NCBI GenBank assembly: GCA_963771465.1
Contig: CAVYTU010000007.1
Coordinates: 64,001-128,000, forward strand
Origin: an uncultured delta proteobacterium
GTDB taxonomy: Bacteria > Desulfobacterota > Binatia > UBA9968
Direction of reading: 5' to 3'
DNA: 64,000 nt
Both the position numbers and the translations under genes were made by a program. Under the pieces are notes generated by a model. That model ran no database searches and had not been told where the DNA came from. It saw nothing but the letters and a program-made list of their open reading frames with translations. This document shows positions 1 to 64,000 of this stretch, in pieces; within the stretch, counting starts at the first letter, position 1, and every line of letters begins with the position of its first letter.

Positions 1-219
1 GAGGCGATCCCAACGGCAGTGGCCGCGTACATCACCGGCGCTTACTGGTTTACCTCGTCAACCTCGTTCGCCAATCCTGCTGTTACATTAGCTCGCGCGC
101 TAACCGATACCTTCGCCGGCATTGCGCCCCAGAGCATAGTGCTCTTTGTTGCTGGACAGCTGATCGGCGCCACGTCTGCGACATTACTTTCTCGATGGCT
201 GCTGAGCGGAAATCAGTAA
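1..219 (+). CDS. MIP/aquaporin family channel, C-terminal part (5' end outside window)
   Basis: Frame is open from base 1 (EAIPTAVAAYITGAYWFTSSTSFANPAVTLAR). It has the second NPA motif in the WFTSSTSFANPAV context typical of arsenic-operon-associated aquaporins. Confidence 0.85.
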   Translation, partial: EAIPTAVAAYITGAYWFTSSTSFANPAVTLARALTDTFAGIAPQSIVLFVAGQLIGATSATLLSRWLLSGNQ

Positions 220-403
220 TACGTATCCGCGTCAAATTAGTATTGACGGCTGGATTGGACGCACCTATTCAAAGGTGAAAAAAGGTTCGGTAGGAAAGCG
301 AGCGTCCCGGAGAGAGAATGATAGCTTCTCCCAAACACCGGCGAGTGCGTTGCATTTTTATTTGCTTCTTTAGTCGGCTACTGTTCTGATTCGCCCACAC
401 GAC

Positions 404-1417
404 CTAAGCGTAGATCAACTCTGTCTCCGCGCTCACGTCAGGATAAAAGTCGACGAGTTGGCTTTGGCGAACGACCCCCATGATGCGCTCGACGTCGGCC
501 GCCGATAACTGTTGCGACCACTTGGTGGAAGCTTCCAACGGATCTTTGAATACGCTGTAATAGTGCTCGGATTGACGCGACGTGCTGCGTTGGACGAAGG
601 TTTCGACTTGATGGTGCCACGTGAGGCCGGTGAATTGGATCAACTCTTTCGCCTTGGCCACTGGATGAGCGCAAAGATCTTCGTAGCGCAGAACCGTACA
701 GCCCGCGATGCCTTCAATGCCGGCCAAGGCGATCTCATTATATAAAACCCAGCGCCAGGCCAGCCGTTCCACCGGATGCATCGCTTTGACGGCTTGATCG
801 CTGGGGTTTCTTTGTTTGTGCGGCGATTCTTCGAGGAGCATGCGCAGCACGGGAAAATCGTCGCTGCTTTTGGCAGTGGAGCTGAACTGCCCGCGCGCTT
901 CGCCGTTTAAAACCGAAGCGATATAGCCGCCGGGATGGCGCAGTATCAACACGGCCTTGGAGTCGGCAACTGCGCGGACGATCACGCCCAGCCGTCCAAG
1001 TGATTCTATCGACTTCCAAACCACATGGATGCCTCTGGCTTTCTCAAGGTCAGCAAATTCGGGGATCGGAATATCGGAAATAAAAGGCTCAGATACCTTG
1101 GTCGCCAGCACCGCAAAACGTCTGAGCAATAGGCCGGTGGAAGACAGGTAACTTTTAGGGAAGATCGGCAAAGTGCCGGCAGAGCGCGGGCTGTTGACGT
1201 TCGCGAGTCTGTCAACGAAGTGCGTGACGGTGGATCGATATTTGTGATAGTCCGCAACCGGCGCAATCAGCGGTAAACTCTTCAGCGCGCTACCGCTGTC
1301 GGGTTCGTGGCGATACAGCGTGTCCGGGTGGCTGTCGAAAATCTTACCGATCCAGGTGGTACCAGAACGGGGTTGTCCAAAGAGCAAGATGAGTGGTTGT
1401 TTCATAATGACAATCAT
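404..1417 (-). CDS. Sulfotransferase family protein
   Basis: PAPS-binding motif GQPRSGTTW, followed by HEP, LILRHP and RYEDL motifs. Confidence 0.85.
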   Translation of the reverse strand: MIVIMKQPLILLFGQPRSGTTWIGKIFDSHPDTLYRHEPDSGSALKSLPLIAPVADYHKYRSTVTHFVDRLANVNSPRSAGTLPIFPKSYLSSTGLLLRRFAVLATKVSEPFISDIPIPEFADLEKARGIHVVWKSIESLGRLGVIVRAVADSKAVLILRHPGGYIASVLNGEARGQFSSTAKSSDDFPVLRMLLEESPHKQRNPSDQAVKAMHPVERLAWRWVLYNEIALAGIEGIAGCTVLRYEDLCAHPVAKAKELIQFTGLTWHHQVETFVQRSTSRQSEHYYSVFKDPLEASTKWSQQLSAADVERIMGVVRQSQLVDFYPDVSAETELIYA

Positions 1418-1630
1418 TGATTGAGGATATTAAGGTTCAGTTAACGCAGGGTGAAAATCTTGTGATTTCAACGGCGCTTGCGTCACTGGCGGATCGATTG
1501 CAAGGATAATTCTGCTTTCTGGCCGTGGTCGATGTGGGCGTCGAAATTCCATCGATGGCACGGTAAAGCCTCGAATAATCCGCGCTGCCGCCTGGAATCT
1601 TTCGCGGTTTGCTTTAATATCCGGAGAAGT

Positions 1631-2890
1631 ATGACTCCTGGGAGTTGGAAAGTTATTGGCACCGACGCGGCATCAGCTAAATCGCGCCAGAAACTCAGCG
1701 TGATCGCGCTGCTCTATTTTATTCAAGGCGCGCCGGCCGCGATTTTGTGGGAGGTGTTGCCGGTTTATTTTCGCATCAACGGCGTGTCGTTGCGCGCCAT
1801 CGGCGGGCTGCGATTGCTCGAACTGCCATACTCGCTCAAAGTTTTCTGGTCGCCGTTGGTGCATCGCTTCGGTGACCGGCGCCATTGGATTGTGGTCTGC
1901 ATGTTCGGCATCGCTGCGGTTCTGTTTGTGCTGCCATTCGTCAACGTCGCCGCCGTCGGCGCAATCGTGCTCGTGTTGATTCTCGTCCTGACGACTCTAT
2001 CGGCGACCCAGGATATCGCCATCGATTCCTATTCGGTCGGTTTGGTGAACCGAGAAGAAGAGGGCGCAGCCAACGGCATGCGAGCTTCGGCGTATCGTGT
2101 GGCTTTGGTTTTGGTCGGCGGTGGTGCGGTGCTTCTTGCCGGTGTGCTGGCGTGGAATTCTCTATTTATTCTGGCCGGCATTATTTTCGCCGCCCTCGGT
2201 ATCGCTGCGCTGGCCATTCCGCGTTTAAGCGTGCCCGACGGAGCGCGCGAGCATTGGCTCGTCGGTTTTGCCGGCTGGGCCGGCACTTGGAAAGTGATTC
2301 CGCTGATTCTTTTTGTTTTGACCTACAAGCTTGGCGAGTTCGCCATCGGGCCGATGGTGAAACCGTTTTGGGTCGACTACGGCAAGTCGATTTGGCCGGC
2401 GCAAGAAGACCTAATGTTTCAGATCGGTCTTTTCCCGACGACGTTCGGCATCGTCCTCAGCGTCGCCGGCGCGCTGATGGGCGGGGCATTTATTTCGCGC
2501 TATGGAATCTTTCACGGCGTCTGGTTTTTAGGAGCGCTGCAAGCGGTTTCAAATTTGGGTTATTCGTTGGTCGAGTGGCTCGACCTCGGCCGCTTCGGTC
2601 TCTACGGCGCGTCCATGTTCGAGTCGCTCAGCGGCGGGCTCGGTACCGCGGCGTTTCTCGCGTTCCTGATGAACGTCTGCCAGAAAGAACACGCAACGGT
2701 GCAATACGCATTTTTGTCTTCGATCTTTTCGCTCACCGGACGATTGATTGGCGGCATTAGCGGGTTAGGAGCGGAAGCGTATGGGTTCGCGAATTACTTC
2801 GCGATTACGTTCGTGTTGTCGGTGCCGGCATATTTACTTTTGCCGTGGGTGAAGCAGTGGATTCACGACGAGGGAATACGCGAGCGTTAA
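1631..2890 (+). CDS. ampG: AmpG-like MFS muropeptide permease
   Basis: LYFIQGAP, LPYSLKVFWSPLV, RRHWI, SATQDIAIDSY and ATVQYAFLSS are AmpG signatures. Start moved from the ORF-track TTG at 1478 to the ATG at 1631. Confidence 0.8.
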   Translation: MTPGSWKVIGTDAASAKSRQKLSVIALLYFIQGAPAAILWEVLPVYFRINGVSLRAIGGLRLLELPYSLKVFWSPLVHRFGDRRHWIVVCMFGIAAVLFVLPFVNVAAVGAIVLVLILVLTTLSATQDIAIDSYSVGLVNREEEGAANGMRASAYRVALVLVGGGAVLLAGVLAWNSLFILAGIIFAALGIAALAIPRLSVPDGAREHWLVGFAGWAGTWKVIPLILFVLTYKLGEFAIGPMVKPFWVDYGKSIWPAQEDLMFQIGLFPTTFGIVLSVAGALMGGAFISRYGIFHGVWFLGALQAVSNLGYSLVEWLDLGRFGLYGASMFESLSGGLGTAAFLAFLMNVCQKEHATVQYAFLSSIFSLTGRLIGGISGLGAEAYGFANYFAITFVLSVPAYLLLPWVKQWIHDEGIRER

Positions 2891-2901
2891 GTCGGTGAGC
2901 T

Positions 2902-2941
2902 TTGTCATCATCCGTTTATCTGCCGTTAATCTATTATTTAC
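2902..2941 (+). promoter_or_regulatory. Candidate Pho-box-like 11-bp periodic direct repeats upstream of the phytase-like gene
   Basis: TTGTCAT-catc-CGTTTAT-ctgc-CGTTAAT-ctat-TATTTAC, 11-bp period, resembles the PhoB consensus CTGTCAT-N4. Confidence 0.45.
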
Positions 2942-2960
2942 AAAATACACATAGGTTCTG

Positions 2961-4323
2961 ATGAATTTTATTTTGGAGGTGTTCATGCCTGTGAAGCCAA
3001 CTTGCAAATCCGCGCTTGGAGTCGTGCTACTTTCCCTATGCGCCTACGGTGCGATTTTTTTTCAATCCACGGAGCTGTACGCTCAAGGCGAAATCAAAGC
3101 GACCTACCGTTTTCCTGAGCTGGCCATCAAGCAATTTCAGAACGCGAAGTTTCCCGGCAGCGTGATGAATGATCGCAAGGTGCAACTTGGTTCGGTCGGC
3201 AGCGATCTTTGGCGCAGGATAAGCGACGCGGGCGGCGAGTTTTGGACGGTGACGGATCGCGGACCCAATGGTCAAGTTCGCGTCGACGGGCGAAACCGCC
3301 GCACCTTCTGGGTGCCGGAGTTCAATCCCGTGATTCTCCGGGTCAAAACTGAGGGCGATTCAATTCAAGTGCTGCGAGACTATTCCGATCGTCGGCCGTT
3401 CTGGCAAGCCCGTTACCGGTATGCCCAATCTCAAGGGAGTCGATGAAACTCCCTACGATTATACGGCGCGTAAAGAATTGGAATTTAACGTTAATGGTCT
3501 CGATACCGAAGGATTGGTGCGGACCAAAAACGGCGAGTTTTGGCTCTGCGACGAATATAGCCCTTCGCTACTGCGGGTGGATCGGAGCGGTAAGGTGGTC
3601 AAACGGTTTGTCCCTGCGGGACTCGATCTGCCGGGCGCGGATTATCCAGTGGAGGCGAGCCTGCCGGCGGTGCTCGGTAAAAGAAAGATCAATCGCGGCT
3701 TCGAGGGCTTGGCGATGAGCTCGGACGAGAAATCACTTTATTTGATTTTGCAAAGCCCGCTGGGGATTCCCGACCGAAAGGCGGGCGAGGAGTCGCGCAA
3801 TACGCGCGTGTTCGTCTTCGACCGGGAAACGGAGCGAGTGACGGCCGAATATGTTTACCGCTTTGAAGAGGCGACGGAGTTCGATCCCCGGCCGAGAATG
3901 AACCGCGACGAAATGAAACTTTCCGCGGCGGTTTATCTAAATCCGACGACGTTACTGATCTTAGAGCGCACCGACTGGGTGGCCAAACTTTACACCGTCG
4001 ATCTCAGCGGCGCGACCAACATACTCAAGAGCAAGTGGGACGATCCGGCCACCACGCCCAGCCTCGAAGCGCTGGCAGATCCGGCGAGCGCTGATATCCG
4101 CGTGCTGCCCAAGGCCCTCGTCCTCGACCTCAGCCGATTCAAAGACATTCCGGAAAAGATCGAAGGCGTCGCCGTGATCAATCGCAACACAATTGCGATC
4201 TCGAACGACAACGACTTTGACACTGTGGAAAGCAAGTATGACGAGCAGGGCAATAACGTCGGCAATGGCAAGATGAGTCACATTTTTATCATCGCTCTCG
4301 ATAAGCCCTTGCCGTTGCAGTGA
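2961..4323 (+). pseudogene. Exported 'esterase-like activity of phytase' family protein, split by a single-base frameshift near 3375 (real lesion or sequencing error)
   Basis: ORF 2961-3446 has a signal peptide and the TDRGPN motif. ORF 3421-4323 has GLDTEGL, DEYSP, NRGFEGLA, KIEGVA and NDNDF. Removing one base in GTGCTGCGAGACT joins them (VL-ETIPIVGRSGKPVTGMPNL). Confidence 0.8.
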
Positions 4324-4473
4324 TTTTTGCGCATTGACCGACCGAAAGGTGGAGGTTGTTGCCCGCGCTTATGCGAATTCGTTAGTTCGAGCATAGGGCG
4401 CGCGCACTTCGCCATGCACTGGGAATTGACAGACTCGTTTCGGAAGTGATTCCCTCCATTTAAATATTCAGCG

Positions 4474-4502
4474 ATTTAACATAAATTTAATCGATCTGTA
4501 AT
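4474..4502 (+). promoter_or_regulatory. Candidate Pho-box-like repeats upstream of ppk1
   Basis: ATTTAAC-ataa-ATTTAAT-cgat-CTGTAAT, 11-bp period, about 100 bp before the ppk1 start. Confidence 0.5.
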
Positions 4503-4601
4503 GATTCGCGATCGGTTTGGCGCGAAGAAAAAGTTAGGATCACTGGGTTTTCACTGCGCCTGGTGTCGCGCCGGAGCGAATAATTGTCGAGGTACCCCAC
4601 G

Positions 4602-6692
4602 ATGGAGCCCAATCTTTACATCAATCGCGAACTGTCATGGTTGGAATTCAACCGGCGCGTGCTGCAAGAAGCCAAGGACGAGAGCGTGCCGCTGCTCGAA
4701 CGGGTTAAATTCCTCGCCATCTTTAGCTCCAACCTGGATGAATTCTTCATGGTGCGCGTGGCGCGGCTTAAACGCATGGTTTTTGAAGCCGATCAATCGG
4801 TCGATCCCGATGGCCTCACGCCGGCAACCACGTTGACGTCGATCTCGGCGCGCATGCACGAGCTGGCTGATGAACAGCATTCCTGTTTTCTCAACACCAT
4901 CATGCCCCAACTGAGCGCCGAAGGAATTCATCTCGTTCGTCCCGAAGAGATGAATGGCGAGCAGGAGAGATTTCTCGAAGATGTGTTTCACCGAACGCTC
5001 TATCCGATCGTTACGCCGCTCGCCATCGACCCTGGCCATCCGTTTCCCTATTTAGCCAACCGCTCGCTCTGCTTAGTCGTTTCGTTGCGGCCGACGGTGG
5101 TTTCGCGCCTGCCGCACACCGATCTTTCCATCCTGCATATTCCGACCCAGGTCGCGCCGCGCTTTATCTCGCTTCCCGGCCGCGAAGGGCAGCATGCCTT
5201 CATGCTGCTCGAAGATGTGCTGCGGCACTACTTGCCACGGCTTTATCACGGCTTCGAAATCGTTTCCTGCCAGGCGATCCGCGTCACCCGGGACGCTGAT
5301 TTTTTAATTTCACGGCGGCGCGATGAGAGTCTCATGATGACGATTGAAAAGGGCGTGCGCGACCGCCGCATGGGCGATGCCGTGCGGTTGCAGTACGATC
5401 CGGATTTGCCGCGTGAAATCGTCGCTAAACTGGTGGACGAGCTTGAGCTGACCAGCGAGGATCTTTATTCCGGCAGAGGCTTCACCGCTTTCACCGATTT
5501 GTTCCAACTGTATGCCGCCGTGAACATGCCCAAGTTGAAAGACCGGCCGCAGACGGCTGTGCCAGTGCCGGGGTTCGAGCGGGCGGCGGATATGTGGAGC
5601 GCGATTCGCGGCGGCGATGTGTTGACGTTTCACCCCTATCAGAGCTTTGACGCGGTGACCCGCTTTGTCGACGAAGCGGCGTTGGATCCGAAAGTGCTGG
5701 CGATCAAGATGACGCTATATCGCGTGAGCCCGACCTCACCCATCGCGCAGTCGCTGCGCCGCGCCGCTGAAGCGGGGAAAGAAGTCTCGGTGCTGGTCGA
5801 ACTGCAAGCGCGCTTCGACGAGGAAGCAAACATCACGTGGGCGCGCGCCTTGGAAGAAGTCGGCGCTCATGTCGTTTACGGCATGGTCGGTTACAAGACC
5901 CACTGCAAGGTGTGTTTGGTGGTGCGCCAGGAGGCCGACGGCATCCGACGCTACTGTCACTTGGCGACGGGAAATTACAACGTGCGCACCGCCGGCATCT
6001 ACAGCGACTTGGGCCTGTTCACGTGCCGCGAATCATTCGCGCAGGATCTGACCGAGCTGTTCAATCTGCTGACCGGCTACACGCGACCGCAGAAGTTCAA
6101 CCATTTAATATTGGCTCCGATCGGCTTGCGCGAACATTTCATAACCCATATCCGCAAAGAAGCGGACGTCGCCCGCGGCGGCCGTCCGGCGCGCATCATC
6201 GCCAAGATCAACAGCTTGATCGATCCGGCCATCATCGAAGAACTTTACCTCGCCAGCCAGGCCGGAGTGCAGATCGATTTAATCGTGCGCGGCATGTGCA
6301 GCTTACGGCCCGGCGTCGCCGGCGTTTCCGAGCGCATTCGAGTGCTCTCCATCATCGACCGCTATCTCGAGCACGCCCGGGTTTTTTATTTTCTCAACGG
6401 CGGCGAGGCGACCTATTGGCTGGCGTCCGCCGATTGGATGGAGCGCAATTTCGATAATCGTATCGAAATCGCTTTTCCCATCCTCGATCCGCAACATCAA
6501 GCGAGGCTGAAAGAGATCTTGGAAATTCAGCTCTGTGACACGGTAAAAGGCTGGCAGATGCAAAGCGACGGCAGTTTCCACCGTGCCCCCAGCGGAGCGA
6601 GCGGAGAATGCCGCTCTCAGGAACGCTTGTACGAATTGATCAGGAGCAGCGCTACGGGTTTGAGCCTAAGTCTAAACAATCTCTCGAATTAG
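4602..6692 (+). CDS. ppk1: Polyphosphate kinase 1
   Basis: YINRELSWLEFNRRVL, SNLDEFFMVRV, HPFP, KMTLYR, ARFDEEANI, KTHCK, TGNYN and RYLEHAR motifs. Start set at ATG 4602. Confidence 0.97.
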   Translation: MEPNLYINRELSWLEFNRRVLQEAKDESVPLLERVKFLAIFSSNLDEFFMVRVARLKRMVFEADQSVDPDGLTPATTLTSISARMHELADEQHSCFLNTIMPQLSAEGIHLVRPEEMNGEQERFLEDVFHRTLYPIVTPLAIDPGHPFPYLANRSLCLVVSLRPTVVSRLPHTDLSILHIPTQVAPRFISLPGREGQHAFMLLEDVLRHYLPRLYHGFEIVSCQAIRVTRDADFLISRRRDESLMMTIEKGVRDRRMGDAVRLQYDPDLPREIVAKLVDELELTSEDLYSGRGFTAFTDLFQLYAAVNMPKLKDRPQTAVPVPGFERAADMWSAIRGGDVLTFHPYQSFDAVTRFVDEAALDPKVLAIKMTLYRVSPTSPIAQSLRRAAEAGKEVSVLVELQARFDEEANITWARALEEVGAHVVYGMVGYKTHCKVCLVVRQEADGIRRYCHLATGNYNVRTAGIYSDLGLFTCRESFAQDLTELFNLLTGYTRPQKFNHLILAPIGLREHFITHIRKEADVARGGRPARIIAKINSLIDPAIIEELYLASQAGVQIDLIVRGMCSLRPGVAGVSERIRVLSIIDRYLEHARVFYFLNGGEATYWLASADWMERNFDNRIEIAFPILDPQHQARLKEILEIQLCDTVKGWQMQSDGSFHRAPSGASGECRSQERLYELIRSSATGLSLSLNNLSN

Positions 6693-7622
6693 TTTCCGCC
6701 AGGAGTCTAATTCTCGTTTTGGTTTAACTAGATAGGCCAACTCCCGACAGTATCGCTTGAGCGCTCGATAAAACCCCCTATTACCTTCCAACTTGAGCAG
6801 TATACGACGCAGCTTGGCGGTGTCGCCGCATGGATAGTAACCGGGGAATTTGGCGCCCAGCGTGCCGACCAGGCCGGGAATTTTTGACGCCACCACGGGA
6901 ACACCGCTCGCTAACGCCTCCGACAAGACGTTTGAGCTGCCTTCCATCTTCGATGTGATGCAGACGAGATCGCTGGCCGCCATCTTTGCTCGCGTGCGTC
7001 GGTGCGAAAGTTGGCCGATCCAACGGTAACGCGGGTTGCGAGCGGCCTCAGCCTTTGCCTCAGCGCCCAGTCGCGAATCCAATGCTTGACCAACGTGGGT
7101 GACTTGAATGCGCGACTCGGCGGGCAAGTTGCGCACGGCGACGCGCGTGCGCAGCGGATCTTTTTCTTCGCGCAGATGGCCGACGACACAGACGTTAAAG
7201 CTCACGCTTCGTTTCGGAGTGCTGGCTCGGACCGCCTCAGCCGACTGATAGATCACTTGAGTTTTGGCCTGCAATCGCCTGGGTAATTCTCGCAAGGCCA
7301 TCTTTTGCAGCGCCACAAGCCGGGTGGCCAGCTCAAGGGATCGTTTAGCTTTGGGATCGACGTGAATGTCGCGATAGACATCGGTGCCGGTCAGCACGAC
7401 GATGAGCGGCAGGATGGGATGACGGTCATGAAAACGCCGAATCGAATCGTAGCTGCGCCGAGCGTGGAGCGCGATGAGCAGATCGCAGGCCTTACCGTCG
7501 TAGCGTTGCGTCACGCGCACTCGGTGGCCGAGTTTTTTTAGGATTCCGGCCCAGCGCACGGCGGTGATCTTGTTGCCGTTGTTGATTTTCAGCGGCGCCG
7601 GCGTGACCAGTTGAATTTTCAC
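6672..7622 (-). CDS. senB: Selenosugar synthase SenB-like GT-B glycosyltransferase (TIGR04348-type)
   Basis: N-terminal VTPA..NNGN.ITA.RW, ALHARRS, LTGTDVYRD, VGHLREEKDP and SKMEG..NV.SEA motifs. Lies directly downstream of a SenA/EgtB homologue. Confidence 0.85.
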   Translation of the reverse strand: MKIQLVTPAPLKINNGNKITAVRWAGILKKLGHRVRVTQRYDGKACDLLIALHARRSYDSIRRFHDRHPILPLIVVLTGTDVYRDIHVDPKAKRSLELATRLVALQKMALRELPRRLQAKTQVIYQSAEAVRASTPKRSVSFNVCVVGHLREEKDPLRTRVAVRNLPAESRIQVTHVGQALDSRLGAEAKAEAARNPRYRWIGQLSHRRTRAKMAASDLVCITSKMEGSSNVLSEALASGVPVVASKIPGLVGTLGAKFPGYYPCGDTAKLRRILLKLEGNRGFYRALKRYCRELAYLVKPKRELDSWRKLIREIV

Positions 7623-7631
7623 GATGGCAGT

Positions 7632-9059
7632 TTATTGGGCGCAGGTGCGAAAGCCGGCCCAAACGTCGCGCCGGTCAGGCGTGTAGAAGTTGCGCCAGCT
7701 GTTGCGGATCAGCAGCGACGAAGTGGCCCAACAACCGCCGCGCAGAACTTTATGGGTGCCGAACCAGGGCTGTGAGTATTCCTTGTAAGGATCGACGCTA
7801 AAGCCTGGATAGGACACGAAATTGTCGGCGGTCCATTCCCAAACGTTGCCGATCATCTGGCGGCAGCCGAAGGCGCTGTCACCGGCGCCATGCGCGCCGA
7901 CCTCGACGATTCCGCCGTCGCTCCAATCGAGATTGGCATGTTGCTGGGCGGGAGAATTATCACCCCATGGATAATAGCGACGCCGCTTAGCAAGCCCGGC
8001 TCCGTTGGTTGCTGGTTCGCCGGACGCCGCCACTTCCCATTCCGCTTCAGAGGGCAATCGCCGGCCAGCCCACCGGCAAAACGCTTCGGCTTCGTACCAA
8101 CTGACATGCGCCACCGGCAGGTCTTCGTTGAGCAAGACATACTTGTCGTACACGCGTTGCTGCCAGCGCCCGTTGTCGAGCGGTTGCCAGTAGACCGGAT
8201 GGTCGAGTGTCTCTTTGAACGCGGTCAATTCCACCGGCTCGTTCAGGGTCTTATTAAAAAACTTGGCAAAGGACTTTTCCAATTGTGGCGCGCCGCCGGA
8301 TTCGAGCCATTGCCAGCCCTCGGCGCTCCAATATTTTCTCTCGCTGTAGCCGCCTTCTTCGACGAATTCTAAAAACTCGCCGTTGGTCACCGGCGCGCGG
8401 GCGATGCGAAACGGTTTGAGCTCGACCTCGTGGGCCCATTTCTCGTTGTCGAACACAAACGGAAGGTTCTTGTTGGCGCCGATCGTGAACTTGCCGCCGG
8501 GAATTTCCACGTCGCCAGGACAGGCGCGTTGATCGACATCGGCGAAAGCAGTTGGTTGGAGGAACGGCGGTGGTTGATATCCAAGCGTCTGGCGCGTGTA
8601 GGCGAGGGCTTCGGCGTGCATGCCTTCGTGAAACGTGGTTAGCCAATAAAAATAAAACTCGTCGGGCGATAGCTCAGACTTGCTGTCGATAGCTGCGATA
8701 CAACGCTCAAGCACTTCGTTCATGTAAGCCAGCGTATCGGTGCGGCTCGGCAGCAACAGTTCCCAGCGCGTGTCATGGGCGACATCGGTGGAGTTATAAA
8801 GCCGGTCGCCATGCTCCAGGATCGGCCGATCTTTACGTAAGTGACGCAGCGTCCAAAATTCCTGAGTCCACGCGACGTGGCCAATTTCCCATAACGGTGG
8901 ATTGACGATGGCGATACGCGGTCCGATCATCTGGCTATCGTCAAGGTCGACGACCAGGCTGAGCAAGCGGTCACGGAACTCGCGCATGGTGGCGATCAAT
9001 TGGTGCACGCTCATCGCGGCGATAGGACTGGCGGTCGCGCTGGAAATCATCGTTGGCAT
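7632..9059 (-). CDS. senA: Selenoneine synthase SenA (EgtB-family non-heme iron enzyme: DinB-like + FGE domains)
   Basis: NPPLWEIGH and FHEGMHAE supply the 3-His iron site. Also VAHDTRW, FVFDNEKWAH, RLPSEAEWE, GNVWEWT, PYKEYSQPWF and RNFY..DRRD. Adjacency to senB favours SenA over plain EgtB. Confidence 0.85.
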   Translation of the reverse strand: MPTMISSATASPIAAMSVHQLIATMREFRDRLLSLVVDLDDSQMIGPRIAIVNPPLWEIGHVAWTQEFWTLRHLRKDRPILEHGDRLYNSTDVAHDTRWELLLPSRTDTLAYMNEVLERCIAAIDSKSELSPDEFYFYWLTTFHEGMHAEALAYTRQTLGYQPPPFLQPTAFADVDQRACPGDVEIPGGKFTIGANKNLPFVFDNEKWAHEVELKPFRIARAPVTNGEFLEFVEEGGYSERKYWSAEGWQWLESGGAPQLEKSFAKFFNKTLNEPVELTAFKETLDHPVYWQPLDNGRWQQRVYDKYVLLNEDLPVAHVSWYEAEAFCRWAGRRLPSEAEWEVAASGEPATNGAGLAKRRRYYPWGDNSPAQQHANLDWSDGGIVEVGAHGAGDSAFGCRQMIGNVWEWTADNFVSYPGFSVDPYKEYSQPWFGTHKVLRGGCWATSSLLIRNSWRNFYTPDRRDVWAGFRTCAQ

Positions 9060-9140
9060 TTCGGCATTTGTCGCGAAATTCTTGACCGATTCAATTGGCC
9101 GAGAATTTATTCTACTTGATTTGATGGATATCGCTACCCG

Positions 9141-10283
9141 TCATAGATCTGAAATCAGTTTTAACATGGCCGCGCGCCAGGGCGCTAATTCTTTCACCCA
9201 GCGTCGACCACGATTGCGTTCGACGTAGGCGCATGCTGCCCGCAGTCGGCGCGTCTCGGCTGGTGTTAGTTGCAGCGCGCGTTTATCCTGTTTGGCGGCG
9301 ATGCTCGCTTCAGCATAACTCCTGAGCGCCCGCCACTGAGGTAACGCCGCGGCGCCGAAGCGCTGGCGAACGATTTTCGTCCAGGACGATTCCGCTCGGT
9401 ACTTGGCTGGCGCCCAGGCGTAATCGAAGCAAGTCGCTAACGGTAGGAAGCTCAAATCTTCCTGGAGCAATGGATTGTTGAGATAGCCGTAGACGCATTC
9501 CGGCAAGCGCGGGTCGCGTCCCGTCAGTGGCGTGAGATGCAACTCGTCACTCATGGACAGGTCGTTTACCGGATAATTGTCCCATAGCAGCAGGGGGCGC
9601 TCGATCTTTTTGACGATGCGCTTCACATGAGAAAGAGCGATGCTCTTTGAAACCACTGATGGGCCGGTCCAGAAGCAGGGGACGTCGGACGGAAGATAGC
9701 GAACCAAAGTTTCAAGAAAGTTCAGCTCGAATTTGCCGAAGACCCGTTCGAGCAGCGCATCTTCGCTGTAATACGAAGGACAAATCCACCACTCGACGTC
9801 GCTCCAACTCGACGGCTGCGCGGCAATGATTTTTGCCATCCAAGTCCCTTCGGCCCGCGCCAGACTATTCTTGAACGCGCGCCGGTCGCGCGCATCGGTC
9901 AAGCGCGAAGGAATATCGTCGAACAGCACGGCGAAGGTGCGCACGCCGGCATCGTAGAAGCGCTGCGCTTTGCGGAGAAGGATGCGAACGGCGTCATCGT
10001 CGCCAAAGTACAAACCTTCGCCGGGATGAAAACCGTAGACGAAATCGATTTGATGTTTATTTGCAGCTCTAATTAAGCGCAGTAGCTCACGCCATTGCGC
10101 CGCGGGGTAAGGTCGTCGCCAAAGTTTGCGGTGATAGGGATCATCCTTGGGCGCATAGAGATAGGTGTTCATACCGCGCGCCGCGCCAAATGCAAACAGA
10201 CGCCGCCGGTGCGCCATCGACCACAGCGGACCGAAGAAGCCTTCGACGATGCCGCGGCGCTGAAAAGTCTTGGCAGGGTTCAT
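9141..10283 (-). CDS. GH84 beta-N-acetylglucosaminidase (O-GlcNAcase-like), no signal peptide
   Basis: RGIVEGFFG, YLYAPKDDPYHR, catalytic FAVLFDDI dyad, CPSYY, WTGP and LWDNYPVND. Confidence 0.88.
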   Translation of the reverse strand: MNPAKTFQRRGIVEGFFGPLWSMAHRRRLFAFGAARGMNTYLYAPKDDPYHRKLWRRPYPAAQWRELLRLIRAANKHQIDFVYGFHPGEGLYFGDDDAVRILLRKAQRFYDAGVRTFAVLFDDIPSRLTDARDRRAFKNSLARAEGTWMAKIIAAQPSSWSDVEWWICPSYYSEDALLERVFGKFELNFLETLVRYLPSDVPCFWTGPSVVSKSIALSHVKRIVKKIERPLLLWDNYPVNDLSMSDELHLTPLTGRDPRLPECVYGYLNNPLLQEDLSFLPLATCFDYAWAPAKYRAESSWTKIVRQRFGAAALPQWRALRSYAEASIAAKQDKRALQLTPAETRRLRAACAYVERNRGRRWVKELAPWRAAMLKLISDL

Positions 10284-10540
10284 GCCGCGCTAATTTCGCA
10301 CAGCAGCGCTGGAGGAACAAGATTGCGGTATTTAATTGGCGTGAGGCGCGGAATAATTTAGCGATTTGGTACGGAAGTAGTGAGACCCGCTGCGCTTTCC
10401 TGCACACTTTCGTGGAAAGGTAATCCAGAGTTTTAAGAGGTTGCGCGCGATACTCGGGCGATGGGCATGCAGCTCGTCCGTCCACTAGTGGAAAACGTAG
10501 CCTGAGTTACGATTCGGGTTTAAACCTCTCAGGCGGTTCG

Positions 10541-11401
10541 CTAGCTCTTCAAAAACGGCACGCCCAGGCGCATCAGGTCGTCGAAGGCATCCCAATGCAC
10601 CATGTGCTTGCAGCCATTGACAATGTGGAGGTTGAGCTGCGGTTGTTGTTGTTTGAGCAATTCGGCGCGTTCGCCGGCGTGTGCCCGGTCCTCGCGGCCA
10701 AATATCATCAATAGCGGCATCTTCAGGTCGGCGAGTCTCTCCCATAACGGCTTGGCCGGCGCCGCGCCGCCCGCCGGCGCGTCGTGACTCTGGCGTTCCT
10801 GGTGCGCGATGAAATTGCGACCAGTCATGCGGCTGTGGCGTATGGCCACGTCTTCGTCCGAGATCAAGGCATGGTTGAAGGTGTCCGCCTGCAGGAGTTT
10901 GCGGGCATCCTCCAGCGTCGGTTCCTTTTGCGCCATCTCTTTGTCGACGCGCGCCTGTACCGCTTCGTACCTGCCGACCTGCGCTTCGGTCTGCAGCGGC
11001 AGCAAAGAGCCGGTGCCAAGAATGACGACATGTGAATAGCGGCTCGGGTCGTCCAATGCCAGTTGAATCGCGAAGCCGCCCGAGCGCGAGTGCGCGATCA
11101 GCGCGGTCTTGCCCAGTCCCGCGGCATCGATGAATTTCGGGATGGAATTGCGTTGCTGCGCCGTGCTTTGCTTGGCGGGAATTTCGGAAAGGCCAAAGCC
11201 GGGAAGGTCAAAGGCAACCGCGCGAAATCCGGCCCTGGCAAATGGGCCAAGATTGCGCAGAAACACGTCCGCCGAGCTGCCGAGCGACGCGCCATGCAGA
11301 AACAGCAGCGATGGCCCTGAACCTTCTTCGATATAACGAAGTTGCAGTCCATCGACGCTAACAAACTTGTCTTTCGGTTTGATTCTTTCCACAGTATCCA
11401 T
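10541..11401 (-). CDS. Alpha/beta-fold hydrolase
   Basis: FLHG, DLPGFGLS, nucleophile elbow AHSRSG, GREDR acid and CKHMVH histidine. Confidence 0.85.
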   Translation of the reverse strand: MDTVERIKPKDKFVSVDGLQLRYIEEGSGPSLLFLHGASLGSSADVFLRNLGPFARAGFRAVAFDLPGFGLSEIPAKQSTAQQRNSIPKFIDAAGLGKTALIAHSRSGGFAIQLALDDPSRYSHVVILGTGSLLPLQTEAQVGRYEAVQARVDKEMAQKEPTLEDARKLLQADTFNHALISDEDVAIRHSRMTGRNFIAHQERQSHDAPAGGAAPAKPLWERLADLKMPLLMIFGREDRAHAGERAELLKQQQPQLNLHIVNGCKHMVHWDAFDDLMRLGVPFLKS

Positions 11402-11673
11402 GAGATTATCTCCTCTTAGGGCAGAATAAAGATTCTAATCCAGCTGCGCGTTGCCACGTAACGGGCGAGGCAGCTCCATGGCGACGTCGTTCAAGTTTAG
11501 GAACTCTGTACAGAAAACTTAATCAATGTTTCTGACCGGACCTATAGCGCCGAACCGGCGAGGTGTCAATTGCGCGAGCGTTTCGTGATCGTCGTAGCGT
11601 TGCTTCTGCTGGGTAAGGTTTACTTGCCAATGTTCCTGGCATTGCGTAGGATCGAATCGGTTGAGCGACTCTC

Positions 11674-12486
11674 ATGCGCATTGCCACTCAAGCCGTTACA
11701 TTTTGTTTTGCCACCGCGTTGCTCGGGTTGCCGCTATTTGAATCGGATGGCGCCGATTCCAAAGCCGCCTCGGACATGATTCGCGTTCCCGCTGGCCCAT
11801 TCCTGATGGGCAGCAACAACGGGCCGGAAGATGAGCGGCCACAGCATCAAGTTAACGTCGCCGAGTTTTTCATCGACCGAACTAAAGTGGCTAACGCGCA
11901 TTTCGCACAATTCGTGAATGCGCGCGGAGTGAAGTCAGCCGACGGACAAATATGGTACGATAGCGATGATAACGACGCGCGGATTCATCGGCGCGACGGT
12001 AAATGGCAGGCCGATGCCGGCCATGAGAATCATCCGGTGGTGGAAGCTTCTTGGTACGGCGCGTCGGCGTATTGTTCATGGGTTGGCAAGCGTTTGCCCA
12101 CCGAAGCGGAGTGGGAGAAGGCGGCGCGCGGTACGGATGGCCGAAAATATCCCTGGGGCAACGATGCGGTGGATTCAACGCGGGCGCATTTCAATGGCGG
12201 CTGGAACGATTTCCGCCCGGTGGGAAGTCTTCCCAAAGGCGCGAGTCCATACGGCATGCTTGACGCCGCGGGCAACGGCTGGGAATGGGTGAGCAGCGCC
12301 TATATGCCTTATCCTTACAATACCAACGACGGGCGCGAAGATTTTACCAAGGCGCAAGTGCGCGTCACGCGCGGCGGCGGGCAGGATTCGCGAGCCGACG
12401 AATTGGCCACCACGCATCGCGGCCGCCATGTGTCGCGCAATCCGCGCGGTGGCCATCACAACATCGGCTTTCGCTGCGCTCGCTGA
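11674..12486 (+). CDS. Exported FGE-sulfatase/SUMF1-fold protein (EgtB C-domain/PvdO-like)
   Basis: N-terminal hydrophobic signal, GPFLMGS, DERPQH, HPVVEASW, RLPTEAEWEKAARG, GNGWEW and IGFRCAR. The FGE catalytic Cys pair is absent. Confidence 0.85.
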   Translation: MRIATQAVTFCFATALLGLPLFESDGADSKAASDMIRVPAGPFLMGSNNGPEDERPQHQVNVAEFFIDRTKVANAHFAQFVNARGVKSADGQIWYDSDDNDARIHRRDGKWQADAGHENHPVVEASWYGASAYCSWVGKRLPTEAEWEKAARGTDGRKYPWGNDAVDSTRAHFNGGWNDFRPVGSLPKGASPYGMLDAAGNGWEWVSSAYMPYPYNTNDGREDFTKAQVRVTRGGGQDSRADELATTHRGRHVSRNPRGGHHNIGFRCAR

Positions 12487-12501
12487 GTACCACTAGTTCC
12501 C

Positions 12502-13143
12502 ATGCCGGCCTATTTCATCACCCAAGGCGTACTGATCGGCTTCGTGGTCGCCGTGCCGGTTGGTCCGCTCGGAATCTTATGCATCAACCGCGCGCTGGTA
12601 GCGGGGGCGTTATGCGGACTTATTTCCGGCCTTGGGGTGGCGACCGCGGATGCGCTGGCGGCGAGCGTCGCGGCTCTGGGTATCTCGTTTGTATCGGGCT
12701 TTTTGATCAAGCACCAGATTGTTTTGCGTCTGGCGGGCGGTGTATTTCTCTGTTACCTCGGCGCACAGATTTATCGCACCAAACCGAAACCGGCGGCGGC
12801 GCCGCCGAGCGACGTCAACGGCTTGGTCAATGCTTACGCGACGACGTTCGTCCTAACCTTTTCCAACCCGGTGACGCTACTTTCATTTATCGCGATCTAT
12901 GCCGGCTGGCATGTGCCGAGCTTGCAGGGGCGATATCTTGCCGCGGCCCTGCTGGCGCTCGGCGTCCTTATCGGTTCGGCGCTTTGGTGGGTCTGTTTGT
13001 TCATTGGCATGACGGCGTTTCGCGAGAAATTCAGTCTCGACGCGCTCGTCTGGGTGCATCGTGTTTCAGGCGCATTGATGGTCGGGTTCGGTATCGTCAT
13101 ACTTTTAAGCTTGTCGCCGCTCAAGCAGGTATTCGGTATTTAA
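12502..13143 (+). CDS. LysE/RhtB family translocator
   Basis: G..VAVPVGP.GILCI.R, GLGVATADA and F.LTFSNP motifs; about six hydrophobic segments. Confidence 0.85.
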   Translation: MPAYFITQGVLIGFVVAVPVGPLGILCINRALVAGALCGLISGLGVATADALAASVAALGISFVSGFLIKHQIVLRLAGGVFLCYLGAQIYRTKPKPAAAPPSDVNGLVNAYATTFVLTFSNPVTLLSFIAIYAGWHVPSLQGRYLAAALLALGVLIGSALWWVCLFIGMTAFREKFSLDALVWVHRVSGALMVGFGIVILLSLSPLKQVFGI

Positions 13144-13150
13144 ATCTAAG

Positions 13151-14122
13151 ATGCTAAGTGAGTCGATCGCCTTTGTGAGCCGCGCCGGCGGCGTACCCAG
13201 CGTGATTAATGGCGCATTAGCGCTTTTTCATATTGGCTTGAATATTTTTCAATTTGTCATCTTGCCGTTGTGGCTTTTGCCGCTGGAGCGAAACTGGGCC
13301 TGGACGCTTTTGCCGCTGGCGCTATTGACCAATCCGTTCTGGAGTCTGATTCACGAGGCGATCCACGATCTATTTCATCCCAACCGCCGCGCGAACGCTC
13401 TGACCGGCCGCCTGCTGGCGATTCTGTTCGGTTCGCCGTTTCGCATCCTTCGGCAGAGCCATTTGCTCCATCATAAGCTCAATCGCATGCCGGTGGAGGG
13501 GACGGAATATTACGATCGCGGCAAAGGCGCTAAAGCTGCGGCGGCGCCGGGGTACTATTTTCAAATTTTGCTCGGCCTGTATCTCGTCGAAGTCGTGAGC
13601 ACGCTGGGTTTCCTTTTGCCGCGTCAATGGCTGCAACGATTCCGCGAAAAACATTTGCCGGCACACAGCGTCAGCAGCATTCTTATGCAGAACTGGCTTG
13701 GTGCGGAATCACTGCGCGAGATTCGCCTCGACGGTTTGCTCACCCTCGTGTGGCTGTCGTTTTCGTTTTGGTTATACGGTGAGAGCTGGCCGCTGCTGCT
13801 CGCCGTGTTAGTGGCGCGTGGCTTTTTGATTTCGTTTCTCGATAATGTGTATCACTACGAAACTCCGGTGAGCGATGTGTTCTTCGCAAAAAATCTCCAG
13901 TTGCCGGCGCCGCTCGCCAAGCTGCTGCTCAATTTTAACCTCCACGGCATTCACCATATCAACCCGGCGATCTCGTGGATCAATTTACCGAAGGCTTTCG
14001 AAGTCCAAGGGGCGAAGTTTCAAGGCCGCTACTTTGCCGCAGCCCTGCGCCAACTGCGTGGCCCCATCGCGCTCCAGGAATTGCCCCAAGGCGCGCCGAC
14101 GCTGCGCGTGCGGCCAAATTAA
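13151..14122 (+). CDS. Membrane fatty-acid-desaturase superfamily di-iron enzyme
   Basis: Three His boxes, HEAIH, HLLHH and HGIHH, separated by TM segments. Confidence 0.8.
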   Translation: MLSESIAFVSRAGGVPSVINGALALFHIGLNIFQFVILPLWLLPLERNWAWTLLPLALLTNPFWSLIHEAIHDLFHPNRRANALTGRLLAILFGSPFRILRQSHLLHHKLNRMPVEGTEYYDRGKGAKAAAAPGYYFQILLGLYLVEVVSTLGFLLPRQWLQRFREKHLPAHSVSSILMQNWLGAESLREIRLDGLLTLVWLSFSFWLYGESWPLLLAVLVARGFLISFLDNVYHYETPVSDVFFAKNLQLPAPLAKLLLNFNLHGIHHINPAISWINLPKAFEVQGAKFQGRYFAAALRQLRGPIALQELPQGAPTLRVRPN

Positions 14123-15147
14123 CCTTCTTTACGAAACAACAGCACCGAGAACCATTGATTAGCGTCGGTGAAGTGCTCGACCGGTGTGAGGCCGATGAAT
14201 CGTAATTGTTGTTGGAGCCGGTTGGCGTCGAATTTGCGGCTGATCTCGACGAGAATTTTTTCGTTCTGACGCCACTCGAATGCAGCACCAGCGTTCGGGA
14301 AGCGAATTTCCTGGGACGCGGTGGCGACGGCGTACATTTCGATCTGTTGCCATTCTGGATTGAACCAGGATTGGTAGCGCATTTGCTTCAAGTCGAAATT
14401 GGCGCCGAGCAAACCGTTGATGTTGCGAAAGACATTCAAGATAAATTCAGCGGTGATGCCGCGGCTGTCGTCGTAGGCGTCTTCGAGTAATTTTACCGGT
14501 TTTATCCGGTCGGCGCCGAGCAGAAGATAATCGTCGGGCCCCATGGCCGCCGATAGGGCGCGGAAAAAGCGCGGAAACTCGGTATGGTTGAAGTTGCCGA
14601 TGGTGCTGCCGAGAAAGACGAACAAGGTCGGCAGACTTTTTTCGATGGCGCAAATGCCGTCTTCGTAACGTGCGTGGATGCCGTGGAATTCCAACTGAGG
14701 AAAATCCTTTTGCACCGCGCTCTGTGAAGCGAGCAGGCCGGCGACGCTTACATCAATGGGCGCGAAGACACTCTGGCCGCGCTGGCGCGTTTGCTCGCTC
14801 AGCAAATGGATGGTTTTCTTGCTGTAACCGGCGCCGAGCTCGACGATGCATTTTACCGGCGCGGCGGCGACGATGTTCTTCGCGTTGGCTTCGAGAATGC
14901 TATTCTCCGTTCGCGTCAGATAATATTCCGGCAGGTCGCAGATATCTTCGAACAATTCCGAGCCGTGCTCGTCGTAGAGATGATAGGCTTCGAGCCAGCG
15001 CGGCTGATCCCAAAGCGTGGTCAAGATCGACATGGTTGGAATGGCGTCGAGGTCGGCGTCTTGCAAAGACCAGATGCCCGGCGGATTGGACAGCCAGCGC
15101 GAGCGCTGATCGGCGGCGAAGATATGTGGCGCTGTTGGTTGTGTCAT
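14119..15147 (-). CDS. egtD: L-histidine N-alpha-trimethyltransferase (hercynine synthase)
   Basis: YD..GSELF..I..LPEYYLTRTE, VELGAG..KKT, FLGSTIGN, AYDD..GITA.F, IEM and EISRKF motifs. Confidence 0.9.
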   Translation of the reverse strand: MTQPTAPHIFAADQRSRWLSNPPGIWSLQDADLDAIPTMSILTTLWDQPRWLEAYHLYDEHGSELFEDICDLPEYYLTRTENSILEANAKNIVAAAPVKCIVELGAGYSKKTIHLLSEQTRQRGQSVFAPIDVSVAGLLASQSAVQKDFPQLEFHGIHARYEDGICAIEKSLPTLFVFLGSTIGNFNHTEFPRFFRALSAAMGPDDYLLLGADRIKPVKLLEDAYDDSRGITAEFILNVFRNINGLLGANFDLKQMRYQSWFNPEWQQIEMYAVATASQEIRFPNAGAAFEWRQNEKILVEISRKFDANRLQQQLRFIGLTPVEHFTDANQWFSVLLFRKEG

Positions 15148-15246
15148 GAGTTGGGAGACTATAAAAGAAAATTGAACAGGATGCGACCACGGGTTTAAGT
15201 GCTAATTTCGCATGCTGAATAACCTGCGCAAGTAGGGAGGCGAAAT

Positions 15247-15328
15247 TCCGTTATGCAGCGCGAAAGCGGGTCATCCAGGTTCATTCCGGGGTTCAAAAGA
15301 AAGCCTGGATTCCCGCGGGAATGACGGA
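15247..15328. repeat. REP-like imperfect palindrome (GTCATTCCCGC...GCGGGAATGAC type)
   Basis: Outer arms TCCGTTAT / ATGACGGA and inner arms ATCCAGG / CCTGGAT, in the egtD-ABC divergent intergenic region. Confidence 0.6.
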
Positions 15329-15345
15329 GGGGAACCTTCGCTTTT

Positions 15346-16113
15346 ATGAACAGCAATGAAACAACGATCAGATTTTGGGATGTGAACTTCGTCCTGCCCG
15401 ACGGCAAGAAGTTGCTCGCCGATCTCAATCTTGAGGTCGCGAGCGGCGAGACTCTGGTTTTGCTCGGCCGCAGCGGCTCTGGCAAGACGACGATGATGAA
15501 GTTGATCAACCGGCTGATCGATCCGACTTCGGGGCGGCTAGAGGTGGAAGGGAAGGCGACGGTGGAGTGGGACCCGATCCAACTGCGCCGGCGCATCGGT
15601 TACGTCATCCAAGAGATCGGTTTGTTTCCGCATCTGACCATCGAGCAGAACATCGGGGTTGTCCCGCGGCTCGAAGGTTGGGAGCCGGATCGTATTGCCG
15701 AGCGGGCGCGCGAGCTGTTGAAACTCGTCGGCCTCGACGCCGACCGCTTCGCTCAGCGATTTCCCCGCGAGTTGTCCGGCGGGCAGCGCCAGCGTATCGG
15801 GGTGGCGCGGGCGTTGGCTGCCGATCCGCCGGTCATTCTTCTGGACGAGCCTTTCGGCGCCCTAGATCCAATCACTCGGCACGGCATTCAGCAAGAATTC
15901 AAATCCCTGCAACAGGAACTCGGCAAGACGATGGTGTTCGTCACGCACGACATCGCCGAGGCTTTTGTCCTGGCGACTCGCATCGCGCTATTGAAAGACG
16001 GCGAGATGGTTTTGCTCGGGCCGCCGGCTGAGCTGCTCGAATCGAGCCATCCGGAAGCGCGCGCTTTCGCCGAGTGCTTTCACGACGGTCAAAGCATCGG
16101 GAGACCGAAGTGA
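15346..16113 (+). CDS. ABC transporter ATPase, OpuC/ProV/EgtV (quaternary amine) family
   Basis: Walker A GRSGSGKT, KLINRLI, LRRRIGYVIQ, LSGGQRQR and LLDEPFGALDPITR. Confidence 0.92.
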   Translation: MNSNETTIRFWDVNFVLPDGKKLLADLNLEVASGETLVLLGRSGSGKTTMMKLINRLIDPTSGRLEVEGKATVEWDPIQLRRRIGYVIQEIGLFPHLTIEQNIGVVPRLEGWEPDRIAERARELLKLVGLDADRFAQRFPRELSGGQRQRIGVARALAADPPVILLDEPFGALDPITRHGIQQEFKSLQQELGKTMVFVTHDIAEAFVLATRIALLKDGEMVLLGPPAELLESSHPEARAFAECFHDGQSIGRPK

Positions 16114-17672
16114 CGCTGCTGGAATTCTTCACCCACAACAGCGGCGAACTCGGCGAGCTGGTCTTAGAGCATTTATTTTTAGTCGTCGTTTCCACCGGCA
16201 TCGCCGTGCTGATCGGCGTGCCACTCGGTATCTTGCTGACGCGCAAACCGGGATTGAGTAAACCGATTCTCGGCTTCGCCAACATCATGCAGACGGTGCC
16301 GAGTTTGGCGCTGTTCGGTTTTCTCATTCCGCTCAATCTTTATCTATTCAATGTGAAGATCGTTGGCGGCATCGGCGCGCGCACGGCGATCGTCGCGCTG
16401 GTGCTTTATTCGCTCTTGCCGATCATCCGCAACACGTTTACTGGAATTTCCAATGTCGATCCGGCGATCCGCGAAGCCGGGCGCGGCATGGGCATGACCG
16501 ACCGTCAATTGCTTCTCCAAGTCGAGTTGCCGCTGGCGCTGGGCGTAATCATCGCCGGCGTGCGCGTGGCGACCGTGATTTGCGTTGGCACGGCGACGAT
16601 TGCCGCGGCGATCGATGCCGGCGGCTTGGGGCGCTATATTTTTCGCGGCCTGCGCGCCAATGATAATGTTTTGATTCTTGCCGGAGCGGTGCCCGCGGCG
16701 CTGATTGCCCTTGCCGCGGATTTACTTTTGGGCTACGTCGAGAAAACGATTCAGTCCGGGGCGGCGGTTAAGGTAAGCGGTCGCAAACTTTTATGGTCCG
16801 GCGCCGCGGCTCTGTTGGTTTTTCTCGCAGTAGCGTATTTCTTTTTAGGCAAAAGCGCCGGGCGCATCGCGGTAGGCTCAAAAGACTTCACCGAACAAGT
16901 CATTGTCGGTGAAATTCTCGCCCAGGCGATCGAAGCGAAAACCGGTGCCGAAGTGGTGCGCCGCTTCGATCTCGGCGGCAACTTAGCGCACGATGCGCTG
17001 ATCGCCGGCGAAATCGACGTCTATGTCGAATACACGGGCACGGGCTTACTGGCGATTCTCAAGGAAAAGCCGCTGTCCGATCCGCAGGAAGTTTATCGAC
17101 GGGTGAAGTCGGAATACGCCAAGCGCTTCAAGTTGGAGTGGACCGAGCCGCTCGGCTTCAATAATACTTTCGCCATTCTCGTCCGCGGCGATGACGCCAA
17201 AAAGCTCAATTTGAAAACCGTCAGCGACGCCGCAAAGGTCTCCAATCAATGGCGCGCCGGTTTCGGCCAGGACTTCATGTCACGCGCCGACGGTTATCCG
17301 GGATTTTCCAAAGCCTACGGCTTTCACTTCGAAGCGACACGCGAGATGGATTTGTCCTTGACCTACCGGGCGCTGGCGGAAAACCAAGTCGATCTGATCG
17401 CCGGTAATTCCACCGACGGTTTGATCTCGCGCTACGGCTTATTTCAGCTCGACGATGACCGCCGCTATTTCCCACCCTACGACGCCGTGCCGGTGGTGCG
17501 CCAGGCCGCGCTGGAAAAATATCCGGCGCTGCGCGAGGTGCTAAAACAACTGGGTGGCATTCTTAGCGTCGACGAAATGCGCAAGCTCAATTATGCGGTG
17601 GACGCTGAGAAGCGGCAGGCGAAGGATGTGGCGCGGGAGTTCTTACGGCAAAAACGGCTGCTCGATCATTGA
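16110..17672 (+). CDS. Fused permease + substrate-binding protein of a betaine-type ABC importer (EgtU/OpuBC-like)
   Basis: TMD with QTVPSLALFG and EAGRGMGMT loop, then SBP with GSKDFTEQ, EYTGT, NNTFA, STDG and FPPYDA. The GTG start overlaps the ATPase stop (GTGA). Confidence 0.9.
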   Translation: MTLLEFFTHNSGELGELVLEHLFLVVVSTGIAVLIGVPLGILLTRKPGLSKPILGFANIMQTVPSLALFGFLIPLNLYLFNVKIVGGIGARTAIVALVLYSLLPIIRNTFTGISNVDPAIREAGRGMGMTDRQLLLQVELPLALGVIIAGVRVATVICVGTATIAAAIDAGGLGRYIFRGLRANDNVLILAGAVPAALIALAADLLLGYVEKTIQSGAAVKVSGRKLLWSGAAALLVFLAVAYFFLGKSAGRIAVGSKDFTEQVIVGEILAQAIEAKTGAEVVRRFDLGGNLAHDALIAGEIDVYVEYTGTGLLAILKEKPLSDPQEVYRRVKSEYAKRFKLEWTEPLGFNNTFAILVRGDDAKKLNLKTVSDAAKVSNQWRAGFGQDFMSRADGYPGFSKAYGFHFEATREMDLSLTYRALAENQVDLIAGNSTDGLISRYGLFQLDDDRRYFPPYDAVPVVRQAALEKYPALREVLKQLGGILSVDEMRKLNYAVDAEKRQAKDVAREFLRQKRLLDH

Positions 17673-17804
17673 CCTCGGGAGGCGCACTTAGTTTTTCTTT
17701 ATTGGTTCGATGGCGCGGATTTGGCACATAACAGGAATCTGCACGAGATTGCCTAGAGACGGTGGAAATTCGGCGCGGCTTACCGCAGAAAGTCGGGTGG
17801 CACG

Positions 17805-18851
17805 ATGGCGAAAGTGAAAGGTTTTATCGACGCCGACGGACATGTGGTCGAAAGCGATGCCGAGTTGCTGGATTTTCTACCGCGGCCGTACCATGGGCGC
17901 GCTGACCTGCTCGCATTCCCGTTCTTTCCCACCCTGGACGGGTTTCATCGCCAAGCGCGGCGCGTCGCCGATGGCAAAGGCCGTTACATCGCCAAGGGCA
18001 GTTTGAAAGAGTGGCAAGATTTTCTCGATGAAGATCAAATCGCCTGGTCGGTGCTTTATCCCACCGCCGGGCTCACCTTCGGCTTGATCCGCGACAAGGA
18101 TTGGGCTTGTGCGGTTGCTGCCGGATACAACAATTATCTTTACGAGACCTTTACTAAACCGGAAAAACGTTTGAAGGGCATGGCGCTGATCCCGCTCCAA
18201 TCGATTCCTGACGCGGTGAAAGAATTGAAGCGCGCCGTGAAAGAACTCGGCTTCGTCGGCGCGATTTTGCCGGCGGTCGGATTGCGCCAGCCCTTCGGCG
18301 ATCGGAAATATTTCCCGGTTTACGAAGTAGCTGAGAAACTCGGTGCTTTGCTCGCCGTTCACGCCGCCCCGACACAGGGGATCGGCGTGGACAACTTTGA
18401 CCGCTTGATCGAGGTGCGCACGCTCAGCCACGGTTTTGGTCAGATGATTCAGATGACCAGTATGATTTATAACGGCGTGGTGGACAGGTTCCCGAAATTG
18501 AATATCGCCTACGCCGAGGCGGGCTGCGGCTGGGTGCCGTATTTACTCGAACGCATGGACATGGAGTACGAGCACCGCAACACGCAAGTGCCGGAGTGCA
18601 AAAAGTTGCCCTCGGAGCATTTGAAAAGCGGACACATCTTCATTCATTGTGAGCTCGAAGATCGCGCCATCCCGCAGGTGGCCGAGCAGCTACGCGACGA
18701 TATCCTTTTCTGTGCCACCGATTTCCCGCACGAGCCGCGCACCGAGTTTCGCGAGAATATTGAAAAATTCTTGGCGCGGAAAGATGTCCGCGAGGAGACC
18801 AAGCATCACTTGCTGTTCGAGAACCCCAAGCGCATGTATCCGCTGGCGTAG
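17805..18851 (+). CDS. Amidohydrolase_2 family protein (ACMSD/LigY-like TIM barrel)
   Basis: DADGH metal motif, VLYPT, EAGCGWVPY and ATDFPH. Confidence 0.85.
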   Translation: MAKVKGFIDADGHVVESDAELLDFLPRPYHGRADLLAFPFFPTLDGFHRQARRVADGKGRYIAKGSLKEWQDFLDEDQIAWSVLYPTAGLTFGLIRDKDWACAVAAGYNNYLYETFTKPEKRLKGMALIPLQSIPDAVKELKRAVKELGFVGAILPAVGLRQPFGDRKYFPVYEVAEKLGALLAVHAAPTQGIGVDNFDRLIEVRTLSHGFGQMIQMTSMIYNGVVDRFPKLNIAYAEAGCGWVPYLLERMDMEYEHRNTQVPECKKLPSEHLKSGHIFIHCELEDRAIPQVAEQLRDDILFCATDFPHEPRTEFRENIEKFLARKDVREETKHHLLFENPKRMYPLA

Positions 18852-19009
18852 CCGGAAGCTGCGATGGGAGAACTTGCTCGACTGTGCCGAGCTCGCCAAG
18901 AATTATGAGAGGAGTGAGAGAATATCCGTTAGTAGGTCGATAAAAAATGCTTCTGAGTCCTTTGACGATTCCAGAGCTCGTCCTGAGCTAGCCGAATGAA
19001 CGAACGCAA

Positions 19010-20479
19010 TTATGATTTTGAATTGCGGATCAGTCGCGCGTAGAAGTTTACACAGCGCTCGTAGTCCTGAATAGAAATTCGTTCATCGATGCCGTGATAT
19101 CGCTTGGTGTCTTCGATATTGAGCGTTATCGGCAAGAAGCGAAAAATATTTCTTGTGAGTGCCGCATAGTGTCGCGAGTCAGTGGCGCCGACCAGCAATG
19201 CTGGTGCGACAATCGCTGTGGGTGCGGTCTCGCGAATCGTGCGCTGGAGTAGCTTGAAAGTCGGACTCTCGATATCGGACACGCCCGACGGCTCCGTGGG
19301 GATCGGCAACGCGGTGAGCTTGATGCGCGGTTCGTCGATCACTTCTCGCACGTGTTCCATCGCGCCGGCGGTCGTCTCGCCTGGCATGACACGTAGATTG
19401 ACCACCGCGCGGGCCTGGGCCGGTAAGATGTTTTCTTTGACGCCGGCGTTGAAAATCGTCGGCGCCAAGGTGGTTCGTAGGACGGCGTTGGTGAGCGGTG
19501 ACGCGGTTAATTGCTTTTTCACCAGGGGCTCGAACAACCAGAGATTGGCGAGCGTCGATTTTTTGCTCCACGCCATTTCGGCGCCGAGAAATTCGAACAT
19601 TGCGCGCGTCGGTCCGCGCAGCTCGGCTGGAAACGGCGCCGCGTCGAGGCGTTGGAGCGCACGGCTCAGCGTGCCGATGGCGGTATCAGCCGGCGGGATC
19701 GAGCTATGGCCGCCGGTGCTCGCCACTGTGAGCTCAAGGCTTAAGTAACCTTTCTCGGCAACGCCGATGAGCGCCACCGGCGCCGCAATGCCCGCAATGA
19801 TGCCGCTCAAGATATTCATTCCTTCGTCTAGGGCAAACTCCATTTCTATTTTTCGCGCGCGTAGTAGCTCGGCGATTTTTGCCGCGCCATGGTTGCCGCC
19901 GAGCTCTTCGTCGTGGCCGAACGCCAAGTAAACCGTTCGCTCTGGCGCGAATCCTTCGCGCAGTAAATGTTCCACCGCCTCAAGCATCCCCAGCACGCTC
20001 GCCTTGTCATCCATCGCGCCACGGCCCCAGACGTAACCATCAGCGATGGTTCCCGCGAACGGCGCCTGGGTCCATGATTTTTCAGTTTCGGAATCTACGG
20101 GGACGACGTCCAGGTGAGCGAGCAAGAGAATCGGTTTTAGTCCCTCGGTTTTTCCTTTCCAAGTGTAGAGCAAGCTGTGCTCGTTGACGGCTTCTTTGCC
20201 GAGGTAGCGATGCACGAGGGGGAACGATTTTTCCAAGAAAGCGTGAAAATTGCGAAATTCCTGGGCGTTGAATTCGGCGGCGGTTTGATAGGAAACGGTC
20301 TTGAAGCGAATCGCTTCGCCGAGCCGGCTCACGATGGTATCGCGCTCAACATTGATGGGCACGATGGGAGCCGCGTGTATTTGCCGGGAGGTGAACGTCG
20401 CCGTGCGCACGACAATGATGGCGCCGAGAAGTCCAACGACGCCGACAAACGCAAGAATGAATTTTTTCATCGGAATCAC
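19010..20479 (-). CDS. M20 metallopeptidase (carboxypeptidase S / PM20D1-like), membrane-anchored or exported
   Basis: N-terminal TM segment; AHLDVV, GRGAMDDK, HDEE, DEG, GGHSS, GATDSR and YHGIDER. Confidence 0.88.
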   Translation of the reverse strand: MIPMKKFILAFVGVVGLLGAIIVVRTATFTSRQIHAAPIVPINVERDTIVSRLGEAIRFKTVSYQTAAEFNAQEFRNFHAFLEKSFPLVHRYLGKEAVNEHSLLYTWKGKTEGLKPILLLAHLDVVPVDSETEKSWTQAPFAGTIADGYVWGRGAMDDKASVLGMLEAVEHLLREGFAPERTVYLAFGHDEELGGNHGAAKIAELLRARKIEMEFALDEGMNILSGIIAGIAAPVALIGVAEKGYLSLELTVASTGGHSSIPPADTAIGTLSRALQRLDAAPFPAELRGPTRAMFEFLGAEMAWSKKSTLANLWLFEPLVKKQLTASPLTNAVLRTTLAPTIFNAGVKENILPAQARAVVNLRVMPGETTAGAMEHVREVIDEPRIKLTALPIPTEPSGVSDIESPTFKLLQRTIRETAPTAIVAPALLVGATDSRHYAALTRNIFRFLPITLNIEDTKRYHGIDERISIQDYERCVNFYARLIRNSKS

Positions 20480-20532
20480 TGACTGGTAGCAAGTTCACTG
20501 TGTGACCGCAAACCGCTGATTTGTGGGAAGGT

Positions 20533-20559
20533 TTGACAAGCAAGGGCTTGTCCTATAAT
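20533..20559 (+). promoter_or_regulatory. Candidate sigma70 promoter for the bicupin gene
   Basis: TTGACA-N15-TATAAT: perfect hexamers but a short spacer. RBS GGAGG precedes the ATG at 20602. Confidence 0.5.
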
Positions 20560-20601
20560 TTTTTAGGACGATTTAACGATAGAAAATTGGAGGAATAAGC
20601 G

Positions 20602-21537
20602 ATGAGTGATTTCTATACGGATTGGCTGGAACAGTCTAAGGCCAATGAGAAGGCAGTGGCTGAATCGCCACGATTTACGCGGTCCAAGGATCTCAAATGG
20701 GTGCGCACACCGCAGGATTTCACGGCGGCGTTGATGATTGCGCCCGAGTTGGGTTTTACCACTGGAGGTAGCTGTATGATGCGGGCGGAGATCCCGGTGG
20801 GCTGGCATTCCGGCCAACATCTCCACGGTGAAGAGGCGATCTATATCGAGAGCGGCGAAGGCTTCATGATTCTCGACGACAAACGTTACGATTTCGGTCC
20901 TGGCACCGTAATTCACGTGCCCTATCGGTCAACCCATCAGCTCTTCAACACCGGCAAGGTTCCGGTTGGCTACATCTCCGGCCTGGCCTGGCATCTCGAA
21001 GCCGCGGTTTACATGGGCAAAATGGAACAGTTGGAAAAGTGCGGCGAGAACGATGCCAAGGCGATGGCAGCTTTTCCAAAGGAAGAATCTCAGAATTGGC
21101 CCGAAGATGGCCGGCGTATCGCCATGCATCAGAGTCAGCATGTGAAGTCGGATGAGTCAAAACACGGCGCGACCTATTTCTTGATGGGCCGTAGCGGCAA
21201 AGACAATGGTTTTAAGGCGACCGGCGTGGCGATCAGCTCGATCTTCGTCGATCTGCCGCACACCAAGAGCCACAGCCACGCGCATCCCGAAGCCTATCTC
21301 TACGCGCTCGAAGGCGACGGTTATTCCGAGATCGGCGGCAAACGTTATGACTGGAATCAAGGCGATGCTATCCATGTGCCGCCGGGCATGCTGCACCACC
21401 AGCACTTCAATCCCTACGATCGCGATATGAAGGAGCTGCGCTTCGAGTTCGGCGTGCGCTATTGGTTCGTCGATCAGTACAAAGGCTACGTCACCATCGA
21501 CAAGCACCTGAAGGCGACGACGCACATGATCGACTAA
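20602..21537 (+). CDS. Bicupin protein (two metal-binding cupin domains)
   Basis: HLHGEEAIY...STHQLFN and HAHPEAYLY...HHQHFN motifs. Confidence 0.8.
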   Translation: MSDFYTDWLEQSKANEKAVAESPRFTRSKDLKWVRTPQDFTAALMIAPELGFTTGGSCMMRAEIPVGWHSGQHLHGEEAIYIESGEGFMILDDKRYDFGPGTVIHVPYRSTHQLFNTGKVPVGYISGLAWHLEAAVYMGKMEQLEKCGENDAKAMAAFPKEESQNWPEDGRRIAMHQSQHVKSDESKHGATYFLMGRSGKDNGFKATGVAISSIFVDLPHTKSHSHAHPEAYLYALEGDGYSEIGGKRYDWNQGDAIHVPPGMLHHQHFNPYDRDMKELRFEFGVRYWFVDQYKGYVTIDKHLKATTHMID

Positions 21538-21556
21538 TAGCTTCGCTCATTCGGCT

Positions 21557-21596
21557 AAAAAAGGCGAGCTAACAATTGCGTTAGCTCGCCTTTTTT
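21557..21596. terminator. Bidirectional rho-independent terminator
   Basis: AAAAAA-GGCGAGCTAAC-aattgc-GTTAGCTCGCC-TTTTTT: perfect 11-bp stem between convergent genes. Confidence 0.92.
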
Positions 21597-21626
21597 GTTG
21601 GAGCGGATCTTGGGACGGAAGATCGC

Positions 21627-23399
21627 TCAGCCGTGATTGCGTCGGTCGCAGACGGAGTCGATGAGCGCGGGTTTGCCTTGCTTGACTTGCTCGATGGCGC
21701 GCTTAAGAGCGCCTTTCATATCGTCGCCATTTTCGATTGGGCCTTCGGCATACCAGCCCATCGATCGCGCCAAACCAGCGAAGTCGGGGTCAGGGCCGTA
21801 AAGGTCCATGCCGATGTGCGCGCGAGTCGGATCTGTCCCGCGGGTTCTGGCCAATACCAATTGGTGGTTCCAATCGTTATAGTAAGCGCGGTTGTTGAAC
21901 ATGACGATGAGCATGGGGATTTTATATTTGGCGGCGATCCACAATGCTCCGGCGTCGAACATCAAGTCGCCATCCGGTTGTAGATCGACCACGAGCCGTC
22001 CGGTTCCCTTGTTCGCCAGTGCGGCACCCAACGACAAACCGATCTGCGTGCCGGTGCCGAGTTCGCGTCCGGCGTGAGAATAAGGCCGATCGAAATTCCA
22101 CAGCTTCTTACCCCAACCGCCTATGTCTCCCGTGGTGAGCACCCAGTCTTCGCCTTTGATTGCGTCCCACACTTCAAGGGCAAGACGCGGCATGGTCATC
22201 GGCTTGGAATCCCAATTCTCCTGGGCTTGCTTGGCCCACTTGGCGCGGTTTTCGGTGTGGCGCTTGCCGATCGCTTCGGCGCGCTTGGCGATTTTTTCCG
22301 CCAGCCCCGGCGTCTTGGCGATGCGTTCTTTTAAAAGTTTGGTCAGTTGCGGCGTCGCCGTGACCGGGTCGGCGGTCATGCGTTGCTGGGCATAGTAAGG
22401 ACGCGCGTAGTCCATCGACCATTTGCTGATTTCAATGTCGGTAAAGCCGATGTCGATCCAGGTTGCGTTCGCCTGAACTTTGCTGACGACCGTGCGCGTG
22501 GCGATGTCACGCACGTGAGTCGGCTTCTCGAAATCGGCGATGTCGAGGGTCAAGACAACATCGACGCCGTCGTAGCAGCCGTCAAAGTCCGACGTAAGAT
22601 TGAGCGGATGATCGTTGGGGAAATTAAGCCGCGAGCCGACGTCCCACACCGACGCGCCCAACGTTTCGGCGATCTCCACAACATGATTCCACCCATGGGG
22701 CGGACGGGCGGCGAAGTCGGCGATGATCGCGACACGATTCGCGGCGGCGAGAGTGTCGGCGGCTTTCGCCAGCGCAATCGGGTCCGGTGATGGCGCCGTA
22801 GGTACTATGGCGCTGCCAGCGGGCGGCATCTCGACATCGTGATCGAGCTGGGCTTCTTGGAGGCCGGCGTCGTAGCACATGTAGATTGGCCCCTGGCGCG
22901 CGCTCATCATGACCGAGTAGGCGCGCGCGAAGGCACCAGGTACGCCGTCGACTGTCGACGGCTGATAATCCCATTTGACGAAATTGCGGATCGCTTCGCC
23001 TTGCACGTTGGCGGTGTGAATCCAATCGATGAAGGGCCGACGCTTCGGTTCCGCGAGCGGCCCAGTGGCGCCCATGATAAAAACCGGCGCGCGATCGAGA
23101 TAGGAATAATAGACGCCCATGGGCGCGTGCAGCAAGCCGACTAGGTTGTGCACGATGGCGATCATCGGTTTGCCTTTAACCCGAGCGTAGCCGTGGGCGA
23201 TCTGCACGGCGATCTTTTCGTGCTGGCAGAGAATCATCGGCGGGTTGTTCTCGCCGTAATTGACCAGCGAGTCGTGCAAGCCTCGGTAGCTCGCGCCGGG
23301 ATTGAGCGCGATGTACTCGAACTCATACTTTTTGATCATGTCGACGATGACGTCGGACTGCCAACGCTTGTCGGATTTTTTGACTGTCGTATCTGCCAT
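21627..23399 (-). CDS. Thiamine pyrophosphate-dependent enzyme (acetolactate synthase/decarboxylase superfamily), paralogue B
   Basis: NPGASYRGLHDS, catalytic HE (CQHEKIAV) and TPP motif PDGD...NNRAY. Confidence 0.85.
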   Translation of the reverse strand: MADTTVKKSDKRWQSDVIVDMIKKYEFEYIALNPGASYRGLHDSLVNYGENNPPMILCQHEKIAVQIAHGYARVKGKPMIAIVHNLVGLLHAPMGVYYSYLDRAPVFIMGATGPLAEPKRRPFIDWIHTANVQGEAIRNFVKWDYQPSTVDGVPGAFARAYSVMMSARQGPIYMCYDAGLQEAQLDHDVEMPPAGSAIVPTAPSPDPIALAKAADTLAAANRVAIIADFAARPPHGWNHVVEIAETLGASVWDVGSRLNFPNDHPLNLTSDFDGCYDGVDVVLTLDIADFEKPTHVRDIATRTVVSKVQANATWIDIGFTDIEISKWSMDYARPYYAQQRMTADPVTATPQLTKLLKERIAKTPGLAEKIAKRAEAIGKRHTENRAKWAKQAQENWDSKPMTMPRLALEVWDAIKGEDWVLTTGDIGGWGKKLWNFDRPYSHAGRELGTGTQIGLSLGAALANKGTGRLVVDLQPDGDLMFDAGALWIAAKYKIPMLIVMFNNRAYYNDWNHQLVLARTRGTDPTRAHIGMDLYGPDPDFAGLARSMGWYAEGPIENGDDMKGALKRAIEQVKQGKPALIDSVCDRRNHG

Positions 23400-23437
23400 T
23401 CAGATGCCCTCCTTATGTTAGGTCGATAAATTTACAA

Positions 23438-23520
23438 TTCACCACGAAGGTCGCGTAGGGTACGAAGGGTTCGAATAATTAGTTTCTTCACCTTTGTGCC
23501 CTTTGTTATTTCGTCGTGAA
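23438..23520. repeat. REP-like intergenic inverted repeat (CACCACGAAG...TTCGT.GTG type)
   Basis: Outer arms TTCACCACGAA / TTCGTCGTGAA with internal GGGTACGAAGG / CCTTTGTGCCC. Confidence 0.55.
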
Positions 23521-23538
23521 AGCGAAGCTGTGTACGAT

Positions 23539-25308
23539 CTAGGCATTCTCGCCGCGGCGCCAGACTATCACGTCGACGAGCGATGGCTTGCCGGCTTTAA
23601 CCTGCGCGATGGCGCGTTTCAGCGCTGGCGCGATTTCGGCTGGATCTTCGATGGCGCCTTCGGCGTACCAACCCATGCCTTTGGCGATGTGGGCGAAGTC
23701 CGGCGGCGGCGCTTCCAAGTCCATGCCGATGTAAGCGCGCGCGGGGTCGGTGCCGCGCTGGTGCGCCATGTGAATTTGATGCGCCCAGTCGTTGTAGTAG
23801 GCGCGGTTGTTGTACATGACGATCAGCATCGGGATGTCGTACTTGATCGGCGTCCAGAGCGCGCCTAAGTCGAACATCAAATCGCCGTCGGGTTGGAGAT
23901 CGATGACGAGCTTACTGGTTCCCTTATACGCCAGCGCCGCGCCGATCGACGTGCCGATCTGGGTGCCGGTGCCGAGCTCGCGACCAAGGTGGCGGTAAGG
24001 TTTGTCGAAGTCCCATACTTTGTGCACCCATTCCTTGAGCGTGTTGGCGGTGAGCACCCAGTCTTCATCTTTGATCACCTGCCATATTTCATACGCTAGG
24101 CGCGACTCGGTCATGGGCCGCTCGTTCGCTTCCTTTTTAACTTGCTCCTGCCACTTCTCCCACTGGCGGTTATGCCTTTCGCCGATCGCTTTCTTGCGTT
24201 CGTCGATGCGCGTCACCAGCGCTTTATCGCCAGCGATGCGCTTGCGGATCGCGGCGGTCAACGCGGGAATCGTCAGTGCGCTGTCGCCGAGCACGCGGTG
24301 ATCCCAGTTGTGATGTTTGTTATAGTCGGTGGCCCATTTGCTGATCTCGATGTCGGCCAATCCAACATCGATCCATTTGCAGTCTGGCGTAGTCACCACG
24401 GTGATCTCGCGCGTCTGAGTATTTAACTTGTGCGAGCCGCGGGTCCAGTCGACGACGTCCAATGCAGCCACCAGATCCACGCCGTTGAAAGCATCGCCAT
24501 GGAAGCTCACGCTCAATGGGTGTTTGTTGGGAAAGCCAAGCCGCTTGTTGATATCGTACACTGAAGCGCCGATGGTTTCGGCCAACTCGACGGTCGGCGC
24601 ATAGCCGATGGGCATGCGCGCGGCGTATTCGGTCAAGAGCAGCGGATTCTTGGCGGCGACCAGCATGTCGGCGGCTTGCTCGATTGCGGTGCTTTCGGGT
24701 GCAACCCGCGACGGCACTTTGACGTTGTAGTGCGGCACCGTGACGTTTTCCGTTAGCTTCGCTTCCTGCATCGCCGAGTCGTAGACCATGTAGACCGGCC
24801 CTTGCGGTTCGCTCATCATGATCGAGTAGGCGCGCGCGAAGGAATCGGGCACGCCGTGAATGCTGCCGGGCTGGTAATCCCATTTGGTAAACTGGCGCAC
24901 CGCGTCGCCTTGGGCGAAGGCGGTGTGAATCCAGTCGATGAACGGACGGCGGTATTTCTCGTCCATCGGCCCGGTGGCGCCGATGAGAAATACCGGGCTG
25001 CGGTCGATGTAGGCGTAGTAGATGCCCATGGGCGCGTGCAAGAGGCCGACGACGTTGTGCACGATGGCGATCATCGGTTTGCCGCTCGCCTTGGCGTAGC
25101 CGTGAGCGATCTGCACGGCGATCTTTTCGTGATTACACAGCAGCATCGGCGGCTGGTTCTCGCCGTAGTTGACCAACGAGTCGTGCAATCCGCGATAGCT
25201 CGCGCCCGGATTGAGCGCGATGTATGGGAAGCCGTATTGCTTGATCAGATCGACGATGATGTCGGATTGCCAACGTTGGGTGGATTTTTTGATTTCGCTT
25301 TCGCTCAT
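23539..25308 (-). CDS. Thiamine pyrophosphate-dependent enzyme, paralogue A
   Basis: Same motifs as paralogue B (NPGASYRGLHDS, CNHEKIAV, QPDGDLMFD, NNRAYYND) and collinear with it over the full length. Confidence 0.85.
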   Translation of the reverse strand: MSESEIKKSTQRWQSDIIVDLIKQYGFPYIALNPGASYRGLHDSLVNYGENQPPMLLCNHEKIAVQIAHGYAKASGKPMIAIVHNVVGLLHAPMGIYYAYIDRSPVFLIGATGPMDEKYRRPFIDWIHTAFAQGDAVRQFTKWDYQPGSIHGVPDSFARAYSIMMSEPQGPVYMVYDSAMQEAKLTENVTVPHYNVKVPSRVAPESTAIEQAADMLVAAKNPLLLTEYAARMPIGYAPTVELAETIGASVYDINKRLGFPNKHPLSVSFHGDAFNGVDLVAALDVVDWTRGSHKLNTQTREITVVTTPDCKWIDVGLADIEISKWATDYNKHHNWDHRVLGDSALTIPALTAAIRKRIAGDKALVTRIDERKKAIGERHNRQWEKWQEQVKKEANERPMTESRLAYEIWQVIKDEDWVLTANTLKEWVHKVWDFDKPYRHLGRELGTGTQIGTSIGAALAYKGTSKLVIDLQPDGDLMFDLGALWTPIKYDIPMLIVMYNNRAYYNDWAHQIHMAHQRGTDPARAYIGMDLEAPPPDFAHIAKGMGWYAEGAIEDPAEIAPALKRAIAQVKAGKPSLVDVIVWRRGENA

Positions 25309-25630
25309 GCTGATTTGCTCCCTCGTGCCAACATTAAGAGCGGCAACGCCGCTCCGCCATTCCTTATGTCAGAAAACCCGCCGCGAGTCATCATGGGCGG
25401 ACATCTTTTGTTATCTGGGAAATAGCGAGGTCGTCAAGGGGTTTGATTGCGCCGTGGCTTGATTGTGCCGCCAGCGCGCCGCCCTGTCCGATCCAGTTCG
25501 ATCGTCAAGCTAACGATGAAGCGAGTGCGAGTAATTGATTTTTTTCAATGGCTGTGGATTACTGACGCCAACCTCATGTGCGTTCTGCTTACGACGACGA
25601 CCTGCGATAATTGATTTTGTCTGCGCGTCA

Positions 25631-27226
25631 ATGCAAGGCTCTTCAAGCAAATCCCCAATGGGCGTGCCGCAGCAGTTAATTTCTCGCGGCGTTTGTGCCG
25701 CAGCGTTGGCTTTAACGCTGATCGGCGCCGGTATACTCACCGTTGCCACTCACTCGGGGATTGGCATTTACACCGATTCGATCGTCTATATCGGCGCGGC
25801 GCGAAGTTTCCTCGCCGGCGATGGTTTTCAGTATCTGACCGATATCGGCCAGTTCTCTCCAATCACTCAATATCCACCCGGTTATCCGTGGCTCATCGCA
25901 GCGTTTGCGTGGATGGGGTTAGACCCGCTCGATAGTGCGCGCTGGATCAGCATCTTTTTCTGCGCCGGCAATTCACTGCTCATCGCGTATATCGTACTTT
26001 GCGCAACGGCATCTTTTGGCGCAATGCTTCTGGCAGTGTTTCTTTCTTTCGCCGCCTTCCCGATGGTCTATATCAATTCGCAGGCGCTATCCGAACCGCC
26101 ATTTATTTTTTTGATACTATTGGGCTACTGTTTCTTAGCGCGCTATTTGCGAGAATCTCACGCCGCATCGATTTACTGGTTTGCTCTGGCTATCGGGTTG
26201 AGTTGTCTGGTGCGCTATGTCGGCATCGCCTTCGGCATGACCGGTGCCGCGGTGATTCTATTTCACGGCCGAGATGATTGGCGCAAGCGATTTGTCGATG
26301 CCACAACCTTCTCCATATTGTCGGCGATTCCCATTGTTGTTTGGGTTGTCAGGAACTACTTGTTGGCGGGCAACGCGGTCAATCGGACCTTCGGTTTTCA
26401 TCTGCCGACGCTGGCGGATTTATTGCCTTCGATGGACACCGTCGCTTACTGGCTATTGCCGACGAGCATTGTTGACAATGCGCCGTGGCCTTCGCGCTTG
26501 TTTATCGTGCTCGTGTTGATGCTTTTCTGCGGCCTGGCGAGAAAGGTGGATTTGTCTCGGTCGTGGTATCCGCGCTTGATGATTTATTGCGTGGTCGGCT
26601 ACGGCTCGTTCTTGTTTGTTTCCTTTTCATTTAACGATCAGCCGCTCTTTTTCGATACTCGCACTCTGGCGCTGCCCTATGTCGCGGCGATGATTGTCGC
26701 GCTGACAATCATGACGGAGTGGTTAAGAATAAATCGCTCGATGGGAAAATCCTGGCGCTGGTTTGGCTTCGATTGTGTGATCATCGTAGTGCTCGTGCTC
26801 CAGCTGATCAACGGGGTCGTGTGGCTGCGCCATAGTTACTTGGGCGGGATCGGCTTCGCTTCCGAAACATGGCGCCATTCCGAACTTATCCATTTCGCCA
26901 AGAATGCGCCGCAGTCCACCCCGATCGTCAGCAACGCTCCCGATTTCATTTATACCCTGACCGGTAGACGCACCGCCATGATTCCTTACAAAGCTGATCC
27001 GGACACCCGTCAACCCAATCAGCAATTCACCAAGGCAATAGCAGTCATGCACGAGCAGTTGAAGCAGCCCAACGCAGTGTTTGTCTACTTCAACGATGAA
27101 GATCGACTATGGTATTTGCCGTCGATCAAAGAGCTGGAAAGCGCTATTCCGCTGTACGCTGTTAAGACCGCGAAGGATGGAACGATCTACGGTCTAAAGA
27201 GTTCCGAGACGGCATCCGCGCGCTAG
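25631..27226 (+). CDS. Polytopic membrane protein, GT-C (ArnT/PMT-like) glycosyltransferase family
   Basis: DSIVY after the first TM, YPPGYP, SEPPF and RYVGI motifs, many TM helices and a C-terminal periplasmic domain. Start uncertain (25535, 25631 or 25658). Confidence 0.7.
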   Translation: MQGSSSKSPMGVPQQLISRGVCAAALALTLIGAGILTVATHSGIGIYTDSIVYIGAARSFLAGDGFQYLTDIGQFSPITQYPPGYPWLIAAFAWMGLDPLDSARWISIFFCAGNSLLIAYIVLCATASFGAMLLAVFLSFAAFPMVYINSQALSEPPFIFLILLGYCFLARYLRESHAASIYWFALAIGLSCLVRYVGIAFGMTGAAVILFHGRDDWRKRFVDATTFSILSAIPIVVWVVRNYLLAGNAVNRTFGFHLPTLADLLPSMDTVAYWLLPTSIVDNAPWPSRLFIVLVLMLFCGLARKVDLSRSWYPRLMIYCVVGYGSFLFVSFSFNDQPLFFDTRTLALPYVAAMIVALTIMTEWLRINRSMGKSWRWFGFDCVIIVVLVLQLINGVVWLRHSYLGGIGFASETWRHSELIHFAKNAPQSTPIVSNAPDFIYTLTGRRTAMIPYKADPDTRQPNQQFTKAIAVMHEQLKQPNAVFVYFNDEDRLWYLPSIKELESAIPLYAVKTAKDGTIYGLKSSETASAR

Positions 27227-27449
27227 AATTGAAGGCTATTGCCGGGACGATCTTTTTTCACCAGTCTGCCAAGCGATCGGTGGCAACATTGTAAGTTTCT
27301 TAGGGAATCTGTGATGTTAGACGTTTCAGCCATAATTGGGGAATTCCACTGAGCGAAAATCCGATGGAAAATGAATTATTTAAATCCAGTAAACCTTTGG
27401 CCGGCGCGCAAGTCTAATTTTGTAGAGGCTATTAAACCAAGGAGGTATC

Positions 27450-27755
27450 ATGAAACTCTCAAAAAACGCGCTGTTAGGTGCACTCGTCATTGGCGGATTG
27501 TTTGCCGTAACGGCGCCGGCATCTGCGGATTACAGACATGGTCGTTACTATAACAATCGGACAGAAATTCGAAATGACCGGCGCGAGTTATTCAACGATC
27601 GTCGTGAGTTGCGTCGTGACTTGCGCAATGGCGCAAGCCGCGCCGAAATCGCGCAGGATCGTCGCGAAATCCGCGATGATCTGCGAGAACTACGACAAGA
27701 TAATCGGGGTTGGCGCTATGACCGCTGGGGCCATCGTACATGGTGGGGCTGGTAA
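27450..27755 (+). CDS. Small secreted protein with D-R-R-E-(L/I) heptad repeats
   Basis: Strong RBS AAGGAGG, Sec signal ending ASA, repeats DRRELFN-DRRELRR and DRREIRD-DLRELRQ, Trp-rich tail. Confidence 0.75.
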   Translation: MKLSKNALLGALVIGGLFAVTAPASADYRHGRYYNNRTEIRNDRRELFNDRRELRRDLRNGASRAEIAQDRREIRDDLRELRQDNRGWRYDRWGHRTWWGW

Positions 27756-27822
27756 ATGCTGATAATGTCGAGACGATTTACCATCAAGCGACACTTTCTC
27801 AGCTAAGTTCAAGGTGATCGAA

Positions 27823-27854
27823 TCGGGGGTGCCGGCACTGTCTGGCACCCCCGA
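27823..27854 (+). terminator. GC-rich hairpin, probable terminator
   Basis: TCGGGGGTGCC...GGCACCCCCGA 11-bp stem between convergent genes; the U-tract is weak. Confidence 0.6.
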
Positions 27855-27983
27855 CTGATTCTGTTCATTTCCCTTTCATTCAACGATGCGCCGCATTATT
27901 TCGATCCTCGCACCAGAGCGTTGCCTTACGCTGCGGCAATGACCGATTACGGATCAGCGAAAGTTTCCTCACCGCCATACTCA

Positions 27984-29426
27984 TCAGTACGATTTTGGCC
28001 ATGACTCCGGCGTAGGTATCTGCTTCTCCTTGGAACTGACGCTGGAAAAGTAGATCCATCCTGCCAGTAATCGCAGGGTTGATGACAAGCCGAACAATAG
28101 CGCTAACGTAAGCAAAAATATCGCGAAGGCTTTTTCAGTTTCCACGGTCGCAGATGGCACTATCGTCGCGAACCCTAACCCCGCGGTAGCACTCATCATC
28201 TGGCTGTAGAGAGTGGCCGCAAAGCCGTAAGGCAGCGCCTGGTCGACAGCGAGAAATATTCTGCAAAGCATCGGCTCCTCACGAAGCGACCACACGGTAT
28301 GCATCATCGGATAGAATGAAAGGCAAGCAACAGATACGGCGTACCAAATGTAATGGCCTTGATGGAAAAGCGATCCGTGCCACGCCGGCAGCAGCACCAT
28401 GGGTACAGCAAACGTCAGGGATAATATCGTAAGCGTCCATTTTCTAATCGTGCTGTTATTCAATAGGATTGCTGAAATAGTCAAAACTAGTGTCCCGGTA
28501 ACCATGATGCCTGCCATTATTTCAATGAGCGAAACCTGTGTATCCAGCCAGATTTCTGCTCCTGAAATCAGAGTGCCTGCAACGTCGAAAACGCTCGCCG
28601 GAGAAACACTGAAGTATCCAAATTGATTTAGGACCTGCCAAACAATGGTCAAAAGTATAATAAGGAGCGTGGCCGTCCAGAACGACGCTCCGTCTCTGCG
28701 GCGTAGATCGGCAACGAGAATCTCTCTGTACGAAGCTGCGCTGTGATCGATACCAGATATATTTAACCAGTTAACCACAAAGAGAAGGAATGCCAGAACA
28801 GATGCCGCGACATAATGCCTCACTACATTATCATTTGCGGAAACCACGACCCAGTTATCCAGCCAAACTGACAATGCCAATACGAGTGAAATAAACAAAG
28901 CTCGATGGCAAGCAAGGCCCATGGATTCCGAAACGCTCCTTCGCCACTCTAACCGCAACAGATGTCTGGTACACAAAAAGTGATAGCAAACTCCTAGAGC
29001 TACTGCCGGGATCGTCATTGTCCAAATAAAGAAATACCGATCACCTTGTTGGCCGGGGGCCACAAAAAGCAGCAGAACCAAAGCCCACCAGATGATGAAC
29101 GGTGTCCACTGTCCGATTCGAAGTAGCGAAATCGACGCCGATGCTAGTTTGGAATTCTGCGCAATTAGGTAGCCAAGCATGGCTCCAATCGATCCGCCGG
29201 GCAAACAGGAAAGCCCAAATAAGATGGCGATGTTGCACAACCCGTATCGCAGCTTGTCTCCGCCCCAAGTTTCGGGAAAACTTATCCAACGAACGGCGTT
29301 AGGGTCTTCAGGCGACGGTCTCGTGTAAATTAATAGCAATGCAAAAAATAGTGCAAGAATTGGAAGTGAGAGCGCTCTTGTCAGACTGATGGTGTCGCCT
29401 TGTGCGTCGTCAAGCTGTTCGGTCAT
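27984..29426 (-). CDS. Divergent membrane protein resembling two fused SsuC/TauC-type ABC permease domains
   Basis: SPASVFDVAGTLISGAEIWLDTQVSL, SFYPMMHTV and SQMMSATAGLGF echo the NitT/TauT permease pattern. DNA is visibly more AT-rich than the flanks. Confidence 0.55.
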   Translation of the reverse strand: MTEQLDDAQGDTISLTRALSLPILALFFALLLIYTRPSPEDPNAVRWISFPETWGGDKLRYGLCNIAILFGLSCLPGGSIGAMLGYLIAQNSKLASASISLLRIGQWTPFIIWWALVLLLFVAPGQQGDRYFFIWTMTIPAVALGVCYHFLCTRHLLRLEWRRSVSESMGLACHRALFISLVLALSVWLDNWVVVSANDNVVRHYVAASVLAFLLFVVNWLNISGIDHSAASYREILVADLRRRDGASFWTATLLIILLTIVWQVLNQFGYFSVSPASVFDVAGTLISGAEIWLDTQVSLIEIMAGIMVTGTLVLTISAILLNNSTIRKWTLTILSLTFAVPMVLLPAWHGSLFHQGHYIWYAVSVACLSFYPMMHTVWSLREEPMLCRIFLAVDQALPYGFAATLYSQMMSATAGLGFATIVPSATVETEKAFAIFLLTLALLFGLSSTLRLLAGWIYFSSVSSKEKQIPTPESWPKSY

Positions 29427-29458
29427 GGTCCGCTGCCATTTAGGTGCACACAGAGTCC

Positions 29459-30886
29459 TTAGTGGTTTATCACCGTCATCAAGTCGCAAGCATTCGCCAA
29501 TCTAGCAACGGACCAAGCGGCTTCAATTAACTGTGATTGGCGGCCTCCGTCCAAAACCCCTTCGCAGCAAGACCGCACCTTTGCTTCCAAATCAGCATCG
29601 TTCAGTGGATTTTCCGGGCCGCCGCGATAGCGTTCGTCGGCCCAGCCTTCGACTTGTTTGCCGTTCGTCAACTGGATGGCGATGCGCGAGCGCATTTTGT
29701 CGAAGCCGAGTTTTTCGATTTCCGGATCGAGTTCGGTTGTGATGCGCTTTTGCATCGCTTGCATGGGCGCGGCGGCGACGAACCCGTCGGAAAATTCTTT
29801 CTTGCCAGCTTTGCGCGCCAGTGCGATCATCGCCAGCGCGGCGGGCAGAGAAAACTTTGCTTGCAAGTGATTGGCCGCGATCGGATAGCGAATCGGGTTG
29901 AGAATGTTGGTGCCGGCGAAGACTCTCACTGTCTCGATGTCGTCCGGCTTCACGTCATGTTCACTGACAAGCTTCAACATTAGATCGATGGTTGGATGCG
30001 TGAGCACGCCGCAGGGATACGGTTTGATCGATACGCCGGGTTCGGCGATCGTCCAGGTCTTGCCGAACCCTTGGAAAATCTTATCCGCGCTGACGCCGCC
30101 GCCTTGAACCGCAAAAAATCCCCACGGGCCGTCGAGGGCGTCAGGATCGGCGGTGAAACCGCGCGCCGCGAGCAGCGCGGCGGTGACGCCGTTCTCCGCG
30201 GCACGGCCGACGTGGAGCGGCTTGGTCATGGTGCCGAAATTACAACGGATGCCAGCGGCCATGCTGGCGGCGATGCCAAAGCCGCTGCGCAACTTCTCGC
30301 CATTTAATTGCAGCAGCTTCGCAGCCGCTGCGAACGCGCCAAAAGTTCCCACCGTGGCGCTGGAGTGCAAGCCTCGCAAATAGTGCTGGGGCAACATCCA
30401 CTCGGAGATTTTGCACTCGACTTCGAAGCCGGTGAGAAAGGCGAGCATGAAAGTTTTGCCATCGATGCCGCCGACTTTCTGCGCCATCACCAAAGCGCTG
30501 CTCAATGGCGGAATCGTCGGATGAGTTAACAAGCCGTAGACGTGCGCCGGATCGATGCTCACCTGACTATCGTCCCAATCATGAGCGTGGCCGGCGGTGC
30601 CGAGCACGCGCGCGGCCATCGGCGCCGGCACTTTAGTTTTGCCGCGGCTTAGCAACAGCGCGTCCAGCCGCCCGCCGATTTCAGCCGCTTCGTCGACGAG
30701 CAACTGTACCGTCTGTTCCTCAGAACCCGCGACAAAGAGCCCGAGGCCGTCGAGCAAGCAGCGTGTGCCGATGCGCAGCGCTTCAGCGGGAATCGCCTTG
30801 AGTGTTACGTTCTCGACGAAAGCAGCTGCCGCGGCAGTGGTTTTCAAGCCGTACGGTACGGACGCGTAAGGATTTTGCTCGGCCAT
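29459..30886 (-). CDS. MmgE/PrpD family protein
   Basis: HAHDWDD, HPT, RGLH, GTMTKPLHVGRAA, SIKPYPCG..TH and AKFSLP. Confidence 0.9.
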   Translation of the reverse strand: MAEQNPYASVPYGLKTTAAAAAFVENVTLKAIPAEALRIGTRCLLDGLGLFVAGSEEQTVQLLVDEAAEIGGRLDALLLSRGKTKVPAPMAARVLGTAGHAHDWDDSQVSIDPAHVYGLLTHPTIPPLSSALVMAQKVGGIDGKTFMLAFLTGFEVECKISEWMLPQHYLRGLHSSATVGTFGAFAAAAKLLQLNGEKLRSGFGIAASMAAGIRCNFGTMTKPLHVGRAAENGVTAALLAARGFTADPDALDGPWGFFAVQGGGVSADKIFQGFGKTWTIAEPGVSIKPYPCGVLTHPTIDLMLKLVSEHDVKPDDIETVRVFAGTNILNPIRYPIAANHLQAKFSLPAALAMIALARKAGKKEFSDGFVAAAPMQAMQKRITTELDPEIEKLGFDKMRSRIAIQLTNGKQVEGWADERYRGGPENPLNDADLEAKVRSCCEGVLDGGRQSQLIEAAWSVARLANACDLMTVINH

Positions 30887-30923
30887 GGCGAATTAACTTT
30901 CTGCGATGAGTAATGTTTGACAA

Positions 30924-31616
30924 TCAATCGACAACTTCGGAGACGTAGTAGTCGATGAAGCGGCGGTGAACGTCAGGACGGCTTTCGTTTCGGGCCATCG
31001 CTTCGCATTCCTCTTTCGAGTGGACTTTTACCGGCCCGAGCGGCGCGGCCATGATTTGGAGCTTGGCGCTGCGCACTAAGTCTAAGCCGAGACGAAGCAG
31101 TTGATCCAAATTTGTCGCCACCACCGTGCCGCCGTGGCCGCGTAGCAGCACGGCGACTTTATCGCCGAGGGTCTGTGCGACTTTGTCGCCGAGGGACTCG
31201 TTGCGAATCAGAACCGGCGAGTCGTAGATCGGTGTGCCGCGGTAAAACTGCACGCCGCAGTTGGCGATGACCTTTATTTCTTGTCCCGTGGCGGCGACGG
31301 CGATCACTTCATCGGCGTGATAATGCAGAATACATTGGACATCGGCGCGCGCCTTGTAGATCGACGTGTGCATCGCGGTCTCGCCGTTGGGCTCGCCGAA
31401 GCCGTCGAGTTTGTTGCCGTCGGCGTCAAGGATGATTAAGTCCCGCACGGCGACTTTTCCCGGCGGCATATGCGGCGTGCTGAGTATGTGATCGTTGGGC
31501 AAACGCGCGGTGATATGGCCGTAGCCGTCAATCACGCCTTGATGTTGCAACACTTTGGCTACCATCACCATTTTATCTTTGAGTGCTTCCAACGGTTCGA
31601 TCATGATCATCTCCAT
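30924..31616 (-). CDS. Class II aldolase/adducin family protein
   Basis: GYGHITAR, GETAMHTSIY, LHYH and LLRGHG metal-binding motifs. Confidence 0.88.
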   Translation of the reverse strand: MEMIMIEPLEALKDKMVMVAKVLQHQGVIDGYGHITARLPNDHILSTPHMPPGKVAVRDLIILDADGNKLDGFGEPNGETAMHTSIYKARADVQCILHYHADEVIAVAATGQEIKVIANCGVQFYRGTPIYDSPVLIRNESLGDKVAQTLGDKVAVLLRGHGGTVVATNLDQLLRLGLDLVRSAKLQIMAAPLGPVKVHSKEECEAMARNESRPDVHRRFIDYYVSEVVD

Positions 31617-31676
31617 TTGTTGTGTAACGCTTGGGTGGAATTGTGGTGAAAGCCGATCGACGGCAAAAACTTCAGC

Positions 31677-32519
31677 TCACTTTATGTTCGATTGTTTGAG
31701 AAAATCGTCGAACAACGTAGCCATTTCGCCGGCCTTCTCGTCCCACTCTTCGCGCGGACTGAGCGCTTCGTCGTAGTGCTTGGGAAACAACACGTGCACC
31801 TCGCTGGTTTGCAACAGGCGGCCGAGGGTTTCGCCGGTCTGCCGCCCATGGGTGAGATCGTTTCCTGGGACGATACACGCTGGAACTTTGATCGAGCGCA
31901 GATCGGCTTCCGTCGCGCCAATGACCGGTAGGTCGGCGCCTTTGAGAAAATAATCGCGCCAGCGTGACATCACCTCGATGAAGCGCGCCGGCGCCATTTT
32001 CATGAGCGCGTCGCGGTTCTCCGGGCGGGCTCGGATTCTTTCCTGCCAATGTTCCATTTCGCACACGGCGGCCATGCCGCCGGCTTTGGCGGCGGTGATG
32101 AACTGGCCGTAGTATTCTTCCGCCAAGCGCTCACAGGCGAAGCGGCCGCCGGTGACACGCCAGAGTAAAAGAGCGCGCACGCTCTCGGGATGGCGCAGCG
32201 CGAATAACAGAGCGGTGCGGCAACCGGAAGAACTGCCGCCAACAATGGCGGGCAGCGCGCCGAGTTGATTGAGCAACTCGTGGATGTCATCGGCCCAGAT
32301 CTCGTACTCCGAGTCATTACCGTCGATGACAACATCGGAGGCGCCGGTGTTGCGCCGGTCGAAGATGACTACGCGGTAGCCCTTCTCCGCAACTTTGCCT
32401 GCTAACAGTTCGATGCCGCTGATATCGCGCCGGCCGCCGGGCGAGAGCGCGACCCACGGGCCGCTGTTGCCGAGAACCTTATAGTTCATGCTAACGCCGC
32501 GAACCTTTGCGATGGGCAT
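31677..32519 (-). CDS. Alpha/beta-fold hydrolase
   Basis: DRRNTGAS, nucleophile elbow GSSSG and PGND.TH. Confidence 0.8.
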   Translation of the reverse strand: MPIAKVRGVSMNYKVLGNSGPWVALSPGGRRDISGIELLAGKVAEKGYRVVIFDRRNTGASDVVIDGNDSEYEIWADDIHELLNQLGALPAIVGGSSSGCRTALLFALRHPESVRALLLWRVTGGRFACERLAEEYYGQFITAAKAGGMAAVCEMEHWQERIRARPENRDALMKMAPARFIEVMSRWRDYFLKGADLPVIGATEADLRSIKVPACIVPGNDLTHGRQTGETLGRLLQTSEVHVLFPKHYDEALSPREEWDEKAGEMATLFDDFLKQSNIK

Positions 32520-32595
32520 GGCATCCTCCTTTTATTACGCAGCGACCATAACCCATTTGCGACGGGCGGTTCAATTGGCAAGCGAAGTTCGCGGG

Positions 32596-32657
32596 CCATT
32601 GGAACAGCTTGGCAACCCGACAAATTGACTTGCAACCGCACCGTTGGGTGTCTTCAC
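32596..32657. repeat. Dispersed non-coding repeat, copy 1
   Basis: Manual alignment to 37842-37904 gives 52 identical of 63 columns. Confidence 0.75.
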
Positions 32658-32898
32658 CTTTCCTGGCCCGCGTTTCAATCCGGCCCAAGCTTACTGGGCT
32701 TGGCTAGGAATTAGCATGTCACGAATTATCTTGACGCCATTTCCGGCTCGGGCTAATAGTCTTGGTAATTACAGCTTTGGATTTTACGGTTCGCGCTGCA
32801 TCATCGACCGCACTGCTACGACGCACCCGCACTGCCGATAGAACTATTGAATCGGAACTGCTGAAATCAATGATAGTGATAGTCGATTACTTTCAACC

Positions 32899-33915
32899 AT
32901 GAGACTTCGTTCTCACGTCTTAATCATCGCCGCCGCGACGCTGCTGCCGATCGTCGCCATCGTGTCTCTTGCGGTGGTTTTGCTTTTCCAAAAACAGCGC
33001 GACCTCGAGCTCGATCGTTTGGTAGACACAGCGCGGGCGCTGTCGCTGGCGGTCGATCGAGACTTCGAAACCGGCTTGGCGTCGCTAAAAACGCTAGCGA
33101 CGAGCGAGCACCTACAAGCCGGAGATCTCCGGACATTTTACGACGAGTCTAAGCGCGTGCTCGCGGTCCACGAGGGCCCGAATGCGATCATTTTAGTCGA
33201 TCCTTCAGGACGGCAAGTCATTAACACGCGCCGCCCATTCGGCGAGGCGTTGCCCCAATACGGCGATCCGGGTTTCATCGAGCAGTTGGTCAAAAGCCGC
33301 CGGCCCGCTGTATCGAACCTGTTTATGGGGCGCATCATTAAAAGGCCGATGCTTTCGGTCGGTGTCCCCGTGATGCTTGACGGTCAGGTCAAATACGCGT
33401 TGACGCTGAGTCTATCGCCGGGTTCTTTGCAACAACTCTTGGCACAAGGGGCGATCGCGGCCGATTCTTTGGCGACAATCATTGACGGTAACAAATCTAT
33501 CGTCGCCAGAACCCAGGAACTCGAAAAGTTTTTTGGTAAACCCGCCGATCCGATCGTGTTCGCGCACACCGCAGAAAGCCCTGAGGGATGGCGGTTCGTT
33601 CCGCGTCAACATAGTGGAGGCGTCGAATCCTCGTATGCGGCGCATCGCCGCTCTGAATTCTCTGGCTGGACGGTGGTTATTGGAGTGCCGACAGCTAAGG
33701 TCAACGCGCTATTTTGGCAAGCTTTGCAATTTATCGGCGGCGGCATCGTAGTTCTTTTGGGCGTCGCGCTCGGTCTAGCCGCAGTATTCGGGCGGCGCAT
33801 CATCTCATCCATCACAGCCCTCGCCGCTGGAGCCAAAGCATTGGGCTCCAGGGATACCGTGTCGATCGTGCCCTCGGCCATATTCGAAATCGATCAGGTA
33901 AGACAAGCGATCGGG
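32899..33915 (+). pseudogene. Truncated sensor histidine kinase (TM-Cache-TM-partial HAMP; no HisKA/HATPase)
   Basis: Cache-type periplasmic domain (LVDPSGRQVINTRRPFG, VSNLFMG, SGWTVVIGVP). The HAMP breaks at EIDQVRQAI and the frame runs on through repeat and promoter DNA to 34098, overlapping acnA. Confidence 0.7.
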
Positions 33916-33989
33916 GCGAAAACACTGTCCTCTATCCTCCATCGTCGATCTTCGACCCGGTTCTCATTAAACTGTCGCAGCGCTCCCTG

Positions 33990-34018
33990 TTGCTTTATCG
34001 TCCCACGATCGCTACAAA
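33990..34018 (+). promoter_or_regulatory. Candidate sigma70 promoter of acnA
   Basis: TTGCTT-N17-TACAAA, with RBS AAGGAG before the ATG at 34053. Confidence 0.4.
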
Positions 34019-34052
34019 ATAAAGCCTACCCATCTTTACGTAAGGAGCGCTC

Positions 34053-36746
<2,694 letters not shown>

Positions 36747-36774
36747 AAAATCATTTGCGAATTGCACGAAATTC

Positions 36775-37692
36775 GTGACGACAAGAAGAGAAGCGCTGGC
36801 GACGTTAGGGAAGGGTTCGCTGGCGTTTTTTTTTGCCAATTCATTTTTTCGCGGCGCTGGGCGTGCCGCTGAGGGGACGGCCATGAGCACACCGGCGTAT
36901 ATCGGCAAATTCACCGCCAACAATCCCGGCATCATGACGCTGCAAGGGACCAACCAGTATATCGTCGGCAAAGAGAGGGGTCTGGTGATCGACGTGGCGT
37001 TGAGCGCCGACTCGAACATGGACGGCATTCTCGAACAGGCCGAAGCGATGGGGGTGAAAAAAATCGACAAGATTTTGCTAACCCATATCCACAGTGACCA
37101 CACCGGCGGCGCGCTGGCGCTGCGCAAACGATGCGGCGCTAAACTCGGCATTCACCGGTCGCGCAAAGGCTATCTCGGCGGCGAAGATTTTCAATACGAC
37201 GACAACGACCGGATCGATTTCGGCGCCGGCGAACTCAATGTCTTGCACACGCCGGGCCATGAGTCGGGCCACTGCTGCTTTTACGAAGGCGGCGATAAGG
37301 TGTTGTTCAGCGGCGATAACATTCTCGGCTACGGCACCGCGGTGATTCATCCGCCCGACGGTAACATGACCGACTATATGCAGACCTTGGAACGGCTGCT
37401 CGGAATTGAAATGAGTCTGATCCTGCCCGGCCACGGACCGCTGATAGGCAAGCCGGAGGCGAAGATTCGCGAATATATCAAGCATCGGCTTGCGCGCGAG
37501 GGGCAGGTGTTAGGCGCGCTGCGCAACGGCCGCAACAGCATCGGCGATATTACCGACGCGATCTACGTCGACGTCTCAGCGGCGCTCAAGCGGGTGGCGG
37601 AGTTTTCCGTGCAGGCTCACCTGGAAAAGTTGCAACGCGAAGGCAAGGTTAAAAAAGAAGGCGCGCGTTATCTGCTAGTAAGTGATCTTTGA
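36775..37692 (+). CDS. MBL-fold metallo-hydrolase (LACTB2-like with C-terminal wHTH), possibly Tat-exported
   Basis: NPG.MTL.GTN, THIHSDH, TPGH, SGD and LPGHG. Start is either GTG 36775 (adds a TRREAL leader) or ATG 36883. Confidence 0.85.
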   Translation: MTTRREALATLGKGSLAFFFANSFFRGAGRAAEGTAMSTPAYIGKFTANNPGIMTLQGTNQYIVGKERGLVIDVALSADSNMDGILEQAEAMGVKKIDKILLTHIHSDHTGGALALRKRCGAKLGIHRSRKGYLGGEDFQYDDNDRIDFGAGELNVLHTPGHESGHCCFYEGGDKVLFSGDNILGYGTAVIHPPDGNMTDYMQTLERLLGIEMSLILPGHGPLIGKPEAKIREYIKHRLAREGQVLGALRNGRNSIGDITDAIYVDVSAALKRVAEFSVQAHLEKLQREGKVKKEGARYLLVSDL

Positions 37693-37841
37693 TTTTCGAG
37701 ACTTGTTACGGCCTGCTGAACCCGAATCGCGCAGTTGAAATTGAATCAGCGAACGAGGCGCAAACCTTCCGTAGTGAAGACAATGGGCTGTGGCTCTGAG
37801 CAAGTAACTGAGATCGTTGTCCAGCGAGCGATACTTGGTCA

Positions 37842-37904
37842 CCATTGGAGCGGCTTGCCAGCCCGGTAAAATGACTTTGCAACCGCAGCGTTGAGTATCT
37901 TCAC
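37842..37904. repeat. Dispersed non-coding repeat, copy 2
   Basis: Same orientation as, and 52/63 identical to, 32596-32657. Confidence 0.75.
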
Positions 37905-37938
37905 TACTCCAGATTCGCGCCTCGCTCGGCGTAAGCAA

Positions 37939-39312
37939 TCACTTCAACTGGGGAACTCGAGCTGAATCGAATCGAAGCGCCATCGATTCGGGCTCGATCT
38001 CTAAATCTCTCCACGCTGCTTCGGCAACGGTGCTCAATCGATGGGCCGCCACGCCGCTTAAAAGCATTACAACGGGACCTTTGATTTGCAGCGTTACGCC
38101 GTCGCCATTGCGAAGACGAGCGCTGAGCGACGGCGCGATTTTGTCCGCCGACGCGTCGAAGCGGGTGCGCTGGCGATTTTCCAGCACTGCGCGATAGCCA
38201 CGCTGGAAGGCGGCGGCATCTTGCTCTGATTTCCAGGTGCTGAACCAAACCGTGACGAAGTTCTCGCCGTCTTGAAACGCATAGAGCTGATCGCCGCGCC
38301 AGGAAGACGCGATCACGCTGGCGAGTTTCGCCGGCAATTCGGTTGCGATCATGGCGCGCAGCAGATATTCGCCGATCGTTTGCTCGACGAGCGGGCGGTC
38401 TTTCATGGCGCGGATAAGGCCCGCGGGAAAAAAAACTGACGGTGCTTCAAGTAAAGCAAAATAATTTTCCGGGTGGAGGATTTGCGCGGTCGATAGCGGT
38501 GGATTGGCGTAGAGCGCGCTGACTCCTTGCCAGCCTTTGGCCTTGAGCGCCCAGAGCGCAAACTGGCTGCCTTCCCGATAGGGAAGTAAAAGTCTGTGGC
38601 GCAGATAGTCGGGCAGGCGTGCCGCCGACTTTTCCAGCTCCAGCGCGAAGGTGCCGGCGTTTTGCAAGTCGACGCCGGAGAGTGCGTCGATATTTTTTCC
38701 AGCACTGCGGGCGATCACCGTAAGCGCGGCATCGCCGGTCGCCAAAGCGCGAAACGCCAAGCGGCGATCCTCCAAGTTGAGCGCGCTAGTTTTTCCCTGC
38801 CATTGAAAGTTCTGCTCGTGCAACGCCATGATGATGGCGAAGCCGAGCGGTGCTTCGCGTGCCGAGACAGGGTCGGAGATCCTGAAAGGCGCGCCAAGGA
38901 CAGACGCGTTGGGCGCGAGCGCGACAGCCGCCGTCAATTCGTTGTAGGCGGCTAACCGTTCGAGCCGGCGATATTCGACGAGCGCCTTGCCGAGGTCGAC
39001 GCCGTTGGGCAATAGCCCAATCGCGCTATAGGCGCTTTCGACATGGCGGGTTTGAAACGGCGCGTAATCGTCGTCGGCGGACTCGACTGGGTTATAATCC
39101 GTCAGCGTGATCTCGCGCTTCAACGGCAGCTGGCGAAACTTGGCAATTTCCTGCGCCAGTGCGGCAAATTCGGTGGGTGTGGCTGACGGTGTGGCTCGCG
39201 GTTCAGAGGAAAGACAGCCGGCGATCGCGAGCATCAGTAGCGGCGTAAGTGGACGCGCCGTAAATCTGTGTAGACGCAGGCGCGGCGGGTATTTCGACCT
39301 CGGTTCATCCAC
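37939..39312 (-). CDS. Lipoprotein of unknown function, zincin-like scaffold lacking the metal motif
   Basis: Lipobox LAIAGC; FRQLPLKR, ALHEQNF, ALATGDA, PYREG, PPLSTAQILHP and WRGD motifs. Starts immediately after the rlpA stop. Confidence 0.6.
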   Translation of the reverse strand: MDEPRSKYPPRLRLHRFTARPLTPLLMLAIAGCLSSEPRATPSATPTEFAALAQEIAKFRQLPLKREITLTDYNPVESADDDYAPFQTRHVESAYSAIGLLPNGVDLGKALVEYRRLERLAAYNELTAAVALAPNASVLGAPFRISDPVSAREAPLGFAIIMALHEQNFQWQGKTSALNLEDRRLAFRALATGDAALTVIARSAGKNIDALSGVDLQNAGTFALELEKSAARLPDYLRHRLLLPYREGSQFALWALKAKGWQGVSALYANPPLSTAQILHPENYFALLEAPSVFFPAGLIRAMKDRPLVEQTIGEYLLRAMIATELPAKLASVIASSWRGDQLYAFQDGENFVTVWFSTWKSEQDAAAFQRGYRAVLENRQRTRFDASADKIAPSLSARLRNGDGVTLQIKGPVVMLLSGVAAHRLSTVAEAAWRDLEIEPESMALRFDSARVPQLK

Positions 39313-40041
39313 CTATTTCTCCATGATGATGACCGAATAGCCGGCTTGGCTCACTTGGCGCGCCTGTTCTTCGGCGGCACTGCGGCTGGGAAAAGTACCC
39401 AGATGCACTCGGTAGTACGTCATGTCTTTCGATTGCAGCGGGCTGATCGCCACGTTGGTAAATGCTTTGGCGATGCGATCGCGCAGCTGTTGGGCATTTT
39501 CCAATTGAGCGAAGGAACCGAGTTGCAGCGTGTAGTCGAGGTTGGCGCGGATGGCGCTCAGCCGCACCGGGCTGTCGACAACGTCGATGCGCACGAGAGC
39601 CGTGCCTGGCCCGACCATATGGATCGACTGTGCCGCGGCGTAGGAAAGATCGATGATTCTATTCTTGGCAAATGGGCCGCGGTCATTAACCAGGACTTGG
39701 GCGGCGGCGCCGTTTTCCAAGTTCGTCACCATCACTTTAGTGCCCAGGGGTAGAGTTTGATGGGCCGCAGTCATTTCATCCTGGTTATAAATTTCGCCGC
39801 TCGCCGTGGCTTTGCCGTGAAAGCCCGGCCCGTACCAGGAGGCGATGCCGGTTTGGCTGACGCGGCTCTCCGGCAAGGTCGGTGCCGGCACTCTAGATAC
39901 GGGTACGGCGCAGCCGCTCAGAACCGCCAGAAACGCAAAGCCGATCGCGCCACTGCGGCGAAGTTTTCGGTAAGCGGCGATGGCAAAAAAGCTGTCTATG
40001 ATCGAGTGGTTCATCGAGACGCGAGTATAACCAAAAGCCAT
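39313..40041 (-). CDS. rlpA: Septal ring lytic transglycosylase RlpA (DPBB + SPOR)
   Basis: Lipobox VLSGC, GIASWYG..FHG..TASGE, TAAH.TLP, VNDRGPF..NRIIDLS, and SPOR domain LQLGSF. Confidence 0.93.
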   Translation of the reverse strand: MAFGYTRVSMNHSIIDSFFAIAAYRKLRRSGAIGFAFLAVLSGCAVPVSRVPAPTLPESRVSQTGIASWYGPGFHGKATASGEIYNQDEMTAAHQTLPLGTKVMVTNLENGAAAQVLVNDRGPFAKNRIIDLSYAAAQSIHMVGPGTALVRIDVVDSPVRLSAIRANLDYTLQLGSFAQLENAQQLRDRIAKAFTNVAISPLQSKDMTYYRVHLGTFPSRSAAEEQARQVSQAGYSVIIMEK

Positions 40042-40188
40042 TCGAGAGAAAAGTAAATTTCGGTGTTACCCAGCGGCTTAAGACAAAATTCTTCGGCTCG
40101 TTGTCGGTGTATGATCGGCTTGCTTGCCTATTTTACCCAAGCATGGGTTTGTGTTAGCTTACCGCTAACTTAATTGGGGAGTTGATGT

Positions 40189-40935
40189 ATGTCTGGTCAT
40201 TCCAAATGGAGCACAATCAAGCATAAGAAGGCTGCCAAGGATGCCAAGCGCGGCAAAATTTTCACCAAGCTGATTAAGGAACTCACCGTCGCGGCGCGCA
40301 TGGGCGGCGGCGACATCAACGCCAATCCGCGGCTGCGTACCGCGGTGCTGACCGCGCGCGGCAATAGCATGCCGAGCGAAAATATCGACCGGGCTATCAA
40401 GAAAGGCACCGGCGAACTCGAAGGCGTTACCTATGAAGAAATCCAATACGAAGGCTACGGGCCGGGAGGCGCGGCGATCATCGCCCAAGTCTTGACCGAC
40501 AATAAAAATCGCACGGTATCGGAAATTCGCCGGCTGTTTGCCAAGCACGGTGGTAACATGGGTGAGACTGGCTGTGTGTCCTGGATGTTTGAAAAGAAAG
40601 GTCTGATCACCGTCGAAAAATCCCAAGCCGACGAAGATCGCTTGATGAGTATCGTGCTCGACGCCGGCGCCGAGGACATTCGCGATGAAGGTGAGATTTT
40701 CGAGGTGGTCACTCAACCCGAGGATTTTCACACGGTCAAGGAACGCTTGGATCAGGAAAAAATTCCGGTTGCCAGCGCTCAGGTTACACTTCTACCGAAG
40801 AGTACCGTCGATATCGACGCAAAACACGCCGAGCAAATTCTCAAGCTGAGCGAAGAGTTGGAAGATCATGACGACGTGCAAAGCGTTTCCGCCAACTTCA
40901 ATATTTCGGACGAACTGATGGAAAAGGCGAGTTAG
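40189..40935 (+). CDS. yebC: YebC/PmpR family protein
   Basis: [22 protein letters not shown] and TDNKNRT. Confidence 0.97.
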
Positions 40936-40940
40936 CCCCA

Positions 40941-41510
40941 TTGGCCGACGCTGGCAAAAAATCGCCGCCGCGAATCATCCTGGGAATCGATCCCGGCACC
41001 ATGGCGACCGGTTGGGGAGTGGTTCAAGTGGTTGGCAACGCGCTGCGCCACATGGGCCACGGCACCATCAATTCATCGAGCGCGGAATCTCAGGCGCGCC
41101 GCTTACACCGTATCTACAATGAACTTTCGAAAGTAGTCCGCGAATTCCGTCCGGATGGCGTCAGTCTCGAAAAGGTTTTCTTCGCTCTCAATGTGCAAAG
41201 CGCCTTGAAGCTCGGCCAGGCGCGCGGCATCGCGCTTCTGGCTGCCGCAGAGCAGGATGTCGAAGTGCACGAATATAGCGCCATGGAAATCAAGTCGGCC
41301 GTGGTGGGCTATGGTCACGCGACCAAACAGCAGGTGCAAATGATGATTGGATCCCTGTTGAAGGTTTCGGGACGGGTGCCGACGGATGCCGCCGACGCCT
41401 TGGCTGCGGCGATCTGCCATCTCAATCGGCAAACTTTTGAATCCCGTGTTGCCGCCGCCGCGGCGAAAAAGCCGACGCCATTTCGGCCCCGTGACACGAG
41501 CGTGCGCTAG
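40941..41510 (+). CDS. ruvC: Holliday junction resolvase
   Basis: ILGIDPG, EKVFF, LGQARG, VGYGHATK and DAADALA. Confidence 0.96.
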   Translation: MADAGKKSPPRIILGIDPGTMATGWGVVQVVGNALRHMGHGTINSSSAESQARRLHRIYNELSKVVREFRPDGVSLEKVFFALNVQSALKLGQARGIALLAAAEQDVEVHEYSAMEIKSAVVGYGHATKQQVQMMIGSLLKVSGRVPTDAADALAAAICHLNRQTFESRVAAAAAKKPTPFRPRDTSVR

Positions 41511-41672
41511 AGCTGGCCGAAGATATATAATAATTGAACTGGCGTGAATAGGCCGCAAAGGACGTAGAGCATTAAACCTAACTCCCTTCTTGGCGTCATG
41601 GTATCTTGGCGCGAGTAGTTCTTTCACTAGATTAAAATACTAAATCGTACTGCAGATGTTGTTGTACAGATC

Positions 41673-42269
41673 GTGATCGCACAAATTAGCGGCAAGCTCG
41701 CGCAAAAACAGCCCGGCGAAGTCGTCATCGACGTCGGCGGCGTCGGCTACCTGGTGTTTATTCCGCTCAACGTTTTTTACCGTTTGCCCGACATCGGTAC
41801 GCCGATGAGCCTGCAGATTCACACCCATGTGCGTGAGGACGCGCTGCAGTTGTTCGGCTTTCACGATGTCGCCGAGAAACAGGTGTTTTTGCTGCTCACC
41901 GGCGTGTCCGGCATCGGCCCAAAGCTGGCGCTCAATATCTTGTCCGGGATAGCCGCCGAAGATTTGGCGCGGGCGCTAAAAAATGGCGACCAGGTGCGCT
42001 TGGTGGCGATTCCCGGGGTCGGCAGGAAACTCGCCGAGCGCATGATTGTCGAATTGAAGGATAAGTTCGCCACACTGGCGCCGGCGAGTATCGACAGCAC
42101 GGTCAAGCCGGCGGCGTCATCGCAAAAGATGCAGGACGCGGTTTCCGCCTTGATCAATCTGGGATATAAAAAACCAGAAATCGAAATAACCGTCCGTGAA
42201 GTTCTCAAGAACGCCGAGCTGTCGCTGGAAGATGTTTTGCGCGAGACTTTGCGGCGGATGAGCCACTAG
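41673..42269 (+). CDS. ruvA: Holliday junction branch migration protein
   Basis: DVGGVGY, HVREDA..LFGF, VSGIGPKLA, IPGVGRK.AER and ALINLGY. Confidence 0.96.
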   Translation: MIAQISGKLAQKQPGEVVIDVGGVGYLVFIPLNVFYRLPDIGTPMSLQIHTHVREDALQLFGFHDVAEKQVFLLLTGVSGIGPKLALNILSGIAAEDLARALKNGDQVRLVAIPGVGRKLAERMIVELKDKFATLAPASIDSTVKPAASSQKMQDAVSALINLGYKKPEIEITVREVLKNAELSLEDVLRETLRRMSH

Positions 42270-42324
42270 CGCAGTGAGTTGGCGCTGCTTTACATTGCAG
42301 GATGCTGAAAGATGATTTTGACCT

Positions 42325-42394
42325 GTCACCCTGAACTAACTGAAGAGTCTCATGGAGTAGAAAAGGCGAGATTCTTTGTCTCGCTCAGAATGAC
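42325..42394. repeat. REP-like palindrome (GTCA.CCTGA...TCAGAATGAC type)
   Basis: Arms GTCACCCTGA / TCAGAATGAC with inner GAGTCT / AGATTC, between ruvA and ruvB. Confidence 0.6.
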
Positions 42395-42452
42395 GATCGA
42401 AGTCAGGAGATTTTTGACGTGCTCTATATAGTCGAAAGAGTGTAAACAGACC

Positions 42453-43478
42453 ATGTTGGACGGGCACCAAACCGACGAAGACTCAGGATTCGATTTAAGC
42501 TTGCGTCCGCGCGGCTTTGACGAATACGTCGGCCAAGACCAGGTCAAAGAAAACCTCAAAGTCGCCATCGCCGCGGCGCGGGCGCGCGGCGATGTGCTCG
42601 ATCATATTCTTTTTCACGGCCCGCCGGGGTTGGGCAAAACCTCCATCGCCTATATCATCGCGCGCGAAATGGGCGTCAATATCAAAGCCACTTCGGGGCC
42701 GATCATTGAGCGCGCCGGCGACTTGGCCGCGCTGCTGACCAATCTCGACGAAGGCGATGTGCTGTTCATCGACGAAATCCATCGCCTCAATCATGTCGTC
42801 GAAGAAGTGCTCTATCCGGCCATGGAGGACTATGAGATCGACATCATGGTCGGCCAGGGACCGGCGGCGAAGTCGATCAAGTTGCCGCTGAAAAAATTTA
42901 CTCTAATCGGCGCCACCACGCGCTCGGGCTTGCTCACTTCGCCGCTGCGCGATCGCTTTGGCCAGAGTTTCCGTTTGGATTTCTACGATGCGATTTCCTT
43001 AGCGCACATTCTCAAACGTTCGGCTGCGATCCTCGGCGTCAAGGAAGACCAAGACGGCATCGCCGAGATCGCTTGCCGTTCGCGTGGCACGCCGCGCATC
43101 GCCAATCGCTTGCTGCGCCGGGTGCGCGACTACGCCCAGGTCAAAAGCACTGGGACAATCACCAAGGCGGTGACCGAAGAAGCGCTGCTCATGTTGCAAG
43201 TTGACCGCATAGGTTTGGACAAGATGGATACGTTGCTGCTGTTAACTTTGATCGATAAGTTTGCCGGCGGTCCGGTGGGCGTCGAAACTTTGGCCGCAGC
43301 CATCGGCGAAGAGAAAGACACCATCGAAGATGTCTACGAGCCGTTTCTGATTCAAGCCGGTTTCATTCAGCGCACGCCGCGCGGGCGCATGGCGACCGTC
43401 TTGGCTTACGATCACTTCGGGCGCAAGCCAAGAGCCGCCCCAAGTGATCCGGCGAAAAAACAGCCGAGTCTGTTTTGA
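42453..43478 (+). CDS. ruvB: Holliday junction helicase
   Basis: [43 protein letters not shown] and RTPRGR. Confidence 0.98.
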
Positions 43479-43517
43479 GGTTGATGACATTGGACTGCCT
43501 CATCGAGCGTTGACGCG

Positions 43518-43730
43518 ATGGCCGGCTTGGGTAAGATCTTAATTTATCTCGGTCTCCTGTTGATCGTCATTGGCATAATTCTCACTCTCGCCGGCAAGTT
43601 GCCGTGGCTCGGCCGTTTGCCGGGTGACATTGCAATTGAGCGCGACAACTTTTCTTTTTATTTTCCGATCGCGACTTCGATCCTCGTCAGCGTGATCATC
43701 TCGCTTGTCCTTTACTTCTTGAGAAGGTAA
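43518..43730 (+). CDS. DUF2905 small membrane protein
   Basis: LGRLPGDI...FYFPIATSIL.S signature between two TM helices. Confidence 0.88.
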   Translation: MAGLGKILIYLGLLLIVIGIILTLAGKLPWLGRLPGDIAIERDNFSFYFPIATSILVSVIISLVLYFLRR

Positions 43731-43733
43731 GCT

Positions 43734-46001
43734 TTGGCTAGTTTTCGACCCGCAAATCAGGCCCAGCCGATGGAACCCGCGAACCCCGCCAAAGCCGTCG
43801 AAGAGCTCCGCAAATACGAAGAAACCAAACGGCGCAAGCGGGAGGGCATCGTCATCCTGGTGACCTTCCTTTTGGTGGCCGCGCTGATCTTCTTCGAGGT
43901 CCAGCTACCGGACGTCTCATCGGAATATTCGCTCGGCAGCAATATCCTGTTTTTTCTACTCATCAACGTCAACATCATCCTGCTCGGGTTGCTGGCTTTC
44001 CTGGTCGTGCGCAACGTAGTCAAGCTGATCGTCGAGCGCAAACGGCGCATCCTCGGTTCATACTTGCAAGTCCGCTTGGTTTTGGCGTTCGTCGCGCTGT
44101 CATTGGTGCCGAGTGTGCTGCTGTTCGTGATCGCCGGCGGTTTGCTGACCCGCTCCTTCGACCGCTGGTTTGACGCCAAAGTCGAAAGCGCACTGCAAGG
44201 TTCCTTGGAAATCGGCCAGACCTATTATCAAAACTCCGCGAATAACGCGATCTTTTACGCCCGTCAGTTGAGCCGAGCGATCAGCGAAGAAGGGCTCTTC
44301 GAGCAAAAGCGCAGCGCGGAGCTGAAGTCCTTCGTGCAAAGTAAACAGAAGGAATACAATCTCGGTACCGTGGAGATCTTTTCGCCGCAGGGTCAGCCGT
44401 TCGTCGTCGCGTTCAACGACAAGGTGCCGACCGGCGTGACGATCAAGCCGGAGTCGGAGTTTCTCACCCGGGCGCTGCGCGGCCTCGAAGTCACAACCAC
44501 GCAGGCCTTCGGAGACGCCGACGTGATTCGCGGCGGAGCGCCAATCCATGCCAAGGATAAGCGCATTATCGGGGTGGTGGTGGTCGATTACTTCGTGCCG
44601 AAAAGTATCAGCAAACGAGCGGCGCAAATCTCCCAGTCCTATGAAGAGTACAAGTACCTGACGTTTCTCAAAGCGCCCGCGAAGAATAGCTATATTCTCA
44701 CTCTGCTCTTGATCACTTTGGTGTTGATCCTGGCGGCGACGTGGTGCGGTATCTATATTTCGCGCGGCATAACCGTGCCGATCCAGAAGCTCGCTGAGGG
44801 CACTCACGAAGTCGCCCAGGGCAATTGGGATTACCAAATCGAGTCGGGCGGTGACGATGAGATGGGCGTGCTGATGAATTCGTTCAATCACATGACCGGC
44901 GATCTGAAGCAAATCAAACTGGAGCTCGAGCGGCGCGGCAAAGTCGTCGAGATGCTGCTCGCCAATATTGCCGCGGGTGTGGTCTCGGTGGACCCGGCGG
45001 GCAAGGTCACGACTTGGAATAAGGCGGCGGAGCAGCTGTTAGGCGTCAAAGCGGCCGACGCGCTGGGAAAAAACTTCCAAGAGGTTTTTCGCGCTGACGC
45101 GTTGGCCGGGGTTCGCGAGATCGCCGACAACGTTCAGGGACACCAGAGCGTCGAGCGCGAAGTAAAAATTCCCATGCCGCAGCAGTTGCTGACGGTGGTG
45201 GCCAGCGCGGCGACCTTGCACGACGACGACGGGTCGAGTCTCGGCTTCATGATTTTTCTCGAGGATATTACGCAGATTCAAAAAGTGCAGCGCATGGAAG
45301 CTTGGCGCGAAGTGGCGCGGCGCATCGCTCATGAGATCAAAAATCCGTTGACGCCGATTCAATTATCCGCGGAGCGATTGCGCAAGCGCTACGCGGGTAT
45401 GCTGAAGGAGGACGGCGCGGTCTTGGACAAGTGCACGACGACGATCATCAAGCAGGTCGATGAACTTAAGAATCTGGTCAATGAATTTTCCCAGTTCGCG
45501 CGCCTGCCTGCCGCGCAGCTCATGTCGAACGACTTGAACGAAGTGGTCAATGAAGCGTTGTTTCTATTCAAAGAAGGCCACAACGGTATCGATTTTCAAT
45601 TTCGCCGCGGCGTGATTCCGGCCGTCGATCTCGATCGGGAGCAAATCAAGCGGGTGTTGATCAACTTGCTGGACAACGCCGTGGCGGCCGTTGACGGCGG
45701 CGGCGAAATTAGGTTGGCCACGGATTACGACCCGGCGCGGGCTATCGTCACCTTGGAAGTCGCCGACAACGGTTGCGGTTTGGCGCCGGAACTGGGCACG
45801 AAAATATTCGAGCCTTATTTTTCGACCAAACAAAATGGCACCGGGCTCGGGTTGACGATTGTGAGCCAGATTATTGAAGATCACCGCGGCTATATTCGCG
45901 CGCTGCCGAACCTGCCGCAGGGAACCCGTTTTTCTATCGAATTGCCCGTTGGAGACGACGCCGAAACGATGGAAATGTCGAAAAAGGTGCTACACTCCTA
46001 A
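43734..46001 (+). CDS. ntrY: NtrY-like sensor histidine kinase (TM-periplasmic-HAMP-PAS-HisKA-HATPase)
   Basis: AWREVARRIAHEIKNPLTPIQLSAERL H-box typical of NtrY, plus NLLDNA, DNGCG and GTGLGL. Start may be ATG 43770. Confidence 0.9.
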   Translation: MASFRPANQAQPMEPANPAKAVEELRKYEETKRRKREGIVILVTFLLVAALIFFEVQLPDVSSEYSLGSNILFFLLINVNIILLGLLAFLVVRNVVKLIVERKRRILGSYLQVRLVLAFVALSLVPSVLLFVIAGGLLTRSFDRWFDAKVESALQGSLEIGQTYYQNSANNAIFYARQLSRAISEEGLFEQKRSAELKSFVQSKQKEYNLGTVEIFSPQGQPFVVAFNDKVPTGVTIKPESEFLTRALRGLEVTTTQAFGDADVIRGGAPIHAKDKRIIGVVVVDYFVPKSISKRAAQISQSYEEYKYLTFLKAPAKNSYILTLLLITLVLILAATWCGIYISRGITVPIQKLAEGTHEVAQGNWDYQIESGGDDEMGVLMNSFNHMTGDLKQIKLELERRGKVVEMLLANIAAGVVSVDPAGKVTTWNKAAEQLLGVKAADALGKNFQEVFRADALAGVREIADNVQGHQSVEREVKIPMPQQLLTVVASAATLHDDDGSSLGFMIFLEDITQIQKVQRMEAWREVARRIAHEIKNPLTPIQLSAERLRKRYAGMLKEDGAVLDKCTTTIIKQVDELKNLVNEFSQFARLPAAQLMSNDLNEVVNEALFLFKEGHNGIDFQFRRGVIPAVDLDREQIKRVLINLLDNAVAAVDGGGEIRLATDYDPARAIVTLEVADNGCGLAPELGTKIFEPYFSTKQNGTGLGLTIVSQIIEDHRGYIRALPNLPQGTRFSIELPVGDDAETMEMSKKVLHS

Positions 46002-46018
46002 ATAGATGCGGAGGAAGG

Positions 46019-47323
46019 GTGCAAGAGCTGTTGCTGCAAAAGACCATATTGGTCGTCGATGACGAGGACGACGTGCGCGAGTCGGTGCGCGAAGTATTGA
46101 CCGACGAAGGTTATCGAGTCGTCGATACCGCCGACGGCACTCGGGTGCTCGAGATGATACGCGCGGAACGGCCGGAGTTGGTGCTCCTCGATATCTGGAT
46201 GCCGCAAGTCGACGGCATCGGCTTGCTCAAGGAGATCAAGAGTCAGGAGCCGGAAATCAACGTCGTCATGGTGTCCGGCCATGGCAATATTCATACGGCG
46301 GTGACGGCCACCAAATATGGCGCCTTCGATTTTATCGAAAAGCCGGTATCCCTGGAGGGACTTCTCACAACCGTCCAGCGCGCGTTGGGCGAGTCGCCCG
46401 GATTAGAAGCGCAGGAAAAGGCGGCCAAGGGAGCACGCAAGGCCAAGACGGCGAAGCCAACGAGTTCACGGCCGCAATCCCACAGCGCCGCGCAAACGAT
46501 CAAACAAAAAACCTTGAAAAAGAGCGTGGTGCTTTCCGGGCAGGGACTTCATTCCGGTGTTAAGACCGGACTGCTCCTCCATCCATTGCCGCCCGGTAGC
46601 GGCATACAATTCACCGGCATCTCGGCCGATGTCACTGTGCCAGCCCATTTAGACTATGTCGGTTCCACAGGTTACGCGACCACGCTGCGCTCGAAAGGCT
46701 TCGCCGTCGGCACTGTGGAACATCTGCTCGCGGTGCTGCACTGTTACGGCATCACCAATTTGCTCGTGAAGGTGCAGGGTGAAGTGCCGGTCATGGACGG
46801 CTCGGCGTTGGACTTTTGCCAGGCTATTGACGAGGCCGGTATCGAGGAGGAGGACGCCGAGCTGGCTGAAATCGTCATCGACAAGATCTATCAGTTCGAC
46901 GCCAAGGGCGGCGAATCGATCTCGATCAAGCCGGCTGACGAGTTTTCGGTTCACTATGTGCTGCGTTATCCCGCCCCGGTGGGCGAACAAGAATATACCT
47001 ACCATCATCGCGGCGCGGAGTCGTTTAGGAGTGAAATCGCACCGGCGCGGACGTTTGGCTTTTTGCGCGATATCGCTAAGCTGCAAAATATGGGACTGGC
47101 CAATGGCGGACGGCTCAGTAATTTCATTCTCATCGACGATGAAAAAATCGTCAATACCGAATTGCGCTTCCCCGACGAGTTCGCGCGCCATAAAATCCTC
47201 GATGTGCTCGGCGATTTTTATTTGCTTGGCCGGCCCATCCGCGGCGCCATCACCGCGCGTATGACCGGCCACTCGGATAATATCGCGCTGTTGCGGCAGA
47301 TCCGTGAAGGGATGAAACTTTAG
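46019..47323 (+). CDS. lpxC: Fusion of an NtrX-like receiver domain to UDP-3-O-acyl-GlcNAc deacetylase LpxC
   Basis: About the first 125 aa: VVDDE, LLDIWMP, VSGHG and FIEKP. After a K/A/S-rich linker: QKTLKK...GQGLHSG, TVEHLLA, EVPVMDGSA, APARTFGF, HKILD..GD and TGHSDN. Confidence 0.92.
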   Translation: MQELLLQKTILVVDDEDDVRESVREVLTDEGYRVVDTADGTRVLEMIRAERPELVLLDIWMPQVDGIGLLKEIKSQEPEINVVMVSGHGNIHTAVTATKYGAFDFIEKPVSLEGLLTTVQRALGESPGLEAQEKAAKGARKAKTAKPTSSRPQSHSAAQTIKQKTLKKSVVLSGQGLHSGVKTGLLLHPLPPGSGIQFTGISADVTVPAHLDYVGSTGYATTLRSKGFAVGTVEHLLAVLHCYGITNLLVKVQGEVPVMDGSALDFCQAIDEAGIEEEDAELAEIVIDKIYQFDAKGGESISIKPADEFSVHYVLRYPAPVGEQEYTYHHRGAESFRSEIAPARTFGFLRDIAKLQNMGLANGGRLSNFILIDDEKIVNTELRFPDEFARHKILDVLGDFYLLGRPIRGAITARMTGHSDNIALLRQIREGMKL

Positions 47324-47371
47324 TACGGCGCCGGCAAGCCAGGCGCGAAACCGTTGGCGAGAGTTATTGCC

Positions 47372-47821
47372 ATGGAAGATTCCGCTCAATACCAGAGACT
47401 CTTTACCATCAACGAGGCTAATGAACTGCTGCCGGTTCTCCGTCCCTTGGTTGAACAGATTCTCGATAATATTCGGCGGCTAAAAAGCGCGAGCGAAAAC
47501 GTCATCCGAAGGGAGCAGCTCGACCCGGAAGCGCCGGATTTGATGGCGCAGCTCACTCAAGACAGCGAGATTACCCGTCTGGTCGAGCAGGTGAAGCAGT
47601 GGGTCGAGACGATCAATGAACATGGCTGTCAGTGTAAAGGCGTGGAACAGGGGTTGATCGATTTCCCCTGTGTGTACGGCTCCGAAGTGGTTTTTCTCTG
47701 CTGGCAGCTTGGCGAACCGAACGTTAGTTTTTGGCATCGCATCGAAGACGGCTTCGCCGGCCGCCGGCCATTGCTCGACGGCGAAAGTTCAGAACCGGAG
47801 AGCGGTACGTCTTATCATTGA
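47372..47821 (+). CDS. DUF2203 family protein
   Basis: FT..EANELLP and K...GLIDFP....LCW.LGE...FWH...GFAGRRP. Start is either TTG 47354 or ATG 47372. Confidence 0.85.
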   Translation: MEDSAQYQRLFTINEANELLPVLRPLVEQILDNIRRLKSASENVIRREQLDPEAPDLMAQLTQDSEITRLVEQVKQWVETINEHGCQCKGVEQGLIDFPCVYGSEVVFLCWQLGEPNVSFWHRIEDGFAGRRPLLDGESSEPESGTSYH

Positions 47822-47878
47822 CCTTGGCGACGACGAGTCGCCGGCAAGTTCGATTCTCCACATTGTAGTTATTCCGCC

Positions 47879-49054
47879 ATGAAGCATGCCACGGCGGACA
47901 GCGCCAAGTTACTTTCATCGCAAATCAAGCAGGCAGCCCAGCAGCTCGGCTTCGAACTGGTCGGCATTTCTCCGCTCAAAGCGCCGCTTCACGAGCAGTC
48001 CTTCGCCGAGTGGTTACGGCAAGGCTTGGCCGGCGAGCTCGGCTACATGGAGCGTACCGAAGCGCTCAGGCGCGAGCCGCGCGAGCTGGTTCCCTGGGCC
48101 GCGTCGATCGTTTCCGTCGCTCTCAATTATTATACCGCCTTTGCCCGGCCGCCGATCTCCAAGACGACCAACGGTTGGATATCGCGTTATGCGTGGGGCG
48201 ACGATTATCATGACTTGATCAAAACCAAGTTGGCGTCGCTGCTGGAACGCATCAACCGGCTGGCCGGCGCGCCGGTTCAAGGCCGCGCCTTCGTCGACTC
48301 CGCGCCGGTCATGGAAAGAGATTTGGCCGGGGTCGCCGGCCTCGGTTGGATCGGCAAAAACACTCATCTGATATCGCCAAGAAAAGGCTCGTGGTTTTTC
48401 TTAGGCGAGCTGTTCGTCGATCTGCCGCTGGCGTATGACCGGCCGATCCGCGACCGCTGCGGCAAATGCGATTTGTGTCTTAAAGCCTGCCCGACCAACG
48501 CTTTCGTCGGGCCGTACATTCTCGACGCGCGCCGCTGTATTTCTTATCTAACCATCGAACTTAAAGGCTTCATGCCGCGCCACCTGCGTCCGCTGGTGGG
48601 CAATCACATTTTCGGCTGCGATATCTGCCAAGACGTTTGCCCCTATAACGTTAAAGCTCGAGAGACGGCGGAAAATACCTTCGGTCCACGCCCGGGTCTG
48701 TACGCGCCGCAACTCATTCCATTGCTCTCGCTCAGCGCCGAAGAGTTCCGCCAGCGTTTCCGTGGCAGCCCGATCCGGCGCGCCAAGCGGCGCGGTTTTC
48801 TCCGTAACGTTGCCGTCGCGCTCGGCAACATCGGCAGTGTCGAAGCTGTTCCAGCGTTAGTTTATGCGCTCGATGATAACGAACCGTTGGTGCGCGGCCA
48901 CGTTGCCTGGGCCTTGGGTCAGATTGGATCTACTTTAGCCGTTGCAGCGTTGCAGCGACGGTTGCAACTTGAAACCGATCCGGCAGTGCGCGCTGAGATT
49001 GACGCGGCCATCGATCATTTGGGCGCAGATACCGGCGTGCTCAAGCGCGAATAG
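47879..49054 (+). CDS. queG: Epoxyqueuosine reductase with C-terminal HEAT repeats
   Basis: ISRYAWG.DYH, FVDSAPVMER, GWIGKN, CGKCDLC..ACP, DARRCISYLTIE and FGCDICQDVCP. Confidence 0.95.
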   Translation: MKHATADSAKLLSSQIKQAAQQLGFELVGISPLKAPLHEQSFAEWLRQGLAGELGYMERTEALRREPRELVPWAASIVSVALNYYTAFARPPISKTTNGWISRYAWGDDYHDLIKTKLASLLERINRLAGAPVQGRAFVDSAPVMERDLAGVAGLGWIGKNTHLISPRKGSWFFLGELFVDLPLAYDRPIRDRCGKCDLCLKACPTNAFVGPYILDARRCISYLTIELKGFMPRHLRPLVGNHIFGCDICQDVCPYNVKARETAENTFGPRPGLYAPQLIPLLSLSAEEFRQRFRGSPIRRAKRRGFLRNVAVALGNIGSVEAVPALVYALDDNEPLVRGHVAWALGQIGSTLAVAALQRRLQLETDPAVRAEIDAAIDHLGADTGVLKRE

Positions 49055-49370
49055 CGCGTCGCCTATGCGAGCGCTGATCTTAACTGCTTGAATCAAGCTG
49101 TTGTCGCGTCGTCGGCGCGTCGCTGTAATGTTCGAAATAATTAGGGCACGATGTTTTGCATTTAGAGCTGGACTTCTGTCGATAATTCTTAGTAAAATAC
49201 GTTAGCGATTTTGGCTTGTCGTTCCGCACCGGGTTCAGGCTCACGTATACGATTTCGGTTTGTGAGGCTATCGTCGAATTTACCGCACGGACACCAGCGT
49301 CAGAGAGAAACTCTCCGCCAACCGTTCGCCTCCCTTCCTAATCCGTCCGCAAGCGTCGCGCTGGAGATTT

Positions 49371-50504
49371 ATGATCAGAGTTTTTTGCGCATGGGTGTTT
49401 ATTGTTGGGTGCTGCGTGCTGTCAGCTTGCACACCGATCGCGGCGACCCCCTCAGACTCTGGAGAATTTTCAAGGACGGCGGGACTTTTTCCGTATATCG
49501 ATGGCGCCGCCCAGGGGCTGCACACAGAGCTCGACAAACCCGTGAAAAGTACCTTTGCGCTGGAGTTGGGCCGCAAGCTTGTTGAATTCAAAGCGTCTTA
49601 TATCGAGGAGCGCCCTACCGACGTCACTAAGAACGCGACAGCGAATGACAATTCCACAGTACCATCCGGTCGCTACTTCGATCTGCTCGCCAGTTCATCG
49701 CGCTTCGATGGCAAACTCATCGGCGAAAGTGAGATCGCCTACAGCGGCATCTCCGGCGCAGGACTAGCGGATCAACTGCCAACCATGTCACGGCTAACCC
49801 TGAGGGGAAATTGGGGAGACGCCAATTACGGCGCGACTTATCGGACTTTTGGCGGCGGTTTCGTCTCCACCGCCGGACGCCGATTCGACAATCCCCGCGA
49901 TGAACGAGAGACTTGGGGCGAATATGATTTCAAACTGTTCCGCCTCAAAAGCACCCTGGGAGAGTCGTCAGAACGGCAGCCGGATAGCGGGCAATTCACT
50001 CTGGCCAAAACCGCCGCCACTTCTTTGACCTTTAATCGAAGCGGTTGGAGCGCACTCTTATCTTCGAGTTATGCCATCATCGATCAAGACGAAGTTGGCA
50101 TAGACAAAACGACCGCTTTCAGTCATGGACTGTCATTCGCTTACCGGCCGACAAGTTTTATAACCATCGAGCCCGGCTTCAACGTCAAGCAAGAATGGAG
50201 CAGCGCAACCGGCCTGAAAACAAACACACCCTCAGGCGGAATCGCTCTGGTGTCCACGCTGTTTCGAGATGTGAGCTTGACCGGCCGGACATCCTACGCC
50301 CATGGTTTTAGCGAGGACCCGCTCAAGGACAACTCAATGTTGAACACGGCGGCGAGTTTCAATTGGAAGCTCGGCAGGTCATTTATTGGCGAACAAGCGT
50401 TGTCTTTCCAATTTGAGTACAAACACGAAGTGAACGCTAGTTCGGTTACCACGCCAGTATCAGGCTTCACTGGCTTGCTTCAATGGAAGCTTGCCGGGTT
50501 TTGA
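49371..50504 (+). CDS. Hypothetical envelope protein, probable outer-membrane beta-barrel or lipoprotein
   Basis: Signal with possible lipobox LSAC, many alternating amphipathic strands, and a C-terminal Phe (LQWKLAGF). Confidence 0.5.
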   Translation: MIRVFCAWVFIVGCCVLSACTPIAATPSDSGEFSRTAGLFPYIDGAAQGLHTELDKPVKSTFALELGRKLVEFKASYIEERPTDVTKNATANDNSTVPSGRYFDLLASSSRFDGKLIGESEIAYSGISGAGLADQLPTMSRLTLRGNWGDANYGATYRTFGGGFVSTAGRRFDNPRDERETWGEYDFKLFRLKSTLGESSERQPDSGQFTLAKTAATSLTFNRSGWSALLSSSYAIIDQDEVGIDKTTAFSHGLSFAYRPTSFITIEPGFNVKQEWSSATGLKTNTPSGGIALVSTLFRDVSLTGRTSYAHGFSEDPLKDNSMLNTAASFNWKLGRSFIGEQALSFQFEYKHEVNASSVTTPVSGFTGLLQWKLAGF

Positions 50505-50595
50505 TATTCTGATTTTGTAAGTTCACTTCGCTTGCAGGGTACCCTTTAACCTGACCTTCGTTTCGTGAAGTCGAAATCGGTGGTAGTTTGTTTTA

Positions 50596-51081
50596 GTGAA
50601 GCAACCGACGCCGCCGCATTTCATTCAGCCGAATCTTTTGGAGCGCGCCGTCAACCATGTTTACGGCTGGTTCGCAACGCTTGGCATCGCGCCGTCTTAC
50701 AGTTGGTTACTGCGGACCACGGGACGCAAGACGGGAGTGATTCATTCTACTCCGGTCAATATTCTGGCTTATGACGGGAAATTCTATTTGGTGGGCACCC
50801 GTGGCCATACGCAGTGGTCGCGCAACGCCGCTGTGTTCGGCGAGCTGACTCTGAAACGACGGCAAACGCAGATCACTTGTCGCGTCGCTGTCGTGCCGGA
50901 AGAACGGAAAGCCGAGCTTCTTAAGGCGTATCTTACGCGGTTTAATTGGATGGTGCGGCGCTTTTTCCCGGTTCAAAGCGAAGCGCCGGTATCGGCATTT
51001 GCCGCGATCGCGGCGCGCTATCCCGTCTTTGAACTGCTAGCGTCCGGCCTGCAGAGCGACTTTTTTCCTGGCCGCCTCTAG
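50596..51081 (+). CDS. Deazaflavin (F420)-dependent nitroreductase / DUF385 family protein
   Basis: LRTTGRKTG..HSTPV, G.TQWSRN and C-terminal YPVFEL. Confidence 0.8.
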   Translation: MKQPTPPHFIQPNLLERAVNHVYGWFATLGIAPSYSWLLRTTGRKTGVIHSTPVNILAYDGKFYLVGTRGHTQWSRNAAVFGELTLKRRQTQITCRVAVVPEERKAELLKAYLTRFNWMVRRFFPVQSEAPVSAFAAIAARYPVFELLASGLQSDFFPGRL

Positions 51082-51149
51082 TAGCCTTTTCATTGATCGA
51101 TTCGTCAATATCGATTTGACTGGCGATTAGGGCCCATTATCGATCGCCA

Positions 51150-51572
51150 CTATCGCGGCACGACTTTGAGCGCATCGAGCAAGATTGCCGGTATGCGCGC
51201 GACTTTACTGGAGCGGCCGATGCAGGCGTGTTTGGTCGTGCCGGTGGCTAACAGGCCGTTATTGGATTGACGCGAGATTCGATAACGGAATGACAGCGAC
51301 GCTCGGCCAAGCTCGGTGAGTTCAGTTGTGATTTCGATGTCCTCATCGTAGCGCGCTGAGTCGGCGTAACGGCAATTGACCTCAATGACCGGGAAATGAA
51401 ATCCCTGTTCCTCAATGCGCGAATAGGGCAGGCCGATCTGGCGGAGGAATTCTGATCGGCCCTGCTCAAACCAGCGCAGGTAATTAGCGTAATACACTAC
51501 GCCCATCTGATCGGTGTCGCCGTAGATGACGCGATAGGTGGTGGTGTTGATGGTTGTTGCGGCTTTGTTCAC
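51150..51572 (-). CDS. YbgC/FadM-type hot-dog acyl-CoA thioesterase
   Basis: YRVIYGDTDQMGVVYYANYLRWFE.GR. Confidence 0.9.
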   Translation of the reverse strand: MNKAATTINTTTYRVIYGDTDQMGVVYYANYLRWFEQGRSEFLRQIGLPYSRIEEQGFHFPVIEVNCRYADSARYDEDIEITTELTELGRASLSFRYRISRQSNNGLLATGTTKHACIGRSSKVARIPAILLDALKVVPR

Positions 51573-51750
51573 GACTATTACGTCTAGTGGTTTTTCGCCT
51601 GGGACTCAACGTTGCGCTGTGATTAAGGCGTTTGTCTTGACAAGTTAAACTCAAGTGTGATTTAAACTTAAAAAAAATTCCGTCGTCACGGCGACAGATC
51701 AGCAGCCATCGCTCTGATCAGCAACGATAAACTCTTAAGGAGGAAGGTGA

Positions 51751-52215
51751 ATGAGCAACATAGCAAAGCATATTTCTTGGCCGGTTAGCGCGTCGTTAGT
51801 AGCCGTATTAGCGATCGCGTGCAGTTCGGTTGACGAAAAACCTGCGCCCCCGCCGGCTGCCCCCGCGGTGGCGCCAAAACCAGCTCCGGCTCCCGCTCCG
51901 GCGAAAGCGGAATCGGCAAAGGCTGAAGCAGCCAAGACGGCTAAGACTAAAGCGGTTGATGTTGAAGGCGTGATCAGCGCGGTCGGGCAGCGCACGATTA
52001 CCTTTCAAATGGAACGCAAAGGTAAAGTGCGCGAAGAAGTGGTCGGCGTCGATGACAAGACCAAAATCGAAAAAGCCGGCAACAATGTCAAGCTGGGCGA
52101 TCTGCAAGCAACCGACAAGGGCATGATCAATTACGAGCCGGACGCCTATTCGCCGGCGATTGCGATCAAGATCACCGGCAAAGGCGAGATTCAAAAAATC
52201 GGCGGCGACGATTAA
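51751..52215 (+). CDS. Lipoprotein with Pro/Ala linker and small beta domain
   Basis: RBS AGGAGG, lipobox LAIAC and PAPPPAAPAVAPKPAPAP linker. Confidence 0.75.
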   Translation: MSNIAKHISWPVSASLVAVLAIACSSVDEKPAPPPAAPAVAPKPAPAPAPAKAESAKAEAAKTAKTKAVDVEGVISAVGQRTITFQMERKGKVREEVVGVDDKTKIEKAGNNVKLGDLQATDKGMINYEPDAYSPAIAIKITGKGEIQKIGGDD

Positions 52216-53114
52216 TTGCGGTAGCGGTCGGCGCGATCGCCGCCGACAATCTCCAAGTCGAACGACTGCTCATCGCGCAAGATTCTAAACGAGATCCGTT
52301 CCCCCGGCCGTTTCTTCCACATTTCTTGGTAGAGCGCCTGGCGCGAACGGATCTCTTGTTTTTCCACCGACAAAATAATATCGCCCTGCCGCAAACCGAA
52401 CTTTGCCGCCGGCCCGTTGGGGACGACGCCGCCGATGACGACATGGCCAGCCATCGCTTGTGGATAAAGTCCCAGCCATGGCCGGCGCGGCCGGCTTTGT
52501 ACTTGGCCGAACTGTTTCAACTCGCGCTCGTAGTTTAAGTAGTAGTCGACCGGGATAGCGAGGGAAAACTTTCCCACTTCATTCAGATTCAACGACACCA
52601 CGCCGATCAACTCGCCGCGAAAGTTAGCCAGGGTGCCGCCGCCGAAACCGGGATTGAACGCGGTCGTGCGAATGGTTTTTTCGATCATGTACTCCCATTC
52701 GCCGTCGTAGGATTCCAGCGACGAGACATAGCCGCCGCTCACACGCCGGCTGTTTTGGCCGGCGCTGGCGATCATTACCGCCGCTTCGCCAAGCGCGACG
52801 CCGTCGGCGGCGGCAAGTTTTAAGAAGGGCAGGTCGCGCGCGGCGATTTTTATCAGCGATAAACCGGTTTCTTGATCCTGGGCGGCAATTCTTGCCGGAT
52901 GCTGCTCGCCGTCGGATAGCGTTACCGTGATCGAAGAAGCGCCGATGGTGACATAATGTACGGTTAGAATGTAGCCGTCGGGATCGATGATCGTCCCCGA
53001 ACCGACCCGTTCCGAGCCCAGATTGCGCGCCGAGGGATGGCTATCCGGGATCTTGACGTTGAGATCCACGGTGGCGGGTAAAATCGAATGAATCAAACCG
53101 AGGTGACCGTTCAA
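52212..53114 (-). CDS. S1C/HtrA-like trypsin + PDZ protein, apparently lacking the catalytic Ser
   Basis: GSGTIIDPDGYILTVHY, DQETGLSLIK, FNPGFGGG, RPWLG and PAAKFGL..GD. The TTG start overlaps the upstream TGA, with RBS AAGGAG. Confidence 0.8.
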   Translation of the reverse strand: MNGHLGLIHSILPATVDLNVKIPDSHPSARNLGSERVGSGTIIDPDGYILTVHYVTIGASSITVTLSDGEQHPARIAAQDQETGLSLIKIAARDLPFLKLAAADGVALGEAAVMIASAGQNSRRVSGGYVSSLESYDGEWEYMIEKTIRTTAFNPGFGGGTLANFRGELIGVVSLNLNEVGKFSLAIPVDYYLNYERELKQFGQVQSRPRRPWLGLYPQAMAGHVVIGGVVPNGPAAKFGLRQGDIILSVEKQEIRSRQALYQEMWKKRPGERISFRILRDEQSFDLEIVGGDRADRYRN

Positions 53115-54115
53115 AGTGCTGCTCCTTGGGAACAAGCATCGCCTGTTCGAGCTAGATTGGTGACGGCGTCGCCGGCAAAGTGCTTTCCCTGCCACGTGTC
53201 GCGCCGAGCTAGCGCTTTGACGATGGCGTTGTGGACGCCGCGCTTGTCGACCGACCATTCGGGCGCCACCGTGATCTCCCGATAGGTTTCCGCCGAGAGC
53301 CGGTGGATGACGATCTTGGGATCTAAGAGTTCGACAAAGTCGAGGACGAGGTCGATGTATTGCTCTCGACTCAACAGCGGCACTTGGCCGAGATGATAAT
53401 ATTTTTCCAACTGGGTGTTTTTGATCACATGGAGATTGTGCAGTTTGACGCCGTCCATGCCGAGCCGGTTAAACAGCGCCGGGGTAGCGAGCATCTCCGC
53501 GCGGCTTTCGCCGGGAAAGCCGAGGATCAAGTGCGTGCACAGGCGCAGCCCGCGCGCTTTGACGCGGCGGACGGCGTCGATATATTCACTGAGCCCATGG
53601 CCACGATTGACCCAAGCGAGGGTGCGGTCATACATCGACTCAAGTCCTACTTCAAGCCAGAGATAGGTTTGTCTCGATAATTGGCTCAAGAGCTCCAAGA
53701 CATCCTCGCCGAGACAATCGGGCCGTGTGGCAATCGAGACGCCAATGACGCCGGGAAACTCAAGGGCCTCGCGGTACAGTCGCTCCAACTTGGTGATGTC
53801 ATCGTAAGTGTTCGAATAGCTCTGAAAATAGGCGATGAACTTCTCCGCTTTGTGGCGTTTTTGCAGTGCCAGCGCGCCTTGCTCAAGCTGCGCGGTAACG
53901 GACATGCGCGGCTGATAGCTTTTCGCCGTGTGGCTGGCATTGTTGCAGTAAATACAGCCGCCGACCGCGACCTTGCCGTCGCGGTTCGGACAAGTGAAGT
54001 CCAAGCGCAGGCCGATCTTATACACCCGCGCGTCGAAGCGCTCGCGTAGAATGCCGTTGAACGAATTGAAGCGTCGGCCGCGCCAACGCTGTGGCAAATA
54101 ATTTGGTAAATCCAT
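53111..54115 (-). CDS. TIGR01212 (YhcC/YtqA-like) radical SAM protein
   Basis: FTCPNRDG....GCIYC, YFQSYSNTY, IATRPDC, VNRGH and GVKLHNLH. Confidence 0.9.
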   Translation of the reverse strand: MDLPNYLPQRWRGRRFNSFNGILRERFDARVYKIGLRLDFTCPNRDGKVAVGGCIYCNNASHTAKSYQPRMSVTAQLEQGALALQKRHKAEKFIAYFQSYSNTYDDITKLERLYREALEFPGVIGVSIATRPDCLGEDVLELLSQLSRQTYLWLEVGLESMYDRTLAWVNRGHGLSEYIDAVRRVKARGLRLCTHLILGFPGESRAEMLATPALFNRLGMDGVKLHNLHVIKNTQLEKYYHLGQVPLLSREQYIDLVLDFVELLDPKIVIHRLSAETYREITVAPEWSVDKRGVHNAIVKALARRDTWQGKHFAGDAVTNLARTGDACSQGAAL

Positions 54116-54271
54116 GGCAGATAAAATGACGGTTAACAAAAAGCTGGTGAATGTACAAGGCGTTCTGAGTGTCTCAGCGGTAATTCTTTAGCCCATCAAA
54201 ACGCCTGCTGCGGGCAACGAAAGTTGCGGATAAAGCATCATTTTTTCGCGCTTTGGAGGATGGCTATCAAC

Positions 54272-54299
54272 TTGACAATAGGAGGGAATTGTCTATATT
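54272..54299 (+). promoter_or_regulatory. Candidate sigma70 promoter of the yceD-rpmF-plsX-fab operon
   Basis: TTGACA-N16-TATATT. Confidence 0.55.
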
Positions 54300-54331
54300 C
54301 GATGAACACTGAACGGCCCGCATTAGCGCCG

Positions 54332-54868
54332 ATGAAAATCTCCATCGACGAGATTCCTCAAACACCGAAAGAGATCGATTTCTCCGAGAACGTTGAGGAA
54401 CTCAACAAGATATACAGCCGAGACAATAGCCCGGATTTCGGCTTTCCGCCATCGTTGGATGTGCATTTGGTCTATTATCGATCGGGCCCGGAGCTTTTTT
54501 TTAGCGGCAATTTTAGCGGTGCGTTCACGGGTCATTGCGGCCGCTGTCTGGAAGAGTTCCACTTTTCGCTCGATCAGAGATTCGATTTCGTGCTAACTCC
54601 CGATCCGAAACGATCGAGCCATGGGGCGGCGGAGTTACATCGCGACGAGCTCGGTTTAAGCTATTATTCTTCGGAAGAAGTTGATATGGCACCCTTGATC
54701 GCAGAGCAAGTGATATTGGCATTGCCAACCAGACCGCTGTGCTCGGAAAATTGCCGTGGCCTCTGCGGCCATTGTGGAGCGAACTTAAACAGTGAGAGTT
54801 GCAATTGCGCTGACGTTGACGGCGATCCGCGCATGGCGCTATTCCGCAGGCTCAAAGTCGGACAATAG
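54332..54868 (+). CDS. yceD: YceD/DUF177 family protein
   Basis: CGRCL and LPTRPLC.ENCRGLC..CG.NLN...C.C...DPR, positioned before rpmF. Start is 54302 or 54332. Confidence 0.92.
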   Translation: MKISIDEIPQTPKEIDFSENVEELNKIYSRDNSPDFGFPPSLDVHLVYYRSGPELFFSGNFSGAFTGHCGRCLEEFHFSLDQRFDFVLTPDPKRSSHGAAELHRDELGLSYYSSEEVDMAPLIAEQVILALPTRPLCSENCRGLCGHCGANLNSESCNCADVDGDPRMALFRRLKVGQ

Positions 54869-54926
54869 CGTGAAACGAATTTTGATCGGCTGATATATTA
54901 ATTGAAAGAAAGATAGGGTCATACTT

Positions 54927-55109
54927 ATGCCGGTACCCAAACGAAGAACTTCGAAGCGAGTGAAGAACCAGCGCCGTTCGCACGATCATCTAACCAAGCC
55001 GCAGTGGAGCACCTGCCCCAATTGTAGCGAAACCGTTTTGCCCCATCGGGCGTGCGCCAAGTGCGGCTTTTACCGCGGCCGCGCGGTCATCCCAACCGAA
55101 GAAAGTTAA
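54927..55109 (+). CDS. rpmF: 50S ribosomal protein L32 (zinc-ribbon form)
   Basis: MPVPKRRTSK and CPNC...PHRAC..CGFY.GR. Confidence 0.97.
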   Translation: MPVPKRRTSKRVKNQRRSHDHLTKPQWSTCPNCSETVLPHRACAKCGFYRGRAVIPTEES

Positions 55110-55123
55110 GTCTTCTACTTCCC

Positions 55124-56245
55124 ATGCCGAAAATCGCCATCGATGCGATGGGCGGAGACCACGCCCCAGGAGTCGTGATCGAGGGTGTATTGCTTGCGGC
55201 TCAAGGGCTTGGCGTCGAGCTCGTGCTGATCGGTCAGAATGAAGCCATCGAGCAGGAGCTCGCCAGGCACCCTCACGCGCCGAAATTTGACATTGTCGCC
55301 GCATCGCAAGTCGTGCCCATGCACGAGGCGCCGAGCGTCGCGTTACGCAAAAAGGACTCGTCGATGAAAGTCGGCTTCGAGATGATGAAGCGCGGCGAAG
55401 TCGACGCGGTGGTGAGCGCGGGCAACTCCGGCGCGATGATGGCGATCGGCATGTTCGTCATGGGCCGGCTTTCGCAAGTCGCCCGGCCCGCGATCCTCGT
55501 CGTCGTGCCGAATCTCGACAAGGGGACCGTTATCGTCGACGCCGGCGCCAACGTCGATTGCAAGCCGCTGCACCTGGTCCAATTCGGTCTCATGGGTTCG
55601 ATCTATGCCGAGCGAGTCTTGGGTGTTACCAACCCACGGGTCGGTGTGTTGAGCAACGGCGAGGAAGAAGGTAAAGGCACGGACTTGACCCGCGCTGCGA
55701 GCGAGCAGTTGGCCGCGGTGCCGGTCAATTACATCGGTTACGTCGAAGGGCGCGATATTTTCAACGGCAAGGTCGATGTGGTGGTTTGCGACGGTTTTAC
55801 CGGCAACGTTGCGCTCAAAACCATGGAAGGCGTGGCCAGTTTCGCCGGCGAAGTTTTGAAAGATGCTTTCAAGCAGAGCGTATCGAGTAAGTTGGGATAT
55901 TTGATGAGCCGTAACTCGCTCAAGCAAGCGTACCGCCGGCTGGATTACGCCGAGTACGGCGGCGCGCCGCTGATCGGTTTGGACGGCGTTGCGATCATCG
56001 CGCACGGCGGGTCAAATCCGCTGGCGATCAAAAACGCCATTCGTCAAGCGCGCGACGCGGTCGATCAGCAGATGAATCGCCATATCGCCGAGGCTTTGGC
56101 TGAACTGGATCGCATCGCAGGAGATCGTAAAGCGGGATTGCCGCAAAAACTCTGGCATCGGCTCAAGTCAAAGATCGAAACCATCGGCGAAAAGAGCGAT
56201 ACGCCGAGCGGCACGGAGGTACGGAGGCGGAATGGCGAGTCCTAA
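55124..56245 (+). CDS. plsX: Phosphate acyltransferase
   Basis: IAIDAMGGDHAP, SAGNSGA, DAGANVD, NGEEEGKG and CDGFTGNVALK. Confidence 0.96.
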   Translation: MPKIAIDAMGGDHAPGVVIEGVLLAAQGLGVELVLIGQNEAIEQELARHPHAPKFDIVAASQVVPMHEAPSVALRKKDSSMKVGFEMMKRGEVDAVVSAGNSGAMMAIGMFVMGRLSQVARPAILVVVPNLDKGTVIVDAGANVDCKPLHLVQFGLMGSIYAERVLGVTNPRVGVLSNGEEEGKGTDLTRAASEQLAAVPVNYIGYVEGRDIFNGKVDVVVCDGFTGNVALKTMEGVASFAGEVLKDAFKQSVSSKLGYLMSRNSLKQAYRRLDYAEYGGAPLIGLDGVAIIAHGGSNPLAIKNAIRQARDAVDQQMNRHIAEALAELDRIAGDRKAGLPQKLWHRLKSKIETIGEKSDTPSGTEVRRRNGES

Positions 56246-57170
56246 TATCGCATACGTCTTTCCCGGTCAGGGATCGCAATCCGTCGGCATGGGCAAGGAG
56301 TTTTGCACCCAGTTTTCAGTTGCCAAACAGGTATTCGCCGAAGCTGACGATGCCCTCGGTTTTTCACTGAGCCGGCTCTGTTTCGAAGGCCCTGAAGCGG
56401 ATCTCAAGCTTACGGAAAATACCCAGCCGGCGATTCTCACCGTGTCGATCGCGGCGTTGCGTGTGCTCCAAGCGGAAACTGCTTTGCGGCCAGCCTATGT
56501 CGCGGGTCACAGTCTCGGTGAATACAGCGCGTTGGTCGCCGTCGGCGCGTTGCGTTTCGGCGATGCAGTGCGAATAGTCGGCCAGCGCGGCCGCTTGATG
56601 CAGCAAGCGGTGCCTGCCGGAGTCGGCGCCATGGCGGTAATTCTCGGCTTGGAAATGGACGCGGTGCGCGCGCTCTGCGTCGACGCTAGTCAAGGCGAAG
56701 TGGTCGCGCCGGCGAATTACAACGGCGGCGGTCAAATCGTCATCGCCGGCACGAAAACTGCGGTCGCTCGGGCTATGGCACTGGCCCAGGAGCGCGGCGC
56801 CAAACGGGCGTTAGATCTGCCCGTAAGCGCGCCATTTCATTGCCAATTGATGCAGCCGGCAGCGGACGGCTTGAAGCAGGTCTTGAGTGAATTTATCATC
56901 CAACCTTTTTCCGTCGGCGTTGTCACCAACGTCGAAGCGGATGTCAATCAAGATGCCAACCGAGTGAAAGAGCTGTTGTCCGAGCAAGCGGTCAAGCCGG
57001 TGCGCTGGGAAGAATCGGTGCGAAAATTGTATCTTCTGGGTTGCGCGCGGGCCTTGGAGATTGGTCCAGGCAAAGTGTTAAAAGGTCTGATCAAGCGTAT
57101 CGCGCCGGACATGGCAGTCGACAATTTTGAAACGCCGCAAGACCTGCCGCGAATCGCCGCGGCCGCATGA
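56232..57170 (+). CDS. fabD: Malonyl-CoA:ACP transacylase
   Basis: FPGQGSQ, TQPA, GHSLGEY, VSAPFH and EIGPG. Confidence 0.97.
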   Translation: MASPNIAYVFPGQGSQSVGMGKEFCTQFSVAKQVFAEADDALGFSLSRLCFEGPEADLKLTENTQPAILTVSIAALRVLQAETALRPAYVAGHSLGEYSALVAVGALRFGDAVRIVGQRGRLMQQAVPAGVGAMAVILGLEMDAVRALCVDASQGEVVAPANYNGGGQIVIAGTKTAVARAMALAQERGAKRALDLPVSAPFHCQLMQPAADGLKQVLSEFIIQPFSVGVVTNVEADVNQDANRVKELLSEQAVKPVRWEESVRKLYLLGCARALEIGPGKVLKGLIKRIAPDMAVDNFETPQDLPRIAAAA

Positions 57171-57919
57171 GCTCGATGAATCTTCAGGGCCAAGTGGCGT
57201 TGGTCACCGGCGCCAGCCGTGGCATCGGCAGAGCGATCGCGTTGAGCCTCAGCCGAGCCGGTGCCCATGTGATTGTCAATTATCGCGGCAATCAGGCGGC
57301 GGCTGAAGAATCCCTGAGCGCGATAATTGCCCAAGGGGGAAAGGGCGAGCTGTGCCCTTTCGACGTCGCCGATGAGACGCAGATCGAAGCGGCGGTCAAA
57401 AATATCGTTGACCGACATCAGAAAATTGATATTCTCGTCAACAATGCCGGCGTAACCGCCGATGGTCTCTTGATGCGCATGAAACCGGCGGATTGGGAGC
57501 AAGTCATCGGCGTCAATTTGAAGGGCACGATTCTCTGTACCAAAGCGGTCTCGCGCATGATGATTCGCCAGCACGGCGGCCGGATTGTCAACCTGTCGTC
57601 AGTGGTGGGCCAGAGCGGCAATGTGGGGCAGTCGCTTTACGCGGCATCGAAAGCGGGAATCATTGGTTTCACCAAGTCGGTGGCGCGCGAAGTCGCTTCG
57701 CGCGGCGTGACCGTCAACGCGGTGGCGCCCGGATTCATCGACACCGACATGACCCACCGCTTGCCGGAAAAGTTGCGCGAGGAGTTCCGCCACGCCATTC
57801 CTCTCGGCCGTTTCGGCACTTGTGATGAAGTGGCTGACATGGTTTTGTTTCTAGTGGGGCCGGGGGCGGGCTATGTGACCGGACAGGTTTTCGGTATTAA
57901 TGGCGGGCTATACATGTGA
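57167..57919 (+). CDS. fabG: 3-oxoacyl-ACP reductase
   Basis: TGASRGIG, NNAG, YAASK and VAPGFI.TDMT. Confidence 0.96.
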   Translation: MSSMNLQGQVALVTGASRGIGRAIALSLSRAGAHVIVNYRGNQAAAEESLSAIIAQGGKGELCPFDVADETQIEAAVKNIVDRHQKIDILVNNAGVTADGLLMRMKPADWEQVIGVNLKGTILCTKAVSRMMIRQHGGRIVNLSSVVGQSGNVGQSLYAASKAGIIGFTKSVAREVASRGVTVNAVAPGFIDTDMTHRLPEKLREEFRHAIPLGRFGTCDEVADMVLFLVGPGAGYVTGQVFGINGGLYM

Positions 57920-57946
57920 TCAATTTGTAGCAGGAGGTATGGGAAG

Positions 57947-58183
57947 ATGGCGGCATCGGTACAAGCACGAGTAAAAGAAATCGTTTGTGAGCAGTTGGGC
58001 GTAAGCGCGGAAGAAGTGACGCCGGAGGCGTCGTTCATCGAGGATTTGGGTGCGGACTCCCTCGACATCGTCGAGTTAGTCATGGCCCTCGAAGAAGAAT
58101 ACGAGATGGAAATCTCCGACGAGGACGCTGAGAAGATTAAAACCGTCCAGGATGTCATCACATATATCGAGGGACATCGCTAA
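57947..58183 (+). CDS. acpP: Acyl carrier protein
   Basis: [19 protein letters not shown]. Confidence 0.98.
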
Positions 58184-58334
58184 TCCGATTGGGGCGATTT
58201 GACGCCGGCCGGTGTTTTCGGGGCCGAGCCGGATTCGATTCCGATACTGCGGGACGACGCTTCGGGCGATCTCTCCTGCAATTTCTCTTGTTTCAACACA
58301 TTTAGTCATCTGAATACGAGTGTCGTGGAAGGAT

Positions 58335-58808
58335 ATGATCGCCATCGGTTGCGACCACGGTGGAGTGGAGCTTAAAGAATTTTTGCTTGGCTGTTTGCGC
58401 GGCCAAGGCGTCGAGGTGCGCGACTGCGGCACTGAAGGTGCCGCGTCTGTGGATTATCCCGACTATGGCCGTGAAGTATCTGAACGCGTTTCCGCCGGCG
58501 CAGTCGAGCGCGGTGTTTTGATCTGCACCAGCGGCATCGGCATGTCGATCGTCGCCAATAAATTCCCCGGCGTGCGCGCGGCGCTGGTTTTCGATATTGA
58601 TGCGGCGCGCTCCAGCCGGGAGCACAACGACGCTAATATTCTCGTCTTGAGCGGCGCCAAGACCGAGCCGCAACTGGCCCGGCAAATTGTCGAAGCATGG
58701 CTCGCGACACCTTTTGCCGGCGGCCGCCATCAGCGCCGGGTGGACAAAATTTCACGACTGGAACAGGAGCTCGGCTCGCAATTGAACGTTCAGGGTAAAG
58801 CGGGTTAA
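58335..58808 (+). CDS. rpiB: Ribose-5-phosphate isomerase B
   Basis: GCDHGG, VDYPD, ICTSGIGMSI.ANK, REHNDAN and GGRHQRR. Confidence 0.95.
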   Translation: MIAIGCDHGGVELKEFLLGCLRGQGVEVRDCGTEGAASVDYPDYGREVSERVSAGAVERGVLICTSGIGMSIVANKFPGVRAALVFDIDAARSSREHNDANILVLSGAKTEPQLARQIVEAWLATPFAGGRHQRRVDKISRLEQELGSQLNVQGKAG

Positions 58809-58811
58809 TGA

Positions 58812-60071
58812 ATGAGTATGTCATTTCTCGAACAGACCGATAAAGACGTGTTTGCCGCGATACAAAAGGAAACACGGCGATTGGAAGGCAATCTCGAACT
58901 AATCGCCTCGGAAAACGTCGTCAGTGAAGCAGTGCTCGAAGCGCAGGGCTCCGTGATGACGAACAAATACGCCGAAGGCTATCCGGGCAAGCGTTACTAC
59001 GGCGGTTGCGAGTTCGTCGATGAAGTCGAGTCGTTGGCGATCGCGCGGGCAAAAGAGCTGTTCGGCGCTGACCACGCCAACGTGCAGGCGCACTCGGGAT
59101 CGCAGGCGAACATGACCGTCTATCTCGCGGTGCTTAAGCCGGGCGATAGCTATCTCGGCATGAACCTCGCCCATGGCGGCCATTTGTCGATGGGTAGCCC
59201 GGTGAATTTTTCCGGAATCATCTATAAAGTTATTCCCTACGGCGTTGCGGAAAAAACCGAGACCATCGATTACGACGAAGTCGAACGGTTGGCCAAAGAG
59301 CACCGGCCTAAATTGGTCATCGCCGGCGCCAGCGCTTATCCACGCATCATCGATTATCCGCGCTTTCGCAAGATTGCCGACGAGATCGGCGCGTTCTTGA
59401 TGGTCGATATGGCGCATATCGCCGGCCTAGTGGCAGCGGGGCTGCATCCCAGCCCGGTGCCTTACGCCGACTTCGTCACGACGACCACGCATAAGACTTT
59501 GCGCGGGCCGCGCGGCGGCATGGTACTCTGCAAAGCCGAGCATGCGAAATCCATCGACAGCAAGGTTTTTCCCGGCCTGCAGGGCGGGCCGCTGATGCAC
59601 GTGATCGCCGCTAAAGCGGTGGCGCTTAAAGAAGCGCTTAGCCCGGAGTTCAAAATCTACCAGCAGCAGATCGTCAAGAATGCTCAGGCGCTGGCTCACG
59701 GGCTGATAAAAAACGGTTTCCGCTTAACTTCCGATGGCACGGACAACCATCTGATGTTGGTCGATCTGCGCAAGTCCGAGCTAACCGGAAAAGTCGCCCA
59801 AGAGACTTTGGACAAGGCGCGTATCACGGTCAACAAGAACGGCATTCCTTTCGACACCCGCTCGCCGTTCGTCACCAGCGGTATTCGCATCGGTACGCCG
59901 GCGGTGACCACCCGCGCTATGAAGGAAAGGGAGATGGCGATGATCGCCGACTTGATCGCGCGCGCGCTCGGTTCGGTGAGCGATGAAGCCAAGCTGCGCG
60001 CGGTGGCCGATGACGTGGGCGAGCTGTGCAAAAAATTTCCGGTATATCCGCACCGTTTGGGCAAAGCTTAG
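58812..60071 (+). CDS. glyA: Serine hydroxymethyltransferase
   Basis: [41 protein letters not shown] and FPGLQGGP. Confidence 0.98.
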
Positions 60072-60084
60072 CCAGAGATTCACG

Positions 60085-60160
60085 TCGAGGATTGAGGATC
60101 GAGGATAGAGGATGGCGCATTGAGATTTTCGATCTTCCATCCTCGATCCTCCATCATCGA
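60085..60160. repeat. Inverted repeat built from 7-mer units (GAGGATN / NATCCTC)
   Basis: TCGAGGATTGAGGATCGAGGATAGAGGATGG ... CGATCTTCCATCCTCGATCCTCCATCATCGA. A lone right arm occurs at 33926-33955. Confidence 0.7.
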
Positions 60161-60168
60161 TTTTTAAG

Positions 60169-60687
60169 ATGAAATGTCCCTTTTGCCATGAAATAGAAAA
60201 CCGCGTCATCGATTCGCGCTTGAGCAAGGACAACAACATGATCCGGCGCCGGCGCGAGTGCGAACGCTGCACGCGCCGCTTCACGACTTACGAACGGGTC
60301 GAGGAGATGATGCCGCTGATCGTCAAAAAAGACGGCCGGCGCGAGGGCTATGACCGGGTCAAAATCATCAATGGACTCAAACGCGCCTGCGAGAAGCGGC
60401 CGGTGAGTATTAACACCATCGAAACCATCGCCGACAGCATCGAGCGGACTTTGCAAGAACGCGGCGAAAAGGAAATCGTCAGCTCGGTCATCGGCGAAGC
60501 TTTGATGCGCGAACTGCACGATACCGATCCGGTCGCCTATGTGCGCTTCGCCTCGGTGTACCGTTCGTTCAAGGACATCAGCGAGTTCATGGTCGAGCTC
60601 GAAGAGTTGATCAAAGAGCGCAAGGTGCCTCTGGTTAAAGTGGCCAAGGCTATCAAGCCGCTTGACCCGCGCCAGAGAAGGGATTAG
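60169..60687 (+). CDS. nrdR: Transcriptional repressor NrdR
   Basis: MKCPFC, VIDSR, RRRREC..C..RFTTYE, ATP cone and AYVRFASVY. Confidence 0.98.
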
Positions 60688-60692
60688 CCGCG

Positions 60693-61796
60693 TTGGCCCA
60701 GTCTCGCTGGAGCGATCAAGAGCGGCGCTACCTCCGTTTGGCGTGCCGCTTGGCGCGCAAAGCCGCCGGTCGCACCAGTCCCAATCCCATCGTCGGCGCG
60801 GTGCTGGTGCGCGGCGGCAAGATCGTCGGCACTGGCTACCATCGAAAGGCCGGCGGCGATCACGCTGAAATCGTCGCGCTAAAAACTGCCGGGACGAAAG
60901 CCCAAGGCGCGACGCTTTATATTACCCTGGAACCTTGCAGCCACTATGGCCGCACGCCGCCGTGCGCCGATGCGCTGATTCGCGCCGGCATTAAGGCCGT
61001 CGTTGCCGGCATGGGTGACCCCAATCCGCGTGTTGCCGGTCGTGGCTTCGATAAACTTCGCCGTGCCGGTATCAAAGTTCAAGTTGGTGCATGCGAAACT
61101 GAATGCCGACAATTGCTTGAAGCTTTTTCGAAATTCATCACTCGGCGCATTCCCTTTGTGACGCTCAAGCTCGCCGCGACACTCGACGGAAAGATCGCGA
61201 CTGCAAGCGGCGATTCGCGCTGGATCAGCGGCCCAGCGTCGCGCGCGCGGGTGCACCGATGGCGCAATGAAATGGATGCCGTGCTGGTCGGTGTGGAGAC
61301 CGTGCGCGCCGATGATCCGCAGTTGACTTGCCGGATTGTCGGCGGGCGTAATCCCTATCGGTTGGTGCTCGATAGCCGCTTGCGCATTTCGCTGACGGCG
61401 CAACTGCTACGGCAGAAGGATTCTGAGAAAACTATTATCGCCACGACCACAAAAGTATCAGCGGCAAAAATTCGCGCTATCCAAGCCCTCGGCGCGCAGG
61501 TCTGGTGTTTGCCTGGGCGCGACAATCGCATCGCTTGGCAGCCATTGCTAAAAAAACTCGCGGCACAAGGAGTAGTCAGCGTCCTCATCGAGGGCGGCGC
61601 GGCGGTGGCGGCGTCGGCGCTCAAAAATAACCTTGTCGATAAGGTCGAGTTCTTTTATGCGCCGAAAATTCTCGGCGGCGACGGCCGCGCGATGATCGGC
61701 GGTTTAGCGATAGGCAAGATGGCCCGGGCGATTCAGGTGAAAAATCTGACCGTGCGCAAATCGGGCGACGACATTTGGGTTACAGGATATTTGTGA
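60693..61796 (+). CDS. ribD: Pyrimidine deaminase/reductase
   Basis: TSPNP.VG, HAE, TLEPCSHYGRTPPC, LDGKIA, SRWIS and IEGG. Confidence 0.96.
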   Translation: MAQSRWSDQERRYLRLACRLARKAAGRTSPNPIVGAVLVRGGKIVGTGYHRKAGGDHAEIVALKTAGTKAQGATLYITLEPCSHYGRTPPCADALIRAGIKAVVAGMGDPNPRVAGRGFDKLRRAGIKVQVGACETECRQLLEAFSKFITRRIPFVTLKLAATLDGKIATASGDSRWISGPASRARVHRWRNEMDAVLVGVETVRADDPQLTCRIVGGRNPYRLVLDSRLRISLTAQLLRQKDSEKTIIATTTKVSAAKIRAIQALGAQVWCLPGRDNRIAWQPLLKKLAAQGVVSVLIEGGAAVAASALKNNLVDKVEFFYAPKILGGDGRAMIGGLAIGKMARAIQVKNLTVRKSGDDIWVTGYL

Positions 61797-61823
61797 TCCC
61801 CATCGACAGGAAGAATTGGCTCC

Positions 61824-62417
61824 ATGTTTACCGGATTGATTGAAGACGTTGGCAGGATTGGCGCGCTTAGATTTAAACACGGCTCGGCGGTGTTGACGGT
61901 AAAAACCAAGCTGGCGGTGCGCAGGATGGCGCTCGGCGCCAGTGTGGCGGTGAACGGCGCGTGCTTGACCGTCGTGAAGAAGCTCAGTGGCGCGTTTACG
62001 GTCGACGTCTCGCCGGAAACCCTGGCGCGAACCAACCTAGAAAAACTTTCCCTGGGCAGCTTGGTCAATTTGGAACAACCGATGCGTTTGCAAGAGCGGC
62101 TGGGTGGCCATCTCGTCACCGGCCATGTGGACGGCGTCGGCACTGTGGTATCGATACGCAAACATGGCGAGTTTACGATGTTCACTTTTAACGTCCCGGC
62201 GCGTCTGGGCCGGCTGCTGGTGTCCAAGGGGTCGGTGGCGGTGGACGGTGTCAGTCTCACCGTAAACGAATGCCGGCGCGACCGATTTTCCGTCGCAATC
62301 ATCCCGTTCACCTTGCGGCACACTAATTTGCAGGGCCGCAGGGTTGGTGATAAAGTCAATATCGAAACCGACCTGATCGGCAAGTACGTTCATAGTTTCC
62401 TAGAAAAGCGCCGCTGA
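61824..62417 (+). CDS. ribE: Riboflavin synthase
   Basis: MFTGLIE, VNGACLTV, GGHLVTGHVDG and KGSVAVDGVSLTV. Confidence 0.96.
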   Translation: MFTGLIEDVGRIGALRFKHGSAVLTVKTKLAVRRMALGASVAVNGACLTVVKKLSGAFTVDVSPETLARTNLEKLSLGSLVNLEQPMRLQERLGGHLVTGHVDGVGTVVSIRKHGEFTMFTFNVPARLGRLLVSKGSVAVDGVSLTVNECRRDRFSVAIIPFTLRHTNLQGRRVGDKVNIETDLIGKYVHSFLEKRR

Positions 62418-62451
62418 TTTACCAATAACGGTGCTTCAAGAAGTTTGATTC

Positions 62452-63678
62452 ATGCCCATTTCGACCATCGAGCAAGGTATCGAAGATATCCGCAACGGCC
62501 GGATGGTGATCCTGGTCAACGAGGACGCACCCGACAGCGATGGCTTTTTCTGCTTGGCGGCAGAGAAGGTGTCAGCCGAGAGCATCAATCACATGATGCA
62601 CCATGGGCGCGGCATTATTTATGTCACCTTGACCGACGAAAGAATCCGCGAGCTGTGTATTCCGATGGTGTCGGCGGAAAATAGTTTGCTGTCGGGTTTG
62701 CTCAGCGGCGCGTCTTTTTCGGTGAACCTGCCGGGCGTGCATGGAGTCTCGGCCCAAGGTCGAGCCCACACCATCCGCGCGGTTATTTCGGATGAGATCA
62801 AACATGGCGAGCTGGTTGTTCCTGGTCACGTGCAACCTTTGCAAGCTCGCACCGGCGGAGTGTTGGCTCGCTCGGGGCGGACCGATGCGTCGGTGGATTT
62901 GGCGCGCTTGGCGGGCTTTAAACCGGCAGGCGTGATTTGCCAGATCCTCGAAGAAGACGGTTCCATTGCGTTGCTGCCGTCGTTGGCCAAGCTCGCAGAG
63001 CGCCAGGGGCTAAAAATTCTTTCCGTGGCGAGCTTGATCGCTTATCGCTTGCGCAACGAGAGTCTGGTCGTGCGGGTCGCCGAAGAAGAGTTTCCGACGC
63101 TGCACGGCGGTAAATACAAAGCGATCGTTTACCGGAACGTGGTCGACGGCGCCGAGCATATGGCGCTGGTCAAAGGCGAAATTACCTCGAGCGACAACGT
63201 CTTGGTTCGACTGCATTCCGAATGTCTCACCGGCGATGTGTTTGGCTCGGAGCGCTGCGACTGCGGTGATCAGATCCGCCAATCACTACGCCAAATCGAT
63301 GAGCAAGGCAGCGGCGTGCTGGTTTATATGCATCAGGAAGGGCGCGGCATCGGACTTACCAACAAGATCCGAGCTTATGCATTGCAGGATCAGGGACGCG
63401 ATACCGTGGAAGCCAATCTGGAGTTGGGCTTCAAAGAAGATCTCCGCGATTACGGCATTGGCGCGCAGATTCTCCGCGACCTGCACGTTGAAAAAGTGTC
63501 CTTGCTGACCAACAATCCGCGCAAGATCTCCGGCCTGGAAAATTACGGCGTCAAAGTCATCGAGAGAGTGCCGCTGGAAATTTCGCCGCGCGACTCTAAT
63601 ATACACTATCTCAGGACTAAGCAGAGCAAGCTCGGCCATATGCTGTCCAATCTCGAAGGCAAGCCGGTGAAACACTAG
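62452..63678 (+). CDS. ribBA: RibBA fusion: degenerate DHBP synthase domain + intact GTP cyclohydrolase II
   Basis: C-half has [30 protein letters not shown] and LLTNNPRK. N-half has the RibB fold but with catalytic motifs substituted. Confidence 0.92.
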
Positions 63679-63699
63679 TTCTTCTGCCAGCGAAGATTC

Positions 63700-64000
63700 A
63701 TGGCTACTATTGTCGAAGGAAAACAGGAGGCCGATGGTCTTAGGATCGCCATTGTTGTCAGCCGCTTCAATAATTTCATTACTGAGAAGTTACTGGACGG
63801 TGCCCTTGATGGCTTTTCCAGCCACGGCGGCGCGGAAAGTAATCTGACCGTGGTGCGCGTGCCCGGCGCCTTTGAGATTCCCATCGTCGCGGACAGGCTA
63901 GCGGCGAGCGGCAAGTTCGACGCATTGGTTTGTTTAGGTGCGGTGATTCGCGGCGACACGCCGCACTTCGATTACGTTTGTGACGCGGTGACGCGCGGGA
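63700..64000 (+). CDS. ribH: Lumazine synthase (3' end outside window)
   Basis: Read from ATG 63700: MATIVEG...[41 protein letters not shown]. Missing from the ORF track because it has no stop in the window. Confidence 0.95.

Follow-up and report, generated by a model that had tools for sequence, protein, structure and literature searches.

A putative selenoneine biosynthesis locus with a sen-linked GH84 glycoside hydrolase in an uncultured bacterium

The 64,000-nucleotide stretch of DNA analysed here (hereafter, the window) carries a cluster that may quite well be a true locus for selenoneine biosynthesis, expanded in a lineage-specific manner, with a GH84 enzyme as its dedicated accessory. 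Among the extra genes, GH84 has the strongest link to the sen genes, and its clade is confined to sen-bearing genomes. On the basis of gene order and published side-products, it is proposed that this enzyme cleaves the GlcNAc that remains from the SenB/SenA reactions, or recycles it. The published selenoneine pathway comprises three enzymes and treats sugar loss as spontaneous; GH84 and the transport genes are absent from it. This may point to a step of sugar removal or sugar recycling that has yet to be described, and our literature search found no paper tying selenoneine to a glucosaminidase. In an abundant soil lineage, senB/senA come with a specialised GlcNAc hydrolase, and this speaks for an additional step in cells on which selection can act, for example the rescue of a reduced dead-end intermediate, the salvage of sugar once it is expelled, or regulation of the selenosugar pool.

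The nine-gene, 11-kb locus described in the first-pass annotation was recovered in full: the open reading frame list of the window and profile matches place all nine genes at the coordinates below, where the two ABC genes have separate lines and a downstream flank is added.

6672..7622, minus strand: senB, selenosugar (SeGlcNAc) synthase; TIGR04348, 401.7 bits (cut-off 300)
7632..9059, minus strand: senA, selenoneine synthase (non-heme iron selenoxide synthase); NF041186, 482.2 bits (cut-off 420)
9141..10283, minus strand: sen-linked GH84, predicted beta-N-acetylglucosaminidase, 380 aa; PF07555, 268 bits
10541..11401, minus strand: alpha/beta hydrolase (ABH) of the meta-cleavage-product-hydrolase type, heading the minus-strand block; PF00561, 69 bits
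11674..12486, plus strand: FGE-sulfatase-fold protein (FGE2) with a signal-like N-terminus; PF03781 only, 187 bits
12502..13143, plus strand: LysE-family translocator, candidate exporter; PF01810, 79 bits
13151..14122, plus strand: membrane FA_desaturase-family di-iron protein; PF00487, 77 bits
14119..15147, minus strand: egtD, histidine N-alpha-trimethyltransferase (makes hercynine); TIGR03438, 298.2 bits (cut-off 290.9)
15346..16113, plus strand: ABC ATPase of the proV/OpuB type; TIGR01186, 285 bits (below the cut-off of 326.6), and PF00005, 125 bits
16074..17672, plus strand: ABC permease fused to an OpuAC-type quaternary-amine binding domain; PF00528, 71 bits, and PF04069, 217 bits
17805..18851, plus strand: Amidohydro_2 protein, a flank of doubtful membership; PF04909, 99 bits

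The host genome (6.9 Mb, completeness 99.36%) holds single copies of SenA, SenB, GH84, EgtD, LysE, the desaturase, and the permease-binding fusion. The Amidohydro_2 protein has at least eight paralogues in the genome and is also found downstream of the ABC genes in the loci of two relatives (L126 and L173). The gene arrangement is not attributed to chance, since it is found again in relatives and dozens of metagenome contigs. The searched literature agrees with the earlier remark that selenoneine is not usually associated with this lineage, but SenA scores above the cut-off in 52 of 61 related genomes. Contigs from RNA libraries span the whole stretch evenly, which may reflect DNA carry-over.

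SenB, SenA, and EgtD all exceed the NCBI curated cut-offs in HMM searches, EgtD by a small margin. Kinship of the SenA homologue with cysteine-using EgtB had been named beforehand as a finding that would count against a selenoneine locus; instead, the protein lies above the NF041186 cut-off, reaches 310.3 bits with the EgtB model TIGR03440, under the cut-off of 360, and carries the signature residues. Its putative iron site (H61, H144, and H148) aligns with H51, H134, and H138 of EgtB, and Y425 aligns with the catalytic Tyr of EgtB and OvsA. In the alignment to 4x8b, R87 of EgtB corresponds to H95 and D416 to Y459; exchange of the thiol-binding Arg87/Asp416 of EgtB for His and Phe/Tyr is given as a SenA criterion in the senABC preprint (10.1101/2022.04.13.486033). 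By score and alignment, the iron enzyme of the window is predicted to be of the SenA type and not a cysteine-using EgtB.

With regard to SenB, the closest solved structures are SenB enzymes (216-221 bits), and K154, N17, and T20 are equivalent to the catalytic Lys K158, N20, and T23 in the alignment to RsSenB (8k5u). The sugar-donor motif reads EGSSNV and not EGGAHV, with E227 kept and Asn as the equivalent of H235; EGSSNV is found in 28 of 29 Binatia-type relative rows (EGSSNA in the other), and three Burkholderiales rows have EGGANV. Because EGGAHV was defined on beta-proteobacterial SenB (PMC10891094), EGSSNV is regarded as a variant and not as grounds for exclusion from SenB.

The suggestion that the locus is a complete system had to be given up, since it lacks senC. 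Neither senC nor selD occurs in the window, and no SelD match was found in any of 20 regions around the senA genes of relatives. The sole selD of the genome, which is selenocysteine-containing, lies on another contig (C14) in a selA-selB-selD operon. In the proposed pathway, whose core steps are deduced from the protein families and from the biochemistry in the literature, EgtD would produce hercynine, and SenB would use UDP-GlcNAc and selenophosphate to form the selenosugar SeGlcNAc, with the selenophosphate presumably supplied in trans by this SelD. SenA would then combine the selenosugar with hercynine to yield a selenoxide, the decay of which would give selenoneine and a released sugar.

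Comparison of gene neighbourhoods bore out the expectation that synteny of the extra genes with senAB extends to relatives, most strongly for GH84. Its adjacency to senB is kept through at least four gene orders: GH84-senA-senB, GH84-ABH-senA-senB, FGE2 divergent from GH84-senB with senA distant, and egtD-GH84-senB. In a class-wide sample, GH84 lies at most 4.4 kb from SenB in 23 of 25 SenB-bearing genomes of the order to which the window belongs, the remaining two being broken at contig ends, and stands beside senB in none of eight SenB-bearing genomes from other families of the same class. Where senA and senB are split (three genomes of family f2 and genome G036), GH84 remains directly at senB, and in one 95%-complete genome (G043) senA is retained while senB and GH84 are both missing. 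In three Burkholderiales genomes, GH84 of the sen-linked clade lies away from senA/senB. GH84 is not essential, because those eight same-class genomes have SenB without an adjoining GH84 and characterised senABC clusters work in vitro without it.

The GH84 of the window has relatives in at least 753 protein clusters at E <= 1e-60. The sen-linked enzymes, which are small and cytoplasmic, form a clade of 30 rows (SH-aLRT 99, stem length 0.58), of which 26 are located beside senA and four come from genomes with SenB above the cut-off elsewhere; at the 62 other GH84 loci examined, neither sen nor egt genes were seen in the flanks. Genomes of the same class that lack SenB commonly carry GH84 proteins of other types. 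The AF2 model (pLDDT 91.9) of the window enzyme is a TIM-barrel with a TMq of 0.85 to the Thermobaculum O-GlcNAcase TtOGA (5diy). The catalytic pair D122-D123 and the sugar-binding D241 match D119/D120 and D228 of TtOGA, the -1 site is intact, and the protein is of a cytoplasmic type, no signal peptide being predicted from its sequence.

GH84 may thus be a dedicated pathway accessory, which most likely cuts the Se-GlcNAc glycosidic bond of the hercynyl-SeGlcNAc selenoether to yield selenoneine and GlcNAc. Reduction of the selenoxide by thiols would lead to this selenoether as a dead end: according to the senABC preprint, the SenA selenoxide undergoes either elimination or reduction by DTT to hercynyl-SeGlcNAc selenoether (10.1101/2022.04.13.486033). 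Free SeGlcNAc may be a second substrate.

A somewhat unlikely alternative is that GH84 serves in sugar salvage or detoxification, hydrating expelled 2-acetamidoglucal to GlcNAc through an oxazoline-type intermediate. Such an intermediate is normal for GH84 enzymes, which may also hydrate 2-acetamidoglucal, but no paper describing that reaction came up in the literature search. It was reported that the sugar departs as 2-acetamidoglucal in the reaction of OvsA, which the authors call analogous to SenA (PMC11030361). Hexosaminidase inhibitors, as listed in PMC6017319 (citing Santana et al. 2016), include 2-N-acetyl glycals; hence, the glycal is able to occupy active sites of this kind, and its accumulation could do harm. 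The intact -1 site is also in keeping with this role. However, ovoselenol and canonical sen clusters free the same glycal, and GH84 has not been reported with them.

It is less probable still that GH84 hydrolyses the SenB product itself, converting free SeGlcNAc into selenide and GlcNAc and thereby limiting the selenosugar pool or recycling it. The retention of GH84 at senB and not at senA after the split fits a role on the SenB product at least as well as one on the SenA product, and the joint absence of senB and GH84 from the genome that keeps senA points the same way. Free SeGlcNAc does exist in cells, as shown by its accumulation in an ovsA mutant (PMC11030361). On the other hand, a futile cycle at the synthase would need regulation, of which none was seen, and the adjacency to senB may be a remnant of an ancestral GH84-senA-senB order once senA had moved.

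With regard to the other extra genes, the alpha/beta hydrolase could be a second, so far uncharacterised part of the operon, within which it sits in many relatives. Its sequence identity across relatives is 87-93%, it is placed between GH84 and senA in eight metagenome contigs and in two relatives' loci (L038, which equals L122, and L128), and it has HsaD/BphD as its best solved relatives (about 95 bits). FGE2, which is divergent from GH84 in families f1 and f2, has a hydrophobic, signal-like N-terminus; PF03781 being its only match, no DinB domain was detected, and both copper-binding Cys positions of FGE are substituted in the alignment to 6muj. In the absence of the DinB iron domain and of the two FGE cysteines, FGE2 was ruled out as a second C-Se/C-S synthase. 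LysE, a candidate exporter, immediately precedes the desaturase-like gene in all 62 assessable metagenome contigs. The desaturase-like protein displays three His boxes and belongs to a subfamily found almost only in this cluster context. The ABC ATPase gene is divergent from egtD, and the ABC system is a candidate for the uptake of a trimethylammonium compound (for example a betaine, hercynine, selenoneine, or ergothioneine); OpuB-type ABC genes were reported near 13.6% of NHISS genes (PMC13674229).

The import and export functions proposed in the first-pass annotation were overstated. They derive from the protein families and from gene order within family f1; the LysE-desaturase and egtD-ABC pairs are linked to the sen genes only in this family, where the M20 peptidase and Amidohydro_2 flanks are also partly conserved. 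Since these flanks look unlinked to the pathway, some of the synteny in f1 may simply reflect relatedness. The exporter, the importer, and the secreted protein offer concrete candidates for bacterial selenoneine release and uptake, and GH84 could lift selenoneine yields in engineered producers. A bolder reading, which we consider unlikely, is that the sen-linked GH84 is the first natural selenoglycoside hydrolase, by which the sugar would be removed enzymatically during selenoneine biosynthesis and the reduced selenoether rescued in a thiol-rich cytoplasm, and that the secreted FGE-like protein, LysE (or RND pumps in a sister family), and the betaine-type importer make up a cycle of export, periplasmic use, and re-import for selenoneine as a shuttled redox agent.

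It is very unlikely that the extra genes are neighbours by descent only, in which case GH84 would be either a GlcNAcase with housekeeping duties or a protein O-GlcNAcase, and the transporters would be ordinary systems for osmolytes and amino acids. The nearest solved GH84 structure is indeed a protein O-GlcNAcase, the ABC binding domain is nearest to choline/betaine binders, and both the partly conserved f1 flanks and the GH84 of other types in the class are compatible with such a view. However, the clade is exclusive to sen-bearing genomes, with none of the 62 outgroup loci sen-linked; GH84 holds its position through four gene orders; the desaturase subfamily is almost confined to the cluster context; and no match to the GT41 O-GlcNAc transferase model PF13844 was found at E <= 0.001 in the 99.36%-complete genome.

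Finally, it is hardly credible that the iron enzyme is OvsA-like and selenylates histidine at C5 to give 5-selenohistidine, or a product of the ovoselenol type, and not selenoneine: although OvsA is its best solved relative (343-352 bits, versus 242 for Variovorax SenA), it scores higher with the OvsA-YNF triple mutant than with the wild type, the locus contains egtD as the only methyltransferase gene among the locus genes scanned, and the hercynine motif Y428/N457/F458, shared by the window enzyme and every one of 37 aligned homologues (34 distinct), stands where OvsA has M401/Q430/A431, three residues whose change to Y/N/F switches OvsA to hercynine/C2 chemistry (PMC11030361).

The proposed selenoneine locus can be compared with several known systems. 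It shares SenA and SenB orthologues with their defining residues with the senABC clusters of Variovorax paradoxus and Amycolatopsis (Kayrouz et al. 2022, 10.1101/2022.04.13.486033), and its co-located egtD is a feature of 'a small subset' of those published clusters. It differs from them in having no senC in the cluster, SelD being the housekeeping Sec enzyme encoded elsewhere, and in the addition of GH84, the alpha/beta hydrolase, the secreted FGE-like protein, LysE, the desaturase-like protein, and the ABC importer. In addition, its SenB motif departs from the published one, and its SenA is nearer in sequence to OvsA than to Variovorax SenA.

GH84 has the fold, DD pair, and sugar-binding Asp in common with O-GlcNAcases (TtOGA 5diy, CpOGA/NagJ, BtGH84, and hOGA), but is only 380 aa long, with a short C-terminal helical part. 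It has Phe at the position of Y69 of hOGA (PMC3476531), where Tyr occurs in 98% of the 62 other GH84 compared, and the sen-linked clade has a specific insertion near residues 175-182 and many Trp. Unlike protein O-GlcNAcase systems, it is tied to sen genes, and its genome has no partner O-GlcNAc transferase match.

The ABC system consists of the same two genes as EgtUV of S. pneumoniae and H. pylori (PMC9732360), one for an ATPase and one for a permease with a fused OpuAC-type domain that would bind a trimethylammonium ligand, an architecture which is also that of OpuB/OpuC. The ergothioneine-specific pocket of SpEgtU involves E375, R379, K242, and the G244/G273 region (PMC9732360). The binding domain of the window scores higher with choline/betaine binders (240 bits for Thermoanaerobacter OpuBC-derived sensors and 185 for OpuCC) than with EgtUC (160-174 bits, ranking 12th and lower).

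The locus is a real selenoneine locus, in which ten open reading frames separated by short gaps occupy window 6672-17672. Each gene label assigned in the first-pass annotation is borne out by Pfam and NCBIfam, and the core proteins pass the NCBI equivalog cut-offs (in brackets): SenB with 401.7 bits (300), SenA with 482.2 bits (420), and EgtD with 298.2 bits (290.9). The core genes occur in one copy each in the 6.9-Mb genome.

Genes of the locus, with the basis of each label
6672-7622, minus strand: senB (NCBIfam, above curated cut-off)
7632-9059, minus strand: senA (NCBIfam, above curated cut-off)
9141-10283, minus strand: GH84 (Pfam)
10541-11401, minus strand: alpha/beta hydrolase, ABH (Pfam)
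11674-12486, plus strand: FGE-fold gene (Pfam)
12502-13143, plus strand: LysE gene (Pfam)
13151-14122, plus strand: desaturase-like gene (Pfam)
14119-15147, minus strand: egtD (NCBIfam, above curated cut-off)
15346-16113, plus strand: ABC ATPase (Pfam/NCBIfam)
16074-17672, plus strand: fused permease and binding protein (Pfam)

The gaps on the minus strand are 257 (ABH-GH84), 81 (GH84-senA), and 9 bases (senA-senB). The FGE-fold, LysE, and desaturase-like genes form a closely packed plus-strand trio, divergent from ABH-GH84-senA-senB and convergent with egtD, from which the ABC ATPase gene and then the permease-binding protein fusion diverge. An ORF at 15195-15596 (minus strand), which has no family match and overlaps the ABC ATPase gene, was treated as spurious. 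Polyphosphate kinase 1 (window 4584-6692) is convergent with senB, their ends overlapping by 21 bases, and is conserved as a neighbour of the cluster only in one relative's region (L127). Within window 4000-21000, no Rfam match was found at E <= 0.1. With 5.6 +/- 2.5 promoter-like sites to be expected, the promoter/terminator scan found 8 and thus nothing usable. In one soil metatranscriptome library (X13), contigs cover window 4000-21000 evenly, with each of its 30 bins represented, and scattered pieces of it occur in two more libraries; these contigs may represent DNA carry-over and prove neither transcription nor operon structure.

With regard to SenA, the protein is not a cysteine-using EgtB, as its score with the EgtB model is 310 bits (cut-off 360). 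The thiol-binding Arg87 and Asp416 of Mycobacterium EgtB (4x8b) align to His95 and Tyr459, and a 2022 preprint (10.1101/2022.04.13.486033) states this type of replacement for all SenA proteins. The nearest solved structure is that of the ovoselenol enzyme OvsA (343-352 bits), Variovorax SenA reaching 242 bits, and the OvsA-YNF triple mutant scores higher than wild-type OvsA. Tyr428, Asn457, and Phe458 occupy the positions of Met401, Gln430, and Ala431 in OvsA, whose replacement by Tyr, Asn, and Phe turns that enzyme to hercynine and C2 chemistry (PMC11030361). The catalytic Tyr and the Y/N/F motif are common to all 37 aligned homologues (34 distinct) from relatives, Burkholderiales, and genomes with senA alone. 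Since egtD is present in the locus and SenA carries this motif, the locus is very probably one for hercynine-dependent selenoneine synthesis, as read from sequence. In three related genomes, SenA-model matches contain one in-frame TGA each (G014:C29:295865-297238, G001:C72:6925-7641, and G005:C68:44390-45424), for which sequencing error, pseudogene formation, and selenocysteine are all conceivable.

A second gene of the NHISS type (the iron-enzyme class with SenA, OvsA, and EgtB), encoding 456 aa, is located elsewhere in the source genome, at G000:C17:1132497-1133867 (L146:8497-9867). It is under all curated cut-offs (ovoA_Nterm 246/400, SenA 227/420, EgtB 226/360), and its motif, Y..Y / N-W-Y, is unlike that of SenA. 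Upstream lies a 'selenium metabolism-associated LysR' regulator (NF040786, 264 bits, cut-off 250), and downstream a PhnD/selenate-binding-like protein.

SenB retains the N/T pair and K154, the Lys by which the Se-P bond is broken. Its sugar motif is EGSSNV (residues 226-232, window 6943-6963), where the published motif is EGGAHV; 28 of 29 Binatia-type rows have EGSSNV and one has EGSSNA, while the three Burkholderiales rows have EGGANV. The residue preceding the catalytic Lys is Glu, compared with Val in characterised enzymes. Given the changed motif and this Glu, the donor range may differ from that of characterised enzymes. In another family of the class, a SenB match of 361 bits is found inside a 754-aa open frame (G093:C6:22468-23394), which may encode a fusion protein.

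No selD is found within the window, and SelD has no match in any of the 20 regions around the senA genes of relatives, which leaves the housekeeping SelD as the necessary source of selenophosphate. The sole selD of the genome is the final gene of a selA-selB-selD run on another contig (C14:200684-201736; L145:8685-9737). Its codon 20 is an in-frame TGA that falls within G-U-A-A-K, at the active-site Cys/Sec position, which suggests that this SelD contains selenocysteine. The complete system for making, processing, and exchanging selenoneine that had been envisaged in the first-pass annotation is thus not self-contained, as it draws selenophosphate from C14.

The GH84 protein has 380 aa and its relatives have 371-402 aa, with a signal peptide in none of them. 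The catalytic Asp pair (D122-D123) and the sugar-binding D241 align to D119/D120 and D228 of TtOGA, and the AlphaFold model (pLDDT 91.9, pTM 0.90) finds its best structural match in Thermobaculum O-GlcNAcase (TMq 0.85). Phe17 is specific to the clade of small cytoplasmic GH84 proteins linked to sen genes, Tyr being found there in 98% of the 62 other GH84 sequences compared; the equivalent Tyr69 of hOGA makes a stacking contact with the peptide and a hydrogen bond to the catalytic Asp (PMC3476531). The clade is further marked by Phe85-His86 and Tyr171, by numerous Trp, and by an insertion near 175-182. Judging from the secondary-structure string and strand positions of the model, the clade-specific residues would lie at the C-terminal ends of the barrel strands, i.e., on the catalytic face. 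GT41 O-GlcNAc transferase was not found in the source genome. The 88 longer proteins retrieved at E <= 1e-40 share at most 38% identity with GH84 and have no glycosyltransferase or FGE domain, and none of them gives Rosetta-stone support for a link to SenA or SenB.

In a tree of 92 GH84 sequences (79 filtered genome-contig loci plus regions of relatives, two duplicates dropped), the window's protein falls within a 30-row clade (SH-aLRT 99, stem 0.58), and the next best GH84 is at most 40% identical. The L049 match (10001-11120) was omitted from the tree because it is split between two overlapping segments of 71% and 60% identity; the gene may be frameshifted in that MAG. The GH84 gene adjoins senA in 26 of the 30 rows; the other four belong to three Burkholderiales MAGs and a Binatia MAG (G064, flagged unpublished), in which SenB is above cut-off and located elsewhere than GH84. 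SenA, SenB, EgtD, and the other cluster genes are all missing from up to 10 kb of flank at each of the 62 outgroup loci. The Burkholderiales GH84 genes (L040, L043, and L047) are nested in the Binatia-type clade, away from senA/senB, which suggests transfer of the GH84 gene on its own.

The window's genus has the order GH84-senA-senB, as does a sister family represented by complete genomes, and GH84-ABH-senA-senB is seen in L038 (= L122, genome G034), L128 (genome G019), and eight metagenome contigs. A third family has, in three genomes, the FGE-like gene divergent from GH84-senB and senA far off; one genome (G036) has egtD-GH84-senB, and another (G043, 95% complete) keeps senA with senB and GH84 both missing. 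Among 201 genomes evenly drawn from the class, 33 have SenB, 25 of them from the window's order. According to the coordinates, GH84 lies within 4.4 kb of senB on the same contig in 23 of these 25, the remaining two being broken at contig ends, and on the senB contig in none of the eight SenB genomes of other families. Other, longer GH84 types are widespread in the class without SenB. The clade is common in metagenomes, with at least 753 clusters at E <= 1e-60; the 120 listed are 69-100% identical, several from Candidatus Binatia, and are named only 'hyaluronoglucosaminidase' or 'beta-N-acetylglucosaminidase domain-containing protein'.

GH84 enzymes depend on a 2-acetamido group, a requirement compatible with SeGlcNAc being the selenium donor. 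O-GlcNAcase cleaves thioglycosides having good leaving groups, and glycals are hydrated by retaining glycosidases. As described in the 2022 preprint (10.1101/2022.04.13.486033), the SenA product, hercynyl-SeGlcNAc selenoxide, either undergoes spontaneous elimination or is reduced by thiols to a stable selenoether, which was detected. The reading ranked first, tentatively, is that GH84 would hydrolyse this selenoether to selenoneine and GlcNAc, rescuing the product. Somewhat unlikely, and second, is hydration to GlcNAc of the eliminated sugar, 2-acetamidoglucal (PMC11030361), by GH84, of which no report was found in the open-access literature. Hydrolysis of free SeGlcNAc, in whose favour the persistent adjacency of GH84 to senB speaks, ranks third, as improbable. 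The proposed neighbourhood analysis of senAB across relatives finds GH84 staying with the sen genes through several gene orders, and a GH84 without any pathway role comes last, as very improbable.

The ABH shares its Ser-Asp-His pattern with meta-cleavage-product hydrolases and is the best-conserved gene of the block (87-93% identity, neighbours 65-85%). Of the 20 metagenome contigs having GH84 and senA, 11 contain it, and in eight it lies between the two. The FGE-fold protein is ruled out as a second synthase, given the missing DinB domain and FGE cysteines; its hydrophobic, signal-like N-terminus suggests that it probably acts outside the cytoplasm. Its gene is divergent from GH84 in two families. 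RND-type efflux genes lie beside sen/FGE-like genes in two sister families (L231:13124-17598 in genome G037 and L113:2431-6976 in genome G040), as an HlyD membrane-fusion protein plus AcrB or a 1075-aa ORF; the window's family has LysE there, and in G037 the pump comes after the FGE-like gene. For both the desaturase-like and the FGE-like protein, the ESM Atlas gave just the protein's own Pfam family. Alignment to the desaturase retrieved 80 metagenome contigs, all 62-100% identical and of a single lineage, on which neighbours were counted where the flank sufficed.

Neighbours of the desaturase-like gene on assessable metagenome contigs
LysE, directly upstream: 62 of 62
FGE-like gene: 38 of 42
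GH84: 13 of 15
senA: 11 of 14
egtD: 39 of 50
ABC ATPase: 26 of 36

The LysE and desaturase-like genes are a fixed pair. Past the ABC genes, an M20 peptidase (six metagenome contigs) and Amidohydro_2 (two contigs) are also conserved, so part of the outer-gene synteny may reflect relatedness. The sister family represented by complete genomes has egtD 16-45 kb away from senA, with none of these added genes along.

Of 61 related genomes, 52 have a SenA above cut-off (a tally including the unpublished G005 and G035). The nearest relatives are named Candidatus Binatia, 'delta proteobacterium', or Syntrophobacterales, and metagenomes of soil and rhizosphere from several studies contain nearly identical DNA. 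In the open-access literature, selenoneine together with Binat* was not found, and selenoneine with glucosaminidase gave just an unrelated fungal paper. The sen-linked GH84 is a well-supported new lead, the in-operon ABH a second lead of moderate strength, and the further added genes offer several weaker ones.

A 2026 survey of NHISS neighbours reported 30 families, among which GH84, LysE, and the desaturase do not figure, and OpuB-type ABC genes near 13.6% of NHISS genes (PMC13674229). The ABC system of the locus has the same architecture as EgtUV, OpuB, and OpuC, and its binding domain, at about residues 262-532 of the fusion, is closest to Thermoanaerobacter OpuBC-derived sensors (240 bits), followed by OpuCC (185 bits) and EgtUC (160-174 bits).

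Follow-up and report, generated by a model that had tools for sequence, protein, structure and literature searches.

Why does a gene for a GH84 beta-N-acetylglucosaminidase stand directly upstream of senA and senB, two genes of selenoneine biosynthesis, and on the same strand? The arrangement occurs in a 64,000-nucleotide stretch of Binatia DNA (the window, meaning the whole stretch that was analysed). Most likely, to judge from the sequence comparisons presented below, GH84 is a lineage-specific accessory enzyme, predicted to hydrolyse a beta-Se-GlcNAc conjugate. Our best guess for this conjugate is hercynyl-SeGlcNAc, with a probability of roughly 0.4; it is based on synteny that would go back to a single evolutionary origin.

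Features of the locus are collected in Table 1. Along the window, ppk1 (forward strand) is followed by senB, senA, GH84 and abH (all reverse), then by the genes for the short FGE-like protein, the LysE-type exporter and a desaturase-like protein (forward), by egtD (reverse) and by an OpuA-type ABC transporter. As in the canonical senA-senB-senC cluster of Variovorax paradoxus and other bacteria (bioRxiv 10.1101/2022.04.13.486033), senA and senB are adjacent (here 9 bases apart) and co-oriented, and egtD is nearby. The window cluster differs from the canonical one in lacking senC and in carrying GH84 and an alpha/beta hydrolase in addition. No senC was found near the cluster. The only SelD of the genome, which is of the selenocysteine type (in-frame TGA), is encoded on another contig, and a second EgtB-like gene is located on C17. 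A simple scan of the reverse strand detected neither promoter-like nor terminator-like sites in the gap between GH84 and senA, the scan totals as such being near shuffle expectation (5 promoters vs 2.7 and 9 terminators vs 7.0).

Table 1. Features of the sen locus, in window coordinates
Feature	Position	Strand	Remarks
senB, selenosugar synthase (GT-B glycosyltransferase)	6672..7622	-	TIGR04348, 401.7 bits vs cut-off 300
senA, selenoneine synthase (DinB + FGE-sulfatase domains)	7632..9059	-	NF041186, 482.2 bits vs cut-off 420
GH84-senA gap, 81 bp	9060..9140	-	GH84 stop codon at 9141-9143, senA ATG at 9059
GH84 beta-N-acetylglucosaminidase	9141..10283	-	380 aa, ATG start; catalytic (beta/alpha)8 domain + short C-terminal helical bundle
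FDDI motif of GH84	9912..9923	-	Residues 121-124; D122-D123 is the GH84 catalytic Asp-Asp dyad
abH, alpha/beta-fold hydrolase	10541..11401	-	Distantly like meta-cleavage-product hydrolases; second accessory gene of the f1 cluster
Short FGE-sulfatase-like protein	11674..12486	+	Signal-peptide-like N-terminus (by eye), no DinB domain
LysE-type exporter	12502..13143	+	Kept beside the cluster in f1
egtD, histidine trimethylase making hercynine (SenA substrate)	14119..15147	-	TIGR03438, 298.2 bits vs cut-off 290.9

The sole Pfam family found in the GH84 protein is PF07555 (NAGidase), which covers residues 10-310 and scores 268 bits against a cut-off of 25. The protein begins with MNPAKTFQRRGIVEGF, so that its catalytic domain is reached by about residue 8. 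Together with a stop-to-stop frame of only 382 codons, this means that neither a signal peptide nor a binding module can fit; from its N-terminus we read the enzyme as cytoplasmic, lacking both a signal peptide and a carbohydrate-binding module. The initial annotation had described an intact catalytic domain with an FDDI dyad, the lack of both these additions and an end about 80 bp before the co-oriented senA-senB pair. These points were borne out, with both Sen proteins passing the cut-offs of their models. The AF2 model, built on an 84-sequence alignment, has a pLDDT of 95.9 and a pTM of 0.93. The Foldseek matches listed for it are all GH84 chains, headed by 5diy (TMq 0.84-0.85), and the model together with these matches displays the (beta/alpha)8 barrel followed by a helical bundle that characterizes GH84. 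The best sequence match in the PDB is likewise 5DIY (E 3e-64).

In the same alignment, all 42 positions common to the orthologue clade and to 51 distant GH84s are kept in the window protein. They include the dyad (D122 and D123) as well as K46, Y172, W205, N236, D241 and N270, which we take to be the conserved sugar-binding residues of the -1 subsite. As judged by this conservation, the enzyme is intact and so is its active site. A further 16 positions are invariant in the clade and rare in other GH84s. An insertion specific to the clade, following the CPSYY motif, holds the invariant residues D175, L178 and F182 and is adjoined by F185, which is invariant too. H86, invariant in the clade, is replaced by Ser in 80% of other GH84s, and at the position of the clade-specific F189 90% of them have Tyr; W317 is specific to the clade as well. 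The equivalog model for NagJ-type GlcNAcases (NF041654) is not passed (194.8 bits vs a cut-off of 1000), and its alignment is limited to profile positions 144-425 of 732. Among 1.84 billion cluster representatives we found one full-length relative at 58% identity, the next full-length ones being at 44% or less. Named close homologues carry the label Candidatus Binatia. On this evidence the orthologue group is an isolated one, confined to the GTDB order of the window.

How closely are the GH84 gene and the sen genes tied to each other within this order? Coordinates were compared across its 123 genomes (including the four unpublished genomes G005, G035, G385 and G388), and doubtful cases were settled by fetched DNA. 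A GH84 orthologue is present in 103 genomes and SenA (E<=1e-72) in 107. In 94 of the 103 GH84-bearing genomes the gene lies directly upstream of senA or senB. More specifically, 90 have it upstream of a co-oriented senA at a distance of up to 3.2 kb. The distance is below 200 bp in all 27 genomes of family f3 and 0.6-3.1 kb in 63 genomes of family f1, the gap being filled by abH in the f1 loci examined. In seven genomes (G012, G400, G013, G032, G403, G391 and G410) the contig ends just past GH84 or abH. Four genomes keep GH84 with senB rather than senA: in G037, G039 and G041 (family f2) as well as in G036, which has the order egtD-GH84-senB, the gene is directly upstream of senB and senA is elsewhere. 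This observation speaks against a role on hercynyl-SeGlcNAc. The same can be said of the two genomes out of 103 in which GH84 is separate from the sen genes (G005 and G381) and of the seven genomes, mostly fragmented assemblies, in which SenA is present and no GH84 was found. In the unpublished genome G005, senA-senB is on another contig and no sen genes occur in the 6.4 kb downstream of GH84. In G381, which is 60% complete, neither SenA nor SenB was found, and GH84 lies between genes of a MacB-type transporter and an AAA gene. G378 has no GH84 in the 2.2 kb upstream of senA.

Presence and absence alone tell less than position. Both SenA and GH84 are found in 100 genomes, neither in 13, SenA only in 7 and GH84 only in 3; among high-quality genomes of the order SenA is present in 58/58 and GH84 in 54/58. 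Co-occurrence is thus weak evidence when taken alone, because both genes are near-universal and are missing together from incomplete MAGs. Gene order is more telling. The window has abH-GH84-senA-senB, two members of its genus (G017 and G019) have GH84-abH-senA-senB, G418 has egtD-GH84-abH-senA and f3 genomes have Amidohydro_2-GH84-senA-senB. In other words, abH is upstream of GH84 in the window and between GH84 and senA in relatives, and egtD is directly upstream of GH84 both in G418 (locus L019) and in G036 (locus L123). The link between GH84 and the sen genes has been kept through at least four rearranged architectures. Around it, ppk1 is found beside senB at just one of 12 other loci, and the GH84-senB pair of f2 is flanked by hydantoinase and RND efflux genes. 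Because flanking genes turn over and the order varies, the link is not mere frozen gene order. GH84 is a probable accessory member of the sen cluster in this order, with conserved operon-like linkage. In a quick SenA tree (midpoint root, the careful search being unfinished), the unlinked f2 SenAs form a clade of their own outside f1 and f3, which would fit, though not firmly, a replacement of senA in f2.

Outside the order the picture changes. An even sample of the whole phylum yielded the orthologue in 3 of 301 genomes: the window genome itself, a second member of its family (G351), and a third whose 36%-identical match is a paralogue that has no sen genes in its vicinity. None of eight senA-senB loci from other orders of the same class, fetched with approximately 1-10 kb of DNA on either flank of senB, contains GH84. 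Neither does any of 80 SenB loci, the best 80 of 589 confirmed stretches, when searched with tblastn and with a GH84 HMM, which gave 14 hits in control loci from Binatia. These 80 came from a SenB alignment scan of species-representative genomes covering 13 of the 64 parts of the collection, in which the number of stretches bearing SenB is estimated at roughly 3100, and their order of rank followed similarity to a SenB of Methylorubrum. Alpha- and Gammaproteobacteria predominate among them; the others are Acidobacteriota (a few), one Actinomycetota and a record labelled Bathyarchaeota. In this set senA is present in 67 of them, a senC cluster of the PNDR-SelD type in 70 and abH in none. Three proteobacterial plasmid sen loci contain no glycosidase. 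Because GH84 was found in 0/88 outside SenB loci and in none of the three plasmid loci, its recruitment into the sen cluster is, as far as gene distribution can tell, a single event bound to one order. The proposed enrichment of GH84 next to senAB accordingly holds within the order (94/103) and fails elsewhere (0/88 and 0/3). The initial annotation had named orthologues residing mostly in genomes without senAB as a finding that would count against its idea; this is not what is seen, since, one 60%-complete MAG apart, no genome shown to lack sen genes was found to carry the orthologue.

What could a glycosidase do in this pathway? SenB is reported to yield beta-selenosugars and to be promiscuous for the sugar (PMC10891094). 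According to bioRxiv 10.1101/2022.04.13.486033, SenA has a preference for SeGlcNAc; the selenoxide that it forms escaped direct observation there, and release of selenoneine was proposed to occur by spontaneous internal elimination, as restated in PMC11639659. The same source reports that SenA, SenB and SenC alone give selenoneine in vitro, so GH84 is not required for selenoneine generally. With DTT the selenoxide is reduced and the hercynyl-SeGlcNAc selenoether accumulates, and thioglucose with SenA gives a sulfoxide that builds up without eliminating (bioRxiv 10.1101/2022.04.13.486033). GH84 enzymes, for their part, are retaining: the 2-acetamido group of beta-GlcNAc acts as the nucleophile, assisted by the DD dyad (PMC4263850, PMC10636738), which is D174/D175 in human OGA (PMC4263850), and catalysis requires a beta-linked 2-acetamido sugar (PMC10636738). 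Cys-linked S-GlcNAc resists human OGA (PMC8791055, PMC10636738), so GH84s are not automatically cleavers of chalcogen glycosides. The proposed cleavage at selenium requires that selenoneine leave far more readily, and readily enough, which we infer. Macauley and colleagues reportedly described, in 2005, cleavage of thioglycosides with good leaving groups. Searches combining selenoneine with glucosaminidase, GH84, hexosaminidase, O-GlcNAcase or glycoside hydrolase in the CC-licensed full text of PMC and bioRxiv returned no linking paper. Similarly, a census from 2026 tabulates the genes that lie no further than 5 kb from these iron enzymes, and its table includes neither GH84 nor an alpha/beta hydrolase (PMC13674229, section 7).

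Taken together, the steps might run as follows. In one recruitment, at the root of this Binatia order, GH84 would have joined the selenoneine pathway as an accessory. EgtD would make hercynine, and the distant selenocysteine-type SelD would supply selenophosphate, from which, with UDP-GlcNAc, SenB is expected to form 1-seleno-beta-GlcNAc. SenA would then join this selenosugar to hercynine, giving the hercynyl-SeGlcNAc selenoxide. In the step that we propose, GH84 would hydrolyse the beta-Se-glycosidic bond of the SenA conjugate. Its likeliest substrate is the selenoether, which would arise where reductants of the cell act on the selenoxide ahead of its elimination; the selenoxide itself is also possible. 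By means of the substrate's 2-acetamido group and D122/D123, hydrolysis would give selenoneine (or the selenenic acid) and GlcNAc, and GH84 might in this way rescue a dead-end shunt product and recycle the sugar. EgtC and EgtE of ergothioneine biosynthesis offer a functional analogy, since there too the remainder of the sulfur donor is trimmed enzymatically after an iron enzyme has formed the C-S bond. Their families (amidohydrolase and PLP lyase) are unrelated to GH84, and the trimming proposed here would be hydrolysis of an Se-C1 glycoside. The conserved pairing of GH84 with sen genes suggests that sugar removal, thought to be spontaneous, may be enzyme-assisted in this order, whose members are uncultured bacteria of soil. 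At somewhat less than even odds, GH84 could be a genuine selenoglycosidase, and as such the first enzyme in nature devoted to hydrolysis of a C1-Se glycosidic bond, and the last selenoneine step would then be enzymatic in the order.

The main rival places GH84 one step earlier. It would act on free 1-seleno-beta-GlcNAc, or on the diselenide, to give selenide and GlcNAc, and so serve as a valve when hercynine or O2 is limiting. GH84 would thereby protect the selenophosphate pool shared with selenoprotein synthesis, a need that arises because the cluster has no dedicated senC, in contrast to the PNDR-SelD-type senC seen at 70/80 SenB loci (best 80 of 589). That the only SelD is distant and contains an in-frame TGA agrees with this. 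The four genomes with GH84-senB and senA elsewhere fit turnover of the free selenosugar at least as well as they fit cleavage of the SenA conjugate, for which reason it is kept as the main rival. The f2 genome G043, in which SenA was found and neither GH84 nor SenB was, also fits a GH84-senB unit. Linkage does not separate the two substrates, because senA is part of the same gene string in 90/103 genomes. Against hydrolysis of free SeGlcNAc, the first gene of the operon would then serve a futile cycle, and the literature searched holds no biochemical precedent for it. Overall, we consider it unlikely.

Could GH84 be unrelated to selenium altogether, a housekeeping GlcNAcase or an eraser of protein O-GlcNAc that sits at the locus through inherited gene order? 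The closest solved structure, 5DIY, is an O-GlcNAc hydrolase of T. terrenum. Like the window protein, to which it is 30% identical, it is a single-domain GH84 whose C-terminal part is helical and which lacks a secretion signal. The window protein is approximately 90 residues shorter, its post-CPSYY insertion and H86 are clade-specific, and its genome has no OGT partner. T. terrenum does possess an OGT. An OGA/OGT pair is argued against because no GT41 O-GlcNAc transferase was found: PF13844 has no match in the window genome (99.36% complete), in a search whose control hit Caulobacter and Synechococcus. The DD dyad and the substrate-assisted retaining mechanism (PMC4263850, PMC10636738), and the fold too, are common to human OGA, Clostridium perfringens NagJ and Bacteroides BtGH84. 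Those enzymes are secreted multi-domain proteins or erasers of protein O-GlcNAc, unlike the window GH84, which is the sole GH84 copy in its 6.9-Mb genome. A housekeeping cytoplasmic GlcNAcase is already available, because one GH3 NagZ-like gene is present elsewhere in the genome, in which no GH20 was found; this too weighs against an unrelated role. In favour of a selenium-independent GlcNAcase, the near-universal presence of both SenA and GH84 in high-quality genomes makes their co-occurrence say little, G005 and G381 keep GH84 apart from sen genes, and sen loci outside the order do without it. Against it, orthologues are confined to the order and their place beside sen genes persists through rearrangements in which other neighbours are exchanged. 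An unrelated role also appears improbable.

A third possibility, which we rate as very unlikely, is that GH84 salvages the sugar left behind once the selenoxide has eliminated; it might, for instance, turn an unsaturated 2-acetamido sugar into GlcNAc by hydration. Glycosidases are able to hydrate glycals. We infer the by-product to be unsaturated, as spontaneous internal elimination must leave such a sugar, and the other accessory genes are of hydrolase type too (abH in f1, Amidohydro_2 in f3). On the other side, the carbon saving would be small, and no paper in the CC-licensed PMC and bioRxiv literature was found to name the by-product or such an activity of GH84. Least probable of all is a sulfur version of the pathway, in which SenB and SenA would work on a thiosugar and GH84 would free ergothioneine (as the sulfenic acid) from a hercynyl-S-GlcNAc sulfoxide: a hydrolase would indeed be needed there, because the SenA sulfoxide is reported to be stable and not to eliminate, and senC is missing from the cluster, yet SenA and SenB pass selenium-specific NCBIfam equivalog cut-offs, and the genome has both SelD and the second EgtB-like gene on C17. 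The ergothioneine branch of the initial annotation was left without support, since neither a 1-thio sugar nor thiophosphate has an evident source.

If cleavage of the SenA conjugate is correct, it bears on the question whether selenoneine formation in reducing cells truly ends in a spontaneous step. A reducing cytoplasm, in which the selenoxide is reduced before elimination, would then be tolerated by the pathway. GH84 is a concrete and cloneable candidate Se-glycosidase, an activity not described in the CC-licensed PMC and bioRxiv literature searched. In engineered producers it might raise the yield of selenoneine, both by rescue of the shunt product and by recycling of GlcNAc. The pairing also indicates that GlcNAc is the physiological SenB sugar in these organisms, despite the promiscuity of SenB in vitro.

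Several further observations concern the surroundings of the gene. In families f1 and f2 the short FGE-like gene lies next to GH84 in divergent orientation. We considered its product as a catalytic partner of GH84 and rejected it, as it looks secreted, has no DinB iron domain and is missing from the examined f3 loci. Fusions of GH84 with a Sen protein were sought among proteins of 666-2000 aa and none was found at E<=1e-60, which is weak evidence of absence. In f3, open frames of 625-786 codons surround GH84; these were rejected as fusions, since the extension contains no Pfam domain and the true upstream gene, Amidohydro_2, is in another frame. Among the Logan contigs listed for soil and rhizosphere metatranscriptomes (four runs, short contigs), none bridges 9060-9140, and such contigs cannot prove a transcript, DNA carry-over being possible. 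A few GH84 bins are covered. X1 covers much of senB and senA at 99% identity or higher, and Logan record 3 spans the senB/senA junction.

Where senA is unlinked from the GH84-senB pair, namely in three genomes of family f2 and in genome G036, its copies (L005, L007 and L009 in f2; L130 and L131, both in G036) share only 47-50% identity with SenA of the window. A quick tree placed those of f2 outside the clade formed by families f1 and f3, and the unlinked senA of the f2 genome G037 adjoins a DNA-methylase fragment. This hints that in such genomes an acquired senA took the place of the original gene.

The genes surrounding the cluster are listed in the table below. The GH84-sen cluster holds a second accessory hydrolase, the kind of which varies by family. 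The alpha/beta hydrolase of f1 lies upstream of GH84 in the window and between GH84 and senA in relatives; used as the only tblastn query, it had no match in the 88 sen loci outside the order (80 SenB loci from other phyla and eight from other orders of the same class).

In many f1 genomes, the FGE-like, LysE-type and desaturase-like genes form one block divergent from GH84, and the FGE-like gene is paired with GH84 in f2 as well. The LysE-type protein could export the product. On the egtD side, the gene layout of the ABC transporter (window 15346-17672) resembles that of betaine/ergothioneine-type importers such as EgtUV. Of the 80 SenB loci from other phyla, 32 have a homologue of its ATPase no more than 10 kb from senB. 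One study describes OpuB-type ABC genes as frequent neighbours of EgtB/SenA-type iron enzymes (PMC13674229).

Genes accompanying the GH84-sen cluster
Feature	Position	Strand	Remark
Meta-cleavage-product-hydrolase-like alpha/beta hydrolase	window 10541-11401	-	family f1
Amidohydro_2 protein	L107:5349-6563	-	family f3, upstream of GH84
Short FGE-sulfatase-like protein, signal-peptide-like N-terminus	window 11674-12486	+	
LysE-type exporter	window 12502-13143	+	
Fatty-acid-desaturase-like membrane protein	window 13151-14122	+	
ABC ATPase	window 15346-16113	+	adjoins egtD
Fused permease and OpuAC-type binding protein	window 16074-17672	+	adjoins egtD

The genome of the window also codes for a second EgtB/SenA-like iron enzyme (G000:C17:1132559-1133857, a 464-codon frame). 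Its score is ~226 bits against the EgtB model as well as the SenA model, under the cut-off of each, and many genomes of the genus carry an orthologue. The sole SelD above the cut-off in this genome (L001, G000:C14:200711-201637) is encoded far from the sen genes and is probably selenocysteine-containing, since its gene has one in-frame TGA.

Single in-frame TGA codons were also found in the SenA matches of two genomes of the same genus (G014:C29:295865-297238 and G001:C72:6925-7641), where they may represent sequencing errors, pseudogenes or selenocysteine. At one further locus, from a single MAG (G028:C27:7235-12150), both genes look broken: GH84 is split, with one TGA, and SenA is split in two, which could reflect either joint decay or an assembly error.

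Follow-up and report, generated by a model that had tools for sequence, protein, structure and literature searches.

A receiver domain fused to LpxC next to an NtrY-like kinase: a candidate two-component system with the committed enzyme of lipid A synthesis as its output

Introduction

Flux through lipid A synthesis is controlled at the LpxC step, and the enzyme has long been an antibiotic target. In E. coli, this committed enzyme is controlled post-translationally by the FtsH/LapB/YejM system, whose regulated degradation of LpxC depends on a C-terminal degron. A 2025 review (PMC12444477) rates the evidence on LpxC regulation outside E. coli as thin.

The NtrY/NtrX system, described in Brucella, Rhodobacter sphaeroides and Caulobacter, combines a kinase of the layout NtrY_N-HAMP-PAS-HisKA-HATPase_c with NtrX, a DNA-binding REC-AAA+-HTH regulator that has a regulon of dozens of genes and affects lpxC via transcription. 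In R. sphaeroides, lpxC mRNA rises 8.8-fold on loss of NtrYX (PMC7240162), and a connection of NtrYX with lpxC expression and the level of LPS is reported for this species (PMC7240162) and for C. crescentus (PMC12444477). In Desulfovibrio, lpxC is the only detected target of the DVU2931/Dde_3000 kinase and the DVU2934/Dde_3003 sigma54 regulator. DVU2934 of D. vulgaris binds upstream of lpxC only (PMC3333781), and lpxC is the only strongly raised gene in the D. alaskensis kinase mutant Dde_3000 (PMC4045070). By analogy, the Desulfovibrio system is a precedent for lpxC-dedicated regulation.

A receiver at the N-terminus that is joined by a flexible linker to an enzyme, as in the protein described below, is known from CheB, as well as from PleD, RpfG and RssB. 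In CheB, the receiver covers the active site, and phosphorylation lifts this block. LpxC is also found in another natural fusion, LpxC-FabZ (NCBIfam NF009667), whose partner is a second enzyme attached on the C-terminal side.

Results

The window analysed here is a stretch of 64,000 nucleotides from a soil bacterium, and the features of the locus are collected in Table 1. The first-pass annotation reported a single ORF of 434 aa, located 17 bp past an NtrY-like kinase gene and carrying both receiver and LpxC motifs, and all of its statements on the sequence hold by ORF, Pfam and motif analysis. The kinase gene ends with TAA at 45999-46001, and the fused gene begins with GTG at 46019, a Met-aligned start that is common to close orthologues in the alignment. 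Pfam recognises Response_reg and LpxC in the product but neither an AAA+ nor an HTH domain; the absence of both, and of an internal Met before LpxC (residues 120-165), had been correctly noted. Moreover, orthologues share no conserved start at the REC/LpxC boundary, as judged by eye from the alignment.

Table 1. Features of the kinase and receiver-LpxC locus in the window
Feature	Position	Strand	Basis and remarks
ruvC, ruvA, ruvB	40941..43478	+	Translations; directly upstream
DUF2905 small membrane protein	43518..43730	+	Pfam E 5.6e-25; 3 bp 5' of kinase ORF
NtrY-like sensor histidine kinase, 755 aa from first TTG	43734..46001	+	Pfam domains
Kinase domains: NtrY_N 40-304, HAMP 342-392, PAS 408-512, HisKA 524-592, HATPase_c 634-739			Pfam; residue numbers
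Shine-Dalgarno-like GGAGGA	46010..46015	+	By reading; just 5' of fused-gene GTG
Fused gene, REC + linker + LpxC	46019..47323	+	434 aa, uninterrupted frame
REC domain, NtrX/NtrC type, residues 10-119	46046..46375	+	Pfam PF00072
Linker, residues 120-162	46376..46504	+	K/A/S-rich in window protein, predicted disordered
LpxC domain, residues 163-428, short C-terminus	46505..47302	+	PF03331 and TIGR00325
DUF2203 protein	47354..47821	+	Pfam E 8e-36; 30 bp 3' of fused gene

A misjoined assembly or a deletion that arose recently in this genome alone, either of which would make the fusion unique to this assembly, is refuted as its source. Both Pfam domains are present in 120/120 best database relatives, and the fetched loci include 73 short and 15 long uninterrupted fusions, the same architecture recurring in independent assemblies. 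Contigs from other runs cross the linker, a check that the first-pass annotation had proposed. A DNA contig from a separate study covers 45812-46718 with 2 differences. An RNA-library contig spans the kinase stop and the start of the receiver (45754-46101, 0 differences), although it may hold DNA and is no proof of a single transcript, and a second one covers the end of the receiver and the linker (46133-46490), with the same reservation that RNA libraries may contain DNA.

The ruvC-ruvA-ruvB genes are a conserved context outside the proposed two-component system, the gene order of close relatives being ruvC-ruvA-ruvB-DUF2905-kinase-REC_LpxC-DUF2203-queG. The DUF2905 gene is found in most close loci and also precedes a free lpxC (locus L113), while synteny places DUF2203 as a neighbour in close relatives only.

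The kinase has the same domain layout as NtrY. Its NtrY_N domain scores 31.5 bits against a cut-off of 23.2, the other four domains also lie above their cut-offs, and HisKA contains the H-box AHEIKNPLTPI. Judged by eye from the translation, hydrophobic segments flank an extracytoplasmic region some 180 aa long; translation could in fact begin slightly downstream of the first TTG. The protein is named NtrY-like because none of the NCBIfam equivalogs was passed, the best being LIC_11548 (271.8 bits vs 750). It is the only NtrY_N match of the genome, in which no protein reaches the NtrX cut-off of 600 bits (best 397.5).

The receiver is recognised by Pfam PF00072 (110.1 bits, cut-off 30.2, E 8.2e-32) and contains D14, D15 and E16 in VVDDE, D58 in LLDIWMP, S86 in VSGHG and K108 in EKP. 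We take the roles of the acidic pocket, the phospho-acceptor D58, the switch Ser and the Lys to be those assigned from CheY/NtrC work. These residues, together with P109, are invariant in an alignment of 40 diverse fusions sharing 39-82% identity with the window protein, and F105 is kept in at least 90% of them. The best NCBIfam match of the receiver is NtrX (NF051870, 143.4 bits vs a cut-off of 600, covering the N-terminal part of the profile only), and CheB families and RssB are also among its matches. Its best solved relatives are 4d6x (108 bits) and 5m7n (104 bits), both of which we take to be Brucella NtrX, with 1zit and 1ny5 also close. By these profile scores, the fused protein is an NtrX derivative rather than a member of the NtrX family. 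It differs from NtrX in that AAA+ and HTH are gone and the receiver is covalently joined to an enzyme. Similarly, whereas control in Desulfovibrio is transcriptional via sigma54, the window protein has no DNA-binding or sigma54-contact part. In comparison with CheB-type proteins, whose outputs are signalling enzymes, the output here is a biosynthetic enzyme of an essential pathway, and homology is limited to the receiver.

The LpxC domain matches PF03331 over profile positions 1-266 of 268 (274.4 bits, cut-off 27, E 1.3e-81) and passes the NCBIfam equivalog TIGR00325 (246.1 bits, cut-off 187.25). Its score against the LpxC-FabZ family is 209.5 bits, with a cut-off of 465, and, in contrast to FabZ, its partner is a signalling domain attached N-terminally. 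The motif residues are E234 and H235 in TVEH, H391, K392 and D395 in HKILD, and H418 in TGH, with T345-F346 and D399 also placed in the domain; the zinc and catalytic residues presumably map to E. coli E78, H79, H238, D242 and H265. In Foldseek comparisons, the AF2 model fits Aquifex aeolicus LpxC with a TM of 0.95-0.96 and an rmsd of 1.4-1.5 A, while P. aeruginosa LpxC is 39% identical. Whether this is the only lpxC of the genome was a question raised at first pass: the fused gene is the sole LpxC match of the genome, whose completeness is rated at 99.4%, and it is likewise the lone LpxC in 5/5 other fused genomes tested. Because LpxC is single, LpxB and LpxK are present and the fold matches solved LpxC, the fused protein must, on this genomic evidence, be the working LpxC of the cell. 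E234, H235, H391, K392, D395, D399 and H418 are invariant in the 40 fusions, and the invariance of both pocket and catalytic residues indicates that the REC and LpxC halves are both under purifying selection.

Of 401 genomes sampled from the phylum of the window organism, at least 102 contain the fused gene. Its short form is found in 19 family codes and its long form in 8, and 14/14 genomes from the organism's class have the fusion. In the L073 phylum, open frames of 674-962 aa surround LpxC in 27 of the 29 genomes with LpxC, and 6/6 further genomes checked contain in-frame fusions; in the L043 phylum, open frames of 474-482 aa are present in 5 of 6 genomes. REC and LpxC also occur together in 17 of the 30 nearest Atlas clusters. 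As far as these sequences can tell, the fusion, seen across three GTDB phyla, is old and retained. Its history is not purely vertical, since family codes f39, f42, f58 and f76 contain fused as well as free lpxC. The expected tie of this widespread architecture to ntrY is borne out among loci with enough upstream DNA, in which an NtrY-like kinase adjoins the fused gene in 48/64 short-form and 12/14 long-form cases. The pairing is not universal, as no such kinase is adjacent in the other 16/64 and 2/14 loci.

Origin of the fused receiver

Sister lineages possess long REC-AAA+-HTH-LpxC fusions, roughly 720 aa in length, whose ATPase has decayed: Walker A is found in 15/15, GAFTGA in 0/15 and the Walker B Asp-Glu in 0/15. 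In an analysis of LpxC domains from 39 short fusions, 15 long fusions and 20 free proteins, the fused ones form one clade, and the separating branch has an SH-aLRT of 99. REC and LpxC distances correlate (r 0.72), a value reached by 0/999 permutations.

Relatives with a free lpxC contain clusters of the order lpxC-DUF4390-kinase-sigma54 regulator. An NtrY-like kinase lies within about 2 kb of lpxC in 11/20 free-lpxC loci; DUF4390 is located between free lpxC and the kinase in 3/3 loci checked, and an intact REC-Sigma54_activat-HTH_8 regulator follows the kinase in 4/4 checked. The window receiver is 53% identical to that of one such free regulator (L122), and it is the best match of its genome when the receiver of a long fusion (L046) is used as query (105.6 vs 76.6 bits). 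The Desulfovibrio system resembles these clusters in its described function.

We infer from these sequences that the window receiver is a remnant of an NtrX/sigma54-type regulator, which is still whole in related lineages, either separate or fused. Given the long fusions, the free-lpxC clusters and the single fused clade, it appears that an lpxC-dedicated regulator was joined to its target and subsequently cut back to its receiver. Such a history would begin with a kinase and a sigma54 regulator dedicated to lpxC, the regulator becoming fused to its target gene; after fusion, it would have lost ATPase activity and sigma54 contact, and later trimming would have left the receiver alone. A more far-reaching version, in which the regulator collapsed onto its target by three steps that are all extant and an envelope-sensing NtrY-type kinase now sets lipid A flux within seconds through phosphorylation of LpxC's receiver, is tentative and somewhat doubtful.

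The decay of AAA+ and HTH modules in long forms after fusion would also suit a receiver that is the leftover of a fusion accident, at most a phosphate sink or folding partner with no regulatory effect, and so would the short-form loci in which an adjacent kinase is missing. A leftover should decay as AAA+ did, yet all residues of phospho-chemistry stay unchanged in 40 sequences with identities as low as 39% and in three GTDB phyla, and the best match spans both domains in every genome of the class. This explanation is very improbable.

Proposed control of LpxC

The kinase and REC-LpxC probably constitute a two-component system in which the committed lipid A enzyme is the output and phosphorylation alters flux. 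The first-pass suggestion that LPS flux may be tuned by phosphorylation of the receiver on LpxC, in response to a putative periplasmic signal, is supported by the results on distribution, kinase linkage, copy number and junction. Since neither the phospho-acceptor pocket nor the catalytic residues vary among the 40 fusions, phospho-control of LpxC is the best reading of the sequences, and we infer its sign and mechanism as follows. The membrane kinase would sense an envelope or redox cue via its extracytoplasmic and PAS modules, autophosphorylate and hand the phosphate to D58. The switch residues S86, F105 and K108 would then shift, changing how the receiver is seated on the LpxC domain or pairs through it. 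The altered contact between receiver and LpxC would shift lipid A flux, with no need for new transcription or proteolysis.

A CheB-like form of this control is preferred, in which the unphosphorylated receiver would be docked and restrain LpxC until phosphorylation frees it, although for the sign this is only slightly better than an even guess. Published NtrYX-type effects on lpxC differ in sign: the Desulfovibrio regulator is a predicted activator held down by the kinase, while NtrYX of alphaproteobacteria is an lpxC repressor. Structure models hint at docking. AF2 gives the window protein a mean pLDDT of 86.9 and a pTM of 0.83, with pLDDT below 50 at residues 127-155, and a 47%-identical orthologue a pTM of 0.87. 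Since the pTM expected from the larger domain alone was estimated at about 0.63-0.66 of length, these values hint, by pTM alone, that REC and LpxC are confidently docked.

The same models bear on a different mode of action, in which phosphorylation would make receivers dimerise or would bring the enzyme to the kinase and membrane, changing the site or partners of LpxC and not its intrinsic catalysis. NtrC/NtrX-type receivers work through dimer changes, and the closest solved relatives of this receiver (4d6x, 5m7n, 1zit, 1ny5) are of that type. Furthermore, by eye, short-form linkers of the L043 group, L086 and L097 open with a heptad-like helix, LEHRRLxxENRxL, resembling the receiver-AAA+ linker of the free regulator L122. 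Neither sequence nor charge of the linker is conserved over the family in alignments, and the gap between REC and LpxC matches ranges from 23 to 64 aa among short forms; such a flexible linker would suit a tether, and it fits a plain tether equally well as a gated switch. On the other hand, the high pTM of both monomer models hints at intramolecular contact, and solved LpxC enzymes are monomers. Dimerisation or recruitment is credible but unlikely.

Alternatively, the receiver could set the amount of LpxC, phosphorylation showing or hiding a degradation signal so that the fusion replaces FtsH/LapB-type proteolysis. The E. coli LpxC degron is the C-terminal tail, which is missing here, as the protein ends 6 residues past the LpxC Pfam domain; proteolysis-steering receivers are known, and one of them, RssB, is among the NCBIfam matches of this receiver. 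Proteolysis controls LpxC in E. coli, and for some alphaproteobacteria Lon is considered a candidate protease (PMC12444477). However, the sequence indicates no degron or adaptor, and compared with the E. coli enzyme, the window LpxC has a short C-terminus together with its own signalling domain. A Zn_ribbon_LapB search matched 2 places in the genome, though in a control it also matched 10/14 genomes, Gram-positives included, so that these matches carry no information. Control of LpxC amount is rated improbable, and phosphorylation acting on the enzyme through its receiver is retained as the preferred reading.

Discussion

No description of a REC-LpxC fusion was found in full-text literature searches, in agreement with the earlier remark that no characterised example is known, and a word search of the available text of the 2025 review PMC12444477 returned no occurrence of 'receiver', 'fused' or 'fusion'. 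The long REC-AAA+-HTH-LpxC fusions, the free lpxC-DUF4390-kinase-sigma54 clusters and the single clade of fused domains are new here.

Until now, NtrY had been connected with LPS through indirect effects on transcription in alphaproteobacteria and through the dedicated regulator known from Desulfovibrio. The fusion is a Rosetta-stone link that supports a deep functional tie of NtrY-type kinases to LPS synthesis. Its architecture suggests direct signal control of outer-membrane synthesis, and the fused receiver offers a directly testable hypothesis of phosphorylation-dependent LpxC activity.

The series from free regulator to whole fusion to trimmed fusion would be one of the rare cases in which nature has preserved the stages of a change from transcriptional to post-translational control. 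If the collapse of the regulator onto its target is true, LpxC control unlike the described modes of proteolysis, transcription and inhibitor proteins would be normal in whole soil and marine phyla.

Architecture of the fused gene and its locus

The window protein is a real, conserved response regulator with LpxC as its output. Its residues 10-119 form a receiver (Pfam, E 8.2e-32) and residues 163-428 a full LpxC domain (Pfam, E 1.3e-81, spanning positions 1-266 of the 268 in the profile), and no further Pfam domain was found in it. In NCBIfam, the protein passes the lpxC equivalog (246.1 bits; cut-off 187.25), and its best receiver match there is NtrX, with 143 bits well short of the cut-off of 600. 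The kinase encoded immediately upstream carries NtrY_N, HAMP, PAS, HisKA and HATPase_c domains (Pfam). It is the only NtrY_N kinase of the window genome, in which no NtrX scores above the NCBIfam cut-off. The first-pass annotation had described an NtrY-like kinase followed by a receiver-LpxC fusion, and this observation was confirmed in full, with all of its quoted motifs present in the protein.

The order of genes from yebC to queG around the fused gene is kept in close relatives of the window, and no other lipid A genes lie within 30-60 kb of the window. Several neighbouring genes were recorded along with the locus (see the table). Among them, the 377-aa frame beyond queG may encode an outer-membrane protein, judging from a C-terminal aromatic residue of the outer-membrane beta-barrel kind.

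Coordinates of the features discussed (positions in the window unless a fetched locus, L, or a searched genome, G, is named)
Feature	Position	Strand	Remark
yebC, ruvC, ruvA, ruvB, DUF2905, kinase, REC-LpxC, DUF2203, queG		one strand	from ruvB on, genes 3-57 bp apart
ORF, 457 aa	37942-39312	-	no Pfam match at E 1e-5
RlpA-like lytic transglycosylase (DPBB_1 + SPOR)	39316-40041	-	upstream of yebC-ruvCAB
NtrY-like kinase ORF, 755 aa	43734..46001	+	ends with TAA
GGAGGA	46010-46015	+	before GTG start of fused gene
REC-LpxC ORF, 434 aa	GTG 46019, end 47323	+	uninterrupted frame, 17 bases past kinase stop
ORF, 377 aa	49371-50504	+	300 bp past queG; no Pfam match; C-terminus ...LLQWKLAGF
ORF, 154 aa	51751-52212	+	no Pfam match at E 1e-5
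yceD-plsX-fabD-fabG fatty-acid/phospholipid cluster	54224-57916	+	7 kb downstream
Free-lpxC cluster	L113:4029-7813		directly after ruvCAB
Free-lpxC cluster	L115:94-3882		directly after ruvCAB
Free-lpxC cluster	L122:321-1682		
Interrupted fusion	L060:4642-6825		stop within receiver
Interrupted fusion	G439:C4:92763-93561		LpxC split
Interrupted fusion	G197:C6:235991-237280		one TAA

A genuine gene and the sole LpxC of its genome

With 6.9 Mb in 19 contigs and a completeness rating of 99.4%, the window genome contains LpxB and LpxK and a single LpxC match, namely the fused gene. The fused gene is likewise the only LpxC in all five other fused genomes tested, one of which (G405) is unpublished. 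Both Pfam domains occur in each of the 120 best relatives listed from the protein collection (76-98% identical), and the fetched loci L001-L100 include 73 short (receiver-linker-LpxC) and 15 long (receiver-AAA+-HTH-LpxC) uninterrupted fusions. At the junction, a DNA contig from another study covers 45812-46718 with 2 differences. A contig from the RNA libraries (45754-46101) crosses the kinase stop and the start of the receiver with 0 differences, and a second one (46133-46490) covers the receiver end and the linker; both indicate presence and are not proof of a single transcript. Coverage of the stretch by the RNA-library runs (X16 and X17) is partial, and its gaps carry no meaning. Taken together, the two-domain relatives, the uninterrupted fusions and the bridging contigs rule out a misassembly as well as a deletion private to this genome.

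Production of a separate LpxC from an internal start was also considered and seems unlikely from the sequence. As the first-pass annotation had stated, the translation has no internal Met in the stretch that separates the receiver from LpxC (residues 120-165). By eye, no Shine-Dalgarno-like motif was seen before TTG or GTG codons at the LpxC start, and no internal start is conserved there among orthologues.

A stop or a shift of frame interrupts four fusions among loci L001-L100, three of the long type (L060, L064, L067) and one of the short type (L076), with frame breaks in L064, L067 and L076. These, like the G439 and G197 copies, may reflect errors of sequencing or genes in decay.

Distribution of fused lpxC

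The fusion is not unique to the window assembly, a possibility that the first-pass annotation had raised. The survey comprised 401 genomes evenly drawn from the GTDB phylum of the window, with the best 150 listed places examined. A match across both domains was obtained in 62 genomes. Ten more have the LpxC match within open frames of 461-497 aa, and the four of these that were fetched are all fusions with 63-64-aa linkers; in another 30 the match lies within frames of 554-837 aa, and both of those fetched are long fusions. The fused gene is thus present in at least 102 of the 401 genomes. One genome (G304) is ambiguous, with an open frame of 277, and the best E-values of the remaining 298 are 5.8e-65 or weaker, within the range of free (unfused) LpxC. 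Fused lpxC is held by 19 family codes in the short form and by 8 in the long form, and it occurs in all 14 genomes of the window's class. Fused and free lpxC are both present in family codes f39, f42, f58 and f76, which suggests transfer, replacement or repeated loss and not purely vertical descent.

The fusion also extends to other phyla. In the phylum of L073, a locus titled Nitrospinota, LpxC was found in 29 of 33 genomes, in 27 of these 29 inside open frames of 674-962 aa; a receiver lies in frame 265-311 aa upstream of LpxC in L073 and in all six further genomes fetched. The phylum of L043 has open frames of 474-482 aa in five of six genomes and a split gene in one, and both loci fetched are short fusions. 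Among the 30 nearest clusters in the ESM Atlas, 17 are of the Response_reg+LpxC type, the first three having 128, 500 and 165 members.

Sixteen short-form loci (L084, L088-L097 and the L043 group) have no adjoining NtrY-like kinase. Genes for radical SAM, CbbQ-type AAA, formate-THF ligase and glyoxalase proteins are among those found beside them. Apparent kinase-receiver-LpxC triple fusions in three genomes (G076, G110, G143; frames of 1007-1423 aa) were dismissed as chance open frames because the kinase lies in a different frame, as checked for L081.

Long forms, free-lpxC relatives and the origin of the fusion

In the short form, to which the window protein belongs, a linker of 23-64 aa (measured as the gap between the two domain matches) joins the receiver to LpxC. 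The long form is a single frame of 677-746 aa in which the receiver is followed by a Sigma54_activat AAA+ domain, an AAA lid, in most cases an HTH-like block, and finally LpxC. All 15 long forms keep Walker A and lack the GAFTGA loop, and in all 15 the Asp-Glu of Walker B, judged from the aligned motif with free regulators alongside, is replaced by DS, AS, YS, EN and others. By eye, the HTH-like block is gone in L073 and partly gone in L100. The loss of GAFTGA and of the Walker B Asp-Glu, together with the losses of the HTH-like block, therefore indicates that the AAA+ module of the long forms is decaying.

Free lpxC was sampled at 20 fetched loci from the same phylum as the window. An NtrY-like kinase lies within about 2 kb of lpxC in 11 of them. 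The gene after the kinase encodes a 453-460-aa REC-Sigma54_activat-AAA_lid regulator at all four loci checked; HTH_8 is detected in three of these regulators, Walker B is intact (FLDE) in all four, and three have GAFTGA or GSFTGA. An lpxC-DUF4390-kinase-intact sigma54 regulator cluster was observed among these relatives (L101-L124). A DUF4390 gene stands between lpxC and the kinase at all three loci checked and is missing from the window's locus; its product may serve the kinase as an accessory protein.

The receiver of the window protein is 53% identical to that of the free regulator of L122, and with a long-fusion receiver as query it is the top match in the window genome (105.6 bits; next, 76.6). 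LpxC domains from 39 short fusions, 15 long fusions and 20 free genes were used for a tree, built by an IQ-TREE quick search with SH-aLRT only; the window's 34 close, near-identical relatives were omitted. A branch with SH-aLRT support of 99 separates all fused LpxC domains from the free ones. Pairwise distances of receivers and LpxC domains are correlated (r 0.72; 0 of 999 permutations as high). Both results fit a single fusion event, after which the two parts would have been inherited together. Short and long forms are intermixed, with 5 and 4 changes on the best tree, of which the starred branches force only one.

We infer from the sequences that the long form preceded the short one, on three grounds: a receiver of the NtrX/NtrC type, the existence of intermediates whose modules have decayed, and the resemblance of certain short-form linkers to the post-receiver helix of the L122 regulator. 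These linkers (L043, L044, L049-L051, L086 and L097), compared by eye, start with the heptad-like LEHRRLxxENRxL (compare L122 residues about 116-135). The helix is similar to the linker between receiver and AAA+ in the free sigma54 regulator, and it may have been left behind when the module was deleted. The window gene would be the trimmed end of a family of NtrX-type regulator-LpxC fusions.

Conservation, predicted structure and possible mechanism

Conservation was read from 40 short fusions that share 39-82% identity with the window protein. Invariant positions include, in the receiver, D14, D15, E16, D58, W60, S86, K108 and P109 and, in the LpxC part, E234, H235, H391, K392, D395, D399 and H418; F105, T345 and F346 are retained by 90% or more of the sequences. 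The roles of these residues are those known from work on CheY/NtrC and E. coli LpxC. No conservation of the linker, in sequence or charge, was found in this set.

The AF2 model of the window protein has a mean pLDDT of 86.9, with the linker (127-155) below 50, and its LpxC part fits the A. aeolicus enzyme with a TM of 0.95-0.96. Of the solved chains listed at E up to 1e-10, none matches both domains. The window protein's model has a pTM of 0.83 and that of an orthologue (47% identical, 24-aa linker) one of 0.87; a single rigid domain alone would give roughly 0.63-0.66 by our own estimate. As the values exceed this estimate, the models appear to dock the receiver on LpxC, and in both of them the receiver seems to be placed confidently. 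An uncontrolled two-chain prediction of LpxC 158-434 with receiver 1-126, made from 40-row alignments, gave scores of 0.02 and 0.01 (mark, 0.32), which speak neither for nor against docking.

In the proposed mechanism, the kinase would detect a cue via its extracytoplasmic stretch of ~180 aa, its PAS domain, or both, and would phosphorylate D58. The receiver switch would then alter either how the receiver touches LpxC or how it pairs with a second receiver, and the output of LpxC would shift as a result. In the favoured, CheB-like form, a docked receiver would restrain LpxC until phosphorylation releases it. Action of the receiver through dimerisation or recruitment is a live rival, and so is control of LpxC stability. 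For the LapB circuit, Zn_ribbon_LapB (PF18073) was tried as a marker and matched two places in the window genome; these matches are uninformative, because the control also matches 10 of 14 genomes, Gram-positives included.

Relation to known lpxC regulation

The related systems act on transcription. According to one report, the regulator of D. alaskensis is a sigma54 activator of lpxC that the kinase restrains in the growth medium used (PMC4045070). Another gives lpxC as the single target of DVU2934 and notes that lpxC of S. fumaroxidans adjoins the orthologous operon (PMC3333781). In R. sphaeroides without NtrYX, lpxC mRNA rises 8.8-fold and LPS increases, and no NtrX site is reported at lpxC (PMC7240162). 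A 2025 review of lipid A regulation treats NtrYX as a transcriptional input, and the words 'receiver', 'fused' and 'fusion' do not occur in it (PMC12444477).

No description of a receiver-LpxC or NtrX-LpxC fusion was found in the main text of openly available papers, and a response regulator with LpxC as output is apparently unstudied. The protein is of the same kind as known receiver-enzyme response regulators, but the variant is new. It is of high interest, as it opens the control of LpxC to direct test.
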